From positions 1 to 64,000 of the forward strand of contig CP060223.1 of NCBI GenBank assembly GCA_023898465.1: a DNA stretch of 64,000 nucleotides. Reading direction: 5' to 3'. The position numbers and the translations under genes are program-made. How positions within the stretch are numbered: the stretch's first letter is position 1; each line of letters starts with the position of its first letter. The notes below the pieces were generated by a model, which saw only the letters and a list, made by a program, of their open reading frames with translations, did not search any database and had not been told where the DNA came from. This DNA comes from Candidatus Nomurabacteria bacterium (GTDB taxonomy: Bacteria > Patescibacteriota > Patescibacteriia > HK-STAS-PATE-3). Below, piece by piece: positions 1-64,000 of this stretch.

Positions 1-615
1 TCGCACCAACCAAATAGCAGTTTTTTTATCATAGCCCAGTGCCTGACTTGCTTGCACGAGGTCGTTGGCAAAGGCGTAGAAATATCCCGGGCCGGAGCCG
101 ATTACAGCAGTAATACGATCAATCTCCTTATCATTCTTTACTCGCAAAGTAGTACCAAAGCTCCGCAAAAGCTTTTCCATTCTTACACGTTCCTTTGCTG
201 AGCAGTTTGCTGTTGCTGTCCAGGCGCTGATGCTGCGTCCTTTCGTTGCCGCCAGGTTTGGCATCACGCGAATTACTTTCTTATGCTTAAGCTGTGCAGT
301 GAGATAGGCACGACTCACACCCGCCATAATCGAAATGACAAGAGTGTTTTTATTTAAGTTGCCCTGCAGCTCGAGTAACACTGATTTCGCATCTTGCGGC
401 TTCACGGCGAGCAAGATAATTTTTGCGCGCTTCATGCTCTGAAGATCTAGTTCAGCTTGTGCAGTGTAGTGCCGACGAATACCTCGACGTCGTTCTGCTG
501 ATCGTTCGATTACTAAGATATCTTGCGCGTGCAGTTGTTTAGCTTTGACGATTTGATTAACAATGGCTGAACCCATTGTGCCAAAGCCGATGGAAATGAA
601 TGTTCGGGATTTCAT
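1..615 (-). CDS. proC: pyrroline-5-carboxylate reductase (partial; C-terminus beyond window start)
   Basis: Minus-strand frame is open from ATG (615-613) to the window edge, so it is absent from the track (no stop in window). The translation MKSRTFISIGFGTMGSAIVNQIVK...VKPQD...VMPNLAATKG has a Rossmann GxGxxG N-terminus and the P5CR pattern. The start overlaps the proB stop (ATGA). Confidence 0.6.
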   Translation of the reverse strand, partial: MKSRTFISIGFGTMGSAIVNQIVKAKQLHAQDILVIERSAERRRGIRRHYTAQAELDLQSMKRAKIILLAVKPQDAKSVLLELQGNLNKNTLVISIMAGVSRAYLTAQLKHKKVIRVMPNLAATKGRSISAWTATANCSAKERVRMEKLLRSFGTTLRVKNDKEIDRITAVIGSGPGYFYAFANDLVQASQALGYDKKTAIWLVR

Positions 616-1673
616 GGGAAGACAAAAATATTATCAGCATGCATAACTTCTAATCCACGAGTAGTATTTTGGGCAACATGCTTTTGGAGCTCACTACTAC
701 TGATCTCGGTTAGTCCATAGCCAATCGGTCGTTGGGCAGTATCTTGGAGCTCAACACATTCTCGAGCTTGAAATTGTCCAGAGATCTTGTGTATCCCTAC
801 GGCCAGGAGGCTATTACGATTCTGTAGGGCAGTGACAGCCCCAGCATCGAGTTGAATACTTGCCCCTGAATTTTGTGCAGAGAGAATCCAACGTTCACGT
901 GAACTGACCTCCATCTCTTTGTGGGTGGCAATGATGCAGACTGTTCCGTGTTGCGCATTTTTTAATATAACCTCGCTTAAGAGAGATGGTTGATTTCCAT
1001 TCATGACAATAGCGGTAATACCGGCAGTTGCCGCTGTACGAGCCGCCTTAAGTTTTGATTCCATGCCACCACGACCCACTGCAGTTTTTCCTTTGGTATC
1101 AAGATGACGGAGATCTCGCATTTCAATAGTGCGAAGTAATTCCACGCCTTGTCCATTACTTGGATTTTCGGCGTAGACTCCATCAACATTGGTGAGGAGG
1201 AAGAGGTGACTGGCCTGACTGAGCATGGCGACAATGGCGGCAAGCTGATCATTATCCAGGAAGTCCGCTTGCTCGGTAAGCGCAGTAGCATCGTTTTCAT
1301 TTACCACCGGGATGATGCCCTGGGCGCATAGTTCTTTCAAAGTTATTTGCAAGGCATCATAGCGCTGGCGATTAGCAATATCTTCACGTGATAGGAGGAG
1401 CTGGGCAATGTGCACCTCAGCTTGCGCGGCAGCTTTATGGGCTGCTTCCATTAAGAGGAGCTGACCATAGGCAGCTTTTGCTTGTTTACTTTGCAGGGCT
1501 TTGCTTTGTCCACCCATACCAACTGCACCAGAAAGTACTACAATACAAAAATGCCCAGCATCTTGAATTTTTTTCAATTCGGCAAAAAGTTGGGTAAGTC
1601 GCTCGTGCGCAAAAACGCCATCAGGCATGACCGTGCTTGTACCGATTTTTATGACAACGGTGTTTTCTTTCAT
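612..1673 (-). CDS. proB: glutamate 5-kinase with C-terminal PUA domain
   Basis: 353-aa ORF. It has a VVKIGTSTV-like N-terminus, amino-acid kinase fold motifs (LLTNVDGVY, GRGGMESKL) and a PUA-like C-terminus. It is co-oriented with and overlaps proC. Confidence 0.85.
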   Translation of the reverse strand: MKENTVVIKIGTSTVMPDGVFAHERLTQLFAELKKIQDAGHFCIVVLSGAVGMGGQSKALQSKQAKAAYGQLLLMEAAHKAAAQAEVHIAQLLLSREDIANRQRYDALQITLKELCAQGIIPVVNENDATALTEQADFLDNDQLAAIVAMLSQASHLFLLTNVDGVYAENPSNGQGVELLRTIEMRDLRHLDTKGKTAVGRGGMESKLKAARTAATAGITAIVMNGNQPSLLSEVILKNAQHGTVCIIATHKEMEVSSRERWILSAQNSGASIQLDAGAVTALQNRNSLLAVGIHKISGQFQARECVELQDTAQRPIGYGLTEISSSELQKHVAQNTTRGLEVMHADNIFVFP

Positions 1674-1699
1674 ACCTGCCTATGGTAGCGGGACTCAGG

Positions 1700-1744
1700 A
1701 GAAAAGAAAAGGCCCCGCTCTGTAGCTTGTACAGAAGCGGGGCC
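1700..1744 (-). terminator. rho-independent terminator (GC hairpin plus T-tract on minus strand)
   Basis: ggccccgctctgtagcttgtacagaagcggggcc forms an inverted repeat. On the minus strand it is followed by ttttcttttc. It lies just downstream of the stop of the 1774-2247 gene. Confidence 0.5.
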
Positions 1745-1773
1745 ATGGAGCCGGCGTGGGGGAACTACGCCAG

Positions 1774-2247
1774 CTAGTTCGAGGCAAAGGTGCAGAATTG
1801 GGCCAGAGTGCGGTCGGGTGGACCGTCGAGGGGTCGGCGATGCTTGGCGTTGATCTGCAACACCACCTGGCCGTTGTTCGTTCGTAGCCACACTGCCGAA
1901 TTGTTCGGCAACACGGTTTGATCGACCCAGATCACCGCATTGTTGTTGAAGGTGACGACCGGGTAGAACACGAGGTCTTGCTGGTCGGGCTGGGGGATGG
2001 TCAGTGTGACCCGGATCGCTTCTTGCTTGGCGTCCAAGTACACCGACTCGTAGGCCTCGACAACCCGGAAGCTGTCGAGACTGTAGATCCTGCCGATCTC
2101 CGGCTGGAAGCTGGCATCGGACACGTAGACAGTGTGTTCTTGAGTGACGTGGCGGGGCAGCAGCCAGTGGCTGACGAGACCGCCGACGAGCAGTGCAGCA
2201 ATGCCGAAGACGATCACTTTCGGCCAATCCGTGGTTCCATGTGACAC
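1774..2247 (-). CDS. hypothetical membrane-anchored protein (visibly GC-rich gene)
   Basis: GTG start at 2247, preceded by AAGGAGG at 6-nt spacing. One hydrophobic segment (VIVFGIAALLVGGLVSHWLL). A TTGACA-17-TAGTAT promoter on the minus strand sits at about 2344-2315. Third codon positions are G/C-rich, unlike proB next door. Confidence 0.5.
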   Translation of the reverse strand: MSHGTTDWPKVIVFGIAALLVGGLVSHWLLPRHVTQEHTVYVSDASFQPEIGRIYSLDSFRVVEAYESVYLDAKQEAIRVTLTIPQPDQQDLVFYPVVTFNNNAVIWVDQTVLPNNSAVWLRTNNGQVVLQINAKHRRPLDGPPDRTLAQFCTFASN

Positions 2248-2468
2248 GACGAACCTCCTTGTTTGTCCATGTGGAGCGAATTTGCACAGCGCAAATCGCC
2301 TTATGAAAGAACGACCCATACTAGCGTAAATCGGGCTTTTTGTCAACCCCACACTAGATTCGCTGCGAGATCAACCCTGTACCAGACTTAGTATGAGGCT
2401 AAGCTTAGCAGTATAGGACTTGGCAAAAGAGATGCTAATGTGTAAGTATAAAGGCATCCGTTACAGAC

Positions 2469-2635
2469 CCCACTGCCGACGGGTGACTCCGGCGCTTCGG
2501 AGGGCAGTGGGTGGCGAGGAGACTCCGAAGCGCCACAAGTTTCATTGATCTTTAGCAGCACGTTCGACCCCTCACTGTCGGCCAGCGGCTCGGGGTACTC
2601 CAGCGACAGTGAGGACAGCGCCCCTGGAGTACCCC
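2469..2635. ncRNA. candidate structured RNA: two tandem H-type pseudoknots (identity unknown)
   Basis: Pseudoknot 1: 2469-2477 pairs 2503-2511 (9 bp), interleaved with 2491-2502 pairing 2523-2534 (12 bp). Pseudoknot 2: 2570-2580 pairs 2604-2614 (11 bp), interleaved with 2592-2603 pairing 2624-2635 (12 bp). All pairs are Watson-Crick. The surrounding 2350-2980 has no credible ORF. Confidence 0.35.
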
Positions 2636-2987
2636 TCCCTTTTCTACGCAGCCCCCACTGCGCCCTGCCCCGTCTCATTTCTCAATCATCCGAGCGAGAA
2701 AGAAGAGGCGGGGCTTTTTCTTACAAAAAAGAGAGGGTACACAGATCCGGTTGTGTACCCTCGTGGCTGTTCTCGCTGTATGCTGAGGCAGATTCGATAT
2801 CCCCTGGTGACTCTCCTGAGCGCAGCAATACTTAGCCTATGGCACGCCCGATGGTAGAGAGTAGGGCGCACGAAAGAAGTATAAAATGGGAAGTGATATC
2901 TGGCAATTTTCTCTTGTGATTTTTTTCACAAGTTGCTAATTTGGGTATAGTCCTTTGATGGATCTCCAATAGCGTAAGGGAGGGAAT

Positions 2988-3296
2988 ATGTTGGGGAGGA
3001 AATGGTCCCTGCAGACCTTGAACATGAACGGAATAGAGGATCCCCACGATAGAGTCGCACACGAAGCGACACAAGATCTGCAGAGTCGACTTGGACACGT
3101 CGGAGTGAGACCTGGAGGGCACACGGAACCGTGCACGCAGATGAGCGCGCAGAGGCAAGGTAACACGATTCGCATCGTGATGCCGGGCGAAGAACGCAGT
3201 ACGGTATTCGTGATCTCGCCGGGACGTGGTAGCACCTTCAGTGCATTACGAGAGCGTTTCCAGACGGCATTCCCGGATGTGGAATTGCAAGAATGA
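2988..3296 (+). CDS. hypothetical protein (102 aa)
   Basis: ATG preceded by AAGGGAGGG at 5 nt. A TTCACA / TATAGT promoter-like pair lies upstream at about 2915-2950. A hairpin-T-tract terminator follows at 3311-3345. Confidence 0.5.
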   Translation: MLGRKWSLQTLNMNGIEDPHDRVAHEATQDLQSRLGHVGVRPGGHTEPCTQMSAQRQGNTIRIVMPGEERSTVFVISPGRGSTFSALRERFQTAFPDVELQE

Positions 3297-3310
3297 GTCA
3301 AACCTAAACT

Positions 3311-3345
3311 TGGCGCGTGGTAATCCATGCGCCTTGTCTTTTTTG
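3311..3345 (+). terminator. rho-independent terminator
   Basis: ggcgcgtggtaatccatgcgcc hairpin followed by ttgtcttttttgc. Confidence 0.5.
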
Positions 3346-3360
3346 CTTTGGAGTATGGCC

Positions 3361-3435
3361 TGGTGCCCCGGGAGGGAGTCGAACCCCCATTAGTGGCTTA
3401 GAAGTCCACAGTTCTATCCGTTGAACTACCGGGGC
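3361..3435 (-). tRNA. tRNA-Arg (anticodon TCT)
   Basis: Reverse complement GCCCCGG-TA-GTTC..GAAC-..CTTCTAA..-GGGGGTTCGACTCCCTC-CCGGGGC-A-CCA gives a cloverleaf with a 7-bp acceptor stem, T-loop TTCGACT and an encoded CCA. There is one A-G mismatch in the anticodon stem. Confidence 0.75.
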
Positions 3436-3523
3436 ACGATTGAAGGTATAGCAGAAGAGGGAAACATTTGGCAATGCATAAAAAAGTAGCCCCACTCCAT
3501 ATTTCAGAAGTGGGGCGCTTCGC

Positions 3524-4915
3524 TTACCGCGAAATGATCAGTTTGGTTGTTTGTTGTTCATCAGGTGTTCGCAAGAAGTACACGCCTGATGGCGACTGCC
3601 TGGAGTCCCAGCTCGCTCCTCCTCGAGTCAGTTCCCCTGACCAGATCTGTCGGCCTTGCGCATCCCAGATACCGAGAGGCAGACTTGCCGCATCGACACC
3701 CTGGGCGAAGATCTGTACTGCACCACGTGATGGGTTTGGATACGCCACGAGTCTGTGCGTCAGCGCGCTCGACGTATCGATTGATGAAACTGGTAGAGCT
3801 GTTGCGGTGGCGCAGAAAAGATCCGCCTGGTTCAGGATTCCATCATAGAATCGTGACCATACCGCAGTCAGCTCATCGCCGGCGACAAAGATGTGTGCTT
3901 CGACATCGTCATCCGTTTCTGTTGCGACAAGCACATCGTCACACCAGGCATTGCCGCCCCACATCTTGAAGGCCACGTCGTAGGAACCAAGACGGAGGTC
4001 CTGCCATGCCACGTAGATGCGACTTTGGCTGCCGGTGGCAATGTGACAGAACTTCGAGTCTTGATCGGTCTCGGTCAATTTCTCCTCGGGATTCCATACG
4101 CCGCCTATACGGCGCTGCATGAAAATCTCGAAATCACCATCTCGCTTGTCGTTGTAGCCGACCAGCAGAGTGTCGCCCATCAAGGCAAGCCGAGGCTGCC
4201 AAGAGTAGGAGGCATCATTGGTGAGTCGTTCCGTCAGTGTGACCGTGCCGTTCAGTAGCGTTGCGTGGTAGATCTCATCGTTGCCATCGCGAGTATCTTG
4301 CCACGCTACATGCACGGTGTCAGCTTCGGCTATCGCATCCGGGTGGGAGGCGTCACCGCTACTATCCGTAATTTGCGTTGGCGTAGACCAGCTTGCTCCA
4401 TTCCACTTGGCGTAGTAGAGCTCGGAATCGGTCGTACTCAGGGTCATGTAGACAACCCCGAATGAGTCGTCCGACTCGAGCACGAGATCAGCATTCACGG
4501 CGTTCACAGTGGCGAAACTGAGCTCGACTGGCGTTGACCAAGTTGAGCCCGCATCAGTGGAGAAGCTGGAGAAGATCTGGAAAAGGTCATCGACCAAATC
4601 CTCCCATACCACGCAGATAGTGCCACCGTTGCTCACTGAGATACAGGGATTCTCTGGATTGCTTCCACCTGCTATCGCCACCTCCGTGACGAGGGTGGTG
4701 CCGTCCAGTTCGCCGTAGTAGATCTCGAGCCCTCCACTTCGCTTGTCGTTCCAGGTGAGGTGCTGGGCACCGTCGGAGCTAGCGTAGGTGTCGAGCTGAA
4801 ATCCAATACTGTCGGCGAAGGTGAGCTGGATGGCTGATCCAAACTCGACCTGTTCGGCAAGGCTGGTCTGCACTACAGCAAGGAGAGCCAAGAAGGCAAG
4901 AAGCAAACGATACAT
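3524..4915 (-). CDS. secreted BNR/Asp-box repeat (sialidase-like beta-propeller) protein with T9SS-type C-terminal sorting domain
   Basis: Start ATG at 4915 (MYRLLLAFLALLAVVQTSLA signal peptide), preceded by AGGAAGGA. Asp-box-like motifs are present (STDAGSTWS, WNGASWSTP). The C-terminus ...YPNPSRGAVQIF...IWDAQGRQIW...SGVYFLRT...KLIISR matches the Por-secretion tail pattern. A terminator hairpin follows at 3490-3520. Confidence 0.75.
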   Translation of the reverse strand: MYRLLLAFLALLAVVQTSLAEQVEFGSAIQLTFADSIGFQLDTYASSDGAQHLTWNDKRSGGLEIYYGELDGTTLVTEVAIAGGSNPENPCISVSNGGTICVVWEDLVDDLFQIFSSFSTDAGSTWSTPVELSFATVNAVNADLVLESDDSFGVVYMTLSTTDSELYYAKWNGASWSTPTQITDSSGDASHPDAIAEADTVHVAWQDTRDGNDEIYHATLLNGTVTLTERLTNDASYSWQPRLALMGDTLLVGYNDKRDGDFEIFMQRRIGGVWNPEEKLTETDQDSKFCHIATGSQSRIYVAWQDLRLGSYDVAFKMWGGNAWCDDVLVATETDDDVEAHIFVAGDELTAVWSRFYDGILNQADLFCATATALPVSSIDTSSALTHRLVAYPNPSRGAVQIFAQGVDAASLPLGIWDAQGRQIWSGELTRGGASWDSRQSPSGVYFLRTPDEQQTTKLIISR

Positions 4916-5049
4916 GCTGAGAGTCCTTCCTTTTGACAATGAACACCCGTAATCTCCGTGATTACGTGTTTGGGGAACATGCAAGATAGCATGTATGTGA
5001 TTTTGGTCAAGCGGTCGACTTTCTTACCCTCATCCTTTACACTATATAT

Positions 5050-5424
5050 ATGCAGCATAAGCAGCGCCATATATACATTCCAACGCTACTCATCATCTTC
5101 TTGCTGATTGCCATTGTACTTTTGTGGCAATTTAGTGAGCCTGAAGCTGATGCCGTCTTTACTAGTGGTGAGGTGATGACACTCCATGGCAAGGTAGCAG
5201 AAAATGTCACTCAGGGCGTAGATGTTGATGCTTCTTCCTATCTTCTCTTAGCGCTTGATGAGGGGAGTGTTGCAAAAGTGGAATATCATCGTGGTGAAGC
5301 TGATTGCGAAAATAGAGTAGATGGCTTTTCTATCAATAAGGGTCAGTCTATCGAGGTCCGGGGTGTGGCAACCAGTCAGGATACAGTGAGCACCTGTGAC
5401 TCAAAAGGTTTCTATATTCGGTAA
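5050..5424 (+). CDS. hypothetical protein with N-terminal membrane anchor (124 aa)
   Basis: ORF with the hydrophobic segment LLIIFLLIAIVLLW. There is no recognisable domain. Confidence 0.4.
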   Translation: MQHKQRHIYIPTLLIIFLLIAIVLLWQFSEPEADAVFTSGEVMTLHGKVAENVTQGVDVDASSYLLLALDEGSVAKVEYHRGEADCENRVDGFSINKGQSIEVRGVATSQDTVSTCDSKGFYIR

Positions 5425-5515
5425 TAGCTCATACTCTTGACTCGTGACCTGGGTAGTGGTATAACACTCAGGCTCTTTTTTATTTGGCAATGACCATGTC
5501 ACATCAGGAGGATAC

Positions 5516-5968
5516 GTGGCAGAAACGCTCAAGATTGCGCTTACCGATGGTGAGCGGCAGGTCGTCGATGCGTTGGGGGTGAGTCCAGCAGTGAATTTCC
5601 TCATCGGCTTGTACGAGGAGATGCAGCAGAGGGGTGCTCGCTCGGTGACGCTGCTCGATGAGCAGAATGAGCCGCATGAGACCTTCGTGCCATTCCTGGT
5701 TCGTCGATCAGGTCTCGAGGGCGACCGTGCCTTCGTTGATGTTCCTCGAGACGATGCGGTGAGTAGGCTGCTGGAGCTGGCTCCTTGCCGGGAAGGTGCG
5801 CCGGAGTCCGAAAGGTTGCGACGTGCGCTGGCCTTGTTCATGCGCATCTGTCGCTGGGTGAAGGAGTCTGGCATCCTGGGCAAGGTTGGTTTGCCGGACA
5901 TGCGGGGCCGGATTCAGCATCAGCTAGACTTGAGCTGGATGCGACCGCTTCTGTCGATCTCGGTCTAG
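5516..5968 (+). CDS. hypothetical protein (150 aa; GC-rich gene)
   Basis: GTG start preceded by AGGAGGA. Third positions are G/C-rich, unlike the neighbours. There is no recognisable domain. Confidence 0.45.
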   Translation: MAETLKIALTDGERQVVDALGVSPAVNFLIGLYEEMQQRGARSVTLLDEQNEPHETFVPFLVRRSGLEGDRAFVDVPRDDAVSRLLELAPCREGAPESERLRRALALFMRICRWVKESGILGKVGLPDMRGRIQHQLDLSWMRPLLSISV

Positions 5969-6059
5969 ACTTCTCTTGACCGAAACAACGGCTCAGTTAC
6001 GACTGGGCCGTTTTCATTTTCCTCTATACAGTAATCCTCTTTTCTTTTATACTATAACC

Positions 6060-6647
6060 ATGCCCAAGAAGCTTGTCGTGACCACCAAAACAGTAGAAGT
6101 ACAAACACCTCCGCCATCAGCGGTAGATGAAGAGCTCTTTGACGAAGAATTTGGTGACGACGATGAGCAAAGCAGCACTGACCCAATGTTCAATCCTGAA
6201 ACTGGGAAGATTGAACAAGTAAATGGTGATGCTACTTTCTTCCAGGATATTGGAGCAGGTCGACAGAGCGAGGATGATAACGGTGCCTGGCTCAATGACG
6301 AGTACACTGGCCAGTTAGCCGTTGATGTATATCAGACTGAGCAGGATATTGTGATCAAGGCGGCAATCGCTGGAGTGCAGTCTGATGATGTAGATATCCA
6401 GGTAACCAACGACATGGTTACGATCAAAGGCGCTCGACGACTGGAGGATGAAGTAACTGATGATCAGTACTTTTATCGAGAATGTTATTGGGGCCGCTTC
6501 TCCCGTACCATAATTTTACCGGTTGATGTACGGAGTGATAAAGTTTCGGCCACTATTAAAAACGGAATACTAAGCGTTCGCCTGCCTAAATCTGAACCCT
6601 CGAAGGTGACAGTGGTAAGCGTGAACGACGAGGACACAGAGGGCTAA
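6060..6647 (+). CDS. small heat shock protein, Hsp20/alpha-crystallin family
   Basis: Alpha-crystallin domain features are present (IKAAIAGV..., GILSVRLPK). ATG at 6060 lies 9 nt after a TATACT -10-like hexamer and has no SD. Confidence 0.85.
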   Translation: MPKKLVVTTKTVEVQTPPPSAVDEELFDEEFGDDDEQSSTDPMFNPETGKIEQVNGDATFFQDIGAGRQSEDDNGAWLNDEYTGQLAVDVYQTEQDIVIKAAIAGVQSDDVDIQVTNDMVTIKGARRLEDEVTDDQYFYRECYWGRFSRTIILPVDVRSDKVSATIKNGILSVRLPKSEPSKVTVVSVNDEDTEG

Positions 6648-6707
6648 TCAGGCGTAGATGGGGGAAGGAGCGAGGCCACTCTGCTGGCCCATTTTTTTCA
6701 CCTAAAT

Positions 6708-8534
6708 ATGGCAAAGAAGAAAGAAGAGAAAAAAGAAAAGCAACACACGCGGACCTGGATCAAACCTCTTGTCTTTACCTTGTCTGGCATCTTTTTATTT
6801 CTTCTCATCGTCGGACTCAGCCTTGTTTGGTTGCAGCAAGCCTATGCACAGAAGTTTTATCCGGGAGTGCATATTGGTGCAACTTCAGTCAGTGGGCAAA
6901 GCTATCTGGACGTGCTAACTCGATTGGAACGTTATAGTGAATCAGTGGAGAGCGATGGGGTGGAGTTTATCTATCAAGACACTAGGGTAAATGTCACTCC
7001 TTCCGTTTTAGCCACCTCAGATCCCGACCTCGCCGTTTCACTTTTCAGTTTTTATGTTGAGCCAACAGTCCAAGCAGCTTACGCGCATGGTCGCTCAGGC
7101 ACGTACTGGCAAAACACCATGACGCAGATACGTTCCTTTGTATTTGGCTACCATGAAGCTCTGCAATACGAGGTGGCAGACGAAACACTGCAGGGATTGT
7201 TAGAGGAGAGTTTCGCAGCATATGAGACAGCCGCACAGGATGCGCAGCTAGAGGTGAATGAAGCGCATACACTTATTGTGGCCCCTGAGGAAGCAGGTGA
7301 AACATTAGCCTATAGCGATGCAATAGTAATGATGAAGCAAGCTTTTGTTAAACAAGAAAGTCGTATTGAAATTGCGCTTGCAGCAAAATCAGTTGCCCCC
7401 CGCTATACCAGCGCTGATCTGCAACCCTTGTTACCTTCAGCTGAGCAGCTCCTTACTCACGCGCCATTTATTCTACATTCATCCGATGGTGACAATGAAA
7501 TAAGTAAAGAAGAATTAGCTCCTTGGCTTATTGCGCGTCCGGCTACGGTTGGAGTGCTATTAGAAGTGAGCGCAGAACGGGCTGATGAGTTTTTTACCAC
7601 ACTGGCTGAGCAGATTGATGAAGCGCCGCAAGAAGGTCGCTTTGCTATTAGCGATGGAGTGGTCACAGAAACGCAGCCGGGCAAAGAGGGTCGTAGCTTA
7701 GATCGAGAAGCGACTGCCCAGGCCATGACACAAGCATGGATTCAAGAGGGTGTGCAAAGCGCTGAAGTGGTTATGAAAGTGCAAGAGCCACAAATTACCT
7801 CAGATGCTACCGGGCCACTACAAAACCTCCAACTTCTTGGCACTGGTCATTCTAATTTTGCCGGAAGTCCAAACAATCGACGACATAACATCCAAGTTGG
7901 AGCTGATAGCGTGAACGGTGTAGTGGTGATGCCGGGCGAAGAATTTTCTTTAGTAAACATCCTCGGACCAATTGAGAAAGAAACAGGTTACTTGCCGGAG
8001 CTGGTAATTAAGGGCGATAAGACGGTGCCGGAGTATGGCGGCGGACTTTGTCAGATCGGGACTACTGTTTTCCGCGCAGCCATGGCTACCGCTCTACCAA
8101 TTACTGAGCGGCGAAACCATTCGTATAATGTGAGTTATTATTTAGAGAATGGTTTACCCGGCACAGACGCGACTATCTATCCAGCTCATCCGGATTTACG
8201 TTTTGTAAATGATACCGAAAACCCCATCCTTATTCAGAGCAGGATAGAAGGTAATGACATTTACTTTGATTTCTGGGGTAAGTCCGATGGTCGATCAGCA
8301 GTACGTACTACGCCAGAAGTATGGGGGTGGACTGATCCGCCGCCAACCAAGGAGATTGTGAGCACTGATTTAGCACCTGGCCAACGCAAGTGTACAGAGC
8401 GAGCGCATAAGGGTGTGAAGACGCAATTCACCTATACCATCACCTATCCCGACGGACATCAGGAGGAGAAGGTGTTTCAAAGCACCTATAAGCCTTGGCA
8501 AGAAGTGTGTCTGGTAGGCCCTTCTGAAACCTAG
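6708..8534 (+). CDS. VanW family protein with N-terminal TM segment
   Basis: The C-terminal region YGGGLCQIGTTVFRAAMATALPITERRNHSY...GTDATIY is VanW-like. There is an N-terminal hydrophobic anchor. Confidence 0.8.
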   Translation: MAKKKEEKKEKQHTRTWIKPLVFTLSGIFLFLLIVGLSLVWLQQAYAQKFYPGVHIGATSVSGQSYLDVLTRLERYSESVESDGVEFIYQDTRVNVTPSVLATSDPDLAVSLFSFYVEPTVQAAYAHGRSGTYWQNTMTQIRSFVFGYHEALQYEVADETLQGLLEESFAAYETAAQDAQLEVNEAHTLIVAPEEAGETLAYSDAIVMMKQAFVKQESRIEIALAAKSVAPRYTSADLQPLLPSAEQLLTHAPFILHSSDGDNEISKEELAPWLIARPATVGVLLEVSAERADEFFTTLAEQIDEAPQEGRFAISDGVVTETQPGKEGRSLDREATAQAMTQAWIQEGVQSAEVVMKVQEPQITSDATGPLQNLQLLGTGHSNFAGSPNNRRHNIQVGADSVNGVVVMPGEEFSLVNILGPIEKETGYLPELVIKGDKTVPEYGGGLCQIGTTVFRAAMATALPITERRNHSYNVSYYLENGLPGTDATIYPAHPDLRFVNDTENPILIQSRIEGNDIYFDFWGKSDGRSAVRTTPEVWGWTDPPPTKEIVSTDLAPGQRKCTERAHKGVKTQFTYTITYPDGHQEEKVFQSTYKPWQEVCLVGPSET

Positions 8535-8547
8535 GGCTATTGACCGT

Positions 8548-8576
8548 CTTAATTTCGTGTGTTATATAAGTAGCTC
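8548..8576 (+). promoter_or_regulatory. sigma70-like promoter (TTGACC-17-TATATA)
   Basis: Near-consensus hexamers at the canonical spacing. It would drive the roughly 250-nt unit that ends at the 8793-8832 terminator. Confidence 0.4.
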
Positions 8577-8792
8577 GAACTTTTGAGCTGCTAGTGTCGT
8601 GTTGTGCGGAAAGTCTATCCAGCGGGTTTACCCTAGCTGCATAGGTGATCCGCTCGCGCATGTGCGGCTCAACTTTGTCGGAGAGCGGATTGGGTTAGAT
8701 CTGGAAAAAGTCTCGGCTTCTAGCCGGCAGTATGAAACTATAGCCCGTAGAGGTGGAGACGAACACTCTGAGCCTCCGCTCTCCTTTTCTCA

Positions 8793-8832
8793 CCGGCCAT
8801 TGGCGTAGTCCATTGGCCGGTTTTCTTTTTTG
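8793..8832 (+). terminator. rho-independent terminator
   Basis: ccggccattggcgtagtccattggccgg hairpin followed by ttttcttttttg. Confidence 0.5.
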
Positions 8833-9151
8833 TATATGCAAAAAGACCGCACATCTCAGGACAAGAAAATGTTTCTATGGTGTGAGATAGGAGGGGGGAC
8901 CCACCTCATCCAGGGGAAACATTCCCATGCTTGTCGTGTCCTGAGATGCGCGGCCGCTTTGTAAAGTCCGCTACTGCTAGCGTGACTTAGGAGGATAGCA
9001 TAGGACTTCTGGCTTGTCAAGACTTACCCTTCACATCCCATATGAAAAGGGAAAAACCCCCAAAAAATCGATTTTTTTCGTTGACGAGACTAGTATTTCC
9101 TGATACAGTTTTGAAGCTACATATCATTGAAAGCAACAAGGAATCAAAGGC

Positions 9152-10159
9152 ATGACGATTCAAGAAATATATGATTTGGCTATTCGTTTAGCCATTAAGA
9201 ATGACCTCAGGGGTGAAAAACATGTCCGTCATAAGTTAAAGCGGGCAAAAGAGCGTTATGAAAAAATGTCAGGCGATGCAAAAAAGTTTTATGATAAGGA
9301 GCAGCTAGAAAATCCCTATAGCGATACCCGATCCTATGCACTTGAGCCAAATCGACAGGTGAAGCGGATTTTGGCAGGCATTGATGTCGAGGAAGGTGAA
9401 ATCCTGGCAGCGAACGAGCTCTCAAAGGAAAAGCCAATCGATTTAGTTATTTCTCATCACCCAATTGGACATGCCCTGGCCGGTTTGCACGAAGTCATGC
9501 ATATGCAGGCGGAGATCCTGGCCCTTTATGGTATTCCTATCAACGTCGCCGAGAGCGTGCTCTCAGTGCGGGTAAATGAAGTTTCTCGTAAATTAAATCC
9601 AGTTAATCATAGCCAGGTCGTTGACATTGCGCGCTTACTAAAAGTGAACGTCATGTGTTTGCATACGGCAACTGATAATTTGGTAGCAAACCACATGTTT
9701 AGTTTAGTGAAACGTAATGAGAAGAAACTGGAAACCGTGGGTGATGTGATGGACATGTTGTTTGAAGAGTATCCTGAATACGCTGAGGCAAAAAAGATAA
9801 AAGCTGGTCCGATGCTTTTCGCCGGGTCTCGTGATCGCTTAGCTGGTAAAATTGCCGTTACCGAAGTGACTGGTGGAACCGAGGGCAATCCAAAGATATA
9901 CGAAAAAGCTGCTCAAGCTGGAATCGGCACTATCATCGGTATGCACATGAGCGAAGAGCATAAGAAAGAAGCGGAGAAGAATCACATTAATGCAATTATT
10001 GCCGGCCACATGTCCTCTGACTCAATTGGTTTGAATCTTTTCCTAGACGAGTTAGAAAAGCGAGGAGTTGAAGTCATTCCTTTCGGTGGCCTCATCCGGG
10101 TTCGTCACTACACGCCTCGCAAGAAGCGCGTCGCAACTACTCGCCGACGTAAGAAATAA
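9152..10159 (+). CDS. Nif3 family dinuclear-metal protein (GTP cyclohydrolase 1 type 2 homolog)
   Basis: Motifs [19 protein letters not shown] and AGHMSSD match the Nif3 metal-binding pattern. A TTGACG-17-TACAGT promoter lies upstream. Confidence 0.8.
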
Positions 10160-10161
10160 TA

Positions 10162-11196
10162 GTGTCATCGCCCATGCCCGCAGAACGATTAGTGGGAGCG
10201 CAGGATAAACCCGAGGACGTCAGTCTCGATCTTACTCTCCGCCCAAAAAACCTCACCGAGTACATTGGTCAGGACAAGGTGAAGAAGAACCTCGGCATTG
10301 CCTTGCATGCTGCGAAAAAACGCGAGCAAGTTTTAGAGCACGTGCTGCTGCACGGCGCGCCCGGACTTGGGAAAACAACCTTGGCACATATCATTGGCCA
10401 TGAGTTAGGTGTGAATGTTCGCATTACTTCAGGTCCGGCTCTGGAGCGGGCTGGAGACCTGGCGGCAATTCTTACCAATCTCCATGACGGTGATGTTCTT
10501 TTTATAGATGAGGTACATCGACTCCATCGTACCATCGAAGAGGTGCTTTATCCGGCCATGGAGGAGTATCGACTGGATATTGTCATTGGGAAAGGTCCGT
10601 CAGCTCGGACAGTGCGCCTGGACCTGCCAAAATTTACCTTAGTGGCTGCAACTACCCGAGTGAGTTTACTTTCCTCACCGCTTCGTGATCGTTTCGGCAT
10701 GGTCTATCGATTAGAGTATTATGGCCCTGAAGATATTGAACACATTATTCAGCGTTCAGCCGATTTACTTGGAGTCATACTTGAGCCCGCAGCCGCGAAA
10801 GCAATCTCGGCCCGGGCGCGCCGCACGCCACGTATTGCCAACCGGCTCCTGAAGCGAGTTCGCGACTATGCTGAGGTGCATGCTGATGGGAATATTAATG
10901 AAGCAACAGCGATTGAAGCAATGAAGCTGATGGATATTGATGAGTTGGGTTTGGATGATGTCGATCGACGCATTCTCGAAACCATTATCGAGAAGTTCAA
11001 CGGTGGTCCGGTGGGTTTAAGCTCGGTTGCTGCATCAATTGGCGAAGAAGTGGATTCACTTGAAGAAGTATATGAGCCATATTTACTCCAAGTTGGCTTC
11101 CTTGCCCGTACACCCAGAGGTCGATTGGTAACCAAAGCGGCTTATCTGCATCTTGGCTTACCAGTCCCCAACGAAGGTCAGGCAAGTCTGGTATAA
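10162..11196 (+). CDS. ruvB: Holliday junction branch migration ATPase RuvB
   Basis: Walker [10 protein letters not shown], sensor regions and a winged-helix C-terminus are present. The start is ambiguous between GTG at 10162 and ATG at 10174. Confidence 0.9.
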
Positions 11197-11203
11197 TAGT
11201 CTT

Positions 11204-11437
11204 ATGGAAATCTCCTACATTGTCCTCTTCTATATCTACGTCGGACTCGTAGGTCTCTACGTGTTGTTTGCCTTTTTTGATTTATTTCATGTGGTGCGTT
11301 TCGGTATGTGGAATTTCACCACTACGACGGTGACCTTTCTTTTTATTGCCGGTTCAGTGCTGATACTCTTTGTGAGTTTCCAATGGTTAAGTCAGGTTGA
11401 TTGGACTCAGGTTATTACTCTTCGTTTAAATAATTAG
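11204..11437 (+). CDS. small two-TM membrane protein (77 aa)
   Basis: ATG MEISYIVLF... with two hydrophobic helices. It sits immediately upstream of the bPH2 protein. Confidence 0.4.
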   Translation: MEISYIVLFYIYVGLVGLYVLFAFFDLFHVVRFGMWNFTTTTVTFLFIAGSVLILFVSFQWLSQVDWTQVITLRLNN

Positions 11438-11439
11438 CT

Positions 11440-12063
11440 ATGGAAGCAGAGCAACTACCAAATGCACAGCCAAACGAGGAAATCATTTTACTCTTGCGAC
11501 GACATCCTTGGATTATTATTCGTCATTTTCTCTACTTCCTCTTCTTAGCTGGGATTGGCGTAGCAGCTCATGCCTTATTACGTTATGTTGACCCGAGTTG
11601 GTTAAATGAGCAGGATGACATTCGTATGATCCTCGTGACTATTGGCACCAGCGTGTACGGTTTAGCTATTTGGCTTTTCCTTTTTACTGGTTGGCTGGAT
11701 TACTATCTCGACGTCTGGATTCTTACTAATCAGCGAGTTATTAGCATGGAGCTACGAGGACTTTTTGCGCGAGCGACTGCTGAGCAGCATATTGGACGAG
11801 TGCAAGATGTTTCCAGTATTCAGCAGGGGAAGTTAGCTACCTTCCTTAACTTCGGCCATGTGCAGATTCAGACCGCCGGAAGCGAAGTGGTCTTTGTGTT
11901 TGAGGAAGTGCCGAATCCTGAATACGTGGCGCGTCGCGTTTTGCAAGCGCATGATCAGTGGATGCAATCACATCCACACCGGGCAGAGCAAATGACTCAA
12001 GAGGCTCGGGCGGGTATGAGCATTCGAAACGAAGCCTCACCAAAGTCGGGAACCAAGAAGTAG
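11440..12063 (+). CDS. membrane protein with bacterial PH (bPH2/DUF304, YdbS/YdbT-like) domain
   Basis: Two N-terminal TM helices followed by a PH-like region (WILTNQRVI...GHVQIQTAG). Confidence 0.6.
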   Translation: MEAEQLPNAQPNEEIILLLRRHPWIIIRHFLYFLFLAGIGVAAHALLRYVDPSWLNEQDDIRMILVTIGTSVYGLAIWLFLFTGWLDYYLDVWILTNQRVISMELRGLFARATAEQHIGRVQDVSSIQQGKLATFLNFGHVQIQTAGSEVVFVFEEVPNPEYVARRVLQAHDQWMQSHPHRAEQMTQEARAGMSIRNEASPKSGTKK

Positions 12064-12104
12064 TCTTTCATAGACTGAGTATTTGACATACCCGCAGGTA
12101 TTTT

Positions 12105-12365
12105 TTAGTATATCGTCGCGATCACTACTGGTCGCATAAACCGAGGAGGTGCTTCATGCGCCGCTTCGCGCAGGTCGCCGTGATCTAACCTAGCGCCGAA
12201 CGGGGCGTCGCTGCCTTCGTGCAGTGGCGAGGTCTCGGGCCGAGCTTTGTCCCTCCGATATGCTCGCGCCAAATCACGTGTCCGTCGTGTATTAGGACAA
12301 CTCCGTCAGGAGTACGACCAAATAGGACAGCGTACACGACCGTTGTCCTTTTTCATTTTTTGTAA
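12105..12365 (+). ncRNA. orphan transcription unit: promoter, SD plus 10-codon mini-ORF, GC-rich RNA, terminator
   Basis: TTGACA-17-TAGTAT promoter at 12085-12113. GAGGAGG lies 6 nt before ATG (MRRFAQVAVI stop). A GC-rich segment follows, then the hairpin ggacagcgtacacgaccgttgtcc plus tttttcatttttt. Confidence 0.3.
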
Positions 12366-12371
12366 ATTGTA

Positions 12372-14252
12372 TTACCTTACGACCACGCCTGAATTAGTAA
12401 AGATACCCCAGTCTCTTTCAAATTGCGCGCGAGTCCAAGAGACGCGTCCAGCATAGGGATCGTTTAAAATAATCCGCTCTGGATTTTCCGCACTGCCCAC
12501 AAAGCCAATGACGGTACGTGCGTGCTCACCCTTCCAGGCGTAAATAGTTTTTCCTTCCGGCGTCACCCAATCATCGCGATACCCATTTCCGTACACACCC
12601 CAGACCACCACCGCGTTACCGTTTTGTACCTCCTGTGTAAGTTGCTGAATACTCCAGCCGGTGAAGGCTTCACTTGGTCGCCAAGCATTTGCCGCTGCCG
12701 CGATTGGATTCCAATACACACCATAGCCAGTTGTATTTTGCCGTCCATTTATATCACCGACAAAAGCGAGATAGGGATCACCCCAAACGTTACCAGTATG
12801 TGGAGTGCTATCATAGCCGACCCGGGACATAATATCACTTTCACTAACGCTCACCCCTTTATTTGCGAGCGCCATTTTTAATGCGGCAGCTTCACAGGAG
12901 AGCGGTTTATCCTGCAAGTCAGATGCAACGGCCAGTTGGACAGTTTGGGCGGCTGTGGTGAAACTGCTCACGTATGTATCCACAGAATCGGGTCCAAGTC
13001 CCTGGATGCCAGCACGCATGCTTACCGTATATCCCGTGCTGTAGGCGAGTCGTTCGCTGGGTTGATAGGTCATTGCATTTCCGTCCCAGGCAAAACTTCC
13101 ACTAATGTCTGGAGTAATTTGAAAAGCTTGTTCAGCCGAGGCATGCTCTACCTCCTGGTCAAACACTACTTTAATGCCAGCACTAGTACTTATTCCTTGC
13201 GCATTAGTGTCCGGGGTGAGGTAGCTCACTCTGACTGGTCCAATTGTGCCAAAGCTGAAGCTAGTATTTTCTGTTAGGAAACCTCCGTCAGCCGTAGCTG
13301 CGCCTTTGGTAATTTCGAAAGTGTAGGAAGTGTCGTAGGCAAATGCGGTTTCTGGCACAAAGGTAAAGGTGGCATTATCCTCGCTCTCGATGGTACCGTT
13401 AATTTCCGGCGTAATGGAAAAATGCGCACGCACACTTTCGCTATCCATTGCTTGGGTAAAGGTAAAGCTTGGCTTGGTATCGATAGCCACTTGTTCACCA
13501 GTCGGGGAGAGTGAGCTAATGCTAGGCGGCGGAGCGATAGCGAAGTTTCCAGAGTAGACCTCCGTTGCTTCACTTTGTTCCAATACGTGACCAGTAAGTA
13601 AATCCTGCGTCACAAAGACGCGTTCAACGGTGAGGTGATAGGTGCTGCCCTGAGCCCACGAGCTTTCAGGAATGAGTGCGTAGGTATTCAGCTCGGCATT
13701 TTGTTGAATATGGAATTCAGTTGCTGGAGTCAGTCGGAAATAGTATTGCGCATAGTCAGGTGCCGGGCGACTGAGCATGATTTGGACTGGTGCATTAGCT
13801 GAGAGAGCCTCACTCTCATCATTGGGTGATACTTGAGCTACGCCAGGTAAATCTCTTGTACGAAATCCTTGCTGCCAGCTTTGGGTTGATCCGAGAGCAA
13901 GGAGATCGGTAATCCCTTCCAAGGTTATTGTGTATGTCGTATCTGGCTGTAGTACGCGATGGGGAGTGAAGCGCAGTGTTCGGAAGAAGTGATTTCCGAG
14001 CAAGGGATTTTCATAGGTCCACACTCCGTCAATTTCCGGCTCGATAGCAATATGAAGATGTCGACGATCAACCGGTTTATCAAAGTGGATAAGCACTTCA
14101 CTGTCGAGTGCCATTGCCTGTTCATCCTCGTTTGGCTGTACCTCAGTAATCTGCGGATGCCAAAATACAAAATAACCCGTGATAGCTGTGCAGAGCACCA
14201 GACCGATGACCACAAGCACGATAATAAGACTGAAGTGATGAAATTTCCGCAT
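12372..14252 (-). CDS. membrane-anchored protein with Ig-like repeats and C-terminal peptidase C39-like (YvpB-type) domain
   Basis: N-terminal TM segment. The C-terminal region CEAAALKMALANKG...VVVWGVYGNGYRDDW...HARTVIGF resembles the C39-like cysteine peptidase fold. Confidence 0.6.
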   Translation of the reverse strand: MRKFHHFSLIIVLVVIGLVLCTAITGYFVFWHPQITEVQPNEDEQAMALDSEVLIHFDKPVDRRHLHIAIEPEIDGVWTYENPLLGNHFFRTLRFTPHRVLQPDTTYTITLEGITDLLALGSTQSWQQGFRTRDLPGVAQVSPNDESEALSANAPVQIMLSRPAPDYAQYYFRLTPATEFHIQQNAELNTYALIPESSWAQGSTYHLTVERVFVTQDLLTGHVLEQSEATEVYSGNFAIAPPPSISSLSPTGEQVAIDTKPSFTFTQAMDSESVRAHFSITPEINGTIESEDNATFTFVPETAFAYDTSYTFEITKGAATADGGFLTENTSFSFGTIGPVRVSYLTPDTNAQGISTSAGIKVVFDQEVEHASAEQAFQITPDISGSFAWDGNAMTYQPSERLAYSTGYTVSMRAGIQGLGPDSVDTYVSSFTTAAQTVQLAVASDLQDKPLSCEAAALKMALANKGVSVSESDIMSRVGYDSTPHTGNVWGDPYLAFVGDINGRQNTTGYGVYWNPIAAAANAWRPSEAFTGWSIQQLTQEVQNGNAVVVWGVYGNGYRDDWVTPEGKTIYAWKGEHARTVIGFVGSAENPERIILNDPYAGRVSWTRAQFERDWGIFTNSGVVVR

Positions 14253-14333
14253 GGTATTACTATTGTACTGATCCGAGGCGGTCCTTGTCCAACTTATTTG
14301 CCTAGTTCATATTTGTGAGTATACTTTGGCAGT

Positions 14334-15368
14334 ATGCAACTGAGCGATTTTTCCTATCATCTCCCTAAAGATCGCATTGCCCAAAAGCCAATGCGGCCGC
14401 GTGATCATTCGCGTTTATTAGTGCTCAACAGGCAGAAGACGCAGCTTGCGCACCGACATTTTTATAACATCGTCGACTATCTTCAAAAGGGTGATGTGTT
14501 GGTTTTCAATAACTCAAAAGTGTTTCCAGCCCGTCTGCCAGGGAAAAAGATAAGCGGGGGAAATATGGAGGTCTTTTTACTGCGATCCATTTCCCCAGAT
14601 ACTTGGGAATGTTTATTAAGAGGAAAGGGTGCGAAGCCAGGTTTAGAAATGAACATTGTCGGAGTGAAAGCAGCGCAAGATGGCCATCTTCCCTTTCGCG
14701 GTGTGGTAAAGAAAAGCTCTGGAAATGGCATTTGGTGGATACAATTTAATTTTAGGGGAAAGAAATTGCAAAACGCAATCGAGCAATATGGTGAAGCACC
14801 GACGCCGCCATATGTGAAGCGTCTTTCTAACCTCAAGGAGTATCAAACGGTATTTGCGCAAAAGACTGGCTCAGTAGCGGCGCCTACGGCCGGGTTTCAC
14901 TTCACCAAGTCAATCATGCAGAGCTTAGGTCGTAAAGGTGTACAGATTGAGTATGTGACTTTGCATGTTGGCTATGGCACCTTTGCTCCTATTAAAGTAA
15001 ATGATGTGCGTTGGCACCGTATACACGGAGAGTGGATTGAAGTTGATAAGGCAACACATTCCCGATTGGTGCAGGCAAAAAAACAGGGGAGGAGAATAAT
15101 CGCCGTTGGCACAACCAGCGTGCGCACTTTAGAGAGCTTGCCAAAGAAGCCGCAATATACCCACAAGGAAGTGTATACCTATATTTATCCTGGTTATCAC
15201 TTTAAAATGGTTGATGCGATGATCACCAACTTTCATGTGCCTGGCTCGTCGCTTCTCGTACTTGTTTCTGCTTTTGCAGGTCGAGAAAATATATTGAAGG
15301 CATATCAGATCGCTGTGAAGAAAAAATATCGTTTCTATTCGTTTGGGGATGCGATGTTGATTCTCTAG
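14334..15368 (+). CDS. queA: S-adenosylmethionine:tRNA ribosyltransferase-isomerase
   Basis: N-terminus MQLSDFSYHLPKDRIAQKP, full length and C-terminal motifs all match QueA. Confidence 0.9.
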   Translation: MQLSDFSYHLPKDRIAQKPMRPRDHSRLLVLNRQKTQLAHRHFYNIVDYLQKGDVLVFNNSKVFPARLPGKKISGGNMEVFLLRSISPDTWECLLRGKGAKPGLEMNIVGVKAAQDGHLPFRGVVKKSSGNGIWWIQFNFRGKKLQNAIEQYGEAPTPPYVKRLSNLKEYQTVFAQKTGSVAAPTAGFHFTKSIMQSLGRKGVQIEYVTLHVGYGTFAPIKVNDVRWHRIHGEWIEVDKATHSRLVQAKKQGRRIIAVGTTSVRTLESLPKKPQYTHKEVYTYIYPGYHFKMVDAMITNFHVPGSSLLVLVSAFAGRENILKAYQIAVKKKYRFYSFGDAMLIL

Positions 15369-15428
15369 GAAAATAAAAGACCCGCCTAAGGCGGACCTTT
15401 TATTTTTATACGCATGTGTGGAGAGCGT

Positions 15429-17501
15429 TTACTCGTATACGTTTTTTAGTGTAGTGTCTGTATAGAAGTAGCGAAGTATTTCCGCGGCAATTTTTCCATT
15501 CGCTGCCATGTCTAGGGCTCCTCGAGCACTCATACCAACTCCATGGCCATTCATTGTTAATCCTTCACTAGCAGGGTCGGGGACTGAGACGAGCCAGGCT
15601 TTTGGTCCGCCGCCCCATACCTCTTCCCAGCTGCGAGTACGTCCATCAGAGTGGGAGAAGTAGGGAGTAATAACAGCTTCATCCTGATAGGCGACTACTT
15701 GTCCGCGAGTCGCATCGACTGCTGCGCTGACATTCGGTGATCGTAGCTCAAAGCCATAGCCCCGATAGACTTGGTCATACGTCGCGTCAACAGTGAAATG
15801 CTCGTCAGCATGTTTTGTATTACGCTGCACGTGATACCAGGCATAGGAACGAGCAGCGATCATGAGTGTTTTTTGGAATTCAGCTTCGCTATCGTTAGAG
15901 GTTTCTGCAATACCGCGGAGATATTGTTCAAGAGCTAATTCATTGATAAGCCAAAGCGTATCGCTTTCCTCTGCGTAGCGCAGCTCGATATTTCCGCGGA
16001 AACGGTTGTCGTTGAGGTTAGGATTCCAACCCGGTCGATTTTCATAACTTGTCACTTCCAGAATTGTGTTTCCTACCGGAGCTATTTGAAAAGCCTCTGG
16101 TCGAGTAAAGGCGATACCGGCGTAACTCGCAGTGTAAACGCCATTCGCATAGCGTATTCGTATTTCCGTGCCTGAAACCTGGTCTAAGGCTTCACCTTGA
16201 TACATAAGTTGCATGGCTCCGTTTCCAGCCACGGTAATTTCATCCTGCACCGCGCTGATACCAACTCGGATACTTGGCTCATTATAACTTTGCTCAAGCA
16301 CATTAGGATTACCTACCCGCAATTGATAGGCGACTTTGCCGCCAGCTAGCCAGGTGAGATCCTCGGCCACTAGTCCAAAGTGTTCTGTGTACACCCCAAT
16401 TTCTTCAGGTGCTTGTAGGGCAAAAACGACTCGACCAGTTTCTCCAGGGCGAACGCTTGATTGGAGCAGACGAGCAGGACGATAGTCATATTTCCAGTAG
16501 CTATGAGTAAAAGGACTTGTCCGACCAGCCGGCTGATCTACATTAAGCGCAATAAAATGATCACCAGTGTTTGTCCAGGTTGTAGTTCCGACGTTTTTAA
16601 AATCCGCCCAAACGGTAATAGCGCGACCTGGATCCATGCCAATCACCTTCGCTGATTGGTTGGCGAGCTTTGCTTCATAAGGGCTAGCAACAATGATGGT
16701 GAGCGTTAATTCGCCTCCTTCAATCCAAGCTTTGTTCTCGGCTACCAGCTTGAAATGCTCCACATAAGTACCAGGCTCGTTCGGCGCATGGATAGCGAAA
16801 TTGAGGGTAGCGTTTTGCCCAGGAGCGATAGGTCCTTGTTTTAATCGAGCCGGACGATAATAGTGCTCATTCCAGAAACTATGTTGAAAAGCGCTGATAC
16901 GACCAGCCGGCTGGTCTACATTAAGGGCAATAAAATTGTTATCGGTCGCACTCCAGGTAGCTGTGCCGGTGTTTTTATATTCAGCTGAAACGGTAAAAGA
17001 TTTCCCAGGAGCAAGTCGGATATACTCATGAGATTGTGCTACTAACTCGGCTTGGTACTCCTGCACTTCGGCTGCTTGAGCAGTGTGAATGCCAAAAAGC
17101 GTATGCCAGAATGATCGAGAAATTGGTTGAACTTCTTGTTCTGAGACGGTAATAAAGTCGGGGGACGTTGGGACTACCTGCATTAACAAATGCGCAGGAG
17201 CAATATATCCTTCATAAAAACTTTCATGAATACTAGTCGGTTGTACCTGAGTTGTTTTTACCTGCTCAGTTGTCTGGGCGTGGGCGGTGGAAAATTCTAG
17301 CTCAAACCAACGTAGAGCAATTGCGCCTACAATGAGCAGCATAATAGAAACCGCTACTGCTGCGATGGTATCAAACCATTTTGTTTTTTCGAGGATAAGG
17401 TCCTCTTGGTACATGTTTTTGATGTTTGTTTGTATATGCGAACAAGCGTTCCGATCAATGCGGAACACTTGAGTCTTCCCGTACGCGTTTTTCACGTACA
17501 T
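15429..17501 (-). CDS. SpoIID/LytB domain protein with N-terminal TM and repeated beta-sandwich domains
   Basis: The C-terminal region (HFTVDATYDQVYRGYGF...MNGHGVGMSARGA) is SpoIID-like. Start ambiguity: ATG 17501 lies 4 nt after a TTGACC-17-TATACT promoter, with further in-frame ATGs at 17549 and 17414. Confidence 0.7.
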   Translation of the reverse strand: MYVKNAYGKTQVFRIDRNACSHIQTNIKNMYQEDLILEKTKWFDTIAAVAVSIMLLIVGAIALRWFELEFSTAHAQTTEQVKTTQVQPTSIHESFYEGYIAPAHLLMQVVPTSPDFITVSEQEVQPISRSFWHTLFGIHTAQAAEVQEYQAELVAQSHEYIRLAPGKSFTVSAEYKNTGTATWSATDNNFIALNVDQPAGRISAFQHSFWNEHYYRPARLKQGPIAPGQNATLNFAIHAPNEPGTYVEHFKLVAENKAWIEGGELTLTIIVASPYEAKLANQSAKVIGMDPGRAITVWADFKNVGTTTWTNTGDHFIALNVDQPAGRTSPFTHSYWKYDYRPARLLQSSVRPGETGRVVFALQAPEEIGVYTEHFGLVAEDLTWLAGGKVAYQLRVGNPNVLEQSYNEPSIRVGISAVQDEITVAGNGAMQLMYQGEALDQVSGTEIRIRYANGVYTASYAGIAFTRPEAFQIAPVGNTILEVTSYENRPGWNPNLNDNRFRGNIELRYAEESDTLWLINELALEQYLRGIAETSNDSEAEFQKTLMIAARSYAWYHVQRNTKHADEHFTVDATYDQVYRGYGFELRSPNVSAAVDATRGQVVAYQDEAVITPYFSHSDGRTRSWEEVWGGGPKAWLVSVPDPASEGLTMNGHGVGMSARGALDMAANGKIAAEILRYFYTDTTLKNVYE

Positions 17502-17664
17502 GAGTAGTATAGCAAAGAAATGCGTTTTGGTCAATAAAGACGGGCTCAATTTTCATTTCAGGGAACACAAAAAGTGTTCACCCTATTTTGGCACACCCTC
17601 TTGTCTTCTTCAAAACTATTTGCTATAGTCGTTTGCGTCCCACAACATTCTCTTCACATGTCTG

Positions 17665-17736
17665 GCCTGGATAGCTCAGTGGTAGAGCGCAGCCCTGAAG
17701 AGGCTGGCGTCGTCAGTTCAATTCTGACTCCAGGCA
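17665..17736 (+). tRNA. tRNA-Phe (anticodon GAA)
   Basis: GCCTGGA acceptor pairs TCCAGGC. D-arm GCTCAGTGGTAGAGC, anticodon loop CTGAAGA, T-loop TTCAATT. CCA is not encoded. Confidence 0.85.
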
Positions 17737-17737
17737 T

Positions 17738-18173
17738 GTGCAGAGAATTAGCGATAATCTTTCGCATTTTGCCAAAAGACCCAATCGAACCACAATTTAA
17801 ACAGATCGCACTCTGGCCAGAGTACGAGAGTTTTCGTGCAGCTGCACTCCTTTTCTTCTTAGGAGAGAATGTAGTGCTCGCAGTGGCTAATCTGGGATTG
17901 TATTGGAATTGGTTGCCGGCTCAGGTGATTGCGGTGCTTGGAATACTCTTAGCTATCGTTGCATCGTACCAGGCTGTGGTGTTTGTTGATAGGACAAAGT
18001 CTCATTTTGTTAGTCAGCCAAAAGTTATGGAGGCAATCGCGCACAGTGATACAAAGCTTACAAAGCCTAATCATTGGGCTAGGTTTTTTCGTACGCTCGA
18101 TGGGCAACTTTTTTTACTAACTCTTGCTCAACTTGTCCTGGTGATTGGGCAGCTGTGGTTTGCACTACATTGA
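17738..18173 (+). CDS. hypothetical polytopic membrane protein (about 145 aa)
   Basis: The track ORF 17574-18173 overlaps tRNA-Phe at its 5-prime end. The first ATG after the tRNA (17738) gives MCRELAIIF... with 3-4 hydrophobic segments. Confidence 0.35.
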
Positions 18174-18530
18174 TATGTCGTTCTTTCGAAGGATTCAAGA
18201 ATGGCAAATCCATCAAGATACACAGGATCCAGTTAAGCTGGTCTTACGAGCTTTTACAACTTATATAAGTGCTCTCAATAACTTGGCCGATAAAATATAT
18301 CGAGCAAGTGACCCCAGATCAGGCAAGAAGCGTAATACATCTTCCCACTAGGCAATTTTTTTAAGTATGCTATGCTAGGCCTGGTCGTCAAAGGCTCTGT
18401 TTTGCCGACCACTGAACCTTTCACGAATCCAAGGAAATGGTCCCCCCATGTACCGCGGGTACGTGAAAGACCGTTGCTGGACAACACGCCCATTCACTGG
18501 ATGGACGTGCTTACCTTAGGGGTTGGAATG

Positions 18531-18701
18531 AAGAAAGTCCTGTTGCTCTTTGGGGTACTCGCGCTGATGGCACTTCCGTCGGGTCCGGTTCGAGCCGGCG
18601 AGGACGAGGAGGAGGTGCTCATCAGAGCGAAGTTCCCCGTGGACTTCATGGTTCAGGTCGAGTTGGTACGAGGCCTCTCCTTCATTGGGCTGGTAGGCTA
18701 G
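18531..18701 (+). CDS. putative small secreted peptide (57 aa; GC-rich)
   Basis: Internal ATG MKKVLLLFGVLALMALPSGPVRAG is signal-peptide-like. AGGGG lies upstream. A bidirectional hairpin follows at 18730-18760. Confidence 0.3.
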   Translation, partial: KKVLLLFGVLALMALPSGPVRAGEDEEEVLIRAKFPVDFMVQVELVRGLSFIGLVG

Positions 18702-18768
18702 CCTGAGAAGGTCGTACCTCAAGTTCCCCCATGGGTCATCTGACTCATGGGGGCCTTTTACATCCGAA

Positions 18769-20589
18769 TTACTTAATTCCTTTTGCGGCGCGCCGTGCCT
18801 CTGCTTCGTCCAGTATTTTTTTGCGGATGCGGACGGCCTTAGGGGTCACTTCGACAAGCTCATCATCAGAAATAAAGTCCAGGGCATCCTCTAGGTCCAT
18901 AATTTTTGGTGCGTTGATATGCTCACTTTCACCATCGCCTTTAGAGCGCATGTTTGAAAGCTGCTTTGCTTTACAGACGTTCACGCGGATATCTTCATCG
19001 CGAGAGTTCTGACCAACTACCTGTCCTTTATACACCTCGGCACCTGGACCAATGAAAAAGATGCCGCGATCTTGTACATTCAATATTCCATAGGCATTTG
19101 CTGTACCTGTTTCATGAGCAACCAAGGAGCCAGTTTCACGCTCATATCGCTTGCTATGATCAGGTCGATATTCTTCAAAAGCAGTATGCATAATGCCCAA
19201 ACCCCGCGTGTCGGTTAGGAAAGCATTGCGGTAGCCAAAGAGTCCACGTGTCGGAATAACAAATTCAATGTAGGTAATACCTTCGTGGGTTTCCATATCT
19301 TCCATAGTGCCACCACGAGCACCCAGCTTCTGAATAACTGGGCCACTATGCGCTTCTGGCACCTCAACCGAAACTCGATCAAAAGGAGCCAGCATCTTAC
19401 CGTCTTCTTCTTTGAGAATTACCTCAGGTCGAGATACTTGGAATTCATATCCCTCTCGTCGTAAGCGCTCAATTAATATAGCTAAGTGAAGTTCTCCGCG
19501 ACCTGAGACTACCCAACCACCATTTGGCGCATCCTCTACTCGCAACGCTAAGTCAGTTTCCAGCTCTTTAACTAGACGTTCTTGGATCTGACGAGAAGTG
19601 CAATACTCACCCTCTTGTCCGGCAAATGGGGAGTCGTTCACACTAAAAGTCATCTTCACTGTTGGCTCTTCAATATCGAGCAGCGGTAAAGCAATTGGAT
19701 CATTTGCATCGGCAAGAGTTTCTCCGATAGTTGCATCCGGGATTCCAGCGATAGCGACAATATCTCCGGCGCTTGCCTCAGTTGTTTCAACACGCTCCAA
19801 CCCTTGGTAGGTCATGAGGTTGCTCATGCGATATTTCTTCTGCTCTCCCAAGCGATTGATGTGCACGATCTGTTGACCAGATTTCATGACCCCATTGGCA
19901 ATGCGACCAGTAGCAATGCGACCAAGGAAGTTATCAGCTGCAATGGTGGTCACCAACATCTGCAGCGGTTTTGCAGCGTCGCCTTTTGGCTTTGGTACGT
20001 GGGCAAGGATAGCTTCAAAAATAGGAGACACATCGGTCATATTGTTCAAGTTTGGCTCGATGCCAGCCTTGCCAGCCTTTGCTGAAGCATAGACCACAGG
20101 GAAATCAAGTGTTGCATCATCAGCACCCAACTCAACAAAAAGGTCAAAGGTCTGATTGAGTACATGGTCTGGTTGCGCATCAGCCTTATCGATTTTATTT
20201 ACTACCACAATGATGCGCAGTCCCATAGCCAGCGCCTTCTTCAATACAAATCGGGTTTGGGGCATCGGTCCTTCTTTTGCATCAACCAGTAGTAAACAGC
20301 CATCAGCCATATTCAATACTCGTTCTACTTCGCCACCAAAGTCTGTGTGACCCGGGGTATCAATAATGTTGATCTTTGTATCATGCCAAAGTACCGAGGC
20401 GTTTTTTGAAAAAATGGTAATACCTCGTTCACGTTCTAAATCATTAGAGTCCATTATTAAATTGGCACCAGCCTGATCTTTTTTCAGGTGTGTTTTTGAT
20501 TGACGCAGTAGGGCGTCGACTAGAGTAGTTTTGCCATGATCAACGTGGGCAATAATTGCGACGTTGCGAATATTTTGTTCAGTAGACAT
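18769..20589 (-). CDS. typA: translational GTPase TypA/BipA
   Basis: G-domain motifs AHVDHGKTT and DTPGH, EF-G-like domains, and a length of 606 aa. Confidence 0.9.
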   Translation of the reverse strand: MSTEQNIRNVAIIAHVDHGKTTLVDALLRQSKTHLKKDQAGANLIMDSNDLERERGITIFSKNASVLWHDTKINIIDTPGHTDFGGEVERVLNMADGCLLLVDAKEGPMPQTRFVLKKALAMGLRIIVVVNKIDKADAQPDHVLNQTFDLFVELGADDATLDFPVVYASAKAGKAGIEPNLNNMTDVSPIFEAILAHVPKPKGDAAKPLQMLVTTIAADNFLGRIATGRIANGVMKSGQQIVHINRLGEQKKYRMSNLMTYQGLERVETTEASAGDIVAIAGIPDATIGETLADANDPIALPLLDIEEPTVKMTFSVNDSPFAGQEGEYCTSRQIQERLVKELETDLALRVEDAPNGGWVVSGRGELHLAILIERLRREGYEFQVSRPEVILKEEDGKMLAPFDRVSVEVPEAHSGPVIQKLGARGGTMEDMETHEGITYIEFVIPTRGLFGYRNAFLTDTRGLGIMHTAFEEYRPDHSKRYERETGSLVAHETGTANAYGILNVQDRGIFFIGPGAEVYKGQVVGQNSRDEDIRVNVCKAKQLSNMRSKGDGESEHINAPKIMDLEDALDFISDDELVEVTPKAVRIRKKILDEAEARRAAKGIK

Positions 20590-20764
20590 ACACGTTTATA
20601 GCTTCTCAAAAAAATCGCACAACCCCCACCTTCGCCCAGAGGCTTCAGCGGACAGACCCGTGCGAGACCAGCGTAGAATAGTAGAAAAAACTCTTTTCGT
20701 CAAGAGAGAAGGTGTTCATTGAAGTCCCCCATAGCCGTAAAGGTATTTTACTATCAGTATGTCA

Positions 20765-20841
20765 TGGTCGGGGTGGAGAGACTCGAACTCTCGGCCTCCT
20801 GCTCCCAAAGCAGGCGCGCTAGCCAACTGCGCCACACCCCG
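20765..20841 (-). tRNA. tRNA-Pro (anticodon TGG)
   Basis: Reverse complement CGGGGTG..GCGCAGTTGGCTAGCGC..CCTGCTTTGGGAGCAGG..GAGAGTTCGAGTCTCTC CACCCCG A CCA. Confidence 0.8.
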
Positions 20842-20957
20842 TAAATGAGAACAGAGACATAGTACGTGTTCTTTATAACTTCGTCAATGCTTCACTTGTC
20901 GAGATGGGTAAGGAGGAGTAACGTAAAACTATAAACAGTAAAGCGGGAGATATTAAA

Positions 20958-21356
20958 ATGCGAGGCTTTCTCATCAATATCGAAGAGGCGACATTACAAA
21001 ATACCGACTATCGTCGTGTGCTTTATACAACCTATAATAGCCAACTTGTCCTTATGAGTCTGAAACCGGGTGAAGAAATTGGAAGCGAACGACACGGCCT
21101 AGATCAGTTTATTCGCTTGGAGCAAGGAAAGGGTAAGGCGATCATCGATGAGGAGGAGAAGGAAATAGTGGCCGATGATGCTCTAGTTATCCCAGCTGGC
21201 ACTTGGCACAATATCATGAATACCGGTGAGGAGGATATAAAGCTCTATACGCTCTATACCCCACCGGAACACAAATTCGATACAGTGCAGCCAAGTAAAA
21301 CTGACGAAGTGGAAGATCACTTCGATGGTGTGACTAATCTCGCAAAAGACACCTAG
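20958..21356 (+). CDS. cupin domain protein
   Basis: Small beta-barrel cupin pattern (G..HRH ... PAGTWHN). A GGGAG RBS is present. Confidence 0.7.
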   Translation: MRGFLINIEEATLQNTDYRRVLYTTYNSQLVLMSLKPGEEIGSERHGLDQFIRLEQGKGKAIIDEEEKEIVADDALVIPAGTWHNIMNTGEEDIKLYTLYTPPEHKFDTVQPSKTDEVEDHFDGVTNLAKDT

Positions 21357-22027
21357 TGCTGTTTGTGTAAGCGACCGTCCTGTAGCTGATAAATTTCATC
21401 AGCCTGCTTCGCTACCTCGGTATCATGCGTCACGATAATAATTGTTGTGTGCTCTGTTTTAGCTAGATGATGCAACAATTCAATAATCGTTTTTGCTGTT
21501 TGAGTGTCTAAATTTCCGGTCGGCTCATCAGCTAAAATAAGTTTTGGCTGATTTGCTAGAGCGCGGGCAATTGCTACGCGTTGCTGTTCACCTCCCGAAA
21601 GCTTTCCAGGGCGACGCGTGAGCTTATCTTTTGTTAGGCCTACTTGTGAGAGTAGGTGAGTTGCTCGTTTTTTTCTTTCCTCGCTACTTATCTTATTAAA
21701 TTCCATTGGCAGCATGACATTTTCCAGGGCCGTAAGATTTGGGATAAGGTTGTAGCTTTGAAAAATAAATCCAATAGTTGATCGCCGGTAGCGAAGGAGT
21801 TCCTGACCGCTGAATTTGGTTACCTCGTCATGCTCTACTGCAATACTACCTTCATCAGCCTGATCAAGCGTACCAAGCAGTGCAAGAAGCGTGCTTTTAC
21901 CGCTACCACTTTTTCCTACGATAGCAGCTAGCTTTCCGCTATCCAGGGTAAACGCGACATCTCGCACAGCGTGAACGCTATTATTTCCACTTGTAAAGGT
22001 TTTGGAAAGTTTATCTACTTTAAGCAT
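21353..22027 (-). CDS. ABC transporter ATP-binding protein (MacB/LolD-type)
   Basis: Walker A GKSGSGKST, signature LSGGEQQR, Walker B ILADEPT. Confidence 0.85.
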   Translation of the reverse strand: MLKVDKLSKTFTSGNNSVHAVRDVAFTLDSGKLAAIVGKSGSGKSTLLALLGTLDQADEGSIAVEHDEVTKFSGQELLRYRRSTIGFIFQSYNLIPNLTALENVMLPMEFNKISSEERKKRATHLLSQVGLTKDKLTRRPGKLSGGEQQRVAIARALANQPKLILADEPTGNLDTQTAKTIIELLHHLAKTEHTTIIIVTHDTEVAKQADEIYQLQDGRLHKQH

Positions 22028-22032
22028 AGTGA

Positions 22033-23403
22033 TTATTCTCCTCGGAGTACTTCAGCTGGACGAACTTTGCCAATCAGCCAGGCTGGGAAAGCAGATCCGA
22101 TTATGGCGATAAGAATAGCTGCTAGGAAACCGTAGGCAATAAGACGGAAATCTAACACCGCCTGCAGGTCCTGAATTGTGTTCCCTAGTGCCCGAAATCC
22201 TCCTACGGCTACGCGAGCAAATCCACCGCCTGGCCCAGAACTGGTGAAGCTGGGTTCAGAGCTAGAGGATCGTAGGAGTGAATCGAGAATCGGGTTGCTA
22301 AAAATGAAGCCGAGTACAGTACCAATGACACCTCCAAGCAGAGAGAGCATAACGGCCTCACTCACAAACTGACTCACAATGCTCGCATCGCTGCCGCCAA
22401 TAGCCTTCAGTACAGCTATTTCTTTACGGCGCTCTCGTACTATCATAATCATGGTGAGGAGGGTGATCACGGTGGCTGCGAGGAGGGCGCCTATTAAACT
22501 CGTTGTGGCAATGGTTTGAATATTTTCTAAGGGTTCGATTGCCTGCGTGACTGTTTCCTCGGATGAGGTGATATCTGCTGCGCTGCCTAATTGTTGGCTA
22601 ATCGCATCACTGGCCGAGGCAATATTATCGGCTGAGTCGATGTGAGCTACTGCTGAGTTGATTTGACCATCCTGCCCAGAGAGTAGCTGCAGGGTATGCA
22701 TTGGAAAGAGCACAGAGTTATTGGAGAATTCATTTCCAGCATCGTAAATTCCACTCACGGTAATCGTTGTAGCAAAGGCGGTAAATGTCGATCCAACACT
22801 GAGACTATTTTTTTCCGCCACATTTTTTCCAAGAATAGCCACATAATCACTTGAGGATCCATCAAAGTATTCGCCTTCGCTTAAAGTGACATTGGCACCA
22901 ACAAGCTCACCCGCATAACGAGGATTTGAAGTACCAATTGCGAAGATTGGCGGAGTAAAGTTTACTGGTGGCTCATTAGTGCTGTCGTTTGCACTTTGTC
23001 CGGCAGCACCACCCTCGACCCGAAAAGCCCGACCTTGGCGATTACCTAGAGTCCCTGCCTCGATGGGAGATTGTAGGGTAGTATCAGTATCAGGGATGAG
23101 TTGTGCATCAATCGTAGCATCAACCGAGCTGACGTGAGAGATTGTCGCTACAGCATCTATTTGCTCCTGAGTAAGGGGCTCGCCTCCACCTAAAAATCCC
23201 CGCGCGCCGGCGGAGTTAATGGTAACGGTATTCCCAATGCGTTCTTTTACCTCGGTGATGCGCTGATCAACAGCAGAGCGAGCTGATAACATCACCAATA
23301 CGAGACCAAGGCTGATACCGAGAATGAGCATGACCGAGAAAGTGCGAAGGAGATTTCTGAAGGTGTTACGTATACCGCGTTTGAGAGGTCCCATAGGCTC
23401 CAA
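22033..23403 (-). CDS. ABC transporter permease, FtsX-like/MacB-type with large periplasmic domain
   Basis: N-terminal TM segment, a long extracytoplasmic region and a C-terminal FtsX-type helix bundle. It is co-operonic with the ATPase. Confidence 0.8.
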   Translation of the reverse strand: MEPMGPLKRGIRNTFRNLLRTFSVMLILGISLGLVLVMLSARSAVDQRITEVKERIGNTVTINSAGARGFLGGGEPLTQEQIDAVATISHVSSVDATIDAQLIPDTDTTLQSPIEAGTLGNRQGRAFRVEGGAAGQSANDSTNEPPVNFTPPIFAIGTSNPRYAGELVGANVTLSEGEYFDGSSSDYVAILGKNVAEKNSLSVGSTFTAFATTITVSGIYDAGNEFSNNSVLFPMHTLQLLSGQDGQINSAVAHIDSADNIASASDAISQQLGSAADITSSEETVTQAIEPLENIQTIATTSLIGALLAATVITLLTMIMIVRERRKEIAVLKAIGGSDASIVSQFVSEAVMLSLLGGVIGTVLGFIFSNPILDSLLRSSSSEPSFTSSGPGGGFARVAVGGFRALGNTIQDLQAVLDFRLIAYGFLAAILIAIIGSAFPAWLIGKVRPAEVLRGE

Positions 23404-23550
23404 GTAGTTAAAATATTGTCTTACCCTACTAGTACAATCTATTTACCCCAGCTCTTTCATGTGTCAAAAAGTAGCGTATTGACCTAAGTGTCAAAGCGCT
23501 ATACTGTTCTCATATTCATCAATCCTTGTCTCTAACCATTGGGAGGGAAG

Positions 23551-23829
23551 ATGCGAGAGATGGATGACTTCGAGGCTGGGTTGCGTGACTGGGCGAGTCG
23601 CGTCATTGCCAGCGCTGGAACGCATCGGCCGGAGGATGAGCGCTTCGACGGCGAGTTCACGGAGTACACTGCCTGGAAGGCGCTGCTGCACCCGCATATG
23701 CACATGTTTGGCATGAGCGGCGTGCAGCTGGTCCTGGATACCTGGGACGTGCAGACTGATGCCACGCATGGAATCGTCCTCGAGATGATGAGCTTCCTCC
23801 AGGAGCAGTCAGCTGGTGTTTCAGCCTAA
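23551..23829 (+). CDS. hypothetical protein (92 aa; GC-rich solitary gene)
   Basis: TTGACC-17-TATACT promoter at 23480-23508. GGGAGGG RBS. A terminator hairpin gacgctcgg...ccgagcgtc plus T-tract follows at 23833-23870. Confidence 0.45.
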   Translation: MREMDDFEAGLRDWASRVIASAGTHRPEDERFDGEFTEYTAWKALLHPHMHMFGMSGVQLVLDTWDVQTDATHGIVLEMMSFLQEQSAGVSA

Positions 23830-23886
23830 ACGCGACGCTCGGACCTTTATGGCCCGAGCGTCTTTCTTTTGCTTGCTATAGGTTAT

Positions 23887-24333
23887 TTAGTTGAGGGCGT
23901 TTACCTTCGCTTGAGTCACTTCACTTCCAAGCGATCCAAGCAAGAGCGCATTGAGTTGCGCGTCAGCCAGGTTGGAATGTTGACCTCGACCGCCTTGTGT
24001 CGCAAAAGCCGTGCTCGCATCCTTACCGCAGTAGGGTGTGATCTCCCTTGATCCACCTGGATGCTGTGGCAGATAGCTTGTAGCAACATAGATATTTCCA
24101 TCGATGAGTAACCAACAGTCCCGTGAGCTGTTGTGTTGGGCGAGCTCGCTTTGCGTAAGAGTAATTAAAGCGTTTCCCGATGTTGTTGTGGTATTAGCGT
24201 TTGATCCAGTGCTTGTGTTCGTGCCAGTCGTAGAAGTATTTTGATTTACTTGGTTGGTCCCGCGTGAAAATAGGATGCCGCCAATAATGATGATTGCGAT
24301 AACAATGAGTCCGATGACTATTTTTTTCTGCAT
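23887..24333 (-). CDS. membrane-anchored cytochrome b5-like heme-binding domain protein
   Basis: N-terminal TM segment, a Thr/Asn-rich linker, and the b5-like motif LAQHNSSRDCWLLIDGNIY...LPQHPGG. Confidence 0.7.
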   Translation of the reverse strand: MQKKIVIGLIVIAIIIIGGILFSRGTNQVNQNTSTTGTNTSTGSNANTTTTSGNALITLTQSELAQHNSSRDCWLLIDGNIYVATSYLPQHPGGSREITPYCGKDASTAFATQGGRGQHSNLADAQLNALLLGSLGSEVTQAKVNALN

Positions 24334-24518
24334 AAAAAAGAGTTACTGGTATTATCTACTACTACCTATTTTAGCACTATTTTCTTTCATGACTATGGCG
24401 TGGGATTAAACATCACACCGATCGTGGTGCCGGGAAGAGGATTTGCCCGCCCGCCATCGCTTACGTTCAGGCGCGATCGGGCGGGAACCTCCATGGCCTT
24501 GCGGCCATCCCGCACTAG

Positions 24519-24605
24519 TGGTGGGCGAGGAGAGACTTGAACTCTCACGGAATTACTTCCACACGGCTCTGAACCGTGCGCGTCTACCAATTCCGCCACT
24601 CGCCC
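24519..24605 (-). tRNA. tRNA-Leu (anticodon CAG), class II with long variable arm
   Basis: Reverse complement GGGCGAG...CACGGTTCAGAGCCGTG...long variable arm...GAGAGTTCAAGTCTCTC CTCGCCC A CCA. Confidence 0.8.
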
Positions 24606-24684
24606 CCCACAGATGCGGGACGTGCACCTCACTTTCACCATCCCGGCATGAGTTTTCTTTACCTTGTCTCTTGGGATACGTCAA

Positions 24685-26514
24685 CTAATGCCAGCGCAGG
24701 CTGGTAGAAATATACCAGTTTTCAATATGGGCGAATCGATCAGAAGGAACTTCAATGAAAGTAGTTGAATAGCCTTTCACTTTTGCGCTGAGTCCGTAGG
24801 TATAGATTGGCTGATACAGGAAAATAGCAGGCACTTCGTCGGCGAGAATATTTTGAAACTCTACGTACTTAAGCTTTCTTTCCTCTTCGCTGGTAACTTG
24901 GCGAGCTCTTTCGAGGGCCTTGTCAGAATCTTTTTGGAAAAAGATAGCCAGTGCGAGACCTGGATCACGTTGTTGTGATGAGTGCCAGAAAGGATAAGGA
25001 TCAGGATCAAAGCCGATAATTTCTCCGAAGAGAAGGGCTTCATAGGAGCGAGGCTTAATTGATTCACTCTGGATACGATTAGCATCGAGAATATTTATTT
25101 CAACTCGTACTCCAATTTTCGCCCATTGCTCGGCTAGGAGTTGAGCAGCCTGTACATAGAGTTCGCGATCAGAAGTAGTGAGTGTGAAGGCCAGGTCAGA
25201 TCCATTTTTCTGTCGCACCTCGGCGTCCTCCGGATATTTCCAACCCGCCTCTTCTAATAAACCATTTGCGCGGTCGAGGTCATAGTTATAGGTGGTCATC
25301 TCTGGGTTGAATCCGAGCATGCCTGGCAGGATAGGGCCATCAACAGATTCGCCTTCGCCTTGGAGTACACTATCAATAAGACCTTGTTTATCTGTGGCGA
25401 GGGCGAGAGCTTGGCGTACTTTTTTATCTTGGAAGCGCGTATTCGTTTTTTGGTTAAAGAAGATTGCCGTATATTGTGGCAAGTTAAGTTGGACAAAGTT
25501 AAGACCACGCTCGTTCTCAACATCTTTTTGGAGCTCTTCAGGAACGAAGCTAATCCCGTCCACCTTCTTATTCTCTACCGCTGAAATAGCGCTTTGGAAA
25601 TCAGGATAGAATTTATACTCCAAGGTCTGTACATAGCTTTGCGGTCCATAGTAGTTTTCATTTCGCTGAAGAGTGTAGCTCTTGATATTACCCAAGCGAT
25701 CTCGAGTGAGCTTTTCAAAGACATAAGGACCAGAGCCAACTGGCTTCAGGTTGTATTCGACCAGTCCGACATTTAGAGGAGGAACATCGCCCCAGAGATG
25801 GACTGGGAGAATCCCGAAAGTAAGCGTATTAATAAATGGAGCAAAGGGTTCAGGAAGCGTTAAAGTGAAGGACGTGTCATCAACGCGCTGCACCTGTACC
25901 CCGGACAAATTTACCGAGAGCGGGCTTTGGTATTCTGCGTTTTGAATGCTCTCAATCGTGAAAAGGACGTCGTCCATGCTAACCGGTTGACCATCGTGCC
26001 AATAGGCATCTTGGCGGATAGTGATGGTGTAGGTTTTTTCATCTTCTGAAAGTTGAAAGCCAGTGGCAAGATCAGGGATTAAGCCATCGGTACCTTGCTG
26101 ACGGAAAAGACCAGAGTAAATAAGACGCGAAAGGTCTCGGTCTACATCATTTGCTACTGCATAGATTGGGTTTACTCGACTCGGGCTACCGACTAGAGCT
26201 TCCGTATAGGTGCCGCCAACTTTAGGGACAAACTCAACATGGCGTTGGATAAATCGAACACCTAGGAATAGTGCGCTAAATACAACCACGAGTGCGGCTA
26301 TACGGAGCACAATCGCGTCTCGTCGGCTGAGCACTTTTTGCAGGTAGCGCAATTGAGCCGCCGATGGTATGCGACCACTTTGTTGTTGGCGTACTAAACG
26401 CTGATCAAGGTCTCGTTGGGTTGATCGAGTCGTACTATCGGTTTTGCGACGGTCTTGCCAAGCGCGCCAAGGCTTCATGACAGCACTGCCGACCGTGCGG
26501 AAGAAATCTCTCAC
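24685..26514 (-). CDS. ABC transporter substrate-binding protein, family 5 (peptide/nickel; OppA/DppA-like) with N-terminal TM anchor
   Basis: Length and conserved SBP-5 regions. It is membrane anchored rather than a lipoprotein. Confidence 0.8.
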   Translation of the reverse strand: MRDFFRTVGSAVMKPWRAWQDRRKTDSTTRSTQRDLDQRLVRQQQSGRIPSAAQLRYLQKVLSRRDAIVLRIAALVVVFSALFLGVRFIQRHVEFVPKVGGTYTEALVGSPSRVNPIYAVANDVDRDLSRLIYSGLFRQQGTDGLIPDLATGFQLSEDEKTYTITIRQDAYWHDGQPVSMDDVLFTIESIQNAEYQSPLSVNLSGVQVQRVDDTSFTLTLPEPFAPFINTLTFGILPVHLWGDVPPLNVGLVEYNLKPVGSGPYVFEKLTRDRLGNIKSYTLQRNENYYGPQSYVQTLEYKFYPDFQSAISAVENKKVDGISFVPEELQKDVENERGLNFVQLNLPQYTAIFFNQKTNTRFQDKKVRQALALATDKQGLIDSVLQGEGESVDGPILPGMLGFNPEMTTYNYDLDRANGLLEEAGWKYPEDAEVRQKNGSDLAFTLTTSDRELYVQAAQLLAEQWAKIGVRVEINILDANRIQSESIKPRSYEALLFGEIIGFDPDPYPFWHSSQQRDPGLALAIFFQKDSDKALERARQVTSEEERKLKYVEFQNILADEVPAIFLYQPIYTYGLSAKVKGYSTTFIEVPSDRFAHIENWYISTSLRWH

Positions 26515-26521
26515 GGAACCT

Positions 26522-26740
26522 TTAGTTCAGGATTAGCAAAAGGAGAGCGAGGGCTAAGAAAACGATCGCCAAAACAATGGTAGCAATGAAGAGGATTTTT
26601 TCAAGTCCACGCTTGGTAGCGTAGACACTGACGTCAGCTCCAAAAGCGCTGCCCATGCCTGAACCACGTTGTTGTAACAAGATAGCGACAGTCATTAACG
26701 CTGCCACAATCATAATACCGATTTTGATCCAGAATATCAT
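26522..26740 (-). CDS. secG: preprotein translocase subunit SecG
   Basis: 72-aa two-TM protein with a Gly-rich loop GSGMGSAFG. Confidence 0.75.
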   Translation of the reverse strand: MIFWIKIGIMIVAALMTVAILLQQRGSGMGSAFGADVSVYATKRGLEKILFIATIVLAIVFLALALLLLILN

Positions 26741-26903
26741 AGCGTAAGTAATTGAATGCAGACTAGATTCTACGAAATAGAGGGTTTTTTGTCAACGAGA
26801 GCTGGCAATGCGGGGTTCGTAATTGTGTAGGGCTTTATCTATTGACAATATCATCCCTCTCTGCTACTCTCCGCTGTTACTCTTTATACCTAAAAAGGAC
26901 CGT

Positions 26904-28082
26904 ATGACGAAGCGCATTCGCATCGCCATGATTGGCCAAAAAGGAATACCGACACGCTATGGAGGTGTCGAGCGACACGTTGAAGAACTCAGCGCTGACT
27001 TAGTGCAGCGCGGTTTTGTTGTGACTGCCTATACTCGTCCTTATTACACTCCACAGCATCGACGCTGGCATCGAGGCGTACAGCTGGTGAGTCTGCCTAC
27101 TGTGCACACTAAACACTTTGATGCGATTACACATACCTTCTTCGCCAGCCTGCACGCAATCTGGAAGGGTCACGATGTTATTCACTATCACGGGGTGGGA
27201 CCTTCCCTCATGAGTTGGTTACCTCGTCTCTTACGGCCTTCTACTCGAGTGGTCACTACTTTTCACTGCATTGATCGACATCATGAGAAGTGGGGTCTCT
27301 TAGCTCGATTGATGCTACAAGCGGGCGAGTGGACAGCCACGCATTTTGCGCATACCACTATTGCTGTATCAAAAACTATCCAGACATACATTGCAGAAGA
27401 GTATGGTCGCGACTCCTTATATATACCGAATGGTGTGTCACGCAGTCCGCGTTATAGTCTGCGTTCTGTCTTACGACGCTTTAACCTACAGCGGGACGCA
27501 TACTTCTTGGCGGTTACTCGCTTAGTCCAGCACAAAGGAGTGCTAGAGCTGATCCGTGCCTACCGCGCTTCTGGATCACGCTTACCATTGGTGATTGTGG
27601 GTGGGAGTGCTGCCACTGACCGTTATGTGCAGCAACTGCATGCCGAGGCAGCTGATTTACCTCAGGTAAAATTTCTTGGCTACCAATCACCCCGAACCGT
27701 ACAATCTCTTTTTCAAGGAGCTCGGGCTTTTGTGCACGCTTCACGAGCAGAGGGTTTACCAATCGTAGTGCTTGAAGCTATGGAAGCAGGCGTGCCAATT
27801 ATCGCTAGTGATATTCCAGAGCATCGTGAACTATTACGTCCCGAAATCGGTGGTGAGTACGGCCGACTTTTCCCAGTCAACGATATTGATGCGCTAGCCC
27901 TCCAATTAAAAGAGATCGGTCGTCAATCAAAGCAGCGACTCCAGGTAGCCGGTGCTGCGCAGCGTTTTGTCCGACGTGCCTTACAGTGGAAAAGCGTCAG
28001 TGCGAAGACAGCCGAGCTCTATGATGAGCAACTGGAGCCTAAGAAGCAGAGTGTTCGGGTAGAGGATTATTCCCTTGCCTAA
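26904..28082 (+). CDS. glycosyltransferase family 4 (GT-B, group 1)
   Basis: MTKRIRIAMIGQKGIPTRYGGVERHVEEL N-terminus and a C-terminal EGLPIVVLEAMEAGVPIIASD motif. A TTGACA-17-TACTCT promoter lies upstream. Confidence 0.8.
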   Translation: MTKRIRIAMIGQKGIPTRYGGVERHVEELSADLVQRGFVVTAYTRPYYTPQHRRWHRGVQLVSLPTVHTKHFDAITHTFFASLHAIWKGHDVIHYHGVGPSLMSWLPRLLRPSTRVVTTFHCIDRHHEKWGLLARLMLQAGEWTATHFAHTTIAVSKTIQTYIAEEYGRDSLYIPNGVSRSPRYSLRSVLRRFNLQRDAYFLAVTRLVQHKGVLELIRAYRASGSRLPLVIVGGSAATDRYVQQLHAEAADLPQVKFLGYQSPRTVQSLFQGARAFVHASRAEGLPIVVLEAMEAGVPIIASDIPEHRELLRPEIGGEYGRLFPVNDIDALALQLKEIGRQSKQRLQVAGAAQRFVRRALQWKSVSAKTAELYDEQLEPKKQSVRVEDYSLA

Positions 28083-28252
28083 GCTTTTTTCCGGAGAGGA
28101 GACGCTCTGTGCTGGGTCCACTATGGTTGACAGAAGCCTCGCTTCGTGGTAACGTGCGGGCGTTCATTCATATTTATTAATTGCACGATAGCCTGGATAT
28201 GGGACGTGAGGCGTGCCTATCTCAGCTACTCGTGAGGAAAGAAGGAAAAACT

Positions 28253-28522
28253 ATGCCTCTGGATAAGAAAACCAAAGACAGTATTATCAAAAAATATAAA
28301 ACACACGAATCGGATACAGGATCCTCTGAAGTGCAGATTGCCATCCTGACCGAGGAGATTAAAGACTTAACAGGACACCTTCAAGATCACAAGAAGGATT
28401 TTTCGTCACGCCGAGGTTTGCTGCGCAAGATTGGCCAGCGACGTCGCTTGCTAAAATTCTTGGAAAAAGAAAGCCTCGAACGCTACGAAGCTCTTGTGAA
28501 AAAGTTGAAGTTAAAGAAATAG
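28253..28522 (+). CDS. rpsO: 30S ribosomal protein S15
   Basis: 89 aa, [43 protein letters not shown]... An AAGGAA RBS is present. Confidence 0.9.
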
Positions 28523-28546
28523 TGGTTTTTCATTTACCACACGATC

Positions 28547-29209
28547 ATGATTCAACATAAAGACCAACGCGTTGGCGTCTTTGTTGACGTCCAAAATATG
28601 TATTATTCAGCGCGCTACCTATACGGGAAGCACGTGAACTTTGGCAAAGTGCTCGAAGCAGCCATTGCTGGGCGTCGTTTAATTCGAGCCATGGCTTACG
28701 TTATTCAAACCCAGACACAGGAAGAGCAACCATTCTTTGATGCACTCTCTAAGCAGGGTTTCGAAGTACGTTCAAAAGACCTACAAATTTTTTCCGGCGG
28801 TCAGAAAAAGGGCGACTGGGATGTAGGTTTAGCAGTTGATACTATCCGCATGGCATCAAAGCTCGATGTAGTAGTTATCGTATCGGGCGATGGTGATTAT
28901 CTGCCACTGGTAGACTTTTTACAGAACCATGGATTACTCGTTGAGGCGGTTGCCTTTGGTGGATCCAGCTCAATGAAATTGAAAGAGCGAGTTGACCAGT
29001 TCACTGATTTGTCAGAAGAGCCAGATAAATATCTGATTAGTCCAAAAGGAAAAACCCGTTTGCCATGGGTTGAGCAATCTTTACCTCGAGGCAATGGCAA
29101 CAATGGACACGAAGGAAAACATCAAGGACATGAACATCGCCCTCAACAAAAGCAGGGAGGACGTCGTTTGAATATTCCATTTATCCGAAATCGAAATGGC
29201 GGAAAATAG
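28547..29209 (+). CDS. NYN-domain (LabA-like) predicted ribonuclease
   Basis: VGVFVDVQN...VVIVSGDGDYLPLV matches the NYN/LabA pattern. Confidence 0.75.
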   Translation: MIQHKDQRVGVFVDVQNMYYSARYLYGKHVNFGKVLEAAIAGRRLIRAMAYVIQTQTQEEQPFFDALSKQGFEVRSKDLQIFSGGQKKGDWDVGLAVDTIRMASKLDVVVIVSGDGDYLPLVDFLQNHGLLVEAVAFGGSSSMKLKERVDQFTDLSEEPDKYLISPKGKTRLPWVEQSLPRGNGNNGHEGKHQGHEHRPQQKQGGRRLNIPFIRNRNGGK

Positions 29210-38177: not shown

Positions 38178-39158
38178 TCACGCTGGTTTAATAGTCCAGC
38201 CTTGAGGGGTTTCAATAATAGTGCCCGGGGTGGTGAAGCCGGCTGCTTTGACGTGCCCGCCGCCGCCATACTCGGCTGCCATTTTGGAGACGTCGACGCC
38301 CTCCTGAGTGGTGCGATAACTTCCGCTAATGAGGCCATCAGGTAGCTCTTTTAAGAAAAAGGCAGCCTTAGCATCATCTAGTCCATTGAGGAAGTTAGCA
38401 AAGCCATCAACCGCATCAACATCCACACCACATTCGAGGAAGTCTTTTTGAAAAAGTGCAGTTGAGATAATGCCAGTTTCCACATTGCGTTGTAGGCGAC
38501 TAAGGGCAATGCCCCAGAGTCGCAGCATAGCCAGAGACTTATTCTTCAGAGTACCATCGTTGATTTCTTTTAAGACCGCGCCCCGTTCAAGTAATTCAGC
38601 TGCCGCGCCCATGGCACTTGGTGTAGTTGCGAGATTCGCAAATCCTCCCGTGTCAGTCAATATCCCGGTAAGTAAACTCGTGGCCATTGCTCGTGTGATG
38701 GGTGCGCCTACGTGCGTAAGGAAGGAATAGATCAACTCAGCAGTTGAGGAAGCCTGGACATTGATGTGGGCGTGATCAACTACGTTACGACCCTCGTATT
38801 CCAATCGGGTGGGGTGGTGGTCAATGCAGACGACTTGTGCTTTTTTCTCACCTTTTAACAATAGCTCAGTTGCTTGTGTGCGCTTCACATCACCAATATC
38901 AAGTAGGACGATCACGTCAAAGTCTTGCGTGCGCAAATCATCTGGATTTGAACTGATACGCTGGATATCTAAAAAGTCGAAGTAGGGTGCTGGACGATCA
39001 TTACTAAAACAAAGGTGTGACTTTCCCATTTGTTCAAGGTAATGACTTAATCCCAACATTGCGCCGATTGCATCACCGTCTGGGCGCTCATGGGCGGTCA
39101 GGAGGATATGACGCGCGTTTTGGAGCAGCGCTTGTAATTTGGGGGCAAAGTATTCCAT
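38178..39158 (-). CDS. DHH/DHHA1 family phosphoesterase (NrnA-like oligoribonuclease/pAp phosphatase)
   Basis: HERPDGDAIGA and DHH (IDHH) motifs, with a DHHA1-like C-terminus (GGGH). Confidence 0.75.
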   Translation of the reverse strand: MEYFAPKLQALLQNARHILLTAHERPDGDAIGAMLGLSHYLEQMGKSHLCFSNDRPAPYFDFLDIQRISSNPDDLRTQDFDVIVLLDIGDVKRTQATELLLKGEKKAQVVCIDHHPTRLEYEGRNVVDHAHINVQASSTAELIYSFLTHVGAPITRAMATSLLTGILTDTGGFANLATTPSAMGAAAELLERGAVLKEINDGTLKNKSLAMLRLWGIALSRLQRNVETGIISTALFQKDFLECGVDVDAVDGFANFLNGLDDAKAAFFLKELPDGLISGSYRTTQEGVDVSKMAAEYGGGGHVKAAGFTTPGTIIETPQGWTIKPA

Positions 39159-39173
39159 AGAAAGCCCCTGACT

Positions 39174-39518
39174 CTACTCTTTCTCAGCAATGTCGTCAAG
39201 GAGTGACTCAACGCGAAACGCTTTCTCCTCGGTATAGTCGATATGAAACTCAATGTGTGGGACAAATTTCATTACCAGTTTTCGATTGAGATAGTGCTGC
39301 AGTTCGCCGCGCTGTTGGCTAAGGATTTTTTCAACTGCTTCCACTTGCTCGATTGGCAGCACTGAAATCCAAACCCTGGTGACGCTTAAATCCACCGCAG
39401 TGTCCACCTTGGAAATAGTCACAATCGTACCCAAAGGGAACTCAACAAGCCGCTTCATGAGCTGGCCGAGCTCTGTCGTAATGAGCGCGTTTACTTTCGC
39501 TATTCGGTCTCCGGGCAT
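39174..39518 (-). CDS. rbfA: ribosome-binding factor A
   Basis: 114 aa with the RbfA KH-like pattern. It sits immediately downstream of infB. Confidence 0.85.
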   Translation of the reverse strand: MPGDRIAKVNALITTELGQLMKRLVEFPLGTIVTISKVDTAVDLSVTRVWISVLPIEQVEAVEKILSQQRGELQHYLNRKLVMKFVPHIEFHIDYTEEKAFRVESLLDDIAEKE

Positions 39519-39519
39519 T

Positions 39520-41319
39520 TTAGGCGCCTAAAGTTTTTTTACGTGTTTCCTCAGTGTAGAACTCAAGCGTGTCGCCCTCAGCGACAATTGGCTCGCCTTC
39601 ATAGCGGACACCACATTGACCGCCAACACTTACTTCATTCACTACACGCTTTTCAATCTTCACTTGCTTGGCGGTGCCAGTGCCAATACTTTCATCGTTA
39701 CGCTTCACTCGGATTAGCACATCCGGCACTGCTTTGCCTTTAGTAACCTCACCACCCACAATCATGGCCTTGCGTTCAGTTCGGAAGATGGCCAGCACCT
39801 TCATTGCACCAATTTCAGTCACAATAACTTCTTGACTCAATTGTGATTCAGCCTCAATGCGGACCGCGGCGACCAAGTCATAGATAATACTGTAGTGTTC
39901 AATCGCAATATCTTTTCCTTTGGCAACTGCTTCGGCAGATGGAGTGGCGTCAACGTTGAAGCCATAGAGCTTGGCTTTACTTGTTTCTGCTGCCAGGACA
40001 TCAGCCTCAGAGATATTTCCTAATCCTTTGTGAATCACTCGCACAGCTACCTCTTCATTCTGGAGTTTTTCAAGCGCGCCAACAATTGCTTCGAGTGATC
40101 CAAGTGTATCAGCCTTCACCACCACCGGAATAATAGTAGCCGCATGTGTTCCTTCACTTTCCACTAAGGTATGGGAAGCGCTGACTTGCGCTGGAGCTTG
40201 GTTCTTTAACTGATAGCTCTTCACTCGTTTTTTCACGTCGCTTAAATCAGTAACGGCCTGGAGGATGTCACCAACCGCTGGTGCACCTTTCAATCCAATA
40301 ATTTTGGCCGGGGTAGCTGGCGCAGCTTCGCTTAAGCTTTTTCCACGATAGTCTTTGAGTGCTTTAATCTTTCCATACACATTTCCAATCGTGACTTGGT
40401 CGCCGCGGTGCAGCGTACCTGATTGCACGAGTACGGTAGCCACTGGACCTTCGCCCGGGTCAATGTGTGATTCGATAATCGTTCCAATTGCTAAGCGATC
40501 TGGGTTCGCACGTAGGCGATCCTTTTGTAAGTCAGCCACTAAGAGCACCATATCAAGTAACTCTGGAATACCTTGGCCGGTCTTGGCTGATACAGGTGCC
40601 ATCACTACATTACCGCCCCAGTCCTCAGCTTGTACTTCCTGCTCAGCCAAACCCTGTTTTACTCGCTCCAGATTCGCTTCAGGTTTATCAATTTTGTTAA
40701 TAGCTACAACAAAAGGCAGATTGCTCGCTTTAATAATTTTCAAAGCCTCAAGAGTCTGAGGCTTCACGCCATCGTCAGCAGCAACAACTAGGATTGCTAC
40801 ATCGGCTACACGGGCGCCACGTGAACGCATGGCACTAAAGGCTTCATGGCCTGGGGTGTCAATAAAGGTAATCGCGCGTTCCTTATCAATTACTTGATAC
40901 GCACCAATGCTTTGGGTGATACCGCCAGCTTCTTTTTCCGCTACATTTGTTTCACGGATTTTATCGAGCAACAGAGTTTTACCATGATCAACGTGACCCA
41001 TCACCACAACGACCGGTGGACGCACCTTCAATTTCGAAGCCTCTTCCTTATTTGCATTTTCAAGAGCGCTCAGGTCCTGTGCATTGCTCTCTTGTGCTTC
41101 TTTCTCAGTGCTTACATTAAATTCCGCAGCAATAATTGAGGCAGTATCAAAATCAATCCGTTCGTTTTGACCGGACATGATGCCATTTTTCATGAGTTCA
41201 GCAATGACGCGGGTGACTGGGACTTCTAGCTTTTCAGCTAAATCCTTAATCACTACCGTCTCAGGAAGTGTGATGTTTTTTTCTTCGCTTGCTGGAGCTG
41301 GGCTTGTTGCTGTGTCCAT
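39520..41319 (-). CDS. infB: translation initiation factor IF-2
   Basis: G-domain motifs GHVDHGKT and DTPGH, with IF-2 C-terminal domains. 599 aa. Confidence 0.9.
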
Positions 41320-41447
41320 AGTGTACCCAAGAGTAAATCGACTGCCCCCAAATTTGTTAGCGTTAGGTCAGGCGCAGTGTACAATGTTCAATGCGTCTTG
41401 TCAATAAAAAAGCCCGCAATCGCTAGCTATTTTATTAAGATATTTTT

Positions 41448-41862
41448 TTACCTTTGACTCCGAGCAATTGCTACCGCAAAAATGGCCACCACCGTAAACA
41501 GCGAGAGCAGCATCCAATATCCTAAGCGTTTGCTAATGCTGCCAGCTTGGGTGGATTGTGCGTGATGTAATTGTACGGTGATCACTTGTCCGGCCAGGAC
41601 AGCCTCCATGACGATCAAGCCCATTTTTATGAGAAAGGTGGGAGAGCTCAAGGCCTTAGAGAGATAGGGAATAACTAAGGCGATTCCGCTGAGAATTGTT
41701 ATTCCTGCGATGAAAAAACCTAAGCGTCGAGTTTGTACTAAACGATCTAGTCTCTCTGCACTCAAATTTCGCGGCATGGCCAGGATAACGGTGAAGAACA
41801 CCACACCAAGTAAAAGTCCGGCACCAATGATATGAATAATAACTAGGAGAGTATGTAACATA
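41448..41862 (-). CDS. hypothetical polytopic membrane protein
   Basis: Four hydrophobic helices. The ATG at 41862 is preferred over the longer track ORF. Confidence 0.4.
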
Positions 41863-41940
41863 TTGAAACCTAAGAATGAGACGCGTATAGTATAAGGGTG
41901 CTTTTGCATGAGTACAAGCAAGCAATAAGGAGGTGTACTC

Positions 41941-42402
41941 ATGGTGATGGCAGTAGGTGCTGCAGTTTCGCTCCTTGAGAGCTTGATTGAGAAAGCGCGA
42001 CAGCAGGGGTGGCTCGTCTATCGTCACGATCTACAATGGGACGATAGCGTCTACGCCCAGATCGTCGATTTCATAGCATCGCTCGGTTCAGCGACCTTGC
42101 CGACGTGTTTGTGCATCCCTATGCATGAGGGTCGGATGCTGCTGGGTATCCCATGTGATGCGGAGCCTGAGATGATTTGTCATCTGCAGTATATGGATGA
42201 TATGGAGCGCGACGTATTGTCCATGCTGCTTGAGGAGCTGGGTTTGCACGAGCACGCGGCCGATCGGACATCCGTAGTGATCCAATTTGCTGTCGATGTG
42301 GAAGTGACCGACGGTCAGACTGTGCGCAAGGAGGTGACACATCGCTGGAGGGTGGCGGACCAGTCTACTTGGGAAGAATGCCTTAGCGACGCTCTTGCAT
42401 AA
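41941..42402 (+). CDS. hypothetical protein (153 aa; GC-rich solitary gene)
   Basis: AAGGAGG RBS at 6 nt. Terminator hairpin gacgc...gcgtc plus T-tract at about 42375-42415. Confidence 0.45.
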   Translation: MVMAVGAAVSLLESLIEKARQQGWLVYRHDLQWDDSVYAQIVDFIASLGSATLPTCLCIPMHEGRMLLGIPCDAEPEMICHLQYMDDMERDVLSMLLEELGLHEHAADRTSVVIQFAVDVEVTDGQTVRKEVTHRWRVADQSTWEECLSDALA

Positions 42403-42778
42403 AGGGCGTCGTTTGCTTTTCTTGACAGTTTTGGTTATCAGATTTAGGCTAACCTTGAGGCATGAAAGTCTTGAAGGCAGGTGTTCGGCTTGTTCCGGAA
42501 TCACTGACCGAATAGGCAAAAGGGTTGCTCCCAGACCAGTAGCTAAGGTTCGATGTACACGTACATTCCTCTACAGAGAGGTGTTGCGCTAAGTGCGCGA
42601 TTACTACGTGAAACCTCACCCTGCATCTGGGGAGGTGCCGAAGCTCTGGGCGTCACCATTTGGTGTGCGCGGTAGTGTCTCACTTCATGGGGGTCAGCAT
42701 TTCGATGTCTGGCCCCCTTTCCTTTATATACACAAAACCCCGCGTGTGCGAGGTTGTTTGTGTATCACCCTTAGGTGA

Positions 42779-43300
42779 TTAGAGTATTTCCATTTTCACT
42801 ATACGAGCGCCCCATTGCTTAGCTTCTTCTCGTGTGTGCATCCAGATATCGGCGATAGATCCGCCGTAGCGCGCATTCATCCGATCCTCGACCACAAATA
42901 TTTTGTCGCCGTAGACATCGGGGAATCGCACCTGGGTGCCAAAGGGTAAGAGGTTATAGGCAATGATTCCGTCCCGGACATGTGATCCAGATGCAGTGGT
43001 GAATGGATCGCCATCCGTTTGGTCCACCGTACTGGAGTAGGCAGTCAGGGTCAGCCAAAGAGTACGCTTGGCTGGTCGAGCAGGCACATCAGGGAGATGT
43101 CCGCTTGTTTGCGGAGTGGTCAGGAGCGCTTCATCCACGGTGATGCAGCTTGCATCAGGGAGAGCGCTGATGGCAGGTCCGCTGACGTGAGCCATAGCAG
43201 GCTGAGGAAATATGATGTTGATGAGCGCTAGTAAACTGAGAAAAGTGATATGGATTGGCCGCGAGGCTTTCCTCGCAAAGCGTCCAGGAACGTTCGGCAT
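42779..43300 (-). CDS. secreted 3D-domain (MltA-like) protein
   Basis: Signal peptide, then a 3D-domain region TQVRFPDVYGDKIFVVEDRMNARY...IDIWM. Confidence 0.7.
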   Translation of the reverse strand: MPNVPGRFARKASRPIHITFLSLLALINIIFPQPAMAHVSGPAISALPDASCITVDEALLTTPQTSGHLPDVPARPAKRTLWLTLTAYSSTVDQTDGDPFTTASGSHVRDGIIAYNLLPFGTQVRFPDVYGDKIFVVEDRMNARYGGSIADIWMHTREEAKQWGARIVKMEIL

Positions 43301-43462
43301 AAGTAATGCTTACTGGTAAGTGGACGGCCCCCCAACGCATCGAATGATGCATCCGTACTCAACAAAAAACAGCTAGAACAAGCTGTCTTGGAGCGAGGCA
43401 CACCTTAGCACGGATAGGTGATTTGGTCAAGCCTTAAGGCCTAAAAAAGTGTGTTTTAGGGC

Positions 43463-44122
43463 CTATTTTAGGGCCTGAAGCACATCTTGCAAATCGAGCA
43501 ATTGGAGCTCCTCACCATATATTTTTCGCTGCACATCAGTGGCATATCCCGAGGCAGCAAAAGAGATAGCTCGAGGGATTTTTTGGGCAATGAGGCTCTG
43601 ATAAAGCTCATTCAGGTCTTGTCGCGTGACTGTTTTTCCCTTTGGAGCACAGTAGACCGGCACCTTTCCTTTATTTGTAGCGAGGAAGAAGTCAGGTGAG
43701 GGCGATGCAGAGGATTGTGGGCTGGGAAGTATTTGAAAACCCTGTTGTGTAAAGAATTTTTGTAGCTCCTTTATCTGTTGGACATCATTCACTTGTTGCC
43801 AAAAGTAAGTTTGCGAGACTTGCTCTTGCTTAACTTCCTTTTGTTGGAGCTCTTTCTCTACTTTATTTGTTCGCCAGGCAGGAGAGAAAAGTCCGAGAAT
43901 TCTTTTTATTTCTCCAATTTGGTAGACAGCCATGTAAAGTCCGATGAGACCACCTGCCATACCAAAGAGGAAAAGGGAAATAGCAATGTTACGGAAGGTG
44001 AAGCCGGCAAAGAGGAGGAGTACCAGCGCCACGAGGATACCAAAGGTCACTCCGGCGATGACGGTCTGGGTGGGGAGGTGGGCTTCTCTTTGCTCCATTC
44101 TTTTTTTGTCGTCCATATGCAT
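43463..44122 (-). CDS. membrane protein with C-terminal restriction-endonuclease-like (Mrr_cat-type) domain, tentative
   Basis: Two TM helices, then a PD-(D/E)xK-like segment DFFLATNKGKVPVYCAPKG. The domain assignment is weak. Confidence 0.35.
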   Translation of the reverse strand: MHMDDKKRMEQREAHLPTQTVIAGVTFGILVALVLLLFAGFTFRNIAISLFLFGMAGGLIGLYMAVYQIGEIKRILGLFSPAWRTNKVEKELQQKEVKQEQVSQTYFWQQVNDVQQIKELQKFFTQQGFQILPSPQSSASPSPDFFLATNKGKVPVYCAPKGKTVTRQDLNELYQSLIAQKIPRAISFAASGYATDVQRKIYGEELQLLDLQDVLQALK

Positions 44123-44217
44123 AGTATACCCGACTCTAGACTACTTGACAGCCACTACAGAAATTCTCTCGAGCCTGTTACAATTTTATTACCTATAAAA
44201 AGAAAGGAGGCTGAATA

Positions 44218-44313
44218 ATGCTTAATCATCGATTAATGGACGACCCAGAAGAGGAAGGTATGGAAGAAGAGGGTATGGACGAAGACATGGGTGACATGGA
44301 CGAGAACGAATAG
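44218..44313 (+). CDS. putative 31-aa highly acidic peptide
   Basis: AAAGGAGG lies 9 nt before ATG (MLNHRLMDDPEEEGMEEEGMDEDMGDMDENE). Terminator hairpin ctgcccccac...gtgggggcag plus T-tract at 44338-44400. Confidence 0.35.
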   Translation: MLNHRLMDDPEEEGMEEEGMDEDMGDMDENE

Positions 44314-44403
44314 TCCATTCTCCTTCTGGAATCACAACTGCCCCCACACTTCTCATAGTCTGAAAAGGCAAAGAGAGGCGTGGGGGCAGTTTTATTTTTC
44401 CGA

Positions 44404-45237
44404 TTAGTTCGCCGGAAGTATTTCTACACTATCGACCATGCGCTGGTCGTAGTTGTTTCCCTCAGTGGTGATTTCGCCATCTTGCTCATCAGGATTTTTT
44501 GACCAGTAGGTGGCTTCTTGTCCAAGTGACCAGGAAATGACCCGGCCATACTCAGGGGAGTATAAGGTATAGAGTGCTTGGTAATTTTGACATTTCGTTT
44601 CATCAAGACTGAGACCGTCACCAGCAATGCTCACTCGATAGACACCCTCTTGTGAAGCAGGGGTGAGTTCGTCCACCTGACAAGTATCACCATAATACTG
44701 CCTAAGAAAGGCATTCAGTTCATCTTCATTCGCTACCGTCCGACTAATAATATTCCAGCCAATGAAATGAAACTCTAATTGAGGGCTTGTTAGTGAAACT
44801 TTTATACAATCATTAAAGTAGTAGCCAAAAGTATTGTCGTGGTTTTCCTGAATATGCTCATCTTGAAGTAGATAGGTATACTCTGGGGCAATGCGTATTG
44901 TGTTTTCGTGCTGAAAAATTCGGACAGGTGCCTTTGCCCAATCCAGGTATCTTGTTCCATCTTGTTCTTTGCTGCAGGTGGCGCCGTAGTACCACATCGA
45001 TTTTGGGATATCCATAGCAAAGCCCAATCGTTCGTCAGTGTAGCGCCAGAAGTCCGCATCAATTGTTTTGAGTGAGGATCCGGACAATAGGGTGAGTTTT
45101 GTGTCATTGCCTATAGTTACGCTCTGGTCATCATGCGTGCCTGATTGGCCCCAGATAAGTGCTCCAATAATAAGGAGGAGTAGTCCAACTCCAACGACTA
45201 TAGCGACATTACGGGCCTGGCGAAGTTCAGTTTGCAT
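44404..45237 (-). CDS. hypothetical exported/membrane-anchored protein (277 aa)
   Basis: N-terminal hydrophobic anchor. No recognised domain. Confidence 0.5.
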   Translation of the reverse strand: MQTELRQARNVAIVVGVGLLLLIIGALIWGQSGTHDDQSVTIGNDTKLTLLSGSSLKTIDADFWRYTDERLGFAMDIPKSMWYYGATCSKEQDGTRYLDWAKAPVRIFQHENTIRIAPEYTYLLQDEHIQENHDNTFGYYFNDCIKVSLTSPQLEFHFIGWNIISRTVANEDELNAFLRQYYGDTCQVDELTPASQEGVYRVSIAGDGLSLDETKCQNYQALYTLYSPEYGRVISWSLGQEATYWSKNPDEQDGEITTEGNNYDQRMVDSVEILPAN

Positions 45238-45349
45238 GGGTGTAGAGGATAATGCTTACGAAATCAGTGTAGCATGCTACACTTGTCATGCAGAGAGGGG
45301 CGTGCTACAGTGGCTTGCCTGCCTCGCAGGACAAGCTTTCCTTATATAT

Positions 45350-46585
45350 ATGTCATCACCAAATCAATCAGGTTTTTACGGCCTACATGTTGCTCCAAAG
45401 TTCTTGGACATACTCGCCCGTCTCAACTTTACTCAACCCACCCCAATTCAACAAAAAGCCATTCCTTTAGCCATTGATGGCAAGGATCTGATTGGTATTG
45501 CCCAGACTGGTACGGGTAAAACCCTGGCTTTTGGCTTACCAATGTTGCAAAACCTTTCTCGGGTGAAGGGGCAGGGTCTGGTCGTGCTGCCGACTCGTGA
45601 ATTAGCCGCCCAGGTAGATGAAACACTACAACGCTTAGGTCGTGGAATTGGCGTGCGTACGGCAATCATCGTGGGCGGCGCTTCTATGGATCGACAAGAG
45701 CGGATGCTGCGTAATCGTCCACACGTCATTGTCGCTACACCCGGGCGTCTGATTGACCACCTTGGTTCAAAGCCAAACCTCTTGCAGCAGGTAAAAATCC
45801 TGGTGCTTGATGAGGCTGACCGCATGCTTGATATGGGATTTGCGCCGCAGATAAATCAGATATTAGAGAAAGTTTCTAAAGAGCGTCAGACCATGCTCTT
45901 CTCAGCCACGATGCCAACCGAGATTGTGAGCATCGCACAGAAGCACATGGCCCTACCAGTGCGGGTTGAAATTGCTCGACCGGGTAGTACGACTGATCAA
46001 GTGGATCAAGAAGTGCTCTTTGTGTCTAAGCGAAATAAGAACGCACAGCTCGAGCGCTTACTTCAGCGCTATCATGGTACCGTGCTGGTGTTTTCTCGCA
46101 CGAAGTGGAATGCAAAGAAGTTGACTCGCGACATTCGTCAGATGGGCCACACTGCAGCTGAGATTCATTCCAACCGCACTCAAGCACAACGTCGGGAAGC
46201 ACTAGATGGTTTTAAAAGGGGTAAGTATCGTGTCCTCGTGGCGACCGACATTGCTGCACGTGGTATTGATGTAAAAAATATCGAGCTGGTGGTGAACTAT
46301 GACCTGCCAAGTACACCGGATGATTATGTGCACCGTATCGGCCGCACTGGTCGAGCCGGCAAGAAAGGCAAGGCTATTTCCTTTGCCATGCCTGAGCAGC
46401 AACGAGACGTGAGAGACATTGAGCGTCTTATTCGGGCCGAGCTGCCAGTGGGAGAGGATTCCGAGCCAGTAGAAAACCTTGGTTTAGCCAAGAAGGAGTT
46501 TCGACAACAGAAACGACATTTCCCTCGTCAGGGCGGTCGACCACAGCGCCCTCATCGACGCTCAGGTTTTCGCCGACGTCGCTAA
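45350..46585 (+). CDS. DEAD-box ATP-dependent RNA helicase with RG-rich C-terminal tail
   Basis: Q motif, AQTGTGKT, DEAD, SAT and HRIGRTGR motifs. The ATG at 45350 directly follows a TATATA element. Confidence 0.85.
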   Translation: MSSPNQSGFYGLHVAPKFLDILARLNFTQPTPIQQKAIPLAIDGKDLIGIAQTGTGKTLAFGLPMLQNLSRVKGQGLVVLPTRELAAQVDETLQRLGRGIGVRTAIIVGGASMDRQERMLRNRPHVIVATPGRLIDHLGSKPNLLQQVKILVLDEADRMLDMGFAPQINQILEKVSKERQTMLFSATMPTEIVSIAQKHMALPVRVEIARPGSTTDQVDQEVLFVSKRNKNAQLERLLQRYHGTVLVFSRTKWNAKKLTRDIRQMGHTAAEIHSNRTQAQRREALDGFKRGKYRVLVATDIAARGIDVKNIELVVNYDLPSTPDDYVHRIGRTGRAGKKGKAISFAMPEQQRDVRDIERLIRAELPVGEDSEPVENLGLAKKEFRQQKRHFPRQGGRPQRPHRRSGFRRRR

Positions 46586-46633
46586 ACGAGGAGTATAAAA
46601 AAACCATTCCACAGCGGAATGATTTTTTTGTGC

Positions 46634-46765
46634 TTATTTTTTCTTTCCTCGTCGCTTTTTTGCGAGGGCTTCTAGCATTTGTCGCTTGATCTCCAGACGC
46701 TTCTTTGTTTTGCGTGATTTTGATCGTTGCGGGCGACCGACCGCGTGAGCTCGTTTTGCTGCCAT
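46634..46765 (-). CDS. putative 43-aa basic small protein
   Basis: AAGGAA RBS 6 nt upstream. MAAKRAHAVGRPQRSKSRKTKKRLEIKRQMLEALAKKRRGKKK. It is below the track length cut-off. Confidence 0.3.
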   Translation of the reverse strand: MAAKRAHAVGRPQRSKSRKTKKRLEIKRQMLEALAKKRRGKKK

Positions 46766-46849
46766 AGTATTTCCTTAGGATTAATGCGCACTCGCTATTC
46801 TAGCTGATGAGAGAGAGAAAGGCAAAAAACGAGCGTCGCTTTTATCTAA

Positions 46850-47179
46850 TTATTTTTCCGGAAGTGTTTGTACAAAGCTTAATCCTTGCTCCACCCAGTA
46901 CTCAAGCTGCTTTTTTGTCTTTATTCCCTTAGGTTTAATATTGAGCACGCCCCTCATTGGCCTGCCGGTGAAAAGCATTTCCTGAGCGTGTTTGTGTTTC
47001 AGTAGCTCCGGGTATTTTTCTTTCCCTACTCGGACGACCAGTTTATCTTTGATAATTCCGCAGCATAAATTACCGTTTACCATAATAACCAAACCACCGA
47101 ACATTTTTCGTTCATCAACGTGCGGTACGGTAATAAAAATTTTGTAGAGACGTTCTGCGAGTTTCTCGTCGTAGGCCAT
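46850..47179 (-). CDS. TfoX N-terminal domain protein
   Basis: The pattern MFGG...NGNL.CG...LVVRV resembles TfoX/Sxy N-terminal domains. Confidence 0.6.
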   Translation of the reverse strand: MAYDEKLAERLYKIFITVPHVDERKMFGGLVIMVNGNLCCGIIKDKLVVRVGKEKYPELLKHKHAQEMLFTGRPMRGVLNIKPKGIKTKKQLEYWVEQGLSFVQTLPEK

Positions 47180-47497
47180 TATTTTAATTGTACTCCAAAA
47201 TAACGTTTACCGCAGCCATTTTATTAAGTCCAGATTCTTGTCATTATTCTTTCCGTCGGCAAGTTTTGAGTGTTTTTTATGCTAGCTCCCTACTCGATTT
47301 AGGCGATAGGTGAAAAATCTAGCCCGGGGGGTAGAGAATGCAGAAAGTGAAGGTGGAGGGCTTTGTCCGACGGGAGCCGCGCAAGGTGGAGTTGGTCCCA
47401 GGTCAGATAGCTGTGGTACTAGAAAATGGAAGAGGTGGAAAGTTTAGCCTAGCTGTATTAGAGTAGGATTAATAACACCTTGATAAGATAAAGTACA

Positions 47498-48487
47498 ATG
47501 AATATAATACTAGATTCGAATGTGCTGAAGGATAATTATTATCTCAATACACCGAGATTTCAAGCCCTGTTTAGCTATCTAAAAAAAACAAAATCAGAGT
47601 GTTTCATTCCTGAAATAGTAATTTTAGAAACGATAAAAAATTATAAAAGAGATACTGAAGAATACAACAGTATTGTTGATTCCCTAAAGAAGACTAATAG
47701 AGTTTTAGGTCTTAATGGTCCGAACCTTGAAATTAATATGAGCGATATTGTAAATAAGTATGAGCGAAGTATTTATAAAATAATAAAAAAAGTTGGAATA
47801 AAACTAATTCCGACTAAAGACTTGTCAATTTCAATTGATTCAGTTATTTCTCGATCGTTAAATGATATCCCGCCATTTTATAGATCAGGTAGATCAAGTG
47901 ATGTAGGATTTCGAGACTATATAGTTTGGGAGACTGTAAAATTTGTTAATAAAGACTTCGAAGGTAATCTGTGCTTTATATCGAACGATAAAAAAGCATT
48001 CGGACAAAGTTGTGAGTTATTTAGTAGATTAAAAAATGAATCCAACGTTCACTTTTATAACCTATTGGATGAGTTTTTAAATGAATATGCAGAAAAAATT
48101 AATTTTATTAGTGAAGAATACTTGGAGGACTACTTTCGTGAAGTTTTAGAAGATGAAATCCCTAATGTGGTGACTCTTAGCGAGCTACTAGCGACGAAAC
48201 CTGAGAATGAATATATAGATCCTTCTGACATAACTGACTATGAGTTTGATGAAATATCTATTTTGGATTTTTACGTTTATAATGCGACAACAAAATACTA
48301 TTACGTTTTCGTAAGGACAGACTTAATAGTAAGAGCTTATTATCTAAATAGATTAATGCTAGCGGCCGGACTTGATGATGAAGTATCTTCCGATTATTCT
48401 TTTTTAAGGTTCAAGAAATCCTTTTTACTAAGAATTGATAGAAGAACTAAAAGACCAGATCGTTTTCAAAATCATACTAGCAATTAA
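47498..48487 (+). CDS. PIN-like domain protein (DUF4935-type), very AT-rich foreign gene
   Basis: The N-terminus IILDSNVL...FIPEIVILE...ISND carries the three acidic PIN positions. The gene reads as about 30 % GC by eye, in strong contrast with its neighbours. Confidence 0.55.
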   Translation: MNIILDSNVLKDNYYLNTPRFQALFSYLKKTKSECFIPEIVILETIKNYKRDTEEYNSIVDSLKKTNRVLGLNGPNLEINMSDIVNKYERSIYKIIKKVGIKLIPTKDLSISIDSVISRSLNDIPPFYRSGRSSDVGFRDYIVWETVKFVNKDFEGNLCFISNDKKAFGQSCELFSRLKNESNVHFYNLLDEFLNEYAEKINFISEEYLEDYFREVLEDEIPNVVTLSELLATKPENEYIDPSDITDYEFDEISILDFYVYNATTKYYYVFVRTDLIVRAYYLNRLMLAAGLDDEVSSDYSFLRFKKSFLLRIDRRTKRPDRFQNHTSN

Positions 48488-48745
48488 ACTTCTAAGTCCG
48501 CTTGGAAAAACTAGATTTATTTTAAATTATCAACAACCTTATCTATTACGGCCCTTCTTTTCGCTTGCCCATCCAGAGGTCAATAAGGTTTTTCGCATAC
48601 TTAGGTCAAGTTGTCTCACTAACGGGGAGTTTTTTAATGCTTCTTTCATGCTGCGAATGGCAAATAGTATAGCAAATACAATATTGACCAGTACGTTTTT
48701 CTCTGGTATTCTTCCGAGCTGTAACTGAACTTGCACAATAGCGTG

Positions 48746-48820
48746 GTGGCTATAGCACAGTGGTTAGTGCACCGGGTTGTGGTCCCGGTGACATGGGTTC
48801 GAATCCCATTAGCCACCCCA
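48746..48820 (+). tRNA. tRNA-His (anticodon GTG) with G-1
   Basis: G-1 followed by GTGGCTA acceptor, anticodon loop TTGTGGT, T-loop TTCGAAT and an encoded CCA. Confidence 0.85.
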
Positions 48821-48845
48821 GTGTTGTGCAGGTGATGCGAAGACT

Positions 48846-49799
48846 TTATTCGTCTTCGTCTTTTTCATCCCTCCGCCGGCCATGAAAGGCTTTGTACACT
48901 TCACGTAGCTGCGCATTAGTAACGTGGGTGTATATTTGCGTGGTCGTAATAGAGGAGTGGCCGAGCAATTCCTGCACAGAGCGAATATCAGCACCATTCA
49001 TTAGCAGGTCAGTAGCAAAGCTGTGCCGCAGGGTATGCGGTGTAATCTTTTTCGTAATCCCGGCAATCGCGGCGTAGCGCTGCACCATCCGTTGGATAGA
49101 GCGGGGCGTAAGTGGACTGACTTCCTCGCCTTGTATCTCATCACTTTTTCCAGCAGCTCGATCATGTCGGACAAACAGCGCATCGTTGCCGTCGCGCCGC
49201 ATCTGCAGGTAGTGTCGGATCGCCTGCTTCGCTTGTTCAGAAATAAATACCAGTCGGACTTTGCCGCCTTTACCCTTGACCGAGAATTCATCCTTTTCCA
49301 GGTTGAGACTGTTGCGCTGCAGTTTCGCTAACTCGGAAATACGTAATCCCGTTGAGAAGAGTGTTTCGAGAATTGCTCGGTCGCGTTGCTTCACGATGTC
49401 GCTGCTTGGACTTTTATATGGAGCTTGCAAGAGTTGCTCCAAATCCTCTGAATCAAGGAAGTTGACAGAGCGCTGCGACTGTTTCATTAGCTCAATTTTT
49501 TCTGGAGCTAGTGAAGCAATATCGTGTCGCGATAGATATTTCAAAAATGAACGCAGGGCAATGAGGTGGTAGTTTTGCGTTGAGGCTTTAAGAGTTTCAC
49601 TATCTTTACCGAGCAGGCGATTCAACTTCAAACGAAAAGAGCGCACATTCGCCTCGGTAATATCCTTAGGAGTTTTTACTCCGCTCAGCTCAAAAAAGCG
49701 CGTGAGATAAAAATCATAATTGCGGACAGTGAGTTGACTCCGTCCACGCTCGATTTCGAGATACTCAAGAAATTCAGTTTTTAGCTTTTGCAGATCCAC
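48846..49799 (-). CDS. tyrosine site-specific recombinase (XerC/XerD / phage-integrase family)
   Basis: N-terminal core-binding domain and catalytic R...HxxR...Y (LRHSFAT..., GHSSITTTQIYTHV). It starts 25 nt beyond the tRNA-His 3-prime end on the opposite strand. Confidence 0.85.
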   Translation of the reverse strand: MDLQKLKTEFLEYLEIERGRSQLTVRNYDFYLTRFFELSGVKTPKDITEANVRSFRLKLNRLLGKDSETLKASTQNYHLIALRSFLKYLSRHDIASLAPEKIELMKQSQRSVNFLDSEDLEQLLQAPYKSPSSDIVKQRDRAILETLFSTGLRISELAKLQRNSLNLEKDEFSVKGKGGKVRLVFISEQAKQAIRHYLQMRRDGNDALFVRHDRAAGKSDEIQGEEVSPLTPRSIQRMVQRYAAIAGITKKITPHTLRHSFATDLLMNGADIRSVQELLGHSSITTTQIYTHVTNAQLREVYKAFHGRRRDEKDEDE

Positions 49800-49933
49800 C
49801 AGGGAATTTTACGACACAACGGAAGGAAATACAATAAATGCAAAAATCAAAATATGAAACCCACTGTTTGGTAGTATGTGTAGCAGCTTAGTTTTTGACC
49901 AATTTCGATTTTCGTATTTCGAAATTCGAGCTT

Positions 49934-50893
49934 TTATAGTGGTGGTATATACACCCGGTGCAGCTCTTCGTTGCCCTCGAGATTTTGCTGATGCTCAGCT
50001 TCCCGAATCGCCAGGGCAATTTGTCGGACAATGATGTGGAGGAGGATCTGGTTATTGTAGTTGAAGTCGCGCTTGCCTTCTTTATCACCCAGCAGGATAG
50101 CACCAACAACCTCGCCACCAGTGCGGACTTTCACTCCCAGCATAGAAGCGGAGCTATAGGCTGTTTCTAGGTTTGGCTTGGCTTTAAAAACCTCATGTGT
50201 GATAAAGATGTCGCGCTGGGTGCGGTGAATTTCACCGAGAATCGGATCATCGCGCAAGGAGAGTTTTAGAGATTCGATATCCTGATTTTTCTCATAGCCG
50301 ATCGCTTTTTCTATCACGATGCGATTTTCCATTGGGCGATACCAAGCAAAGAGGGCTTTTTTCGCACGAATCGTTTCAGTGATAGTTTGCAATAGAGCTT
50401 CAATCAGATTATCAAGATTGGAGTAGCTGGTAGCAATTTTACCTGTCGCATACACGGTGACAAGTTTATTATTCGCGTGATGCAAGCGATCAGTCAGGTT
50501 GCCCATGATATTGCCAAAGAGCACATTGGCGATGGCGGGTTCCTGTTGCCTGAACTTTTGGAAATCCTTACCAGAAATCACGAGCAGCTGCGCGTCCTCG
50601 GTTACCTCAGCCAGGTGGTGGTGCTCTACATCAGGATTGATCAGGGCGCTCTCTACTAAAAAGGTGTGTGCGCCAAGTAAGGCCAAGGTTTGTACCTCAT
50701 CTTTAAAGGTGCGGTAAATATGCACCTGCCCAGAAAGCACGATAATGAATTCTTTACGCTTATCACCGTTCTCAAACAAGAGTGTCCCACGCTTTGCTTC
50801 TCGCATTTGCGTGATGGCCGCGATTTTTCCTAGGGCTTCATCACTAAGTCCCTGGAAAACGGGGATAGGTTTGAGAATAGAGAGCTCAGGCAT
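49934..50893 (-). CDS. cyclic-nucleotide-binding domain plus GAF domain protein
   Basis: N-terminal cNMP-binding beta-roll (FENGDKRKEFIIVLSGQVHIY) and a C-terminal GAF-like domain. It is co-oriented with pilT at a 2-nt gap. Confidence 0.65.
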   Translation of the reverse strand: MPELSILKPIPVFQGLSDEALGKIAAITQMREAKRGTLLFENGDKRKEFIIVLSGQVHIYRTFKDEVQTLALLGAHTFLVESALINPDVEHHHLAEVTEDAQLLVISGKDFQKFRQQEPAIANVLFGNIMGNLTDRLHHANNKLVTVYATGKIATSYSNLDNLIEALLQTITETIRAKKALFAWYRPMENRIVIEKAIGYEKNQDIESLKLSLRDDPILGEIHRTQRDIFITHEVFKAKPNLETAYSSASMLGVKVRTGGEVVGAILLGDKEGKRDFNYNNQILLHIIVRQIALAIREAEHQQNLEGNEELHRVYIPPL

Positions 50894-50895
50894 GG

Positions 50896-51945
50896 TTAAT
50901 CGAGGAATTCAGGGTTGGCCATGTGTGCCACCGCGACTTCCCGGGAGATTAATTCGTTTTGATACATTTGTTTGAGCGATTGATCCATGGTCATCATGCC
51001 CTCCTCTGAGCTGGTCTGAATCGCTGTCTTAATCTGGTGTACCTTATTTTCTCGGATCAGGTTAGCAATAGCCGGAGTGTTGATGAGCACTTCACGAGCA
51101 GCCACACGACCGCCGCCGTTTTTCGGCAAAAGCAGCTGGGAAATAATCCCGCGCAAGAAAAGCGAGAGCTGCAAACGTACCTGCGCCTGCTGATACGGCG
51201 GGAAGACGTCAATAATACGATCGATCGATTGGGCTGCATTTAAGGTGTGCAGCGTGGCAAAAACCAAGTGACCGGTTTCGGCTAAGGTAATGGTAGAGGC
51301 GATAGTTTCTAAGTCGCGCATTTCTCCAACCAGAATGATGTTCGGATCCTGACGGAGGACGTGCTTCAAACCTTCACCAAAGCTCAACATGTCAGAGCCA
51401 AGCTGACGTTGTCGGATGACACTCTTCTTCGGTGTGTACAGGAACTCAATCGGATCTTCCAGTGTAATAATGTTCGCGTTTCGCTTAGAGTTGAGCAGCT
51501 CTATCATAGCGGCCAGGGAAGTGGACTTACCACAACCAGTTGGACCGGTAACGAGGATTAAGCCTTGATTAAGGTCAAGTAAATCATAAACCACCGGAGG
51601 CATGAGGAGCTCCTCCATAGCTGGTATGTTGGTTGAAATAACACGAGACACGAGACCCGGGTAAGTTTTTTCCCAAAGCATGTTTACACGGAAACGTGAA
51701 ACATCTTTTATCTCATAGGAAATATCCAGCTCGCGTTTGCTTTCGTATATCTTGCGCTGGCTCTCATTTAATATGCTGAAGCACAAGGTTTTCACTTGCT
51801 CAGGCGTCAGAACTGGCTTATCAGGCACACGCTGCAAAACTCCATCAATACGGACGATGGGCGGGAGGTTGGCGATTAAGTGAATGTCAGAGGCTTTGTG
51901 TTTGACTGCGTAGAGAAAAATTTCGTCGATGGATAGGCTAGGCAT
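50896..51945 (-). CDS. pilT: type IV pilus retraction ATPase PilT
   Basis: Walker A GPTGCGKST, Asp box, His box, and the PilT-specific C-terminus. Confidence 0.9.
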   Translation of the reverse strand: MPSLSIDEIFLYAVKHKASDIHLIANLPPIVRIDGVLQRVPDKPVLTPEQVKTLCFSILNESQRKIYESKRELDISYEIKDVSRFRVNMLWEKTYPGLVSRVISTNIPAMEELLMPPVVYDLLDLNQGLILVTGPTGCGKSTSLAAMIELLNSKRNANIITLEDPIEFLYTPKKSVIRQRQLGSDMLSFGEGLKHVLRQDPNIILVGEMRDLETIASTITLAETGHLVFATLHTLNAAQSIDRIIDVFPPYQQAQVRLQLSLFLRGIISQLLLPKNGGGRVAAREVLINTPAIANLIRENKVHQIKTAIQTSSEEGMMTMDQSLKQMYQNELISREVAVAHMANPEFLD

Positions 51946-52150
51946 TTTCTTTTGTTAGACAAGCATGGGTAAGTACTCCTTATAGTAGCAGGAATGAGAG
52001 AAATTCGAAATATGAAGCTCGAAATGCAAAACAAATTCGAATGAGAAAAATACCAATGAGATAAACAGGCAGGTTTTGAGCCTTGAAATATTCGCGTTTT
52101 ATATGTGCTTAGGACTTAGCGCTTAGGGTTTCGTGTTTTTCTCTGTGGTC

Positions 52151-52179
52151 TTGACAATTTTAACAATTTGTGCTATTAT
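52151..52179 (+). promoter_or_regulatory. consensus sigma70 promoter TTGACA-17-TATTAT for the four-gene operon
   Basis: Perfect -35 hexamer. A leader of about 145 nt runs to the first ATG. Confidence 0.5.
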
Positions 52180-52334
52180 CCCGCGTTACGTTGCCAGAAA
52201 TGGCGGTCGTAGCACGATCATTGACAAGTGAATAGTCAGTTGATCGTCACAATAGTGAGGCAGCTTTTAGGCTGTTCTCTTGTGAATGGTCGTAAGCGTT
52301 CGAAAAAGCAGGTCTTAGACCTGGGGAGGATGCA

Positions 52335-52919
52335 ATGGCTGATATCACCGGCTTCTTGGAAAAGATTGCCGGGGCGATAATTGGAGCCAAAGATGAAAAA
52401 GGTGCCGACCAAAAGCCAGCCACGAAAAAGAAGGGTTGGCTTGAGGACGTCGCAGAGATCGAGATGGACAGGGTTTTGCCTGCCATTGCGAGGTCTATTT
52501 TTCGTCTGACCGGCGGCCGAGGTAAGGAGTTTATCGCTCTACTCACGAGCGATCCGGCTAAGTTGGTCTGGGCTCGACTCACCCCTGATCATTGGAAGTA
52601 CTCGAACCTGATCGACAATGCTCGAAATCGTCTGGCTGTTGAACTTTCCAAACTATCGACTGGAGAGGCCTCGCTCGATGATGACGAAGTAGGTCTAAGT
52701 CTGGCAGAGATCGATTGGTCCGTCGCCGACTTCGAGACACTACTTGAGGTGAGCATTGCTCGAGCCGAGTTTGAGTTGGAGTATCCCGAAATGATACCCG
52801 CCTATGATAGGTTTGTGGCAAATCTCCTGAAAGGGAATGGCGCAAAGAAGAAAGAGGGCGGTAAGGATACGAGGGGCAGCAAAGGCAAGCAGTCAGGAGG
52901 TAAAGATGGTGGAAAGTAG
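52335..52919 (+). CDS. operon gene A: hypothetical soluble protein with Lys/Gly-rich C-terminal tail
   Basis: GGGGAGGA RBS. 194 aa. GC-rich codons. No recognised domain. Confidence 0.5.
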   Translation: MADITGFLEKIAGAIIGAKDEKGADQKPATKKKGWLEDVAEIEMDRVLPAIARSIFRLTGGRGKEFIALLTSDPAKLVWARLTPDHWKYSNLIDNARNRLAVELSKLSTGEASLDDDEVGLSLAEIDWSVADFETLLEVSIARAEFELEYPEMIPAYDRFVANLLKGNGAKKKEGGKDTRGSKGKQSGGKDGGK

Positions 52920-53445
52920 CAACCCCAAGAAGGGCCTCCTCGATCGCTTCCTGAAAGGGACGCCAGACGAGAAGGCCACCGTGCTGCGAAGTGTCGGCAT
53001 GGGTACTGGAAGTGGAGGAGCCACGGCAAAACGTGACTTCAACGCGCTTTTGTATCGCAGTTCTCAGATCACGGATCAGATGCGTGAAGCGTATGCGGAG
53101 TTTCGACGTGGTCTCAGCATCGAACAACTGGAAGCAGTCCGGCGTATTGAGGCGACGTTGAATGATGTCGGTTCAGTACGTTCATGGCTTGAGTTGAATG
53201 ATGACCAGCGTATCGAGGTGGCTGAGAACTACAGCACCACTACCGTGCCTCAGCAAGAGGTAGCCGATGCAGTTCGTGGAGCTGCCGGGGCGCTTCAACG
53301 GGGTACTGCCTCGATGGCGGGTTTTCGTGAACGCCACCGTGCTGGTCTGGAAGAGAAGAAGCAGAAGTGGCAAGAAGAAGATGAAGCAAGAGCGCGTCGG
53401 CGAGAAGCTGTGCGCGGCTGGCTTCGAAATCCTTTCCGGCGATAG
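52906..53445 (+). CDS. operon gene B: hypothetical soluble protein with Gly-rich loop and charged helical C-terminus
   Basis: GGAGG lies 6 nt before ATG (MVESSNPKK...). It overlaps the end of A by 14 nt. The track lists a longer ORF from 52837. Confidence 0.5.
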   Translation: MVESSNPKKGLLDRFLKGTPDEKATVLRSVGMGTGSGGATAKRDFNALLYRSSQITDQMREAYAEFRRGLSIEQLEAVRRIEATLNDVGSVRSWLELNDDQRIEVAENYSTTTVPQQEVADAVRGAAGALQRGTASMAGFRERHRAGLEEKKQKWQEEDEARARRREAVRGWLRNPFRR

Positions 53446-53460
53446 TCAACGAAGGAGGTC

Positions 53461-54813
53461 ATGATGTGGGAACGGATCAAGCGTTTCTTCGCCGGCGAGG
53501 TGGAGGACGCGCTAGGTGAGCTTGGTGGCGAAAGTGTGAATGTCATCACAGCGTTCCTGGAAACGGTCTGGTGCGTAGCCTCGGTCTTTTACCAGACTGA
53601 GGTCAGAGTGTTGAAGCGTGGGCTTCCTTGGTTGATTGTTTGGTTGACCACTTGGGCCATGACGACAATAGTAGCCTGGGTTTGCAACAACTTCTTTTGG
53701 CACCGACCTTGGTTGTCGTCAGTAATTGGTCTTGCCTCGACTCTCTTCGCCTTATTCGTCTTTATCTATGGAGGGAGAATTCTCTTCATATTAGCGGTGG
53801 CGAAGGGGATCACGACCATGAGGCTCTCGAGGTGGAAGCCCTGGGAGATAAATGTGCTCATGGAAGATCTCCGTCGGGGCATGGATGGAACGCTCGACGG
53901 GTATTTCTACTTTCTCCGGATTCTGAGTTGGGTGGCAATTGGTGAGCTCTTGTTCTTCATCTATGGGAACATCTTCCCAATGTGGAACAATTACGCCGTG
54001 ATGCCGCTTTTCTTTTCCACCCTTCTTGTGTTCATACTTCTGTCGAAGAAGCTGAGCACGGGCGCGGAGAAGGCGGCTCGGATGCAGCAGGTGCAGCAGG
54101 TGATGCTCGTCATCGCCGTTCTGTGTTCGGGGAGCTTCCTGGCGCCGGGACCTTTCCAGCGCTTTGGAGCAATGCTCACGAGCCTACAGACCAAGGCAGC
54201 CTCTGACACCTGGTTCCCAGTGTCGGCGCTCTTGATCGTCTTCATCACTCTTGCGGTGTACGGCAGCAAGTCCTTGCTCAAGTACACGCAGTGGTTGATG
54301 ATCGGCTTGGCGTCGTCGTACATCGGCTACGTGGCCATCTCCGCAGTCTGGATCAAGCACAACACTCCGCTCGTGCCGACGGTTTTCCTAGGTACGGTCG
54401 CTCTGGTGCTGGTGCTGGCGGCAATCGGACTCACGATGCCGAAGTCGACTGACGGGTCCGGTAAGCGGATGGCTCTTGGTGTTGGTCTGGCTGGATTGAC
54501 TTGCGCCTGCCTCCTCCTCTTCTACGGGGGGAGTCAGGACGGACAGTATCTGGATCCGGTCTCGGGTGCCGCGAAGGTTTTCGTGGCAACTGATCCGGTG
54601 ACAGAGACCCAGATCGGCGTTCGCGGACCAAAGGCGGCGACGTACACGGTTGATCCCGAGTACGGACAGCCCTTCGTTGCCTGGACCTCTCTCACCAGAG
54701 AGGAGCAGGACAAGTTCCGCAAGAACCCGAAGTGGATCGATGAGGTCAAGCTGGAAGGCTTGGGTCTCACGAACAGTAACGCGACCTACACACTGAAAGG
54801 AGGCACACCGTAA
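53461..54813 (+). CDS. operon gene C: hypothetical polytopic membrane protein (450 aa)
   Basis: GGAGG RBS. At least 8 hydrophobic segments. No recognised family. Confidence 0.55.
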   Translation: MMWERIKRFFAGEVEDALGELGGESVNVITAFLETVWCVASVFYQTEVRVLKRGLPWLIVWLTTWAMTTIVAWVCNNFFWHRPWLSSVIGLASTLFALFVFIYGGRILFILAVAKGITTMRLSRWKPWEINVLMEDLRRGMDGTLDGYFYFLRILSWVAIGELLFFIYGNIFPMWNNYAVMPLFFSTLLVFILLSKKLSTGAEKAARMQQVQQVMLVIAVLCSGSFLAPGPFQRFGAMLTSLQTKAASDTWFPVSALLIVFITLAVYGSKSLLKYTQWLMIGLASSYIGYVAISAVWIKHNTPLVPTVFLGTVALVLVLAAIGLTMPKSTDGSGKRMALGVGLAGLTCACLLLFYGGSQDGQYLDPVSGAAKVFVATDPVTETQIGVRGPKAATYTVDPEYGQPFVAWTSLTREEQDKFRKNPKWIDEVKLEGLGLTNSNATYTLKGGTP

Positions 54814-55757
54814 TGGTGTCGATCCTCGATATCTATGTGCTTTTCGCCGTCTTCATGCTGGTGTTTCTCAACTTCCGGCGTGGAGACTGGACGCGGGGTA
54901 TCGCAGCGGTGATCTTCGGCGCTTTGGGTGTCGGCTTCCTCGTCGGGATGATCAAGTCTTTCCCGCTGCAAGTGGGAATGCTGGAGCCTCCGCTTCGCAC
55001 CTGGTCGACTGCAGGCACGGTGGAAATCGTGTTCCGCCTGGCGATCACGTTCGGCCTGATCTATTGGCTTGTGTACATGATCAGGGTAAAGAAGTGGACG
55101 CTGCGACCTGTTGTCTTGGGGATTGCGGTCCTCATGGCACTGGGCTTCGATACTGGCATGATGCTGCGACCGTACTATACGGACAGTCTCGCGCCGGTCG
55201 TCGAGGTAGCAGCAGCTGATTCACTCGAAACGAACTACGAGTCCTTGACTCTGGTCGCACGTGCGAATCAGCGAGAGAATCGGGTGCGTTCGGTTCAGAA
55301 GGGCGATCTCGTCATCTGCCGCTTCGTAGGAGAGCCTGACAAGTTCTGCTACCGAGCGCTCAAGAGCACTCCGTACTATCGGGGCGCTCGAGAGGTGCAG
55401 TTGGTCGGCTCCTATCAGGATCCTACCCAGCACTCGGTTCGTGACTACATCAACGCGACGGACTACAGCTTCCTGCTTCCGCCGTCGCGCATCAGCGCTC
55501 GACGAATCCCCACCAGCCTCAACTTCATCGGTGTCTGCGGCTATGCCCCGGCACCTCTGCAAGATGAGGTGGCAAGCTTCGTGGTACGGGAGTCAGGGGA
55601 TTTGTACATCGGGTATAACACCCGAGCCTACAATATGCCTTTGACTCGCTTCGCTACCTTCAACTTCGGCTACTGGCACGCACCCATGAATCCTCCTACG
55701 GTGAATGGGGAACGTGTCTTTCAGGTCACGGTCATTCCTGCTGGAGAGTGGGGATGA
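54813..55757 (+). CDS. operon gene D: hypothetical membrane protein (4 N-terminal TM helices plus a soluble C-terminal domain of about 200 aa)
   Basis: AGGAGG RBS. Its ATG overlaps the stop of C (TAATG). Confidence 0.55.
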   Translation: MVSILDIYVLFAVFMLVFLNFRRGDWTRGIAAVIFGALGVGFLVGMIKSFPLQVGMLEPPLRTWSTAGTVEIVFRLAITFGLIYWLVYMIRVKKWTLRPVVLGIAVLMALGFDTGMMLRPYYTDSLAPVVEVAAADSLETNYESLTLVARANQRENRVRSVQKGDLVICRFVGEPDKFCYRALKSTPYYRGAREVQLVGSYQDPTQHSVRDYINATDYSFLLPPSRISARRIPTSLNFIGVCGYAPAPLQDEVASFVVRESGDLYIGYNTRAYNMPLTRFATFNFGYWHAPMNPPTVNGERVFQVTVIPAGEWG

Positions 55758-55813
55758 TCACAATGTTCTTTTACCTTCAACCGCCTGGGCGTGGAAGCCC
55801 TGGCTATCAAAGG

Positions 55814-55858
55814 CCCTGTCTCGAATAAACAACGAGAGACAGGGTCTTTTTCTTTTTG
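55814..55858 (+). terminator. rho-independent terminator of the four-gene operon
   Basis: ccctgtctcg...cgagagacaggg hairpin followed by tctttttctttttg. Confidence 0.55.
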
Positions 55859-55939
55859 TAAGCACACCAAGGCTGGGATGCCTTGGCTAGTTGTTATTAC
55901 CTTGAAATTCAGGCCATTTTTTGCTATACTGCACCTACC

Positions 55940-58900
55940 ATGCGATTTCATTTAGCTTCACGCATCCTCATCGGAGCGCTTCTCGTGCTTACTGGAGCGC
56001 TATTTTCGCATACCGTGTTTGCTGCATATGGTGATGTGACGAGTTTTACCAGCAAAGTGTATGCAGGAGATGGCGGACAAGCAGCTAATGCATGGTTAGA
56101 TTTTCCGGAAGATATTAATTTTGATGCTGATGGCAACCTTTACGTTGCTGATACAGAGAATTTTGTTATTCGAAAAATAGACACGAACGGCGTGATCAGC
56201 ACCTACGCCGGATCTGGCCATTATGGTTTTTACAATGCGCCTGGGAATGCTGCTCAATTTGCTTCGCCAAAAGGACTTGCCATTGATAGCTCAGGGAATA
56301 TCTACGTGGCGGACACGGATAACAACATGATTCGCAAGATTGATCGTTATCGTGGCATCTCCACTGTGTTATCAGACAATTTGAACGCTCCCGAAGGTAT
56401 CACAGTATATGGTAGCTATCTCTACATTGCCGATACTGGGAATAACGCAGTAAAAAAACTCAATCTTGGTAACGGACGAGTTGATATTCTTAGTTCTGAT
56501 GTTTCTCATCCACGTAAGTTAGTAGTAAATACTGATGGGAGCTTAGTCTATGTCACTGACTCGGGAAATAATCGAGTAGTTTCAGTGAATACCAGCACCG
56601 GATTAACCTCATTGATTGCTGGAAGCTCAGAAGGGTATCGAGAGGGTGTGGGAAGTGCGGCAAAGTTTTCTAATCTCGCAGGAATTGCCTTTGACGGCAC
56701 CTATATATATGTGGGCGATGGATCAGGGCATGATAATCGCATTCGCAAAATCCACATTGGCACGAGACAGACAAGCTTGGTGGCTGATGATCCTCGTTTG
56801 CAAGTATTTAGCACTCCTTTTGGCATCCGGATTCGAAACGGGAAAATCTACGGCGCCAGCACCGGAAATAGCACCATCCAATCCTTTACTGCTTCAAACG
56901 GCGAACACTATGCGCGCATCGCCGGAATTGATCGCTTTGGTTATCGTAACGGGTCAATCACTGAAGCGCTTTTTGGTCGACCAAATGATGTGGTTATGAA
57001 CGCGGCTCGGACAAAAATGTATGTAGCTGAGAATAATAAGATTCGTGAAATTAACCTCGAAACCAGTCAGGTTCGATTAGTAGCGGGTAACTCGATTGAT
57101 GATTACGTAGGCGAGGGACAAAGCGGATCCGCAGCTCGCTTCAGCACTATTACTGCCATGGCAATCAATAGTGATGGAGATACGCTCTATGTGGTTGATC
57201 ACTGGAATAATCGCATTCGCGCAGTCGACGTTGCCACGGGCACTACGTCTTTAATTGCTGGAGGAGGAGAGTACAATACGAGTGGCTCAGGCAATGGTTA
57301 TGCAGAGGGAAGTGGAGAAAGTGCTCGTTTTGATAATCCTTTTGGTATTGCTATTTCGCCTGACGATACCACCTTATATATCACTGATGTAGCAAATCGT
57401 CGTATTCGTAAAGTGGTTATTTCGACTGGCGCCACCTCTCTTGTTGCTGGCTCAGGTGCAAATACTTCAAGTGATGGCTCAGGTGCTGCCGCGTCATTTA
57501 TGTATCCGGCTGGCATTACTATCGATACCGCAGGTGAAAATCTCTATGTAGCAGATCGCGATGCGCATACTTTGCGTAAGATTCGCTTGTCCGATGCTAT
57601 GGTCACCACGATCGTTGGTACGGCCGGTCGACAAGGTTATCGTGATGGCATTGGTGCAAATGCTGTCCTTTCTTATCCGCTGTATGTGAAGTGGGGCAGT
57701 GATAATCGCCTTTATTTCTCCGAAGCAGGATCGCTTCGACTTCGCTTAGTAGAAGTGAGTGACATGTTAACTAAATTGGTAGCTGGTAGCGGAAATCGTG
57801 GCTATCACGATAGCACACGGACTGATGCAAAATTCAATAATATCGCTGGATTTGCTGTTGATATTCCTTCACATACGCTTTTTGCTGCTGATAATCGTAA
57901 TGATTTAATTCGACGTATTAGTATTGCCGGTTCGCCGCCTTACTCTGATCCACAACCAGTTGTACAAGGTGTGCGACCAAGTCCGATAAAAGATCAAACA
58001 GATGCGTCAGCCGTAGCCTATCTCGATGTTTTGGGCGCGAACTTCCTGCATGGCGCCGAAACAAAGTTTGGTGATTTTCGCACTACTACCTATGTAAAGA
58101 GTGATTCGCAGCTTACCGTAGTTATCCCGATCGGTTTGATGGAGCCGGGACACTACGATGTCTCAGTGACAAATCTTGATGGCCAGGTTGATATCCTTAC
58201 CAATGGCTTTGGTCTCTCTGATGCGAATGGAAATGTGCCGGAGCGCTTCTTCCCCATTTTGGAGCAAGGTGGCTTCTATGCCTATGCGCCAAACTTCCCA
58301 GGAGGAGTAAATCTGAGTTCCGGCGATGTGAATAATGACGGTCGTGATGAAATAATTACCGCCCCGGCATCTCTCGGTGGACCACATGTTCGTTACTTTA
58401 CCAAAGATGGCTCTGTGGTCGGTCAGCTCTTTGCCTATGCGCCGAGTTATCGCGGGGGAGTGAGTGTTGCCTCTTGCGACATTGATGGTGATGGTAAGGA
58501 CGACATCGTGACGGGTACGGATGGAGCGAAGGCGCCGCATGTACGTATCTTGCGAGCCGACGGTTCATTAATTAACCAATTCTTTGCCTACCCGCAGGCT
58601 TTCCGGATCGGTGTGACAGTAGCCTGTGGTGATGTGACTGGTGACGGTAATCCGGAAATTGTAGTGAGTCCGCAAGCACGCGGTGGTCCACACGTCCGCG
58701 TCTTTACTCCAAATGGCCAATTAGTTTCTCAATTCTTTGCCTACCCGGCACATTTTCGCTTAGGTCTCGACTTAGCTCTCGGCGACACTGACGGGGACGG
58801 TACAAAAGAAATTATTGTCGCACCGTTGACCAATGGCGGTCCACATGTTCGCCGTTTTAATGCGCAGGGTCAACTCCTCGGTCAATTCTTTGCCTACGGT

Positions 58901-59185
58901 GCAAATCTGAGAACTGGAATCACTATTGAAGCTGGCGATACCGATGGTGATGGTCGGGATGAAATTGTGACTGGCACTGAGAATGGCGCAGCGCCTCACA
59001 TTCGTATCTTTGATGGTAATGGATCTGTTGAAGGACAGTTCTATGGATTTGCTTCGCGCCTCCGCAATGGTGTACACATTGGGGTAGGTGATTACGACGG
59101 TGATGGTGTTGCCGATATTGCCGCAAGCTTGGCGCGTGGTCTTTCCACAGTGCATGTCTACGATAGCAACGGCAACGATTTGTAA
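55940..59185 (+). CDS. large secreted protein with N-terminal NHL repeats and C-terminal FG-GAP (integrin-alpha-like) repeats
   Basis: Signal peptide MRFHLASRILIGALLVLTGALFSHTVFA. Repeated YVADTxNxxIRKID units. At least 7 C-terminal D.DGDG...PHVR..F repeats. The ATG lies 9 nt after a TATACT -10-like hexamer. Confidence 0.8.
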   Translation: MRFHLASRILIGALLVLTGALFSHTVFAAYGDVTSFTSKVYAGDGGQAANAWLDFPEDINFDADGNLYVADTENFVIRKIDTNGVISTYAGSGHYGFYNAPGNAAQFASPKGLAIDSSGNIYVADTDNNMIRKIDRYRGISTVLSDNLNAPEGITVYGSYLYIADTGNNAVKKLNLGNGRVDILSSDVSHPRKLVVNTDGSLVYVTDSGNNRVVSVNTSTGLTSLIAGSSEGYREGVGSAAKFSNLAGIAFDGTYIYVGDGSGHDNRIRKIHIGTRQTSLVADDPRLQVFSTPFGIRIRNGKIYGASTGNSTIQSFTASNGEHYARIAGIDRFGYRNGSITEALFGRPNDVVMNAARTKMYVAENNKIREINLETSQVRLVAGNSIDDYVGEGQSGSAARFSTITAMAINSDGDTLYVVDHWNNRIRAVDVATGTTSLIAGGGEYNTSGSGNGYAEGSGESARFDNPFGIAISPDDTTLYITDVANRRIRKVVISTGATSLVAGSGANTSSDGSGAAASFMYPAGITIDTAGENLYVADRDAHTLRKIRLSDAMVTTIVGTAGRQGYRDGIGANAVLSYPLYVKWGSDNRLYFSEAGSLRLRLVEVSDMLTKLVAGSGNRGYHDSTRTDAKFNNIAGFAVDIPSHTLFAADNRNDLIRRISIAGSPPYSDPQPVVQGVRPSPIKDQTDASAVAYLDVLGANFLHGAETKFGDFRTTTYVKSDSQLTVVIPIGLMEPGHYDVSVTNLDGQVDILTNGFGLSDANGNVPERFFPILEQGGFYAYAPNFPGGVNLSSGDVNNDGRDEIITAPASLGGPHVRYFTKDGSVVGQLFAYAPSYRGGVSVASCDIDGDGKDDIVTGTDGAKAPHVRILRADGSLINQFFAYPQAFRIGVTVACGDVTGDGNPEIVVSPQARGGPHVRVFTPNGQLVSQFFAYPAHFRLGLDLALGDTDGDGTKEIIVAPLTNGGPHVRRFNAQGQLLGQFFAYGANLRTGITIEAGDTDGDGRDEIVTGTENGAAPHIRIFDGNGSVEGQFYGFASRLRNGVHIGVGDYDGDGVADIAASLARGLSTVHVYDSNGNDL

Positions 59186-59234
59186 TTGCTTGATTTAGAA
59201 AAAACCTTGAGAATTTAGGGTTTTTTTATTTATT

Positions 59235-59268
59235 ATTACGTTCTTGCAAAAAAGAAAAAAATGTGTTA
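59235..59268 (+). promoter_or_regulatory. sigma70-like promoter TTGCAA-17-TAAAAT
   Basis: It lies upstream of the Kelch-repeat giant ORF and follows the terminator hairpin of the NHL gene (aaaaacc...ggttttt). Confidence 0.4.
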
Positions 59269-59331
59269 AAATAATTTAGGTAAATTCATGTTCGTAATTG
59301 TGAAAAACCTCGGTATTTCCAAGCTTGTGCC

Positions 59332-62300
59332 GTGGAACGATTGAAACAAAGAAAAGTCAGAATAGGGGAAAAACGCCAATTTAGAAAAACAAGGGGGAAA
59401 ACTCTTGGGAGTGGTGGCGTATTTTTGCGTCGTCGAGCAAAGAAAAAAACCCTAGGTTTTCGACAGTTTATTACACGTTCTGTTCGCCTAAGCCCTCGTC
59501 CAGCGCTTATTGGCGCTTTTGTGGCGCTCGCAGCCCTGGGTGGCATTTGGTATTGGTATGCCCGTTCATCTTTTGCTGTATCGGAAATCTACACATTTAG
59601 CAGCCAATCTGAATGGGAATCAGGTGAGTATTGGCTTCACCAACTCGATACGAAAACGTCAGCTGGTGATATTTCTATAGCTAGTGGAAGTGTTGGGTCT
59701 TGGGATGCTGGTACTCCGGGATATCCAGCAAACGAGCGGGGAAATCCTACCATCGTTCCAGAGGGCACGAATTATGGTGCCGATTTAGTGACTGATGGAT
59801 ATTACGTATACATGATCGTGGGAGGTCGGCAGCCAGGCTTCTTCCGTTACAACCCAGACACTAACACCTGGAAGTCATTAGCCGATGCGCCAACTTCTTT
59901 CTACTATGGAAGTGCGCTGACTTACTACGATGGAAAGATATACGCCATCAATGGACAAGAGGGTGATCCAAGCGCTGATTATTCCGCCGTGCTTTTCAGT
60001 TACGATATTGCTACAGATCTTTGGACACGCTTGGCAGATGCGCCATCAAACTGGGGGCTTGGGTCAGATATCATCAGTGGTCGCAATGGTAAGCTCTACG
60101 CGGTTAAAGGACAAAGCACCGACTTTTTCTGGTCATATAACATTTCCAACGACACTTGGAGTGATACCCTGCCGAGTATTCCGGCTCCCTATCAAATCTA
60201 TACTACCAATAGCCACACCTTAGAATTTTCTGATGTGTCCTACGGAGGGCCCGATCCAGTAAATTGTGAGGCTGGTTGTATTTATGCTTTTCGTGGGAAC
60301 AATAATCGGCAATTTTTACGATTTGATATCCAGTTGAATCAATGGGTAACTGGATTTGCCGATATTCCTTCAGCAATACGCGGAATACATTATGGAAGCT
60401 CGATGGCCTTTGATGATGTGAATGGTATGATGTACGCCTTTACCGGAGGAAACGATGATGAATTTGTAAAATATGATATTGCAAATGAAACCTGGGATGC
60501 CGACACCTTGGATACGCCGGACGCACCTCGCGCAGTATATTACGGCGGGGCGCTTGTGTATTTACAAGGCTACGTGTATGGAACTCTAGGAAGTAACCTG
60601 AGTGAGTTTGTTCGTTACGATGTCACTGCAGGTGAATGGAATTCAATTGTAAGTCCAGCCGCCTCCAGTACTAATGTTAATAATCCAGAAGATGAACTCA
60701 TGGCCTATGTGCCAAACGGTGCGGATTGTGCTGATGCCGATGGTTGTCTTTTCTTAGCACGTGGATCAAATAGTAACACTTTTTGGCGCTATGATATTGG
60801 AGCAAAAACCTGGAATTCACTTACGAACATCACTGCCAGCGTCTATTATGGCGGCTCATTATGCTACGACGGTAACAACAATATTTTTATTGCTCGAGGC
60901 GCAAATACTACTTCTGTCTATAATTACAGTATTAGCGGTAATAGCTTTTCTTCACTAACCTCACCAGGCGCGATTGGAAATGGTGGGGCGATCACATGTT
61001 TAGGCGATAATAACTTTTATCTTTTGCGGGGAAATAACCAGCCGAGTTTTTATCACTACAATGGTTCATGGACGACAGAAACAAATATCCCGGTTGCTCA
61101 GGCAAACCTCGGTGCAGCGGCAACGAATGATGGAACTTATATTTACGTGATGGCCGGTAACTTACGCGGGAGCTTTTTCCGTTTTGAGCCGGGCGTCGGT
61201 TGGACTGAGTTACCTGGATTGCCTACCTCATCCTACTATACCGGAACACTGGAATACGATGGTGTGGATAGTATTTATGCAATTGCCGGACGCTATGAAA
61301 AAGACTTTTGGCGCTACGATATTACTGATCAGACTTGGAATCGTATCACTGATTTGCCAGGCCGTTTTGTAAACTCCCATGCCGCTGCTCATGATGATGC
61401 GAATGATATTCTCTATTTACTCCGAGGTTTCGGCACATCATCTATCTATCGCTTCAATACAGAAACAGATGCGTATATCCCGAGTGCAAATTGGGTTTCA
61501 CCAATTATCGACCTCACCTATGTTTCATCGTTTACGAGTTTTGGTGACTCAGCAACTACACCAGGCTCAACTTCTTTTACCTACGAGTCTCGTACTTCCG
61601 ACGATAAAGTAAATTGGTCAGCTTGGCAGACGATTACCGGAGGCACAAGCATTCAATCTCCTACCAATCGGTATATTCAGATCAAGATAACTTTTAACTC
61701 TGACGACACCAATACTCCAACGCTCTCCAGCTTCAGCATCACCTATGAAAAAGATTCAGTTGATCCGACAAACCCGACAATCACCGGGTATTCCAACAGT
61801 GGCAAAACCGCAACCCTAAATTCTGGATCTTCCTATTACCATACCAATCCTTACTTTGAATTCTCGGGTGCTAGTGATGCCGAGTCTGGTGTAGTCGGCT
61901 ACTATGTTGCCTGGACGACAAACGCGACGCTTGATCCAAGTGCGGATGAAGACTATTTCCAGACAAGCGAGTCCTTTGAAGTAAATACCAGTTTACAAAC
62001 GAGCGCGCCTGGTCCGAATTATTATCTCCGCATCGCAACAAAAGACGGGGCGGGTAATGTCTCAACGCCGCAAACTGCTTTTACCTATGTATACTCCGGT
62101 ATCTCACCGGCTTCAGCAACAACTTGGACAACCCAAGGTGACTTTGAGACAAGCGGAACAAGTGGCACAAATGTGAATACTGCGGCTAATAGTGGCGTTG
62201 ATCTTACCTTAAGCTCCATTACTGATGGCGTATGGACAAACGAAGCGCCAACTCCTAATAACGTTAGTCATGGTGCTAGCTTAGCCTATGACGGAAACGA

Positions 62301-64000
62301 TACGCTGTATTTTGTTCGTGGCACTAACTCACAAGAAATCTACGCGTATTCTATTTCTCAAAAAACCTACACCCAGCTCACGAACTATGGAGTCAATGTA
62401 TATAATGGATCGAGCATGGTGTACATCCCTAGTGGCGCTCAGTGTGCTGACGCTACCGGATGTTTATTTGTGACACGCGGTGCTACCTCGCAAACTTTTC
62501 AGCGTTACAATATTGCCGCGGCTACATGGTCACCTCTCACAGATGTACCCGGAGTAGTGAACTATGGGAGCTCGATAGCCTGGGGTCAGGGAAATTATCT
62601 CTATGTGACCCGTGGAAACAACTCAAGCGACCTTTATCGTTACTCTATTTCAGGTAATTCCTGGACTAGCCTTACTTCAACCGATCAAACGCTTTATTAT
62701 GGATCGACCCTTGTATATGTTGCGCCTGGTGATTATTGCGCTGATCCAACCGGATGTCTCTTTGCTACTCGGGGAAACTCAGATTCTGACTTGTATCAAT
62801 ATAATATAAGTGAAAATTCTTGGATTTATCTTACGAACGCGCCTATTTGGACGCAGTATGGCGCATCATCATACTACTTAAATGGCGCCCTGTATCTCGT
62901 GCGTGGTTATCTCGCAAATGATTTCTTGAAGTATGATATTGCCAACGACTCGTGGTCTTATCTCGATGAAATTCCCACCAACCACTATCAAGGTAGTACC
63001 AATGGTTTAACCTACGTTCCTTCCACAGATACCATGTATCTTCTGCGGGGCTATAGCGACTACTCCCTCTTTGCCTATGATGTGTCAGAGGATCGATGGA
63101 AAACGCCAAGCTTGCCGCAGGATATTTCAAACACTGGATTCTATTATGGCGCAGTAGCCTATGATAGTAATATTGATCAGTTATATGTTTCGCGCGGACA
63201 AAATTACACTGATTGGTGGGCTTTCCATATCGATACAGATGAATGGGAAGAGTTAGCTGATGTGCCAATGCGTGTCTACCAGGGTGCTGATGCTTCTGTG
63301 ATAGATCATGCCAGCAATCAATACGATGGTGTATATTTAATGAATGGCGCCGAAAGTCTCGGTGACAGTGTTGGCTATTTCTTCCGATATAGCCGCACGA
63401 CAGATCTGTGGACTCGTCTAGCTGATCTACCAGCTGAGCCAGGACTTGGTGCTGATCTTGTTTGGGATGGAGTTGATACCCTCTATTCGCCTCGTGGACA
63501 AAACACCACGACCTATTATAAGTATACGATTTCTACAAATACCTGGGACACAGTTGCTTCAACAGTTCCAGGGGCTGTATATCAAGGTGGTTGTCAGGTA
63601 AATGGCGGTGACGGATATATTTACTTAGTACGAGGACAAAACACTGCTAACATTTATCGCTTCAACATTTCGACCGAAACTTGGGACGCTGCTGGCACCC
63701 TAACCTCGGCCCCGGGCAATTTCTATTACGGCGATGCATGTGTCTTAGATGGGCAGGGTAATATCCTCATCCCACGTGGCAATAATACGACAGACATGTA
63801 TGTCTATAACATTGCTGGTGATAGTTGGTCCACTCGATCGGTATTGCAGTACTTTGAATACGGCGAATTGGCCATGACTTCAAATAACGTCATTCTCGGT
63901 TTCCGTGGTGAAAGCACCTCTGCTCTACAGCGCTATGTTGTTGCCACAAGCACGACTGGCTTTGAGGGGAATGGCTCATGGACATCCCAAATTCTTGACT
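59332..64000 (+). CDS. giant Kelch/galactose-oxidase-like beta-propeller repeat protein (partial; continues beyond window end)
   Basis: The frame is continuously open from 59284 to the window edge, so it is absent from the track. Basic N-terminus, then a TM helix ALIGAFVALAALGGIWYWY, then dozens of Y.YD/W.R.D repeats (FFRYNPDTNTWKSL, FWRYDIGAKTWNSL, LYRYSISGNSWTSL...). The start codon is uncertain (GTG 59332 or TTG 59341). The ATG at 59288 is in another frame. Confidence 0.65.
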   Translation, partial: MERLKQRKVRIGEKRQFRKTRGKTLGSGGVFLRRRAKKKTLGFRQFITRSVRLSPRPALIGAFVALAALGGIWYWYARSSFAVSEIYTFSSQSEWESGEYWLHQLDTKTSAGDISIASGSVGSWDAGTPGYPANERGNPTIVPEGTNYGADLVTDGYYVYMIVGGRQPGFFRYNPDTNTWKSLADAPTSFYYGSALTYYDGKIYAINGQEGDPSADYSAVLFSYDIATDLWTRLADAPSNWGLGSDIISGRNGKLYAVKGQSTDFFWSYNISNDTWSDTLPSIPAPYQIYTTNSHTLEFSDVSYGGPDPVNCEAGCIYAFRGNNNRQFLRFDIQLNQWVTGFADIPSAIRGIHYGSSMAFDDVNGMMYAFTGGNDDEFVKYDIANETWDADTLDTPDAPRAVYYGGALVYLQGYVYGTLGSNLSEFVRYDVTAGEWNSIVSPAASSTNVNNPEDELMAYVPNGADCADADGCLFLARGSNSNTFWRYDIGAKTWNSLTNITASVYYGGSLCYDGNNNIFIARGANTTSVYNYSISGNSFSSLTSPGAIGNGGAITCLGDNNFYLLRGNNQPSFYHYNGSWTTETNIPVAQANLGAAATNDGTYIYVMAGNLRGSFFRFEPGVGWTELPGLPTSSYYTGTLEYDGVDSIYAIAGRYEKDFWRYDITDQTWNRITDLPGRFVNSHAAAHDDANDILYLLRGFGTSSIYRFNTETDAYIPSANWVSPIIDLTYVSSFTSFGDSATTPGSTSFTYESRTSDDKVNWSAWQTITGGTSIQSPTNRYIQIKITFNSDDTNTPTLSSFSITYEKDSVDPTNPTITGYSNSGKTATLNSGSSYYHTNPYFEFSGASDAESGVVGYYVAWTTNATLDPSADEDYFQTSESFEVNTSLQTSAPGPNYYLRIATKDGAGNVSTPQTAFTYVYSGISPASATTWTTQGDFETSGTSGTNVNTAANSGVDLTLSSITDGVWTNEAPTPNNVSHGASLAYDGNDTLYFVRGTNSQEIYAYSISQKTYTQLTNYGVNVYNGSSMVYIPSGAQCADATGCLFVTRGATSQTFQRYNIAAATWSPLTDVPGVVNYGSSIAWGQGNYLYVTRGNNSSDLYRYSISGNSWTSLTSTDQTLYYGSTLVYVAPGDYCADPTGCLFATRGNSDSDLYQYNISENSWIYLTNAPIWTQYGASSYYLNGALYLVRGYLANDFLKYDIANDSWSYLDEIPTNHYQGSTNGLTYVPSTDTMYLLRGYSDYSLFAYDVSEDRWKTPSLPQDISNTGFYYGAVAYDSNIDQLYVSRGQNYTDWWAFHIDTDEWEELADVPMRVYQGADASVIDHASNQYDGVYLMNGAESLGDSVGYFFRYSRTTDLWTRLADLPAEPGLGADLVWDGVDTLYSPRGQNTTTYYKYTISTNTWDTVASTVPGAVYQGGCQVNGGDGYIYLVRGQNTANIYRFNISTETWDAAGTLTSAPGNFYYGDACVLDGQGNILIPRGNNTTDMYVYNIAGDSWSTRSVLQYFEYGELAMTSNNVILGFRGESTSALQRYVVATSTTGFEGNGSWTSQILD

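Follow-up and report, generated by a model that had tools for sequence, protein, structure and literature searches.

A conserved four-gene operon of highly diverged proteins beside pilT in Candidatus Nomurabacteria, with a proposed exchangeable specificity module

An operon of four genes, A to D, lies at one and the same place next to pilT in two diverged genomes: that of a Candidatus Nomurabacteria bacterium and a second MAG (L005) clearly diverged from it. Judging by their sequences, the four proteins have diverged far beyond those of the neighbouring genes. We propose that the operon is vertically inherited within a narrow Nomurabacteria lineage and that it would encode a cytoplasmic-membrane complex with a recombining specificity module, a reading to which we give slightly less than an even chance. 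All positions given here refer to the window, the 64,000-nucleotide stretch of the first genome that was analysed.

Bacteria of the CPR/Patescibacteria live as obligate epibionts, and their genomes abound in membrane proteins that cannot be assigned. To our knowledge, little is understood of how they recognize their hosts or withstand phages. The operon offers a concrete, testable case, being fixed next to the gene of the pilus retraction ATPase, with genes of giant surface proteins following downstream.

The coding part of the operon is made up of the following features, with reference to L003, a relative about 95% identical to the window genome that is represented by a 3.2-kb Logan contig.

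52335 to 52919, plus strand: gene A, 194 aa, predicted cytoplasmic and acidic, with a basic, Gly/Lys-rich disordered tail; part of the variable module
52906 to 53445, plus strand: gene B, 179 aa, predicted cytoplasmic, with an Arg-rich C-terminus; part of the variable module and fused to A in L003
53461 to 54813, plus strand: gene C, 450 aa, a polytopic membrane protein
53461 to 54100, plus strand: variable N-terminal half of C, approximately TM1 to TM5 with cytoplasmic loops; co-varies with A and B
54101 to 54813, plus strand: constant C-terminal half of C, approximately TM6 to TM10 and a 95-aa tail that is predicted to be extracytoplasmic; under purifying selection
54813 to 55757, plus strand: gene D, 314 aa, four TM helices followed by an all-β C-terminal domain of about 196 aa that is predicted to be extracytoplasmic

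The initial annotation of this DNA had described four coupled ORFs on one strand, each with a Shine–Dalgarno (SD) sequence, and had raised the concern that they might be mispredicted. The coordinates were confirmed and the ORFs agree with the GenBank calls H6760_00290 to H6760_00305, and SD sequences were seen ahead of all four. A and B overlap by 14 nt, and the stop codon of C overlaps the start codon of D in TAATG. The latter overlap is kept in L005, where it reads GTGA, and the coupling is conserved there. With a common strand, overlapping or abutting junctions, one promoter, one terminator and a conserved arrangement, A to D have the sequence hallmarks of a single, translationally coupled operon.

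Hydropathy (Kyte-Doolittle, 19-residue window) together with the positive-inside rule predicts about 10 TM segments and a 95-aa C-terminal tail for C, four TM segments and a 196-aa C-terminal domain for D, and no TM segments for A and B, both of which carry low-complexity tails. The architecture of membrane and soluble proteins that had been seen at first, with eight or more segments in C, is thus upheld by the topology prediction.

Transcription of the operon would be governed by the following elements.

52000 to 52153, no strand: divergent spacer that separates the start of pilT from the operon promoter, about 50–60% identical to L003, with indels
52151 to 52179, plus strand: sigma-70-type promoter TTGACA-17-(TG)TATTAT, with a TG extension; 11 of 12 positions match
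52180 to 52334, plus strand: structured 5' leader of 155 nt with three hairpins, the last of which adjoins the SD and partly pairs with it
52221 to 52235, plus strand: TTGACAAGTGAATAG, the sole leader motif that is also conserved in the distant orthologous locus of L005
55815 to 55858 (about), plus strand: intrinsic terminator, a GC-rich hairpin followed by TCTTTTTCTTTTT

The pilT gene beside the divergent spacer is about 95% identical to its L003 counterpart. Both promoter hexamers are kept in L003 despite a diverged 17-nt spacer between them, which argues for promoter function, and TTGACA-17-TAGTGT occupies the equivalent place in L005. The claim that the operon has its own promoter and terminator therefore stands: the terminator hairpin with its T-tract folds with -24 kcal/mol (z = -4.6), and it was missed by a consensus scan because of its 13-nt loop.

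The leader has an MFE of -64.9 kcal/mol (z -6.15), compared with only -38.7 kcal/mol for the antisense strand, and the leader of L003 folds alike (z -5.85). The two differ at 8 of 155 positions, versus 41 of 178 fourfold-degenerate sites in the conserved coding segments on either side (P = 1.3e-9); that is, the leader is 95% identical versus 77% at neutral sites, and it sits between two unalignable blocks. No compensatory double substitutions were found between the two sequences compared. A search of Rfam gave no match at the gathering thresholds and, under permissive settings (E up to 10), only two chance matches to snoRNAs (E 1.8 and 8.7). The leader of L005 has just a 15-nt motif in common with that of the operon, and TTGACAAGTGAATAG is present in a single copy in the window. 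The pattern of sequence conservation predicts that transcription of A to D starts at a conserved sigma-70-type promoter and runs through the conserved, strongly structured leader of 155 nt, and the leader RNA, which is more conserved than the proteins that follow it, probably controls translation or transcript stability.

In L005, the genes are ordered as in the window, with a Xer recombinase, a cNMP/GAF gene and pilT on one side of A'B'C'D' and an NHL/FG-GAP gene and a giant Kelch protein on the other. The initial annotation had proposed checking whether the A-B-C-D order is kept in other genomes, and it was found at the equivalent slot; the divergent orientation relative to pilT that it had pointed out is conserved as well. 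Whereas the other L005 orthologues are 52–85% identical, C and D are only 23% and 22% identical to theirs, B is 34% identical over 32 aa, and A is undetectable by BLASTP, having just a short motif in common with A'. A tRNA-His and a tyrosine recombinase are located within 4 kb of the operon. The best full-length match of this recombinase is to XerC/XerD/XerA, making it a Xer-type housekeeping enzyme.

From its GC-rich third codon positions, the locus had been thought to be a horizontally acquired, mobile-looking cassette. Compared with 36 other ORFs in the window (mean GC3 0.456, sd 0.068), C (0.72, z 3.9) and D (0.70, z 3.6) are indeed outliers, but A (0.55) and B (0.53) are not, being equal to pilT (0.55) and the cNMP/GAF gene (0.52), from which the initial annotation had set the operon apart. 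Recent import would account for GC3 values of 0.70–0.72 against a window mean of 0.46 and for the proximity of the tRNA and the recombinase. However, the slot is equally occupied in L005, where C and D also have a GC3 excess relative to their own flanks, which makes the excess a long-standing property of the locus rather than the trace of a recent import. Furthermore, A and B are no compositional outliers, the Xer-type recombinase is itself syntenic in L005 at 72% identity, and no flanking, att-like or terminal repeats were found around the operon. Relatives were absent from 50,697 phage and 72,556 plasmid records searched by tblastn and from the IMG/VR and JGI metagenome collections. Horizontal acquisition and mobility are thus not supported, and the recently acquired cassette is largely refuted and very improbable. 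Recurrent recombination (GC-biased gene conversion) could account for the excess itself, as could a pool of GC-richer alleles that are shared. As for the opposite possibility, that these are ordinary genes of the lineage with no deviation in composition, their position is conserved accordingly, but their composition deviates and their evolution is extraordinarily fast.

Comparison with L003 yields a mosaic map. There, an allele that cannot be aligned takes the place of A, B and the first ~210 codons of C; it carries A and B as one fused ORF of 343 aa, with A 24–29% identical to the N-terminal half of the fusion. C is 42% identical to L003 in its N-terminal half versus 90% in the other half, where the nucleotide identity is about 93% and 41 synonymous versus 7 nonsynonymous codon changes indicate purifying selection. 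So sharply bounded an allelic swap points to A/B and the N-terminal half of C as interacting parts. The three known alleles, which come from two species-level lineages, are about equidistant from each other, and because there are only three, allele exchange at the population level rests on one mosaic comparison, that with the 3.2-kb contig.

The same proteins could belong to an envelope or transport complex of an ordinary, lineage-specific kind that evolves fast under weak constraint, pictured as partly disordered and rich in membrane segments, in which case the mosaic seen with L003 would stem from neutral import by recombination and play no part in recognition or an arms race. Hypothetical membrane proteins specific to a lineage are common in CPR genomes, the C-terminal half of C, being under purifying selection, shows ordinary constraint, and no defence or toxin signature was seen; the low-complexity tails of A and B fit as well, and partly disordered proteins diverge quickly also without selection for diversity. 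Neutral drift, however, cannot produce a 1.9-kb unalignable block in a background of ~95% identity with the embedded leader still 95% identical, and A to D fall far below the 52–85% range of all other orthologue pairs. A complex of this kind is possible, though on the unlikely side.

Searches of A to D against Pfam, NCBIfam, PHROGs, PADLOC and PDB sequences gave no match, and the proteins are as unassignable as was first thought. The C family has three members in 5.8 billion clustered proteins, D has only two remote relatives among 1.84 billion representatives, and no nuclease, NTPase or other enzymatic motif was found in the operon proteins. A single match to Wzy_C, within a TM stretch of P0008, is at chance level (E 0.047). 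The novelty of the operon consists in no known family or system being assignable by any test; a new mechanism is not implied.

Defence or abortive infection had been among the candidate functions. Cytoplasmic A/B would then sense a phage component, with C/D as the membrane effector, and A/B would be hypervariable owing to an arms race with phage proteins. The compact, coupled operon with membrane proteins and the replacement of alleles between near-identical genomes are in keeping with such a module, as is the cytoplasmic prediction for the fastest-evolving parts: A and B, the most divergent, would fit an intracellular arms race better than surface recognition. The candidate found no positive support in PADLOC (PADLOC-DB v2), however, with no match at E <= 1 for A to D and none among seven divergent homologues of window proteins. 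Defence systems usually cross phyla, whereas the operon has essentially no relatives among the billions of proteins searched, and its fixed slot beside pilT in two diverged genomes is unlike a patchy, island-borne distribution. Considering also that enzymatic motifs are lacking, we regard a defence module as unlikely.

Since the operon is transcribed divergently from pilT, its products might instead assist the type IV pilus or a different secretion machine, for example as a platform/alignment complex or as a channel protein resembling VirB6. The adjacency and divergent transcription are conserved in L005, and giant surface proteins are encoded downstream. Nevertheless, no Pfam or NCBIfam match to pilus or T4SS families was found (including PilM/N/O/C and VirB6/PrgH), pilT and the cNMP/GAF gene form a leftward unit of their own, and PilT is the only such protein nearby. 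No VirB4 or VirB3 gene lies close to the operon, in contrast to the Patescibacteria T4SS described in PMC12102498, which has VirB4/VirB3-type neighbours. An accessory role of this type is highly improbable.

Structure prediction followed by similarity search, another check proposed at the outset, gave an all-β model of the D ectodomain with β-sandwich and lectin-type structural neighbours (pLDDT 50), but fold assignments failed or were weak at the low confidence of the models (pLDDT 50 for D and 39 for C). Foldseek with the D model returned only non-significant cupin and jelly-roll matches and did not recover the lectins PllA (5odu), EclA (6ygq) and LecA (3zyb). Alignment of the D profile to LecA with hhalign gave an E of 0.44 over 10 columns, using an approximate LecA sequence, and PA-IL (Pfam PF07828) had no match in D, P0008 or P0009.

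In the proposed complex with a recombining specificity module, A and B would act as one cytoplasmic unit, which we infer from their fusion in L003 (Rosetta-stone), and would dock on the 10-TM protein C at its variable, N-terminal half. Together, D and the constant half of C would expose a small tail and a β-sandwich-like ectodomain on the cell surface. Within the population, the variable module would be exchanged by homologous recombination anchored in the conserved leader and in the constant half of C. The locus would then be neither a housekeeping transporter nor a mobile cassette but an envelope locus of the epibiont that sets specificity, takes part in an arms race or serves the recognition of host, phage or kin. 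This role is one that we infer; all family and fold assignments of the proteins failed or were weak. A more specific version, which we consider rather doubtful, is a four-component CPR envelope system for host, kin or phage discrimination in the epibiont, combining a specificity module (A-B and the five-helix N-terminal half of C), a constant surface module and a new class of leader RNA. The constant surface module in this version is the C-terminal half of C plus D, membrane-anchored with a lectin-like ectodomain. If the variable module does set specificity, the locus would give access to how uncultured epibionts discriminate between partners, and its leader would be a new cis-regulatory RNA.

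Among known systems, the PA-IL/LecA-type galactophilic lectins (PllA, EclA and LecA) differ from D in that LecA is soluble while D would be anchored by four TM helices, and D shows no match to their sequence profile. Membrane-effector abortive-infection and defence systems, as represented in PADLOC, are likewise small, coupled sets of fast-evolving cytoplasmic and TM proteins, but the operon matches no model, is fixed in its syntenic position and has no cross-phylum distribution.

The leader resembles cis-regulatory 5' leaders (riboswitches, RNA thermometers and ribosomal-protein leaders) in being long, strand-specific and strongly folding, and in lying under purifying selection between promoter and SD, with the SD partly paired in the last hairpin. 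It differs from them in having no Rfam match (E up to 10) and no terminator-like attenuator.

Specificity loci that are exchanged by recombination between conserved flanking genes include the O-antigen and capsule loci, with their hyperdivergent Wzy/Wzx, and the IdsD/IdsE self-recognition pair of Proteus mirabilis. Unlike these, the operon has no glycosyltransferase, sugar-nucleotide or T6SS genes, its proteins resemble neither Wzy_C nor any Ids protein in sequence or profile, and only three alleles are known. Like them, however, it has unalignable alleles between conserved flanks in near-identical genomes, an atypical composition, and a variable region in which polytopic membrane segments co-vary with their partners.

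The operon occupies the forward strand between a consensus promoter and a terminator hairpin, and its elements are:

52151-52179 (+), promoter TTGACA-17-TATTAT with a TG extension
52180-52334 (+), 155-nt leader RNA
52335-52919 (+), gene A
52906-53445 (+), gene B
53461-54813 (+), gene C
54813-55757 (+), gene D

The window is part of a 1.08-Mb contig of a Candidatus Nomurabacteria MAG (CPR/Patescibacteria); samples SRR12358676, SRR23493594 and SRR17818317 contain this organism. All four open reading frames are present in the sequence as first proposed and are also annotated in GenBank as hypothetical proteins H6760_00290 to H6760_00305, with PilT as the divergent upstream gene. Over the operon region, the window is matched at 100% identity by the Logan contigs L001 (35 kb) and L002 (4.3 kb). 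The initial annotation described a translationally coupled unit with its own signals, and this description holds. A and B overlap by 14 nt, the last A of the TAA stop codon of C is the first base of the ATG of D, and an AGGAGG-type Shine–Dalgarno (SD) sequence precedes every start. No other sequence in the region matches sigma-70 as well as this promoter, and the terminator is a hairpin of -24 kcal/mol (z -4.6) followed by TCTTTTTCTTTTT. In L003, a contig from a close relative that carries another allele of the operon, both promoter hexamers are intact despite divergence of the intervening spacer, which we take as evidence that the predicted promoter is functional. In a second, more diverged genome (contigs L005/L006), the overlap between A' and B' is conserved, and that between the C' stop and D' start is kept as GTGA, with an SD inside the preceding Gly codons. 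The coupled operon, from promoter to terminator, is real.

The C-terminal GGTP of C is invariant in all three C homologues (window 54796-54813; L005 9988-10004). It was rejected as a functional motif because the AGGAGG SD of D lies at the same place, within the K-G-G codons, and its conservation is probably at the nucleotide rather than the protein level. The downstream NHL/FG-GAP gene has a good promoter of its own (TTGAAA-17-TATACT with a TG extension, 55902-55930); the 153-nt periodic repeats within it (58376-58980) correspond to its FG-GAP blades.

L005/L006 is an NCBI MAG contig that was reached through P0009, a remote relative of D. It has the gene order of the window: leftward, a Xer-type recombinase, the cNMP/GAF protein and PilT; rightward, four ORFs of 207, 160, 475 and 346 aa, an NHL/FG-GAP protein of about 1,100 aa and a giant Kelch/fn3 protein. 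The A-B-C-D order is thus kept in another genome and in the same slot.

Identity between the window and L005
PilT: 85%
Xer recombinase: 72%
cNMP/GAF: 64%
NHL: 60%
Shared genes outside the operon, overall: 52-85%
B: 34%, over 32 aa only
C: 23%
D: 22%
A: no significant BLASTP match

Profile comparison of A and B with their L005 counterparts recovered short positional motifs only, 'EM..YDRFV' before the Gly/Lys tail of A and 'VRSWLELNDDQRIEVA' in B. The operon is therefore syntenically fixed in position within a narrow lineage and has diverged far beyond its neighbours. This does not fit the earlier impression of a mobile-looking unit: the neighbouring recombinase matches XerC/XerD/XerA across its full length, a search for repeats bounding the locus found none, and the slot is the same in L005, where a tRNA-His is also nearby.

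The L005/L006 record (GCA_964637345.1, CAZWTD010000007.1) is titled “uncultured Gammaproteobacteria bacterium”. This is probably a taxonomic mislabelling or mis-binning, since its genes share both 52-85% identity and their order with those of this Nomurabacteria genome. The synteny covers window positions 37550-43300 and 48846-59185. Positions 43463-48500, with two membrane proteins, a DEAD helicase, a TfoX_N gene and a PIN gene, have no counterpart at that place in L005 and are a second variable segment of the region. The PIN_12-domain gene (47498-48487, +) adjoins the tRNA-His (48746-48820), has a GC of 0.30 and a GC3 of 0.24, and lies in low-GC surroundings (0.36-0.38 over 47001-49000); a Na/Ca exchanger takes its place in L005, where the PIN_12 gene is absent. 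In this neighbourhood it is the PIN_12 gene, rather than the A-D operon, that is the real candidate for recent horizontal transfer. A palindrome, ATTTCGAAAT (TCGA), lies 3' of the cNMP/GAF gene (49912-49929), and GAAATTCGAAAT and CGAAAT repeats lie directly upstream of pilT (52000-52025), with the same motif in diverged form in the L003 spacer. CGAAAT has no overall enrichment across the window. The motif may be a regulator site of the pilT unit.

Comparison with L003, a 3.2-kb Logan contig from a different sample, revealed that the divergence of the operon is sharply bounded.

Identity between the window and L003, by window position
51580-51999, pilT: ~95% (nucleotide)
52000-52153, spacer: 50-60%, with indels
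52154-52333, -10 element and leader: 96%
52334 to ~53900, A, B and start of C: 35-45%, unalignable
53909-54028, 'YGNIFPMWNNY' motif region of C: island, partly conserved
From ~54150, rest of C: ~93%

At the protein level, C is 42% identical to its L003 relative, P0007, in the first ~170 residues and 90% identical beyond. Fourfold-degenerate sites differ at 12 of 53 positions in pilT and 29 of 125 in the C-terminal half of C, corresponding to a neutral identity of ~77%. The C-terminal half of C is clearly under purifying selection, with 41 synonymous and 7 nonsynonymous codon differences. The 1.9-kb block must have been swapped by recombination with a deeply diverged allele, since point mutation against this background could not have erased the alignment. 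As the three known alleles are roughly equidistant from each other, the idea that L005 shares the L003 allele trans-specifically was rejected.

L003 carries a single 343-aa ORF in place of A and B. This ORF is 24-29% identical to A in its N-terminal half and 30-33% identical to B in its C-terminal part, and the Lys/Gly/Asp-rich linker that joins the two is the counterpart of the tail of A. Because the two are fused in L003, A and B probably act as one unit, and an interaction with the N-terminal half of C is suggested by its replacement along with them.

The leader has been kept although the sequence on either side is unalignable with L003. Only 8 of its 155 positions differ, whereas neutral change would have produced ~36 differences (binomial P = 1.3e-9). 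Its predicted fold consists of three hairpins, with an energy of -64.9 kcal/mol (z -6.15); for the antisense strand the energy is only -38.7 kcal/mol, as would fit a structure formed at the RNA level and dependent on G-U pairs. The same fold is predicted for the L003 leader (z -5.85), in which the three stem substitutions all retain pairing via G-U; between these two sequences there is no compensatory covariation. The L005 leader folds less exceptionally (z -2.3) and shares only the motif TTGACAAGTGAATAG. Rfam gave no match to the leader. TTGACAAGTGAATAG was dismissed as a second promoter, as neither genome has an acceptable -10 element downstream of it, and so was a leader peptide, as the 11-codon ATG ORF at 52201 lacks an SD and is not conserved in L005. 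We conclude that selection maintains the leader as a functional element, most likely an RNA that would act in cis on translation or stability.

The operon had also been described as GC-rich, unlike its flanks, which suggested horizontal acquisition. The compositional part stands for C (GC3 0.72, z 3.9 against 36 other ORFs) and D (0.70, z 3.6), but not for A (0.55) and B (0.53), which are indistinguishable from pilT (0.55) and cNMP/GAF (0.52). C' and D' have the highest GC3 in L005 as well (0.81 and 0.80, against 0.55-0.71 in the flanks), so that the anomaly is long-standing at this locus in both lineages rather than a mark of recent import. Recent horizontal acquisition of the operon, which the composition had seemed to favor, is largely refuted and highly improbable. 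Codon bias of membrane proteins was rejected as the cause of the high GC3, since other transmembrane proteins in the window have a GC3 of only 0.44-0.46. The excess could stem from repeated recombination accompanied by GC-biased conversion, or from a shared pool of GC-richer alleles. GC3 is also elevated (0.62) in a 486-aa secreted-looking protein at 3524-4984 (-), which has a Por_Secre_tail (T9SS C-terminal sorting) domain (E 2.7e-7), unexpected for CPR.

As the initial annotation proposed, C is polytopic and D has four transmembrane segments. A Kyte-Doolittle scan gave ~10 segments and a 95-aa C-terminal tail for C, and four segments and a C-terminal domain of 196 aa for D; A and B had no such segments. 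By the simple positive-inside rule, the C-terminal domains of C and D would lie outside the cell. No internal duplication in C and no paralogues in the window were found. An AlphaFold2 (AF2) model of D from a three-sequence alignment (pLDDT 50) has four N-terminal helices and an all-beta C-terminal domain. Foldseek returned only jelly-roll and cupin matches, all non-significant, and hhalign of the D profile against LecA gave an E of 0.44. Given these values, we claim only that the domain may be a beta-sandwich-like ectodomain. The corresponding model of C (three sequences, pLDDT 38.6) was unusable and excluded from the fold search.

The four proteins remain unassignable: Pfam, PHROGs, PADLOC and NCBIfam gave no match at E <= 1 beyond chance-level noise, seven divergent homologues had no significant match in the same collections, and the four family profiles matched no PDB sequence. 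Relatives are also rare. A word-indexed search through 5.8 billion clustered proteins retrieved nothing for D but D itself and, for C, only itself and P0007 (76% identity). Exhaustive phmmer of D against 1.84 billion representatives added two remote relatives, P0008 (28% identity, E 2.6e-12) and P0009 (24%, E 5.8e-4), and a three-sequence C profile recovered only its own members. No relatives were found in IMG/VR (C and D profiles), JGI metagenomes (D profile), or GenBank phages and PLSDB plasmids. With the cNMP/GAF neighbour as anchor, GTDB species representatives yielded only L005's own contig, and JGI metagenomes no further loci. Known examples of the operon come from two species-level lineages only. 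P0008, the closest relative of D, is a stand-alone gene (L004 4228-5157) on a high-GC, non-CPR-looking contig, next to two PD40/Tricorn beta-propeller lipoproteins. Since it has no A-, B- or C-like partner, the D architecture can exist on its own.

The proteins may form a membrane complex in which a cytoplasmic A-B unit would bind the variable half of C, and the constant half of C, together with D, would present ectodomains at the surface. The locus would then recombine and, at the envelope of an epibiotic bacterium, determine specificity or take part in an arms race. An ordinary envelope or transport complex that evolves fast is possible, if somewhat doubtful. A defence or abortive-infection module would agree with the cytoplasmic hypervariability, but PADLOC provides no positive evidence among A-D and the seven homologues, and this explanation is unlikely. 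That A-D are accessory to a pilus or to secretion, with PilT encoded next door, is very improbable.

Orphan operons are numerous in CPR genomes. The mosaic pattern and the conserved leader make A-D unusually tractable among them. The locus appears to lie outside every catalogued kind, because sequence, profile and fold tests assign it neither family nor system; its novelty is one of unassignability rather than of demonstrated mechanism. No description of the locus was found in the literature. The T4SS described in Patescibacteria (PMC12102498) is unrelated to it, and the “hypervariable gene” of Gracilibacteria differs from it in being repeat-based (PMC6851277).
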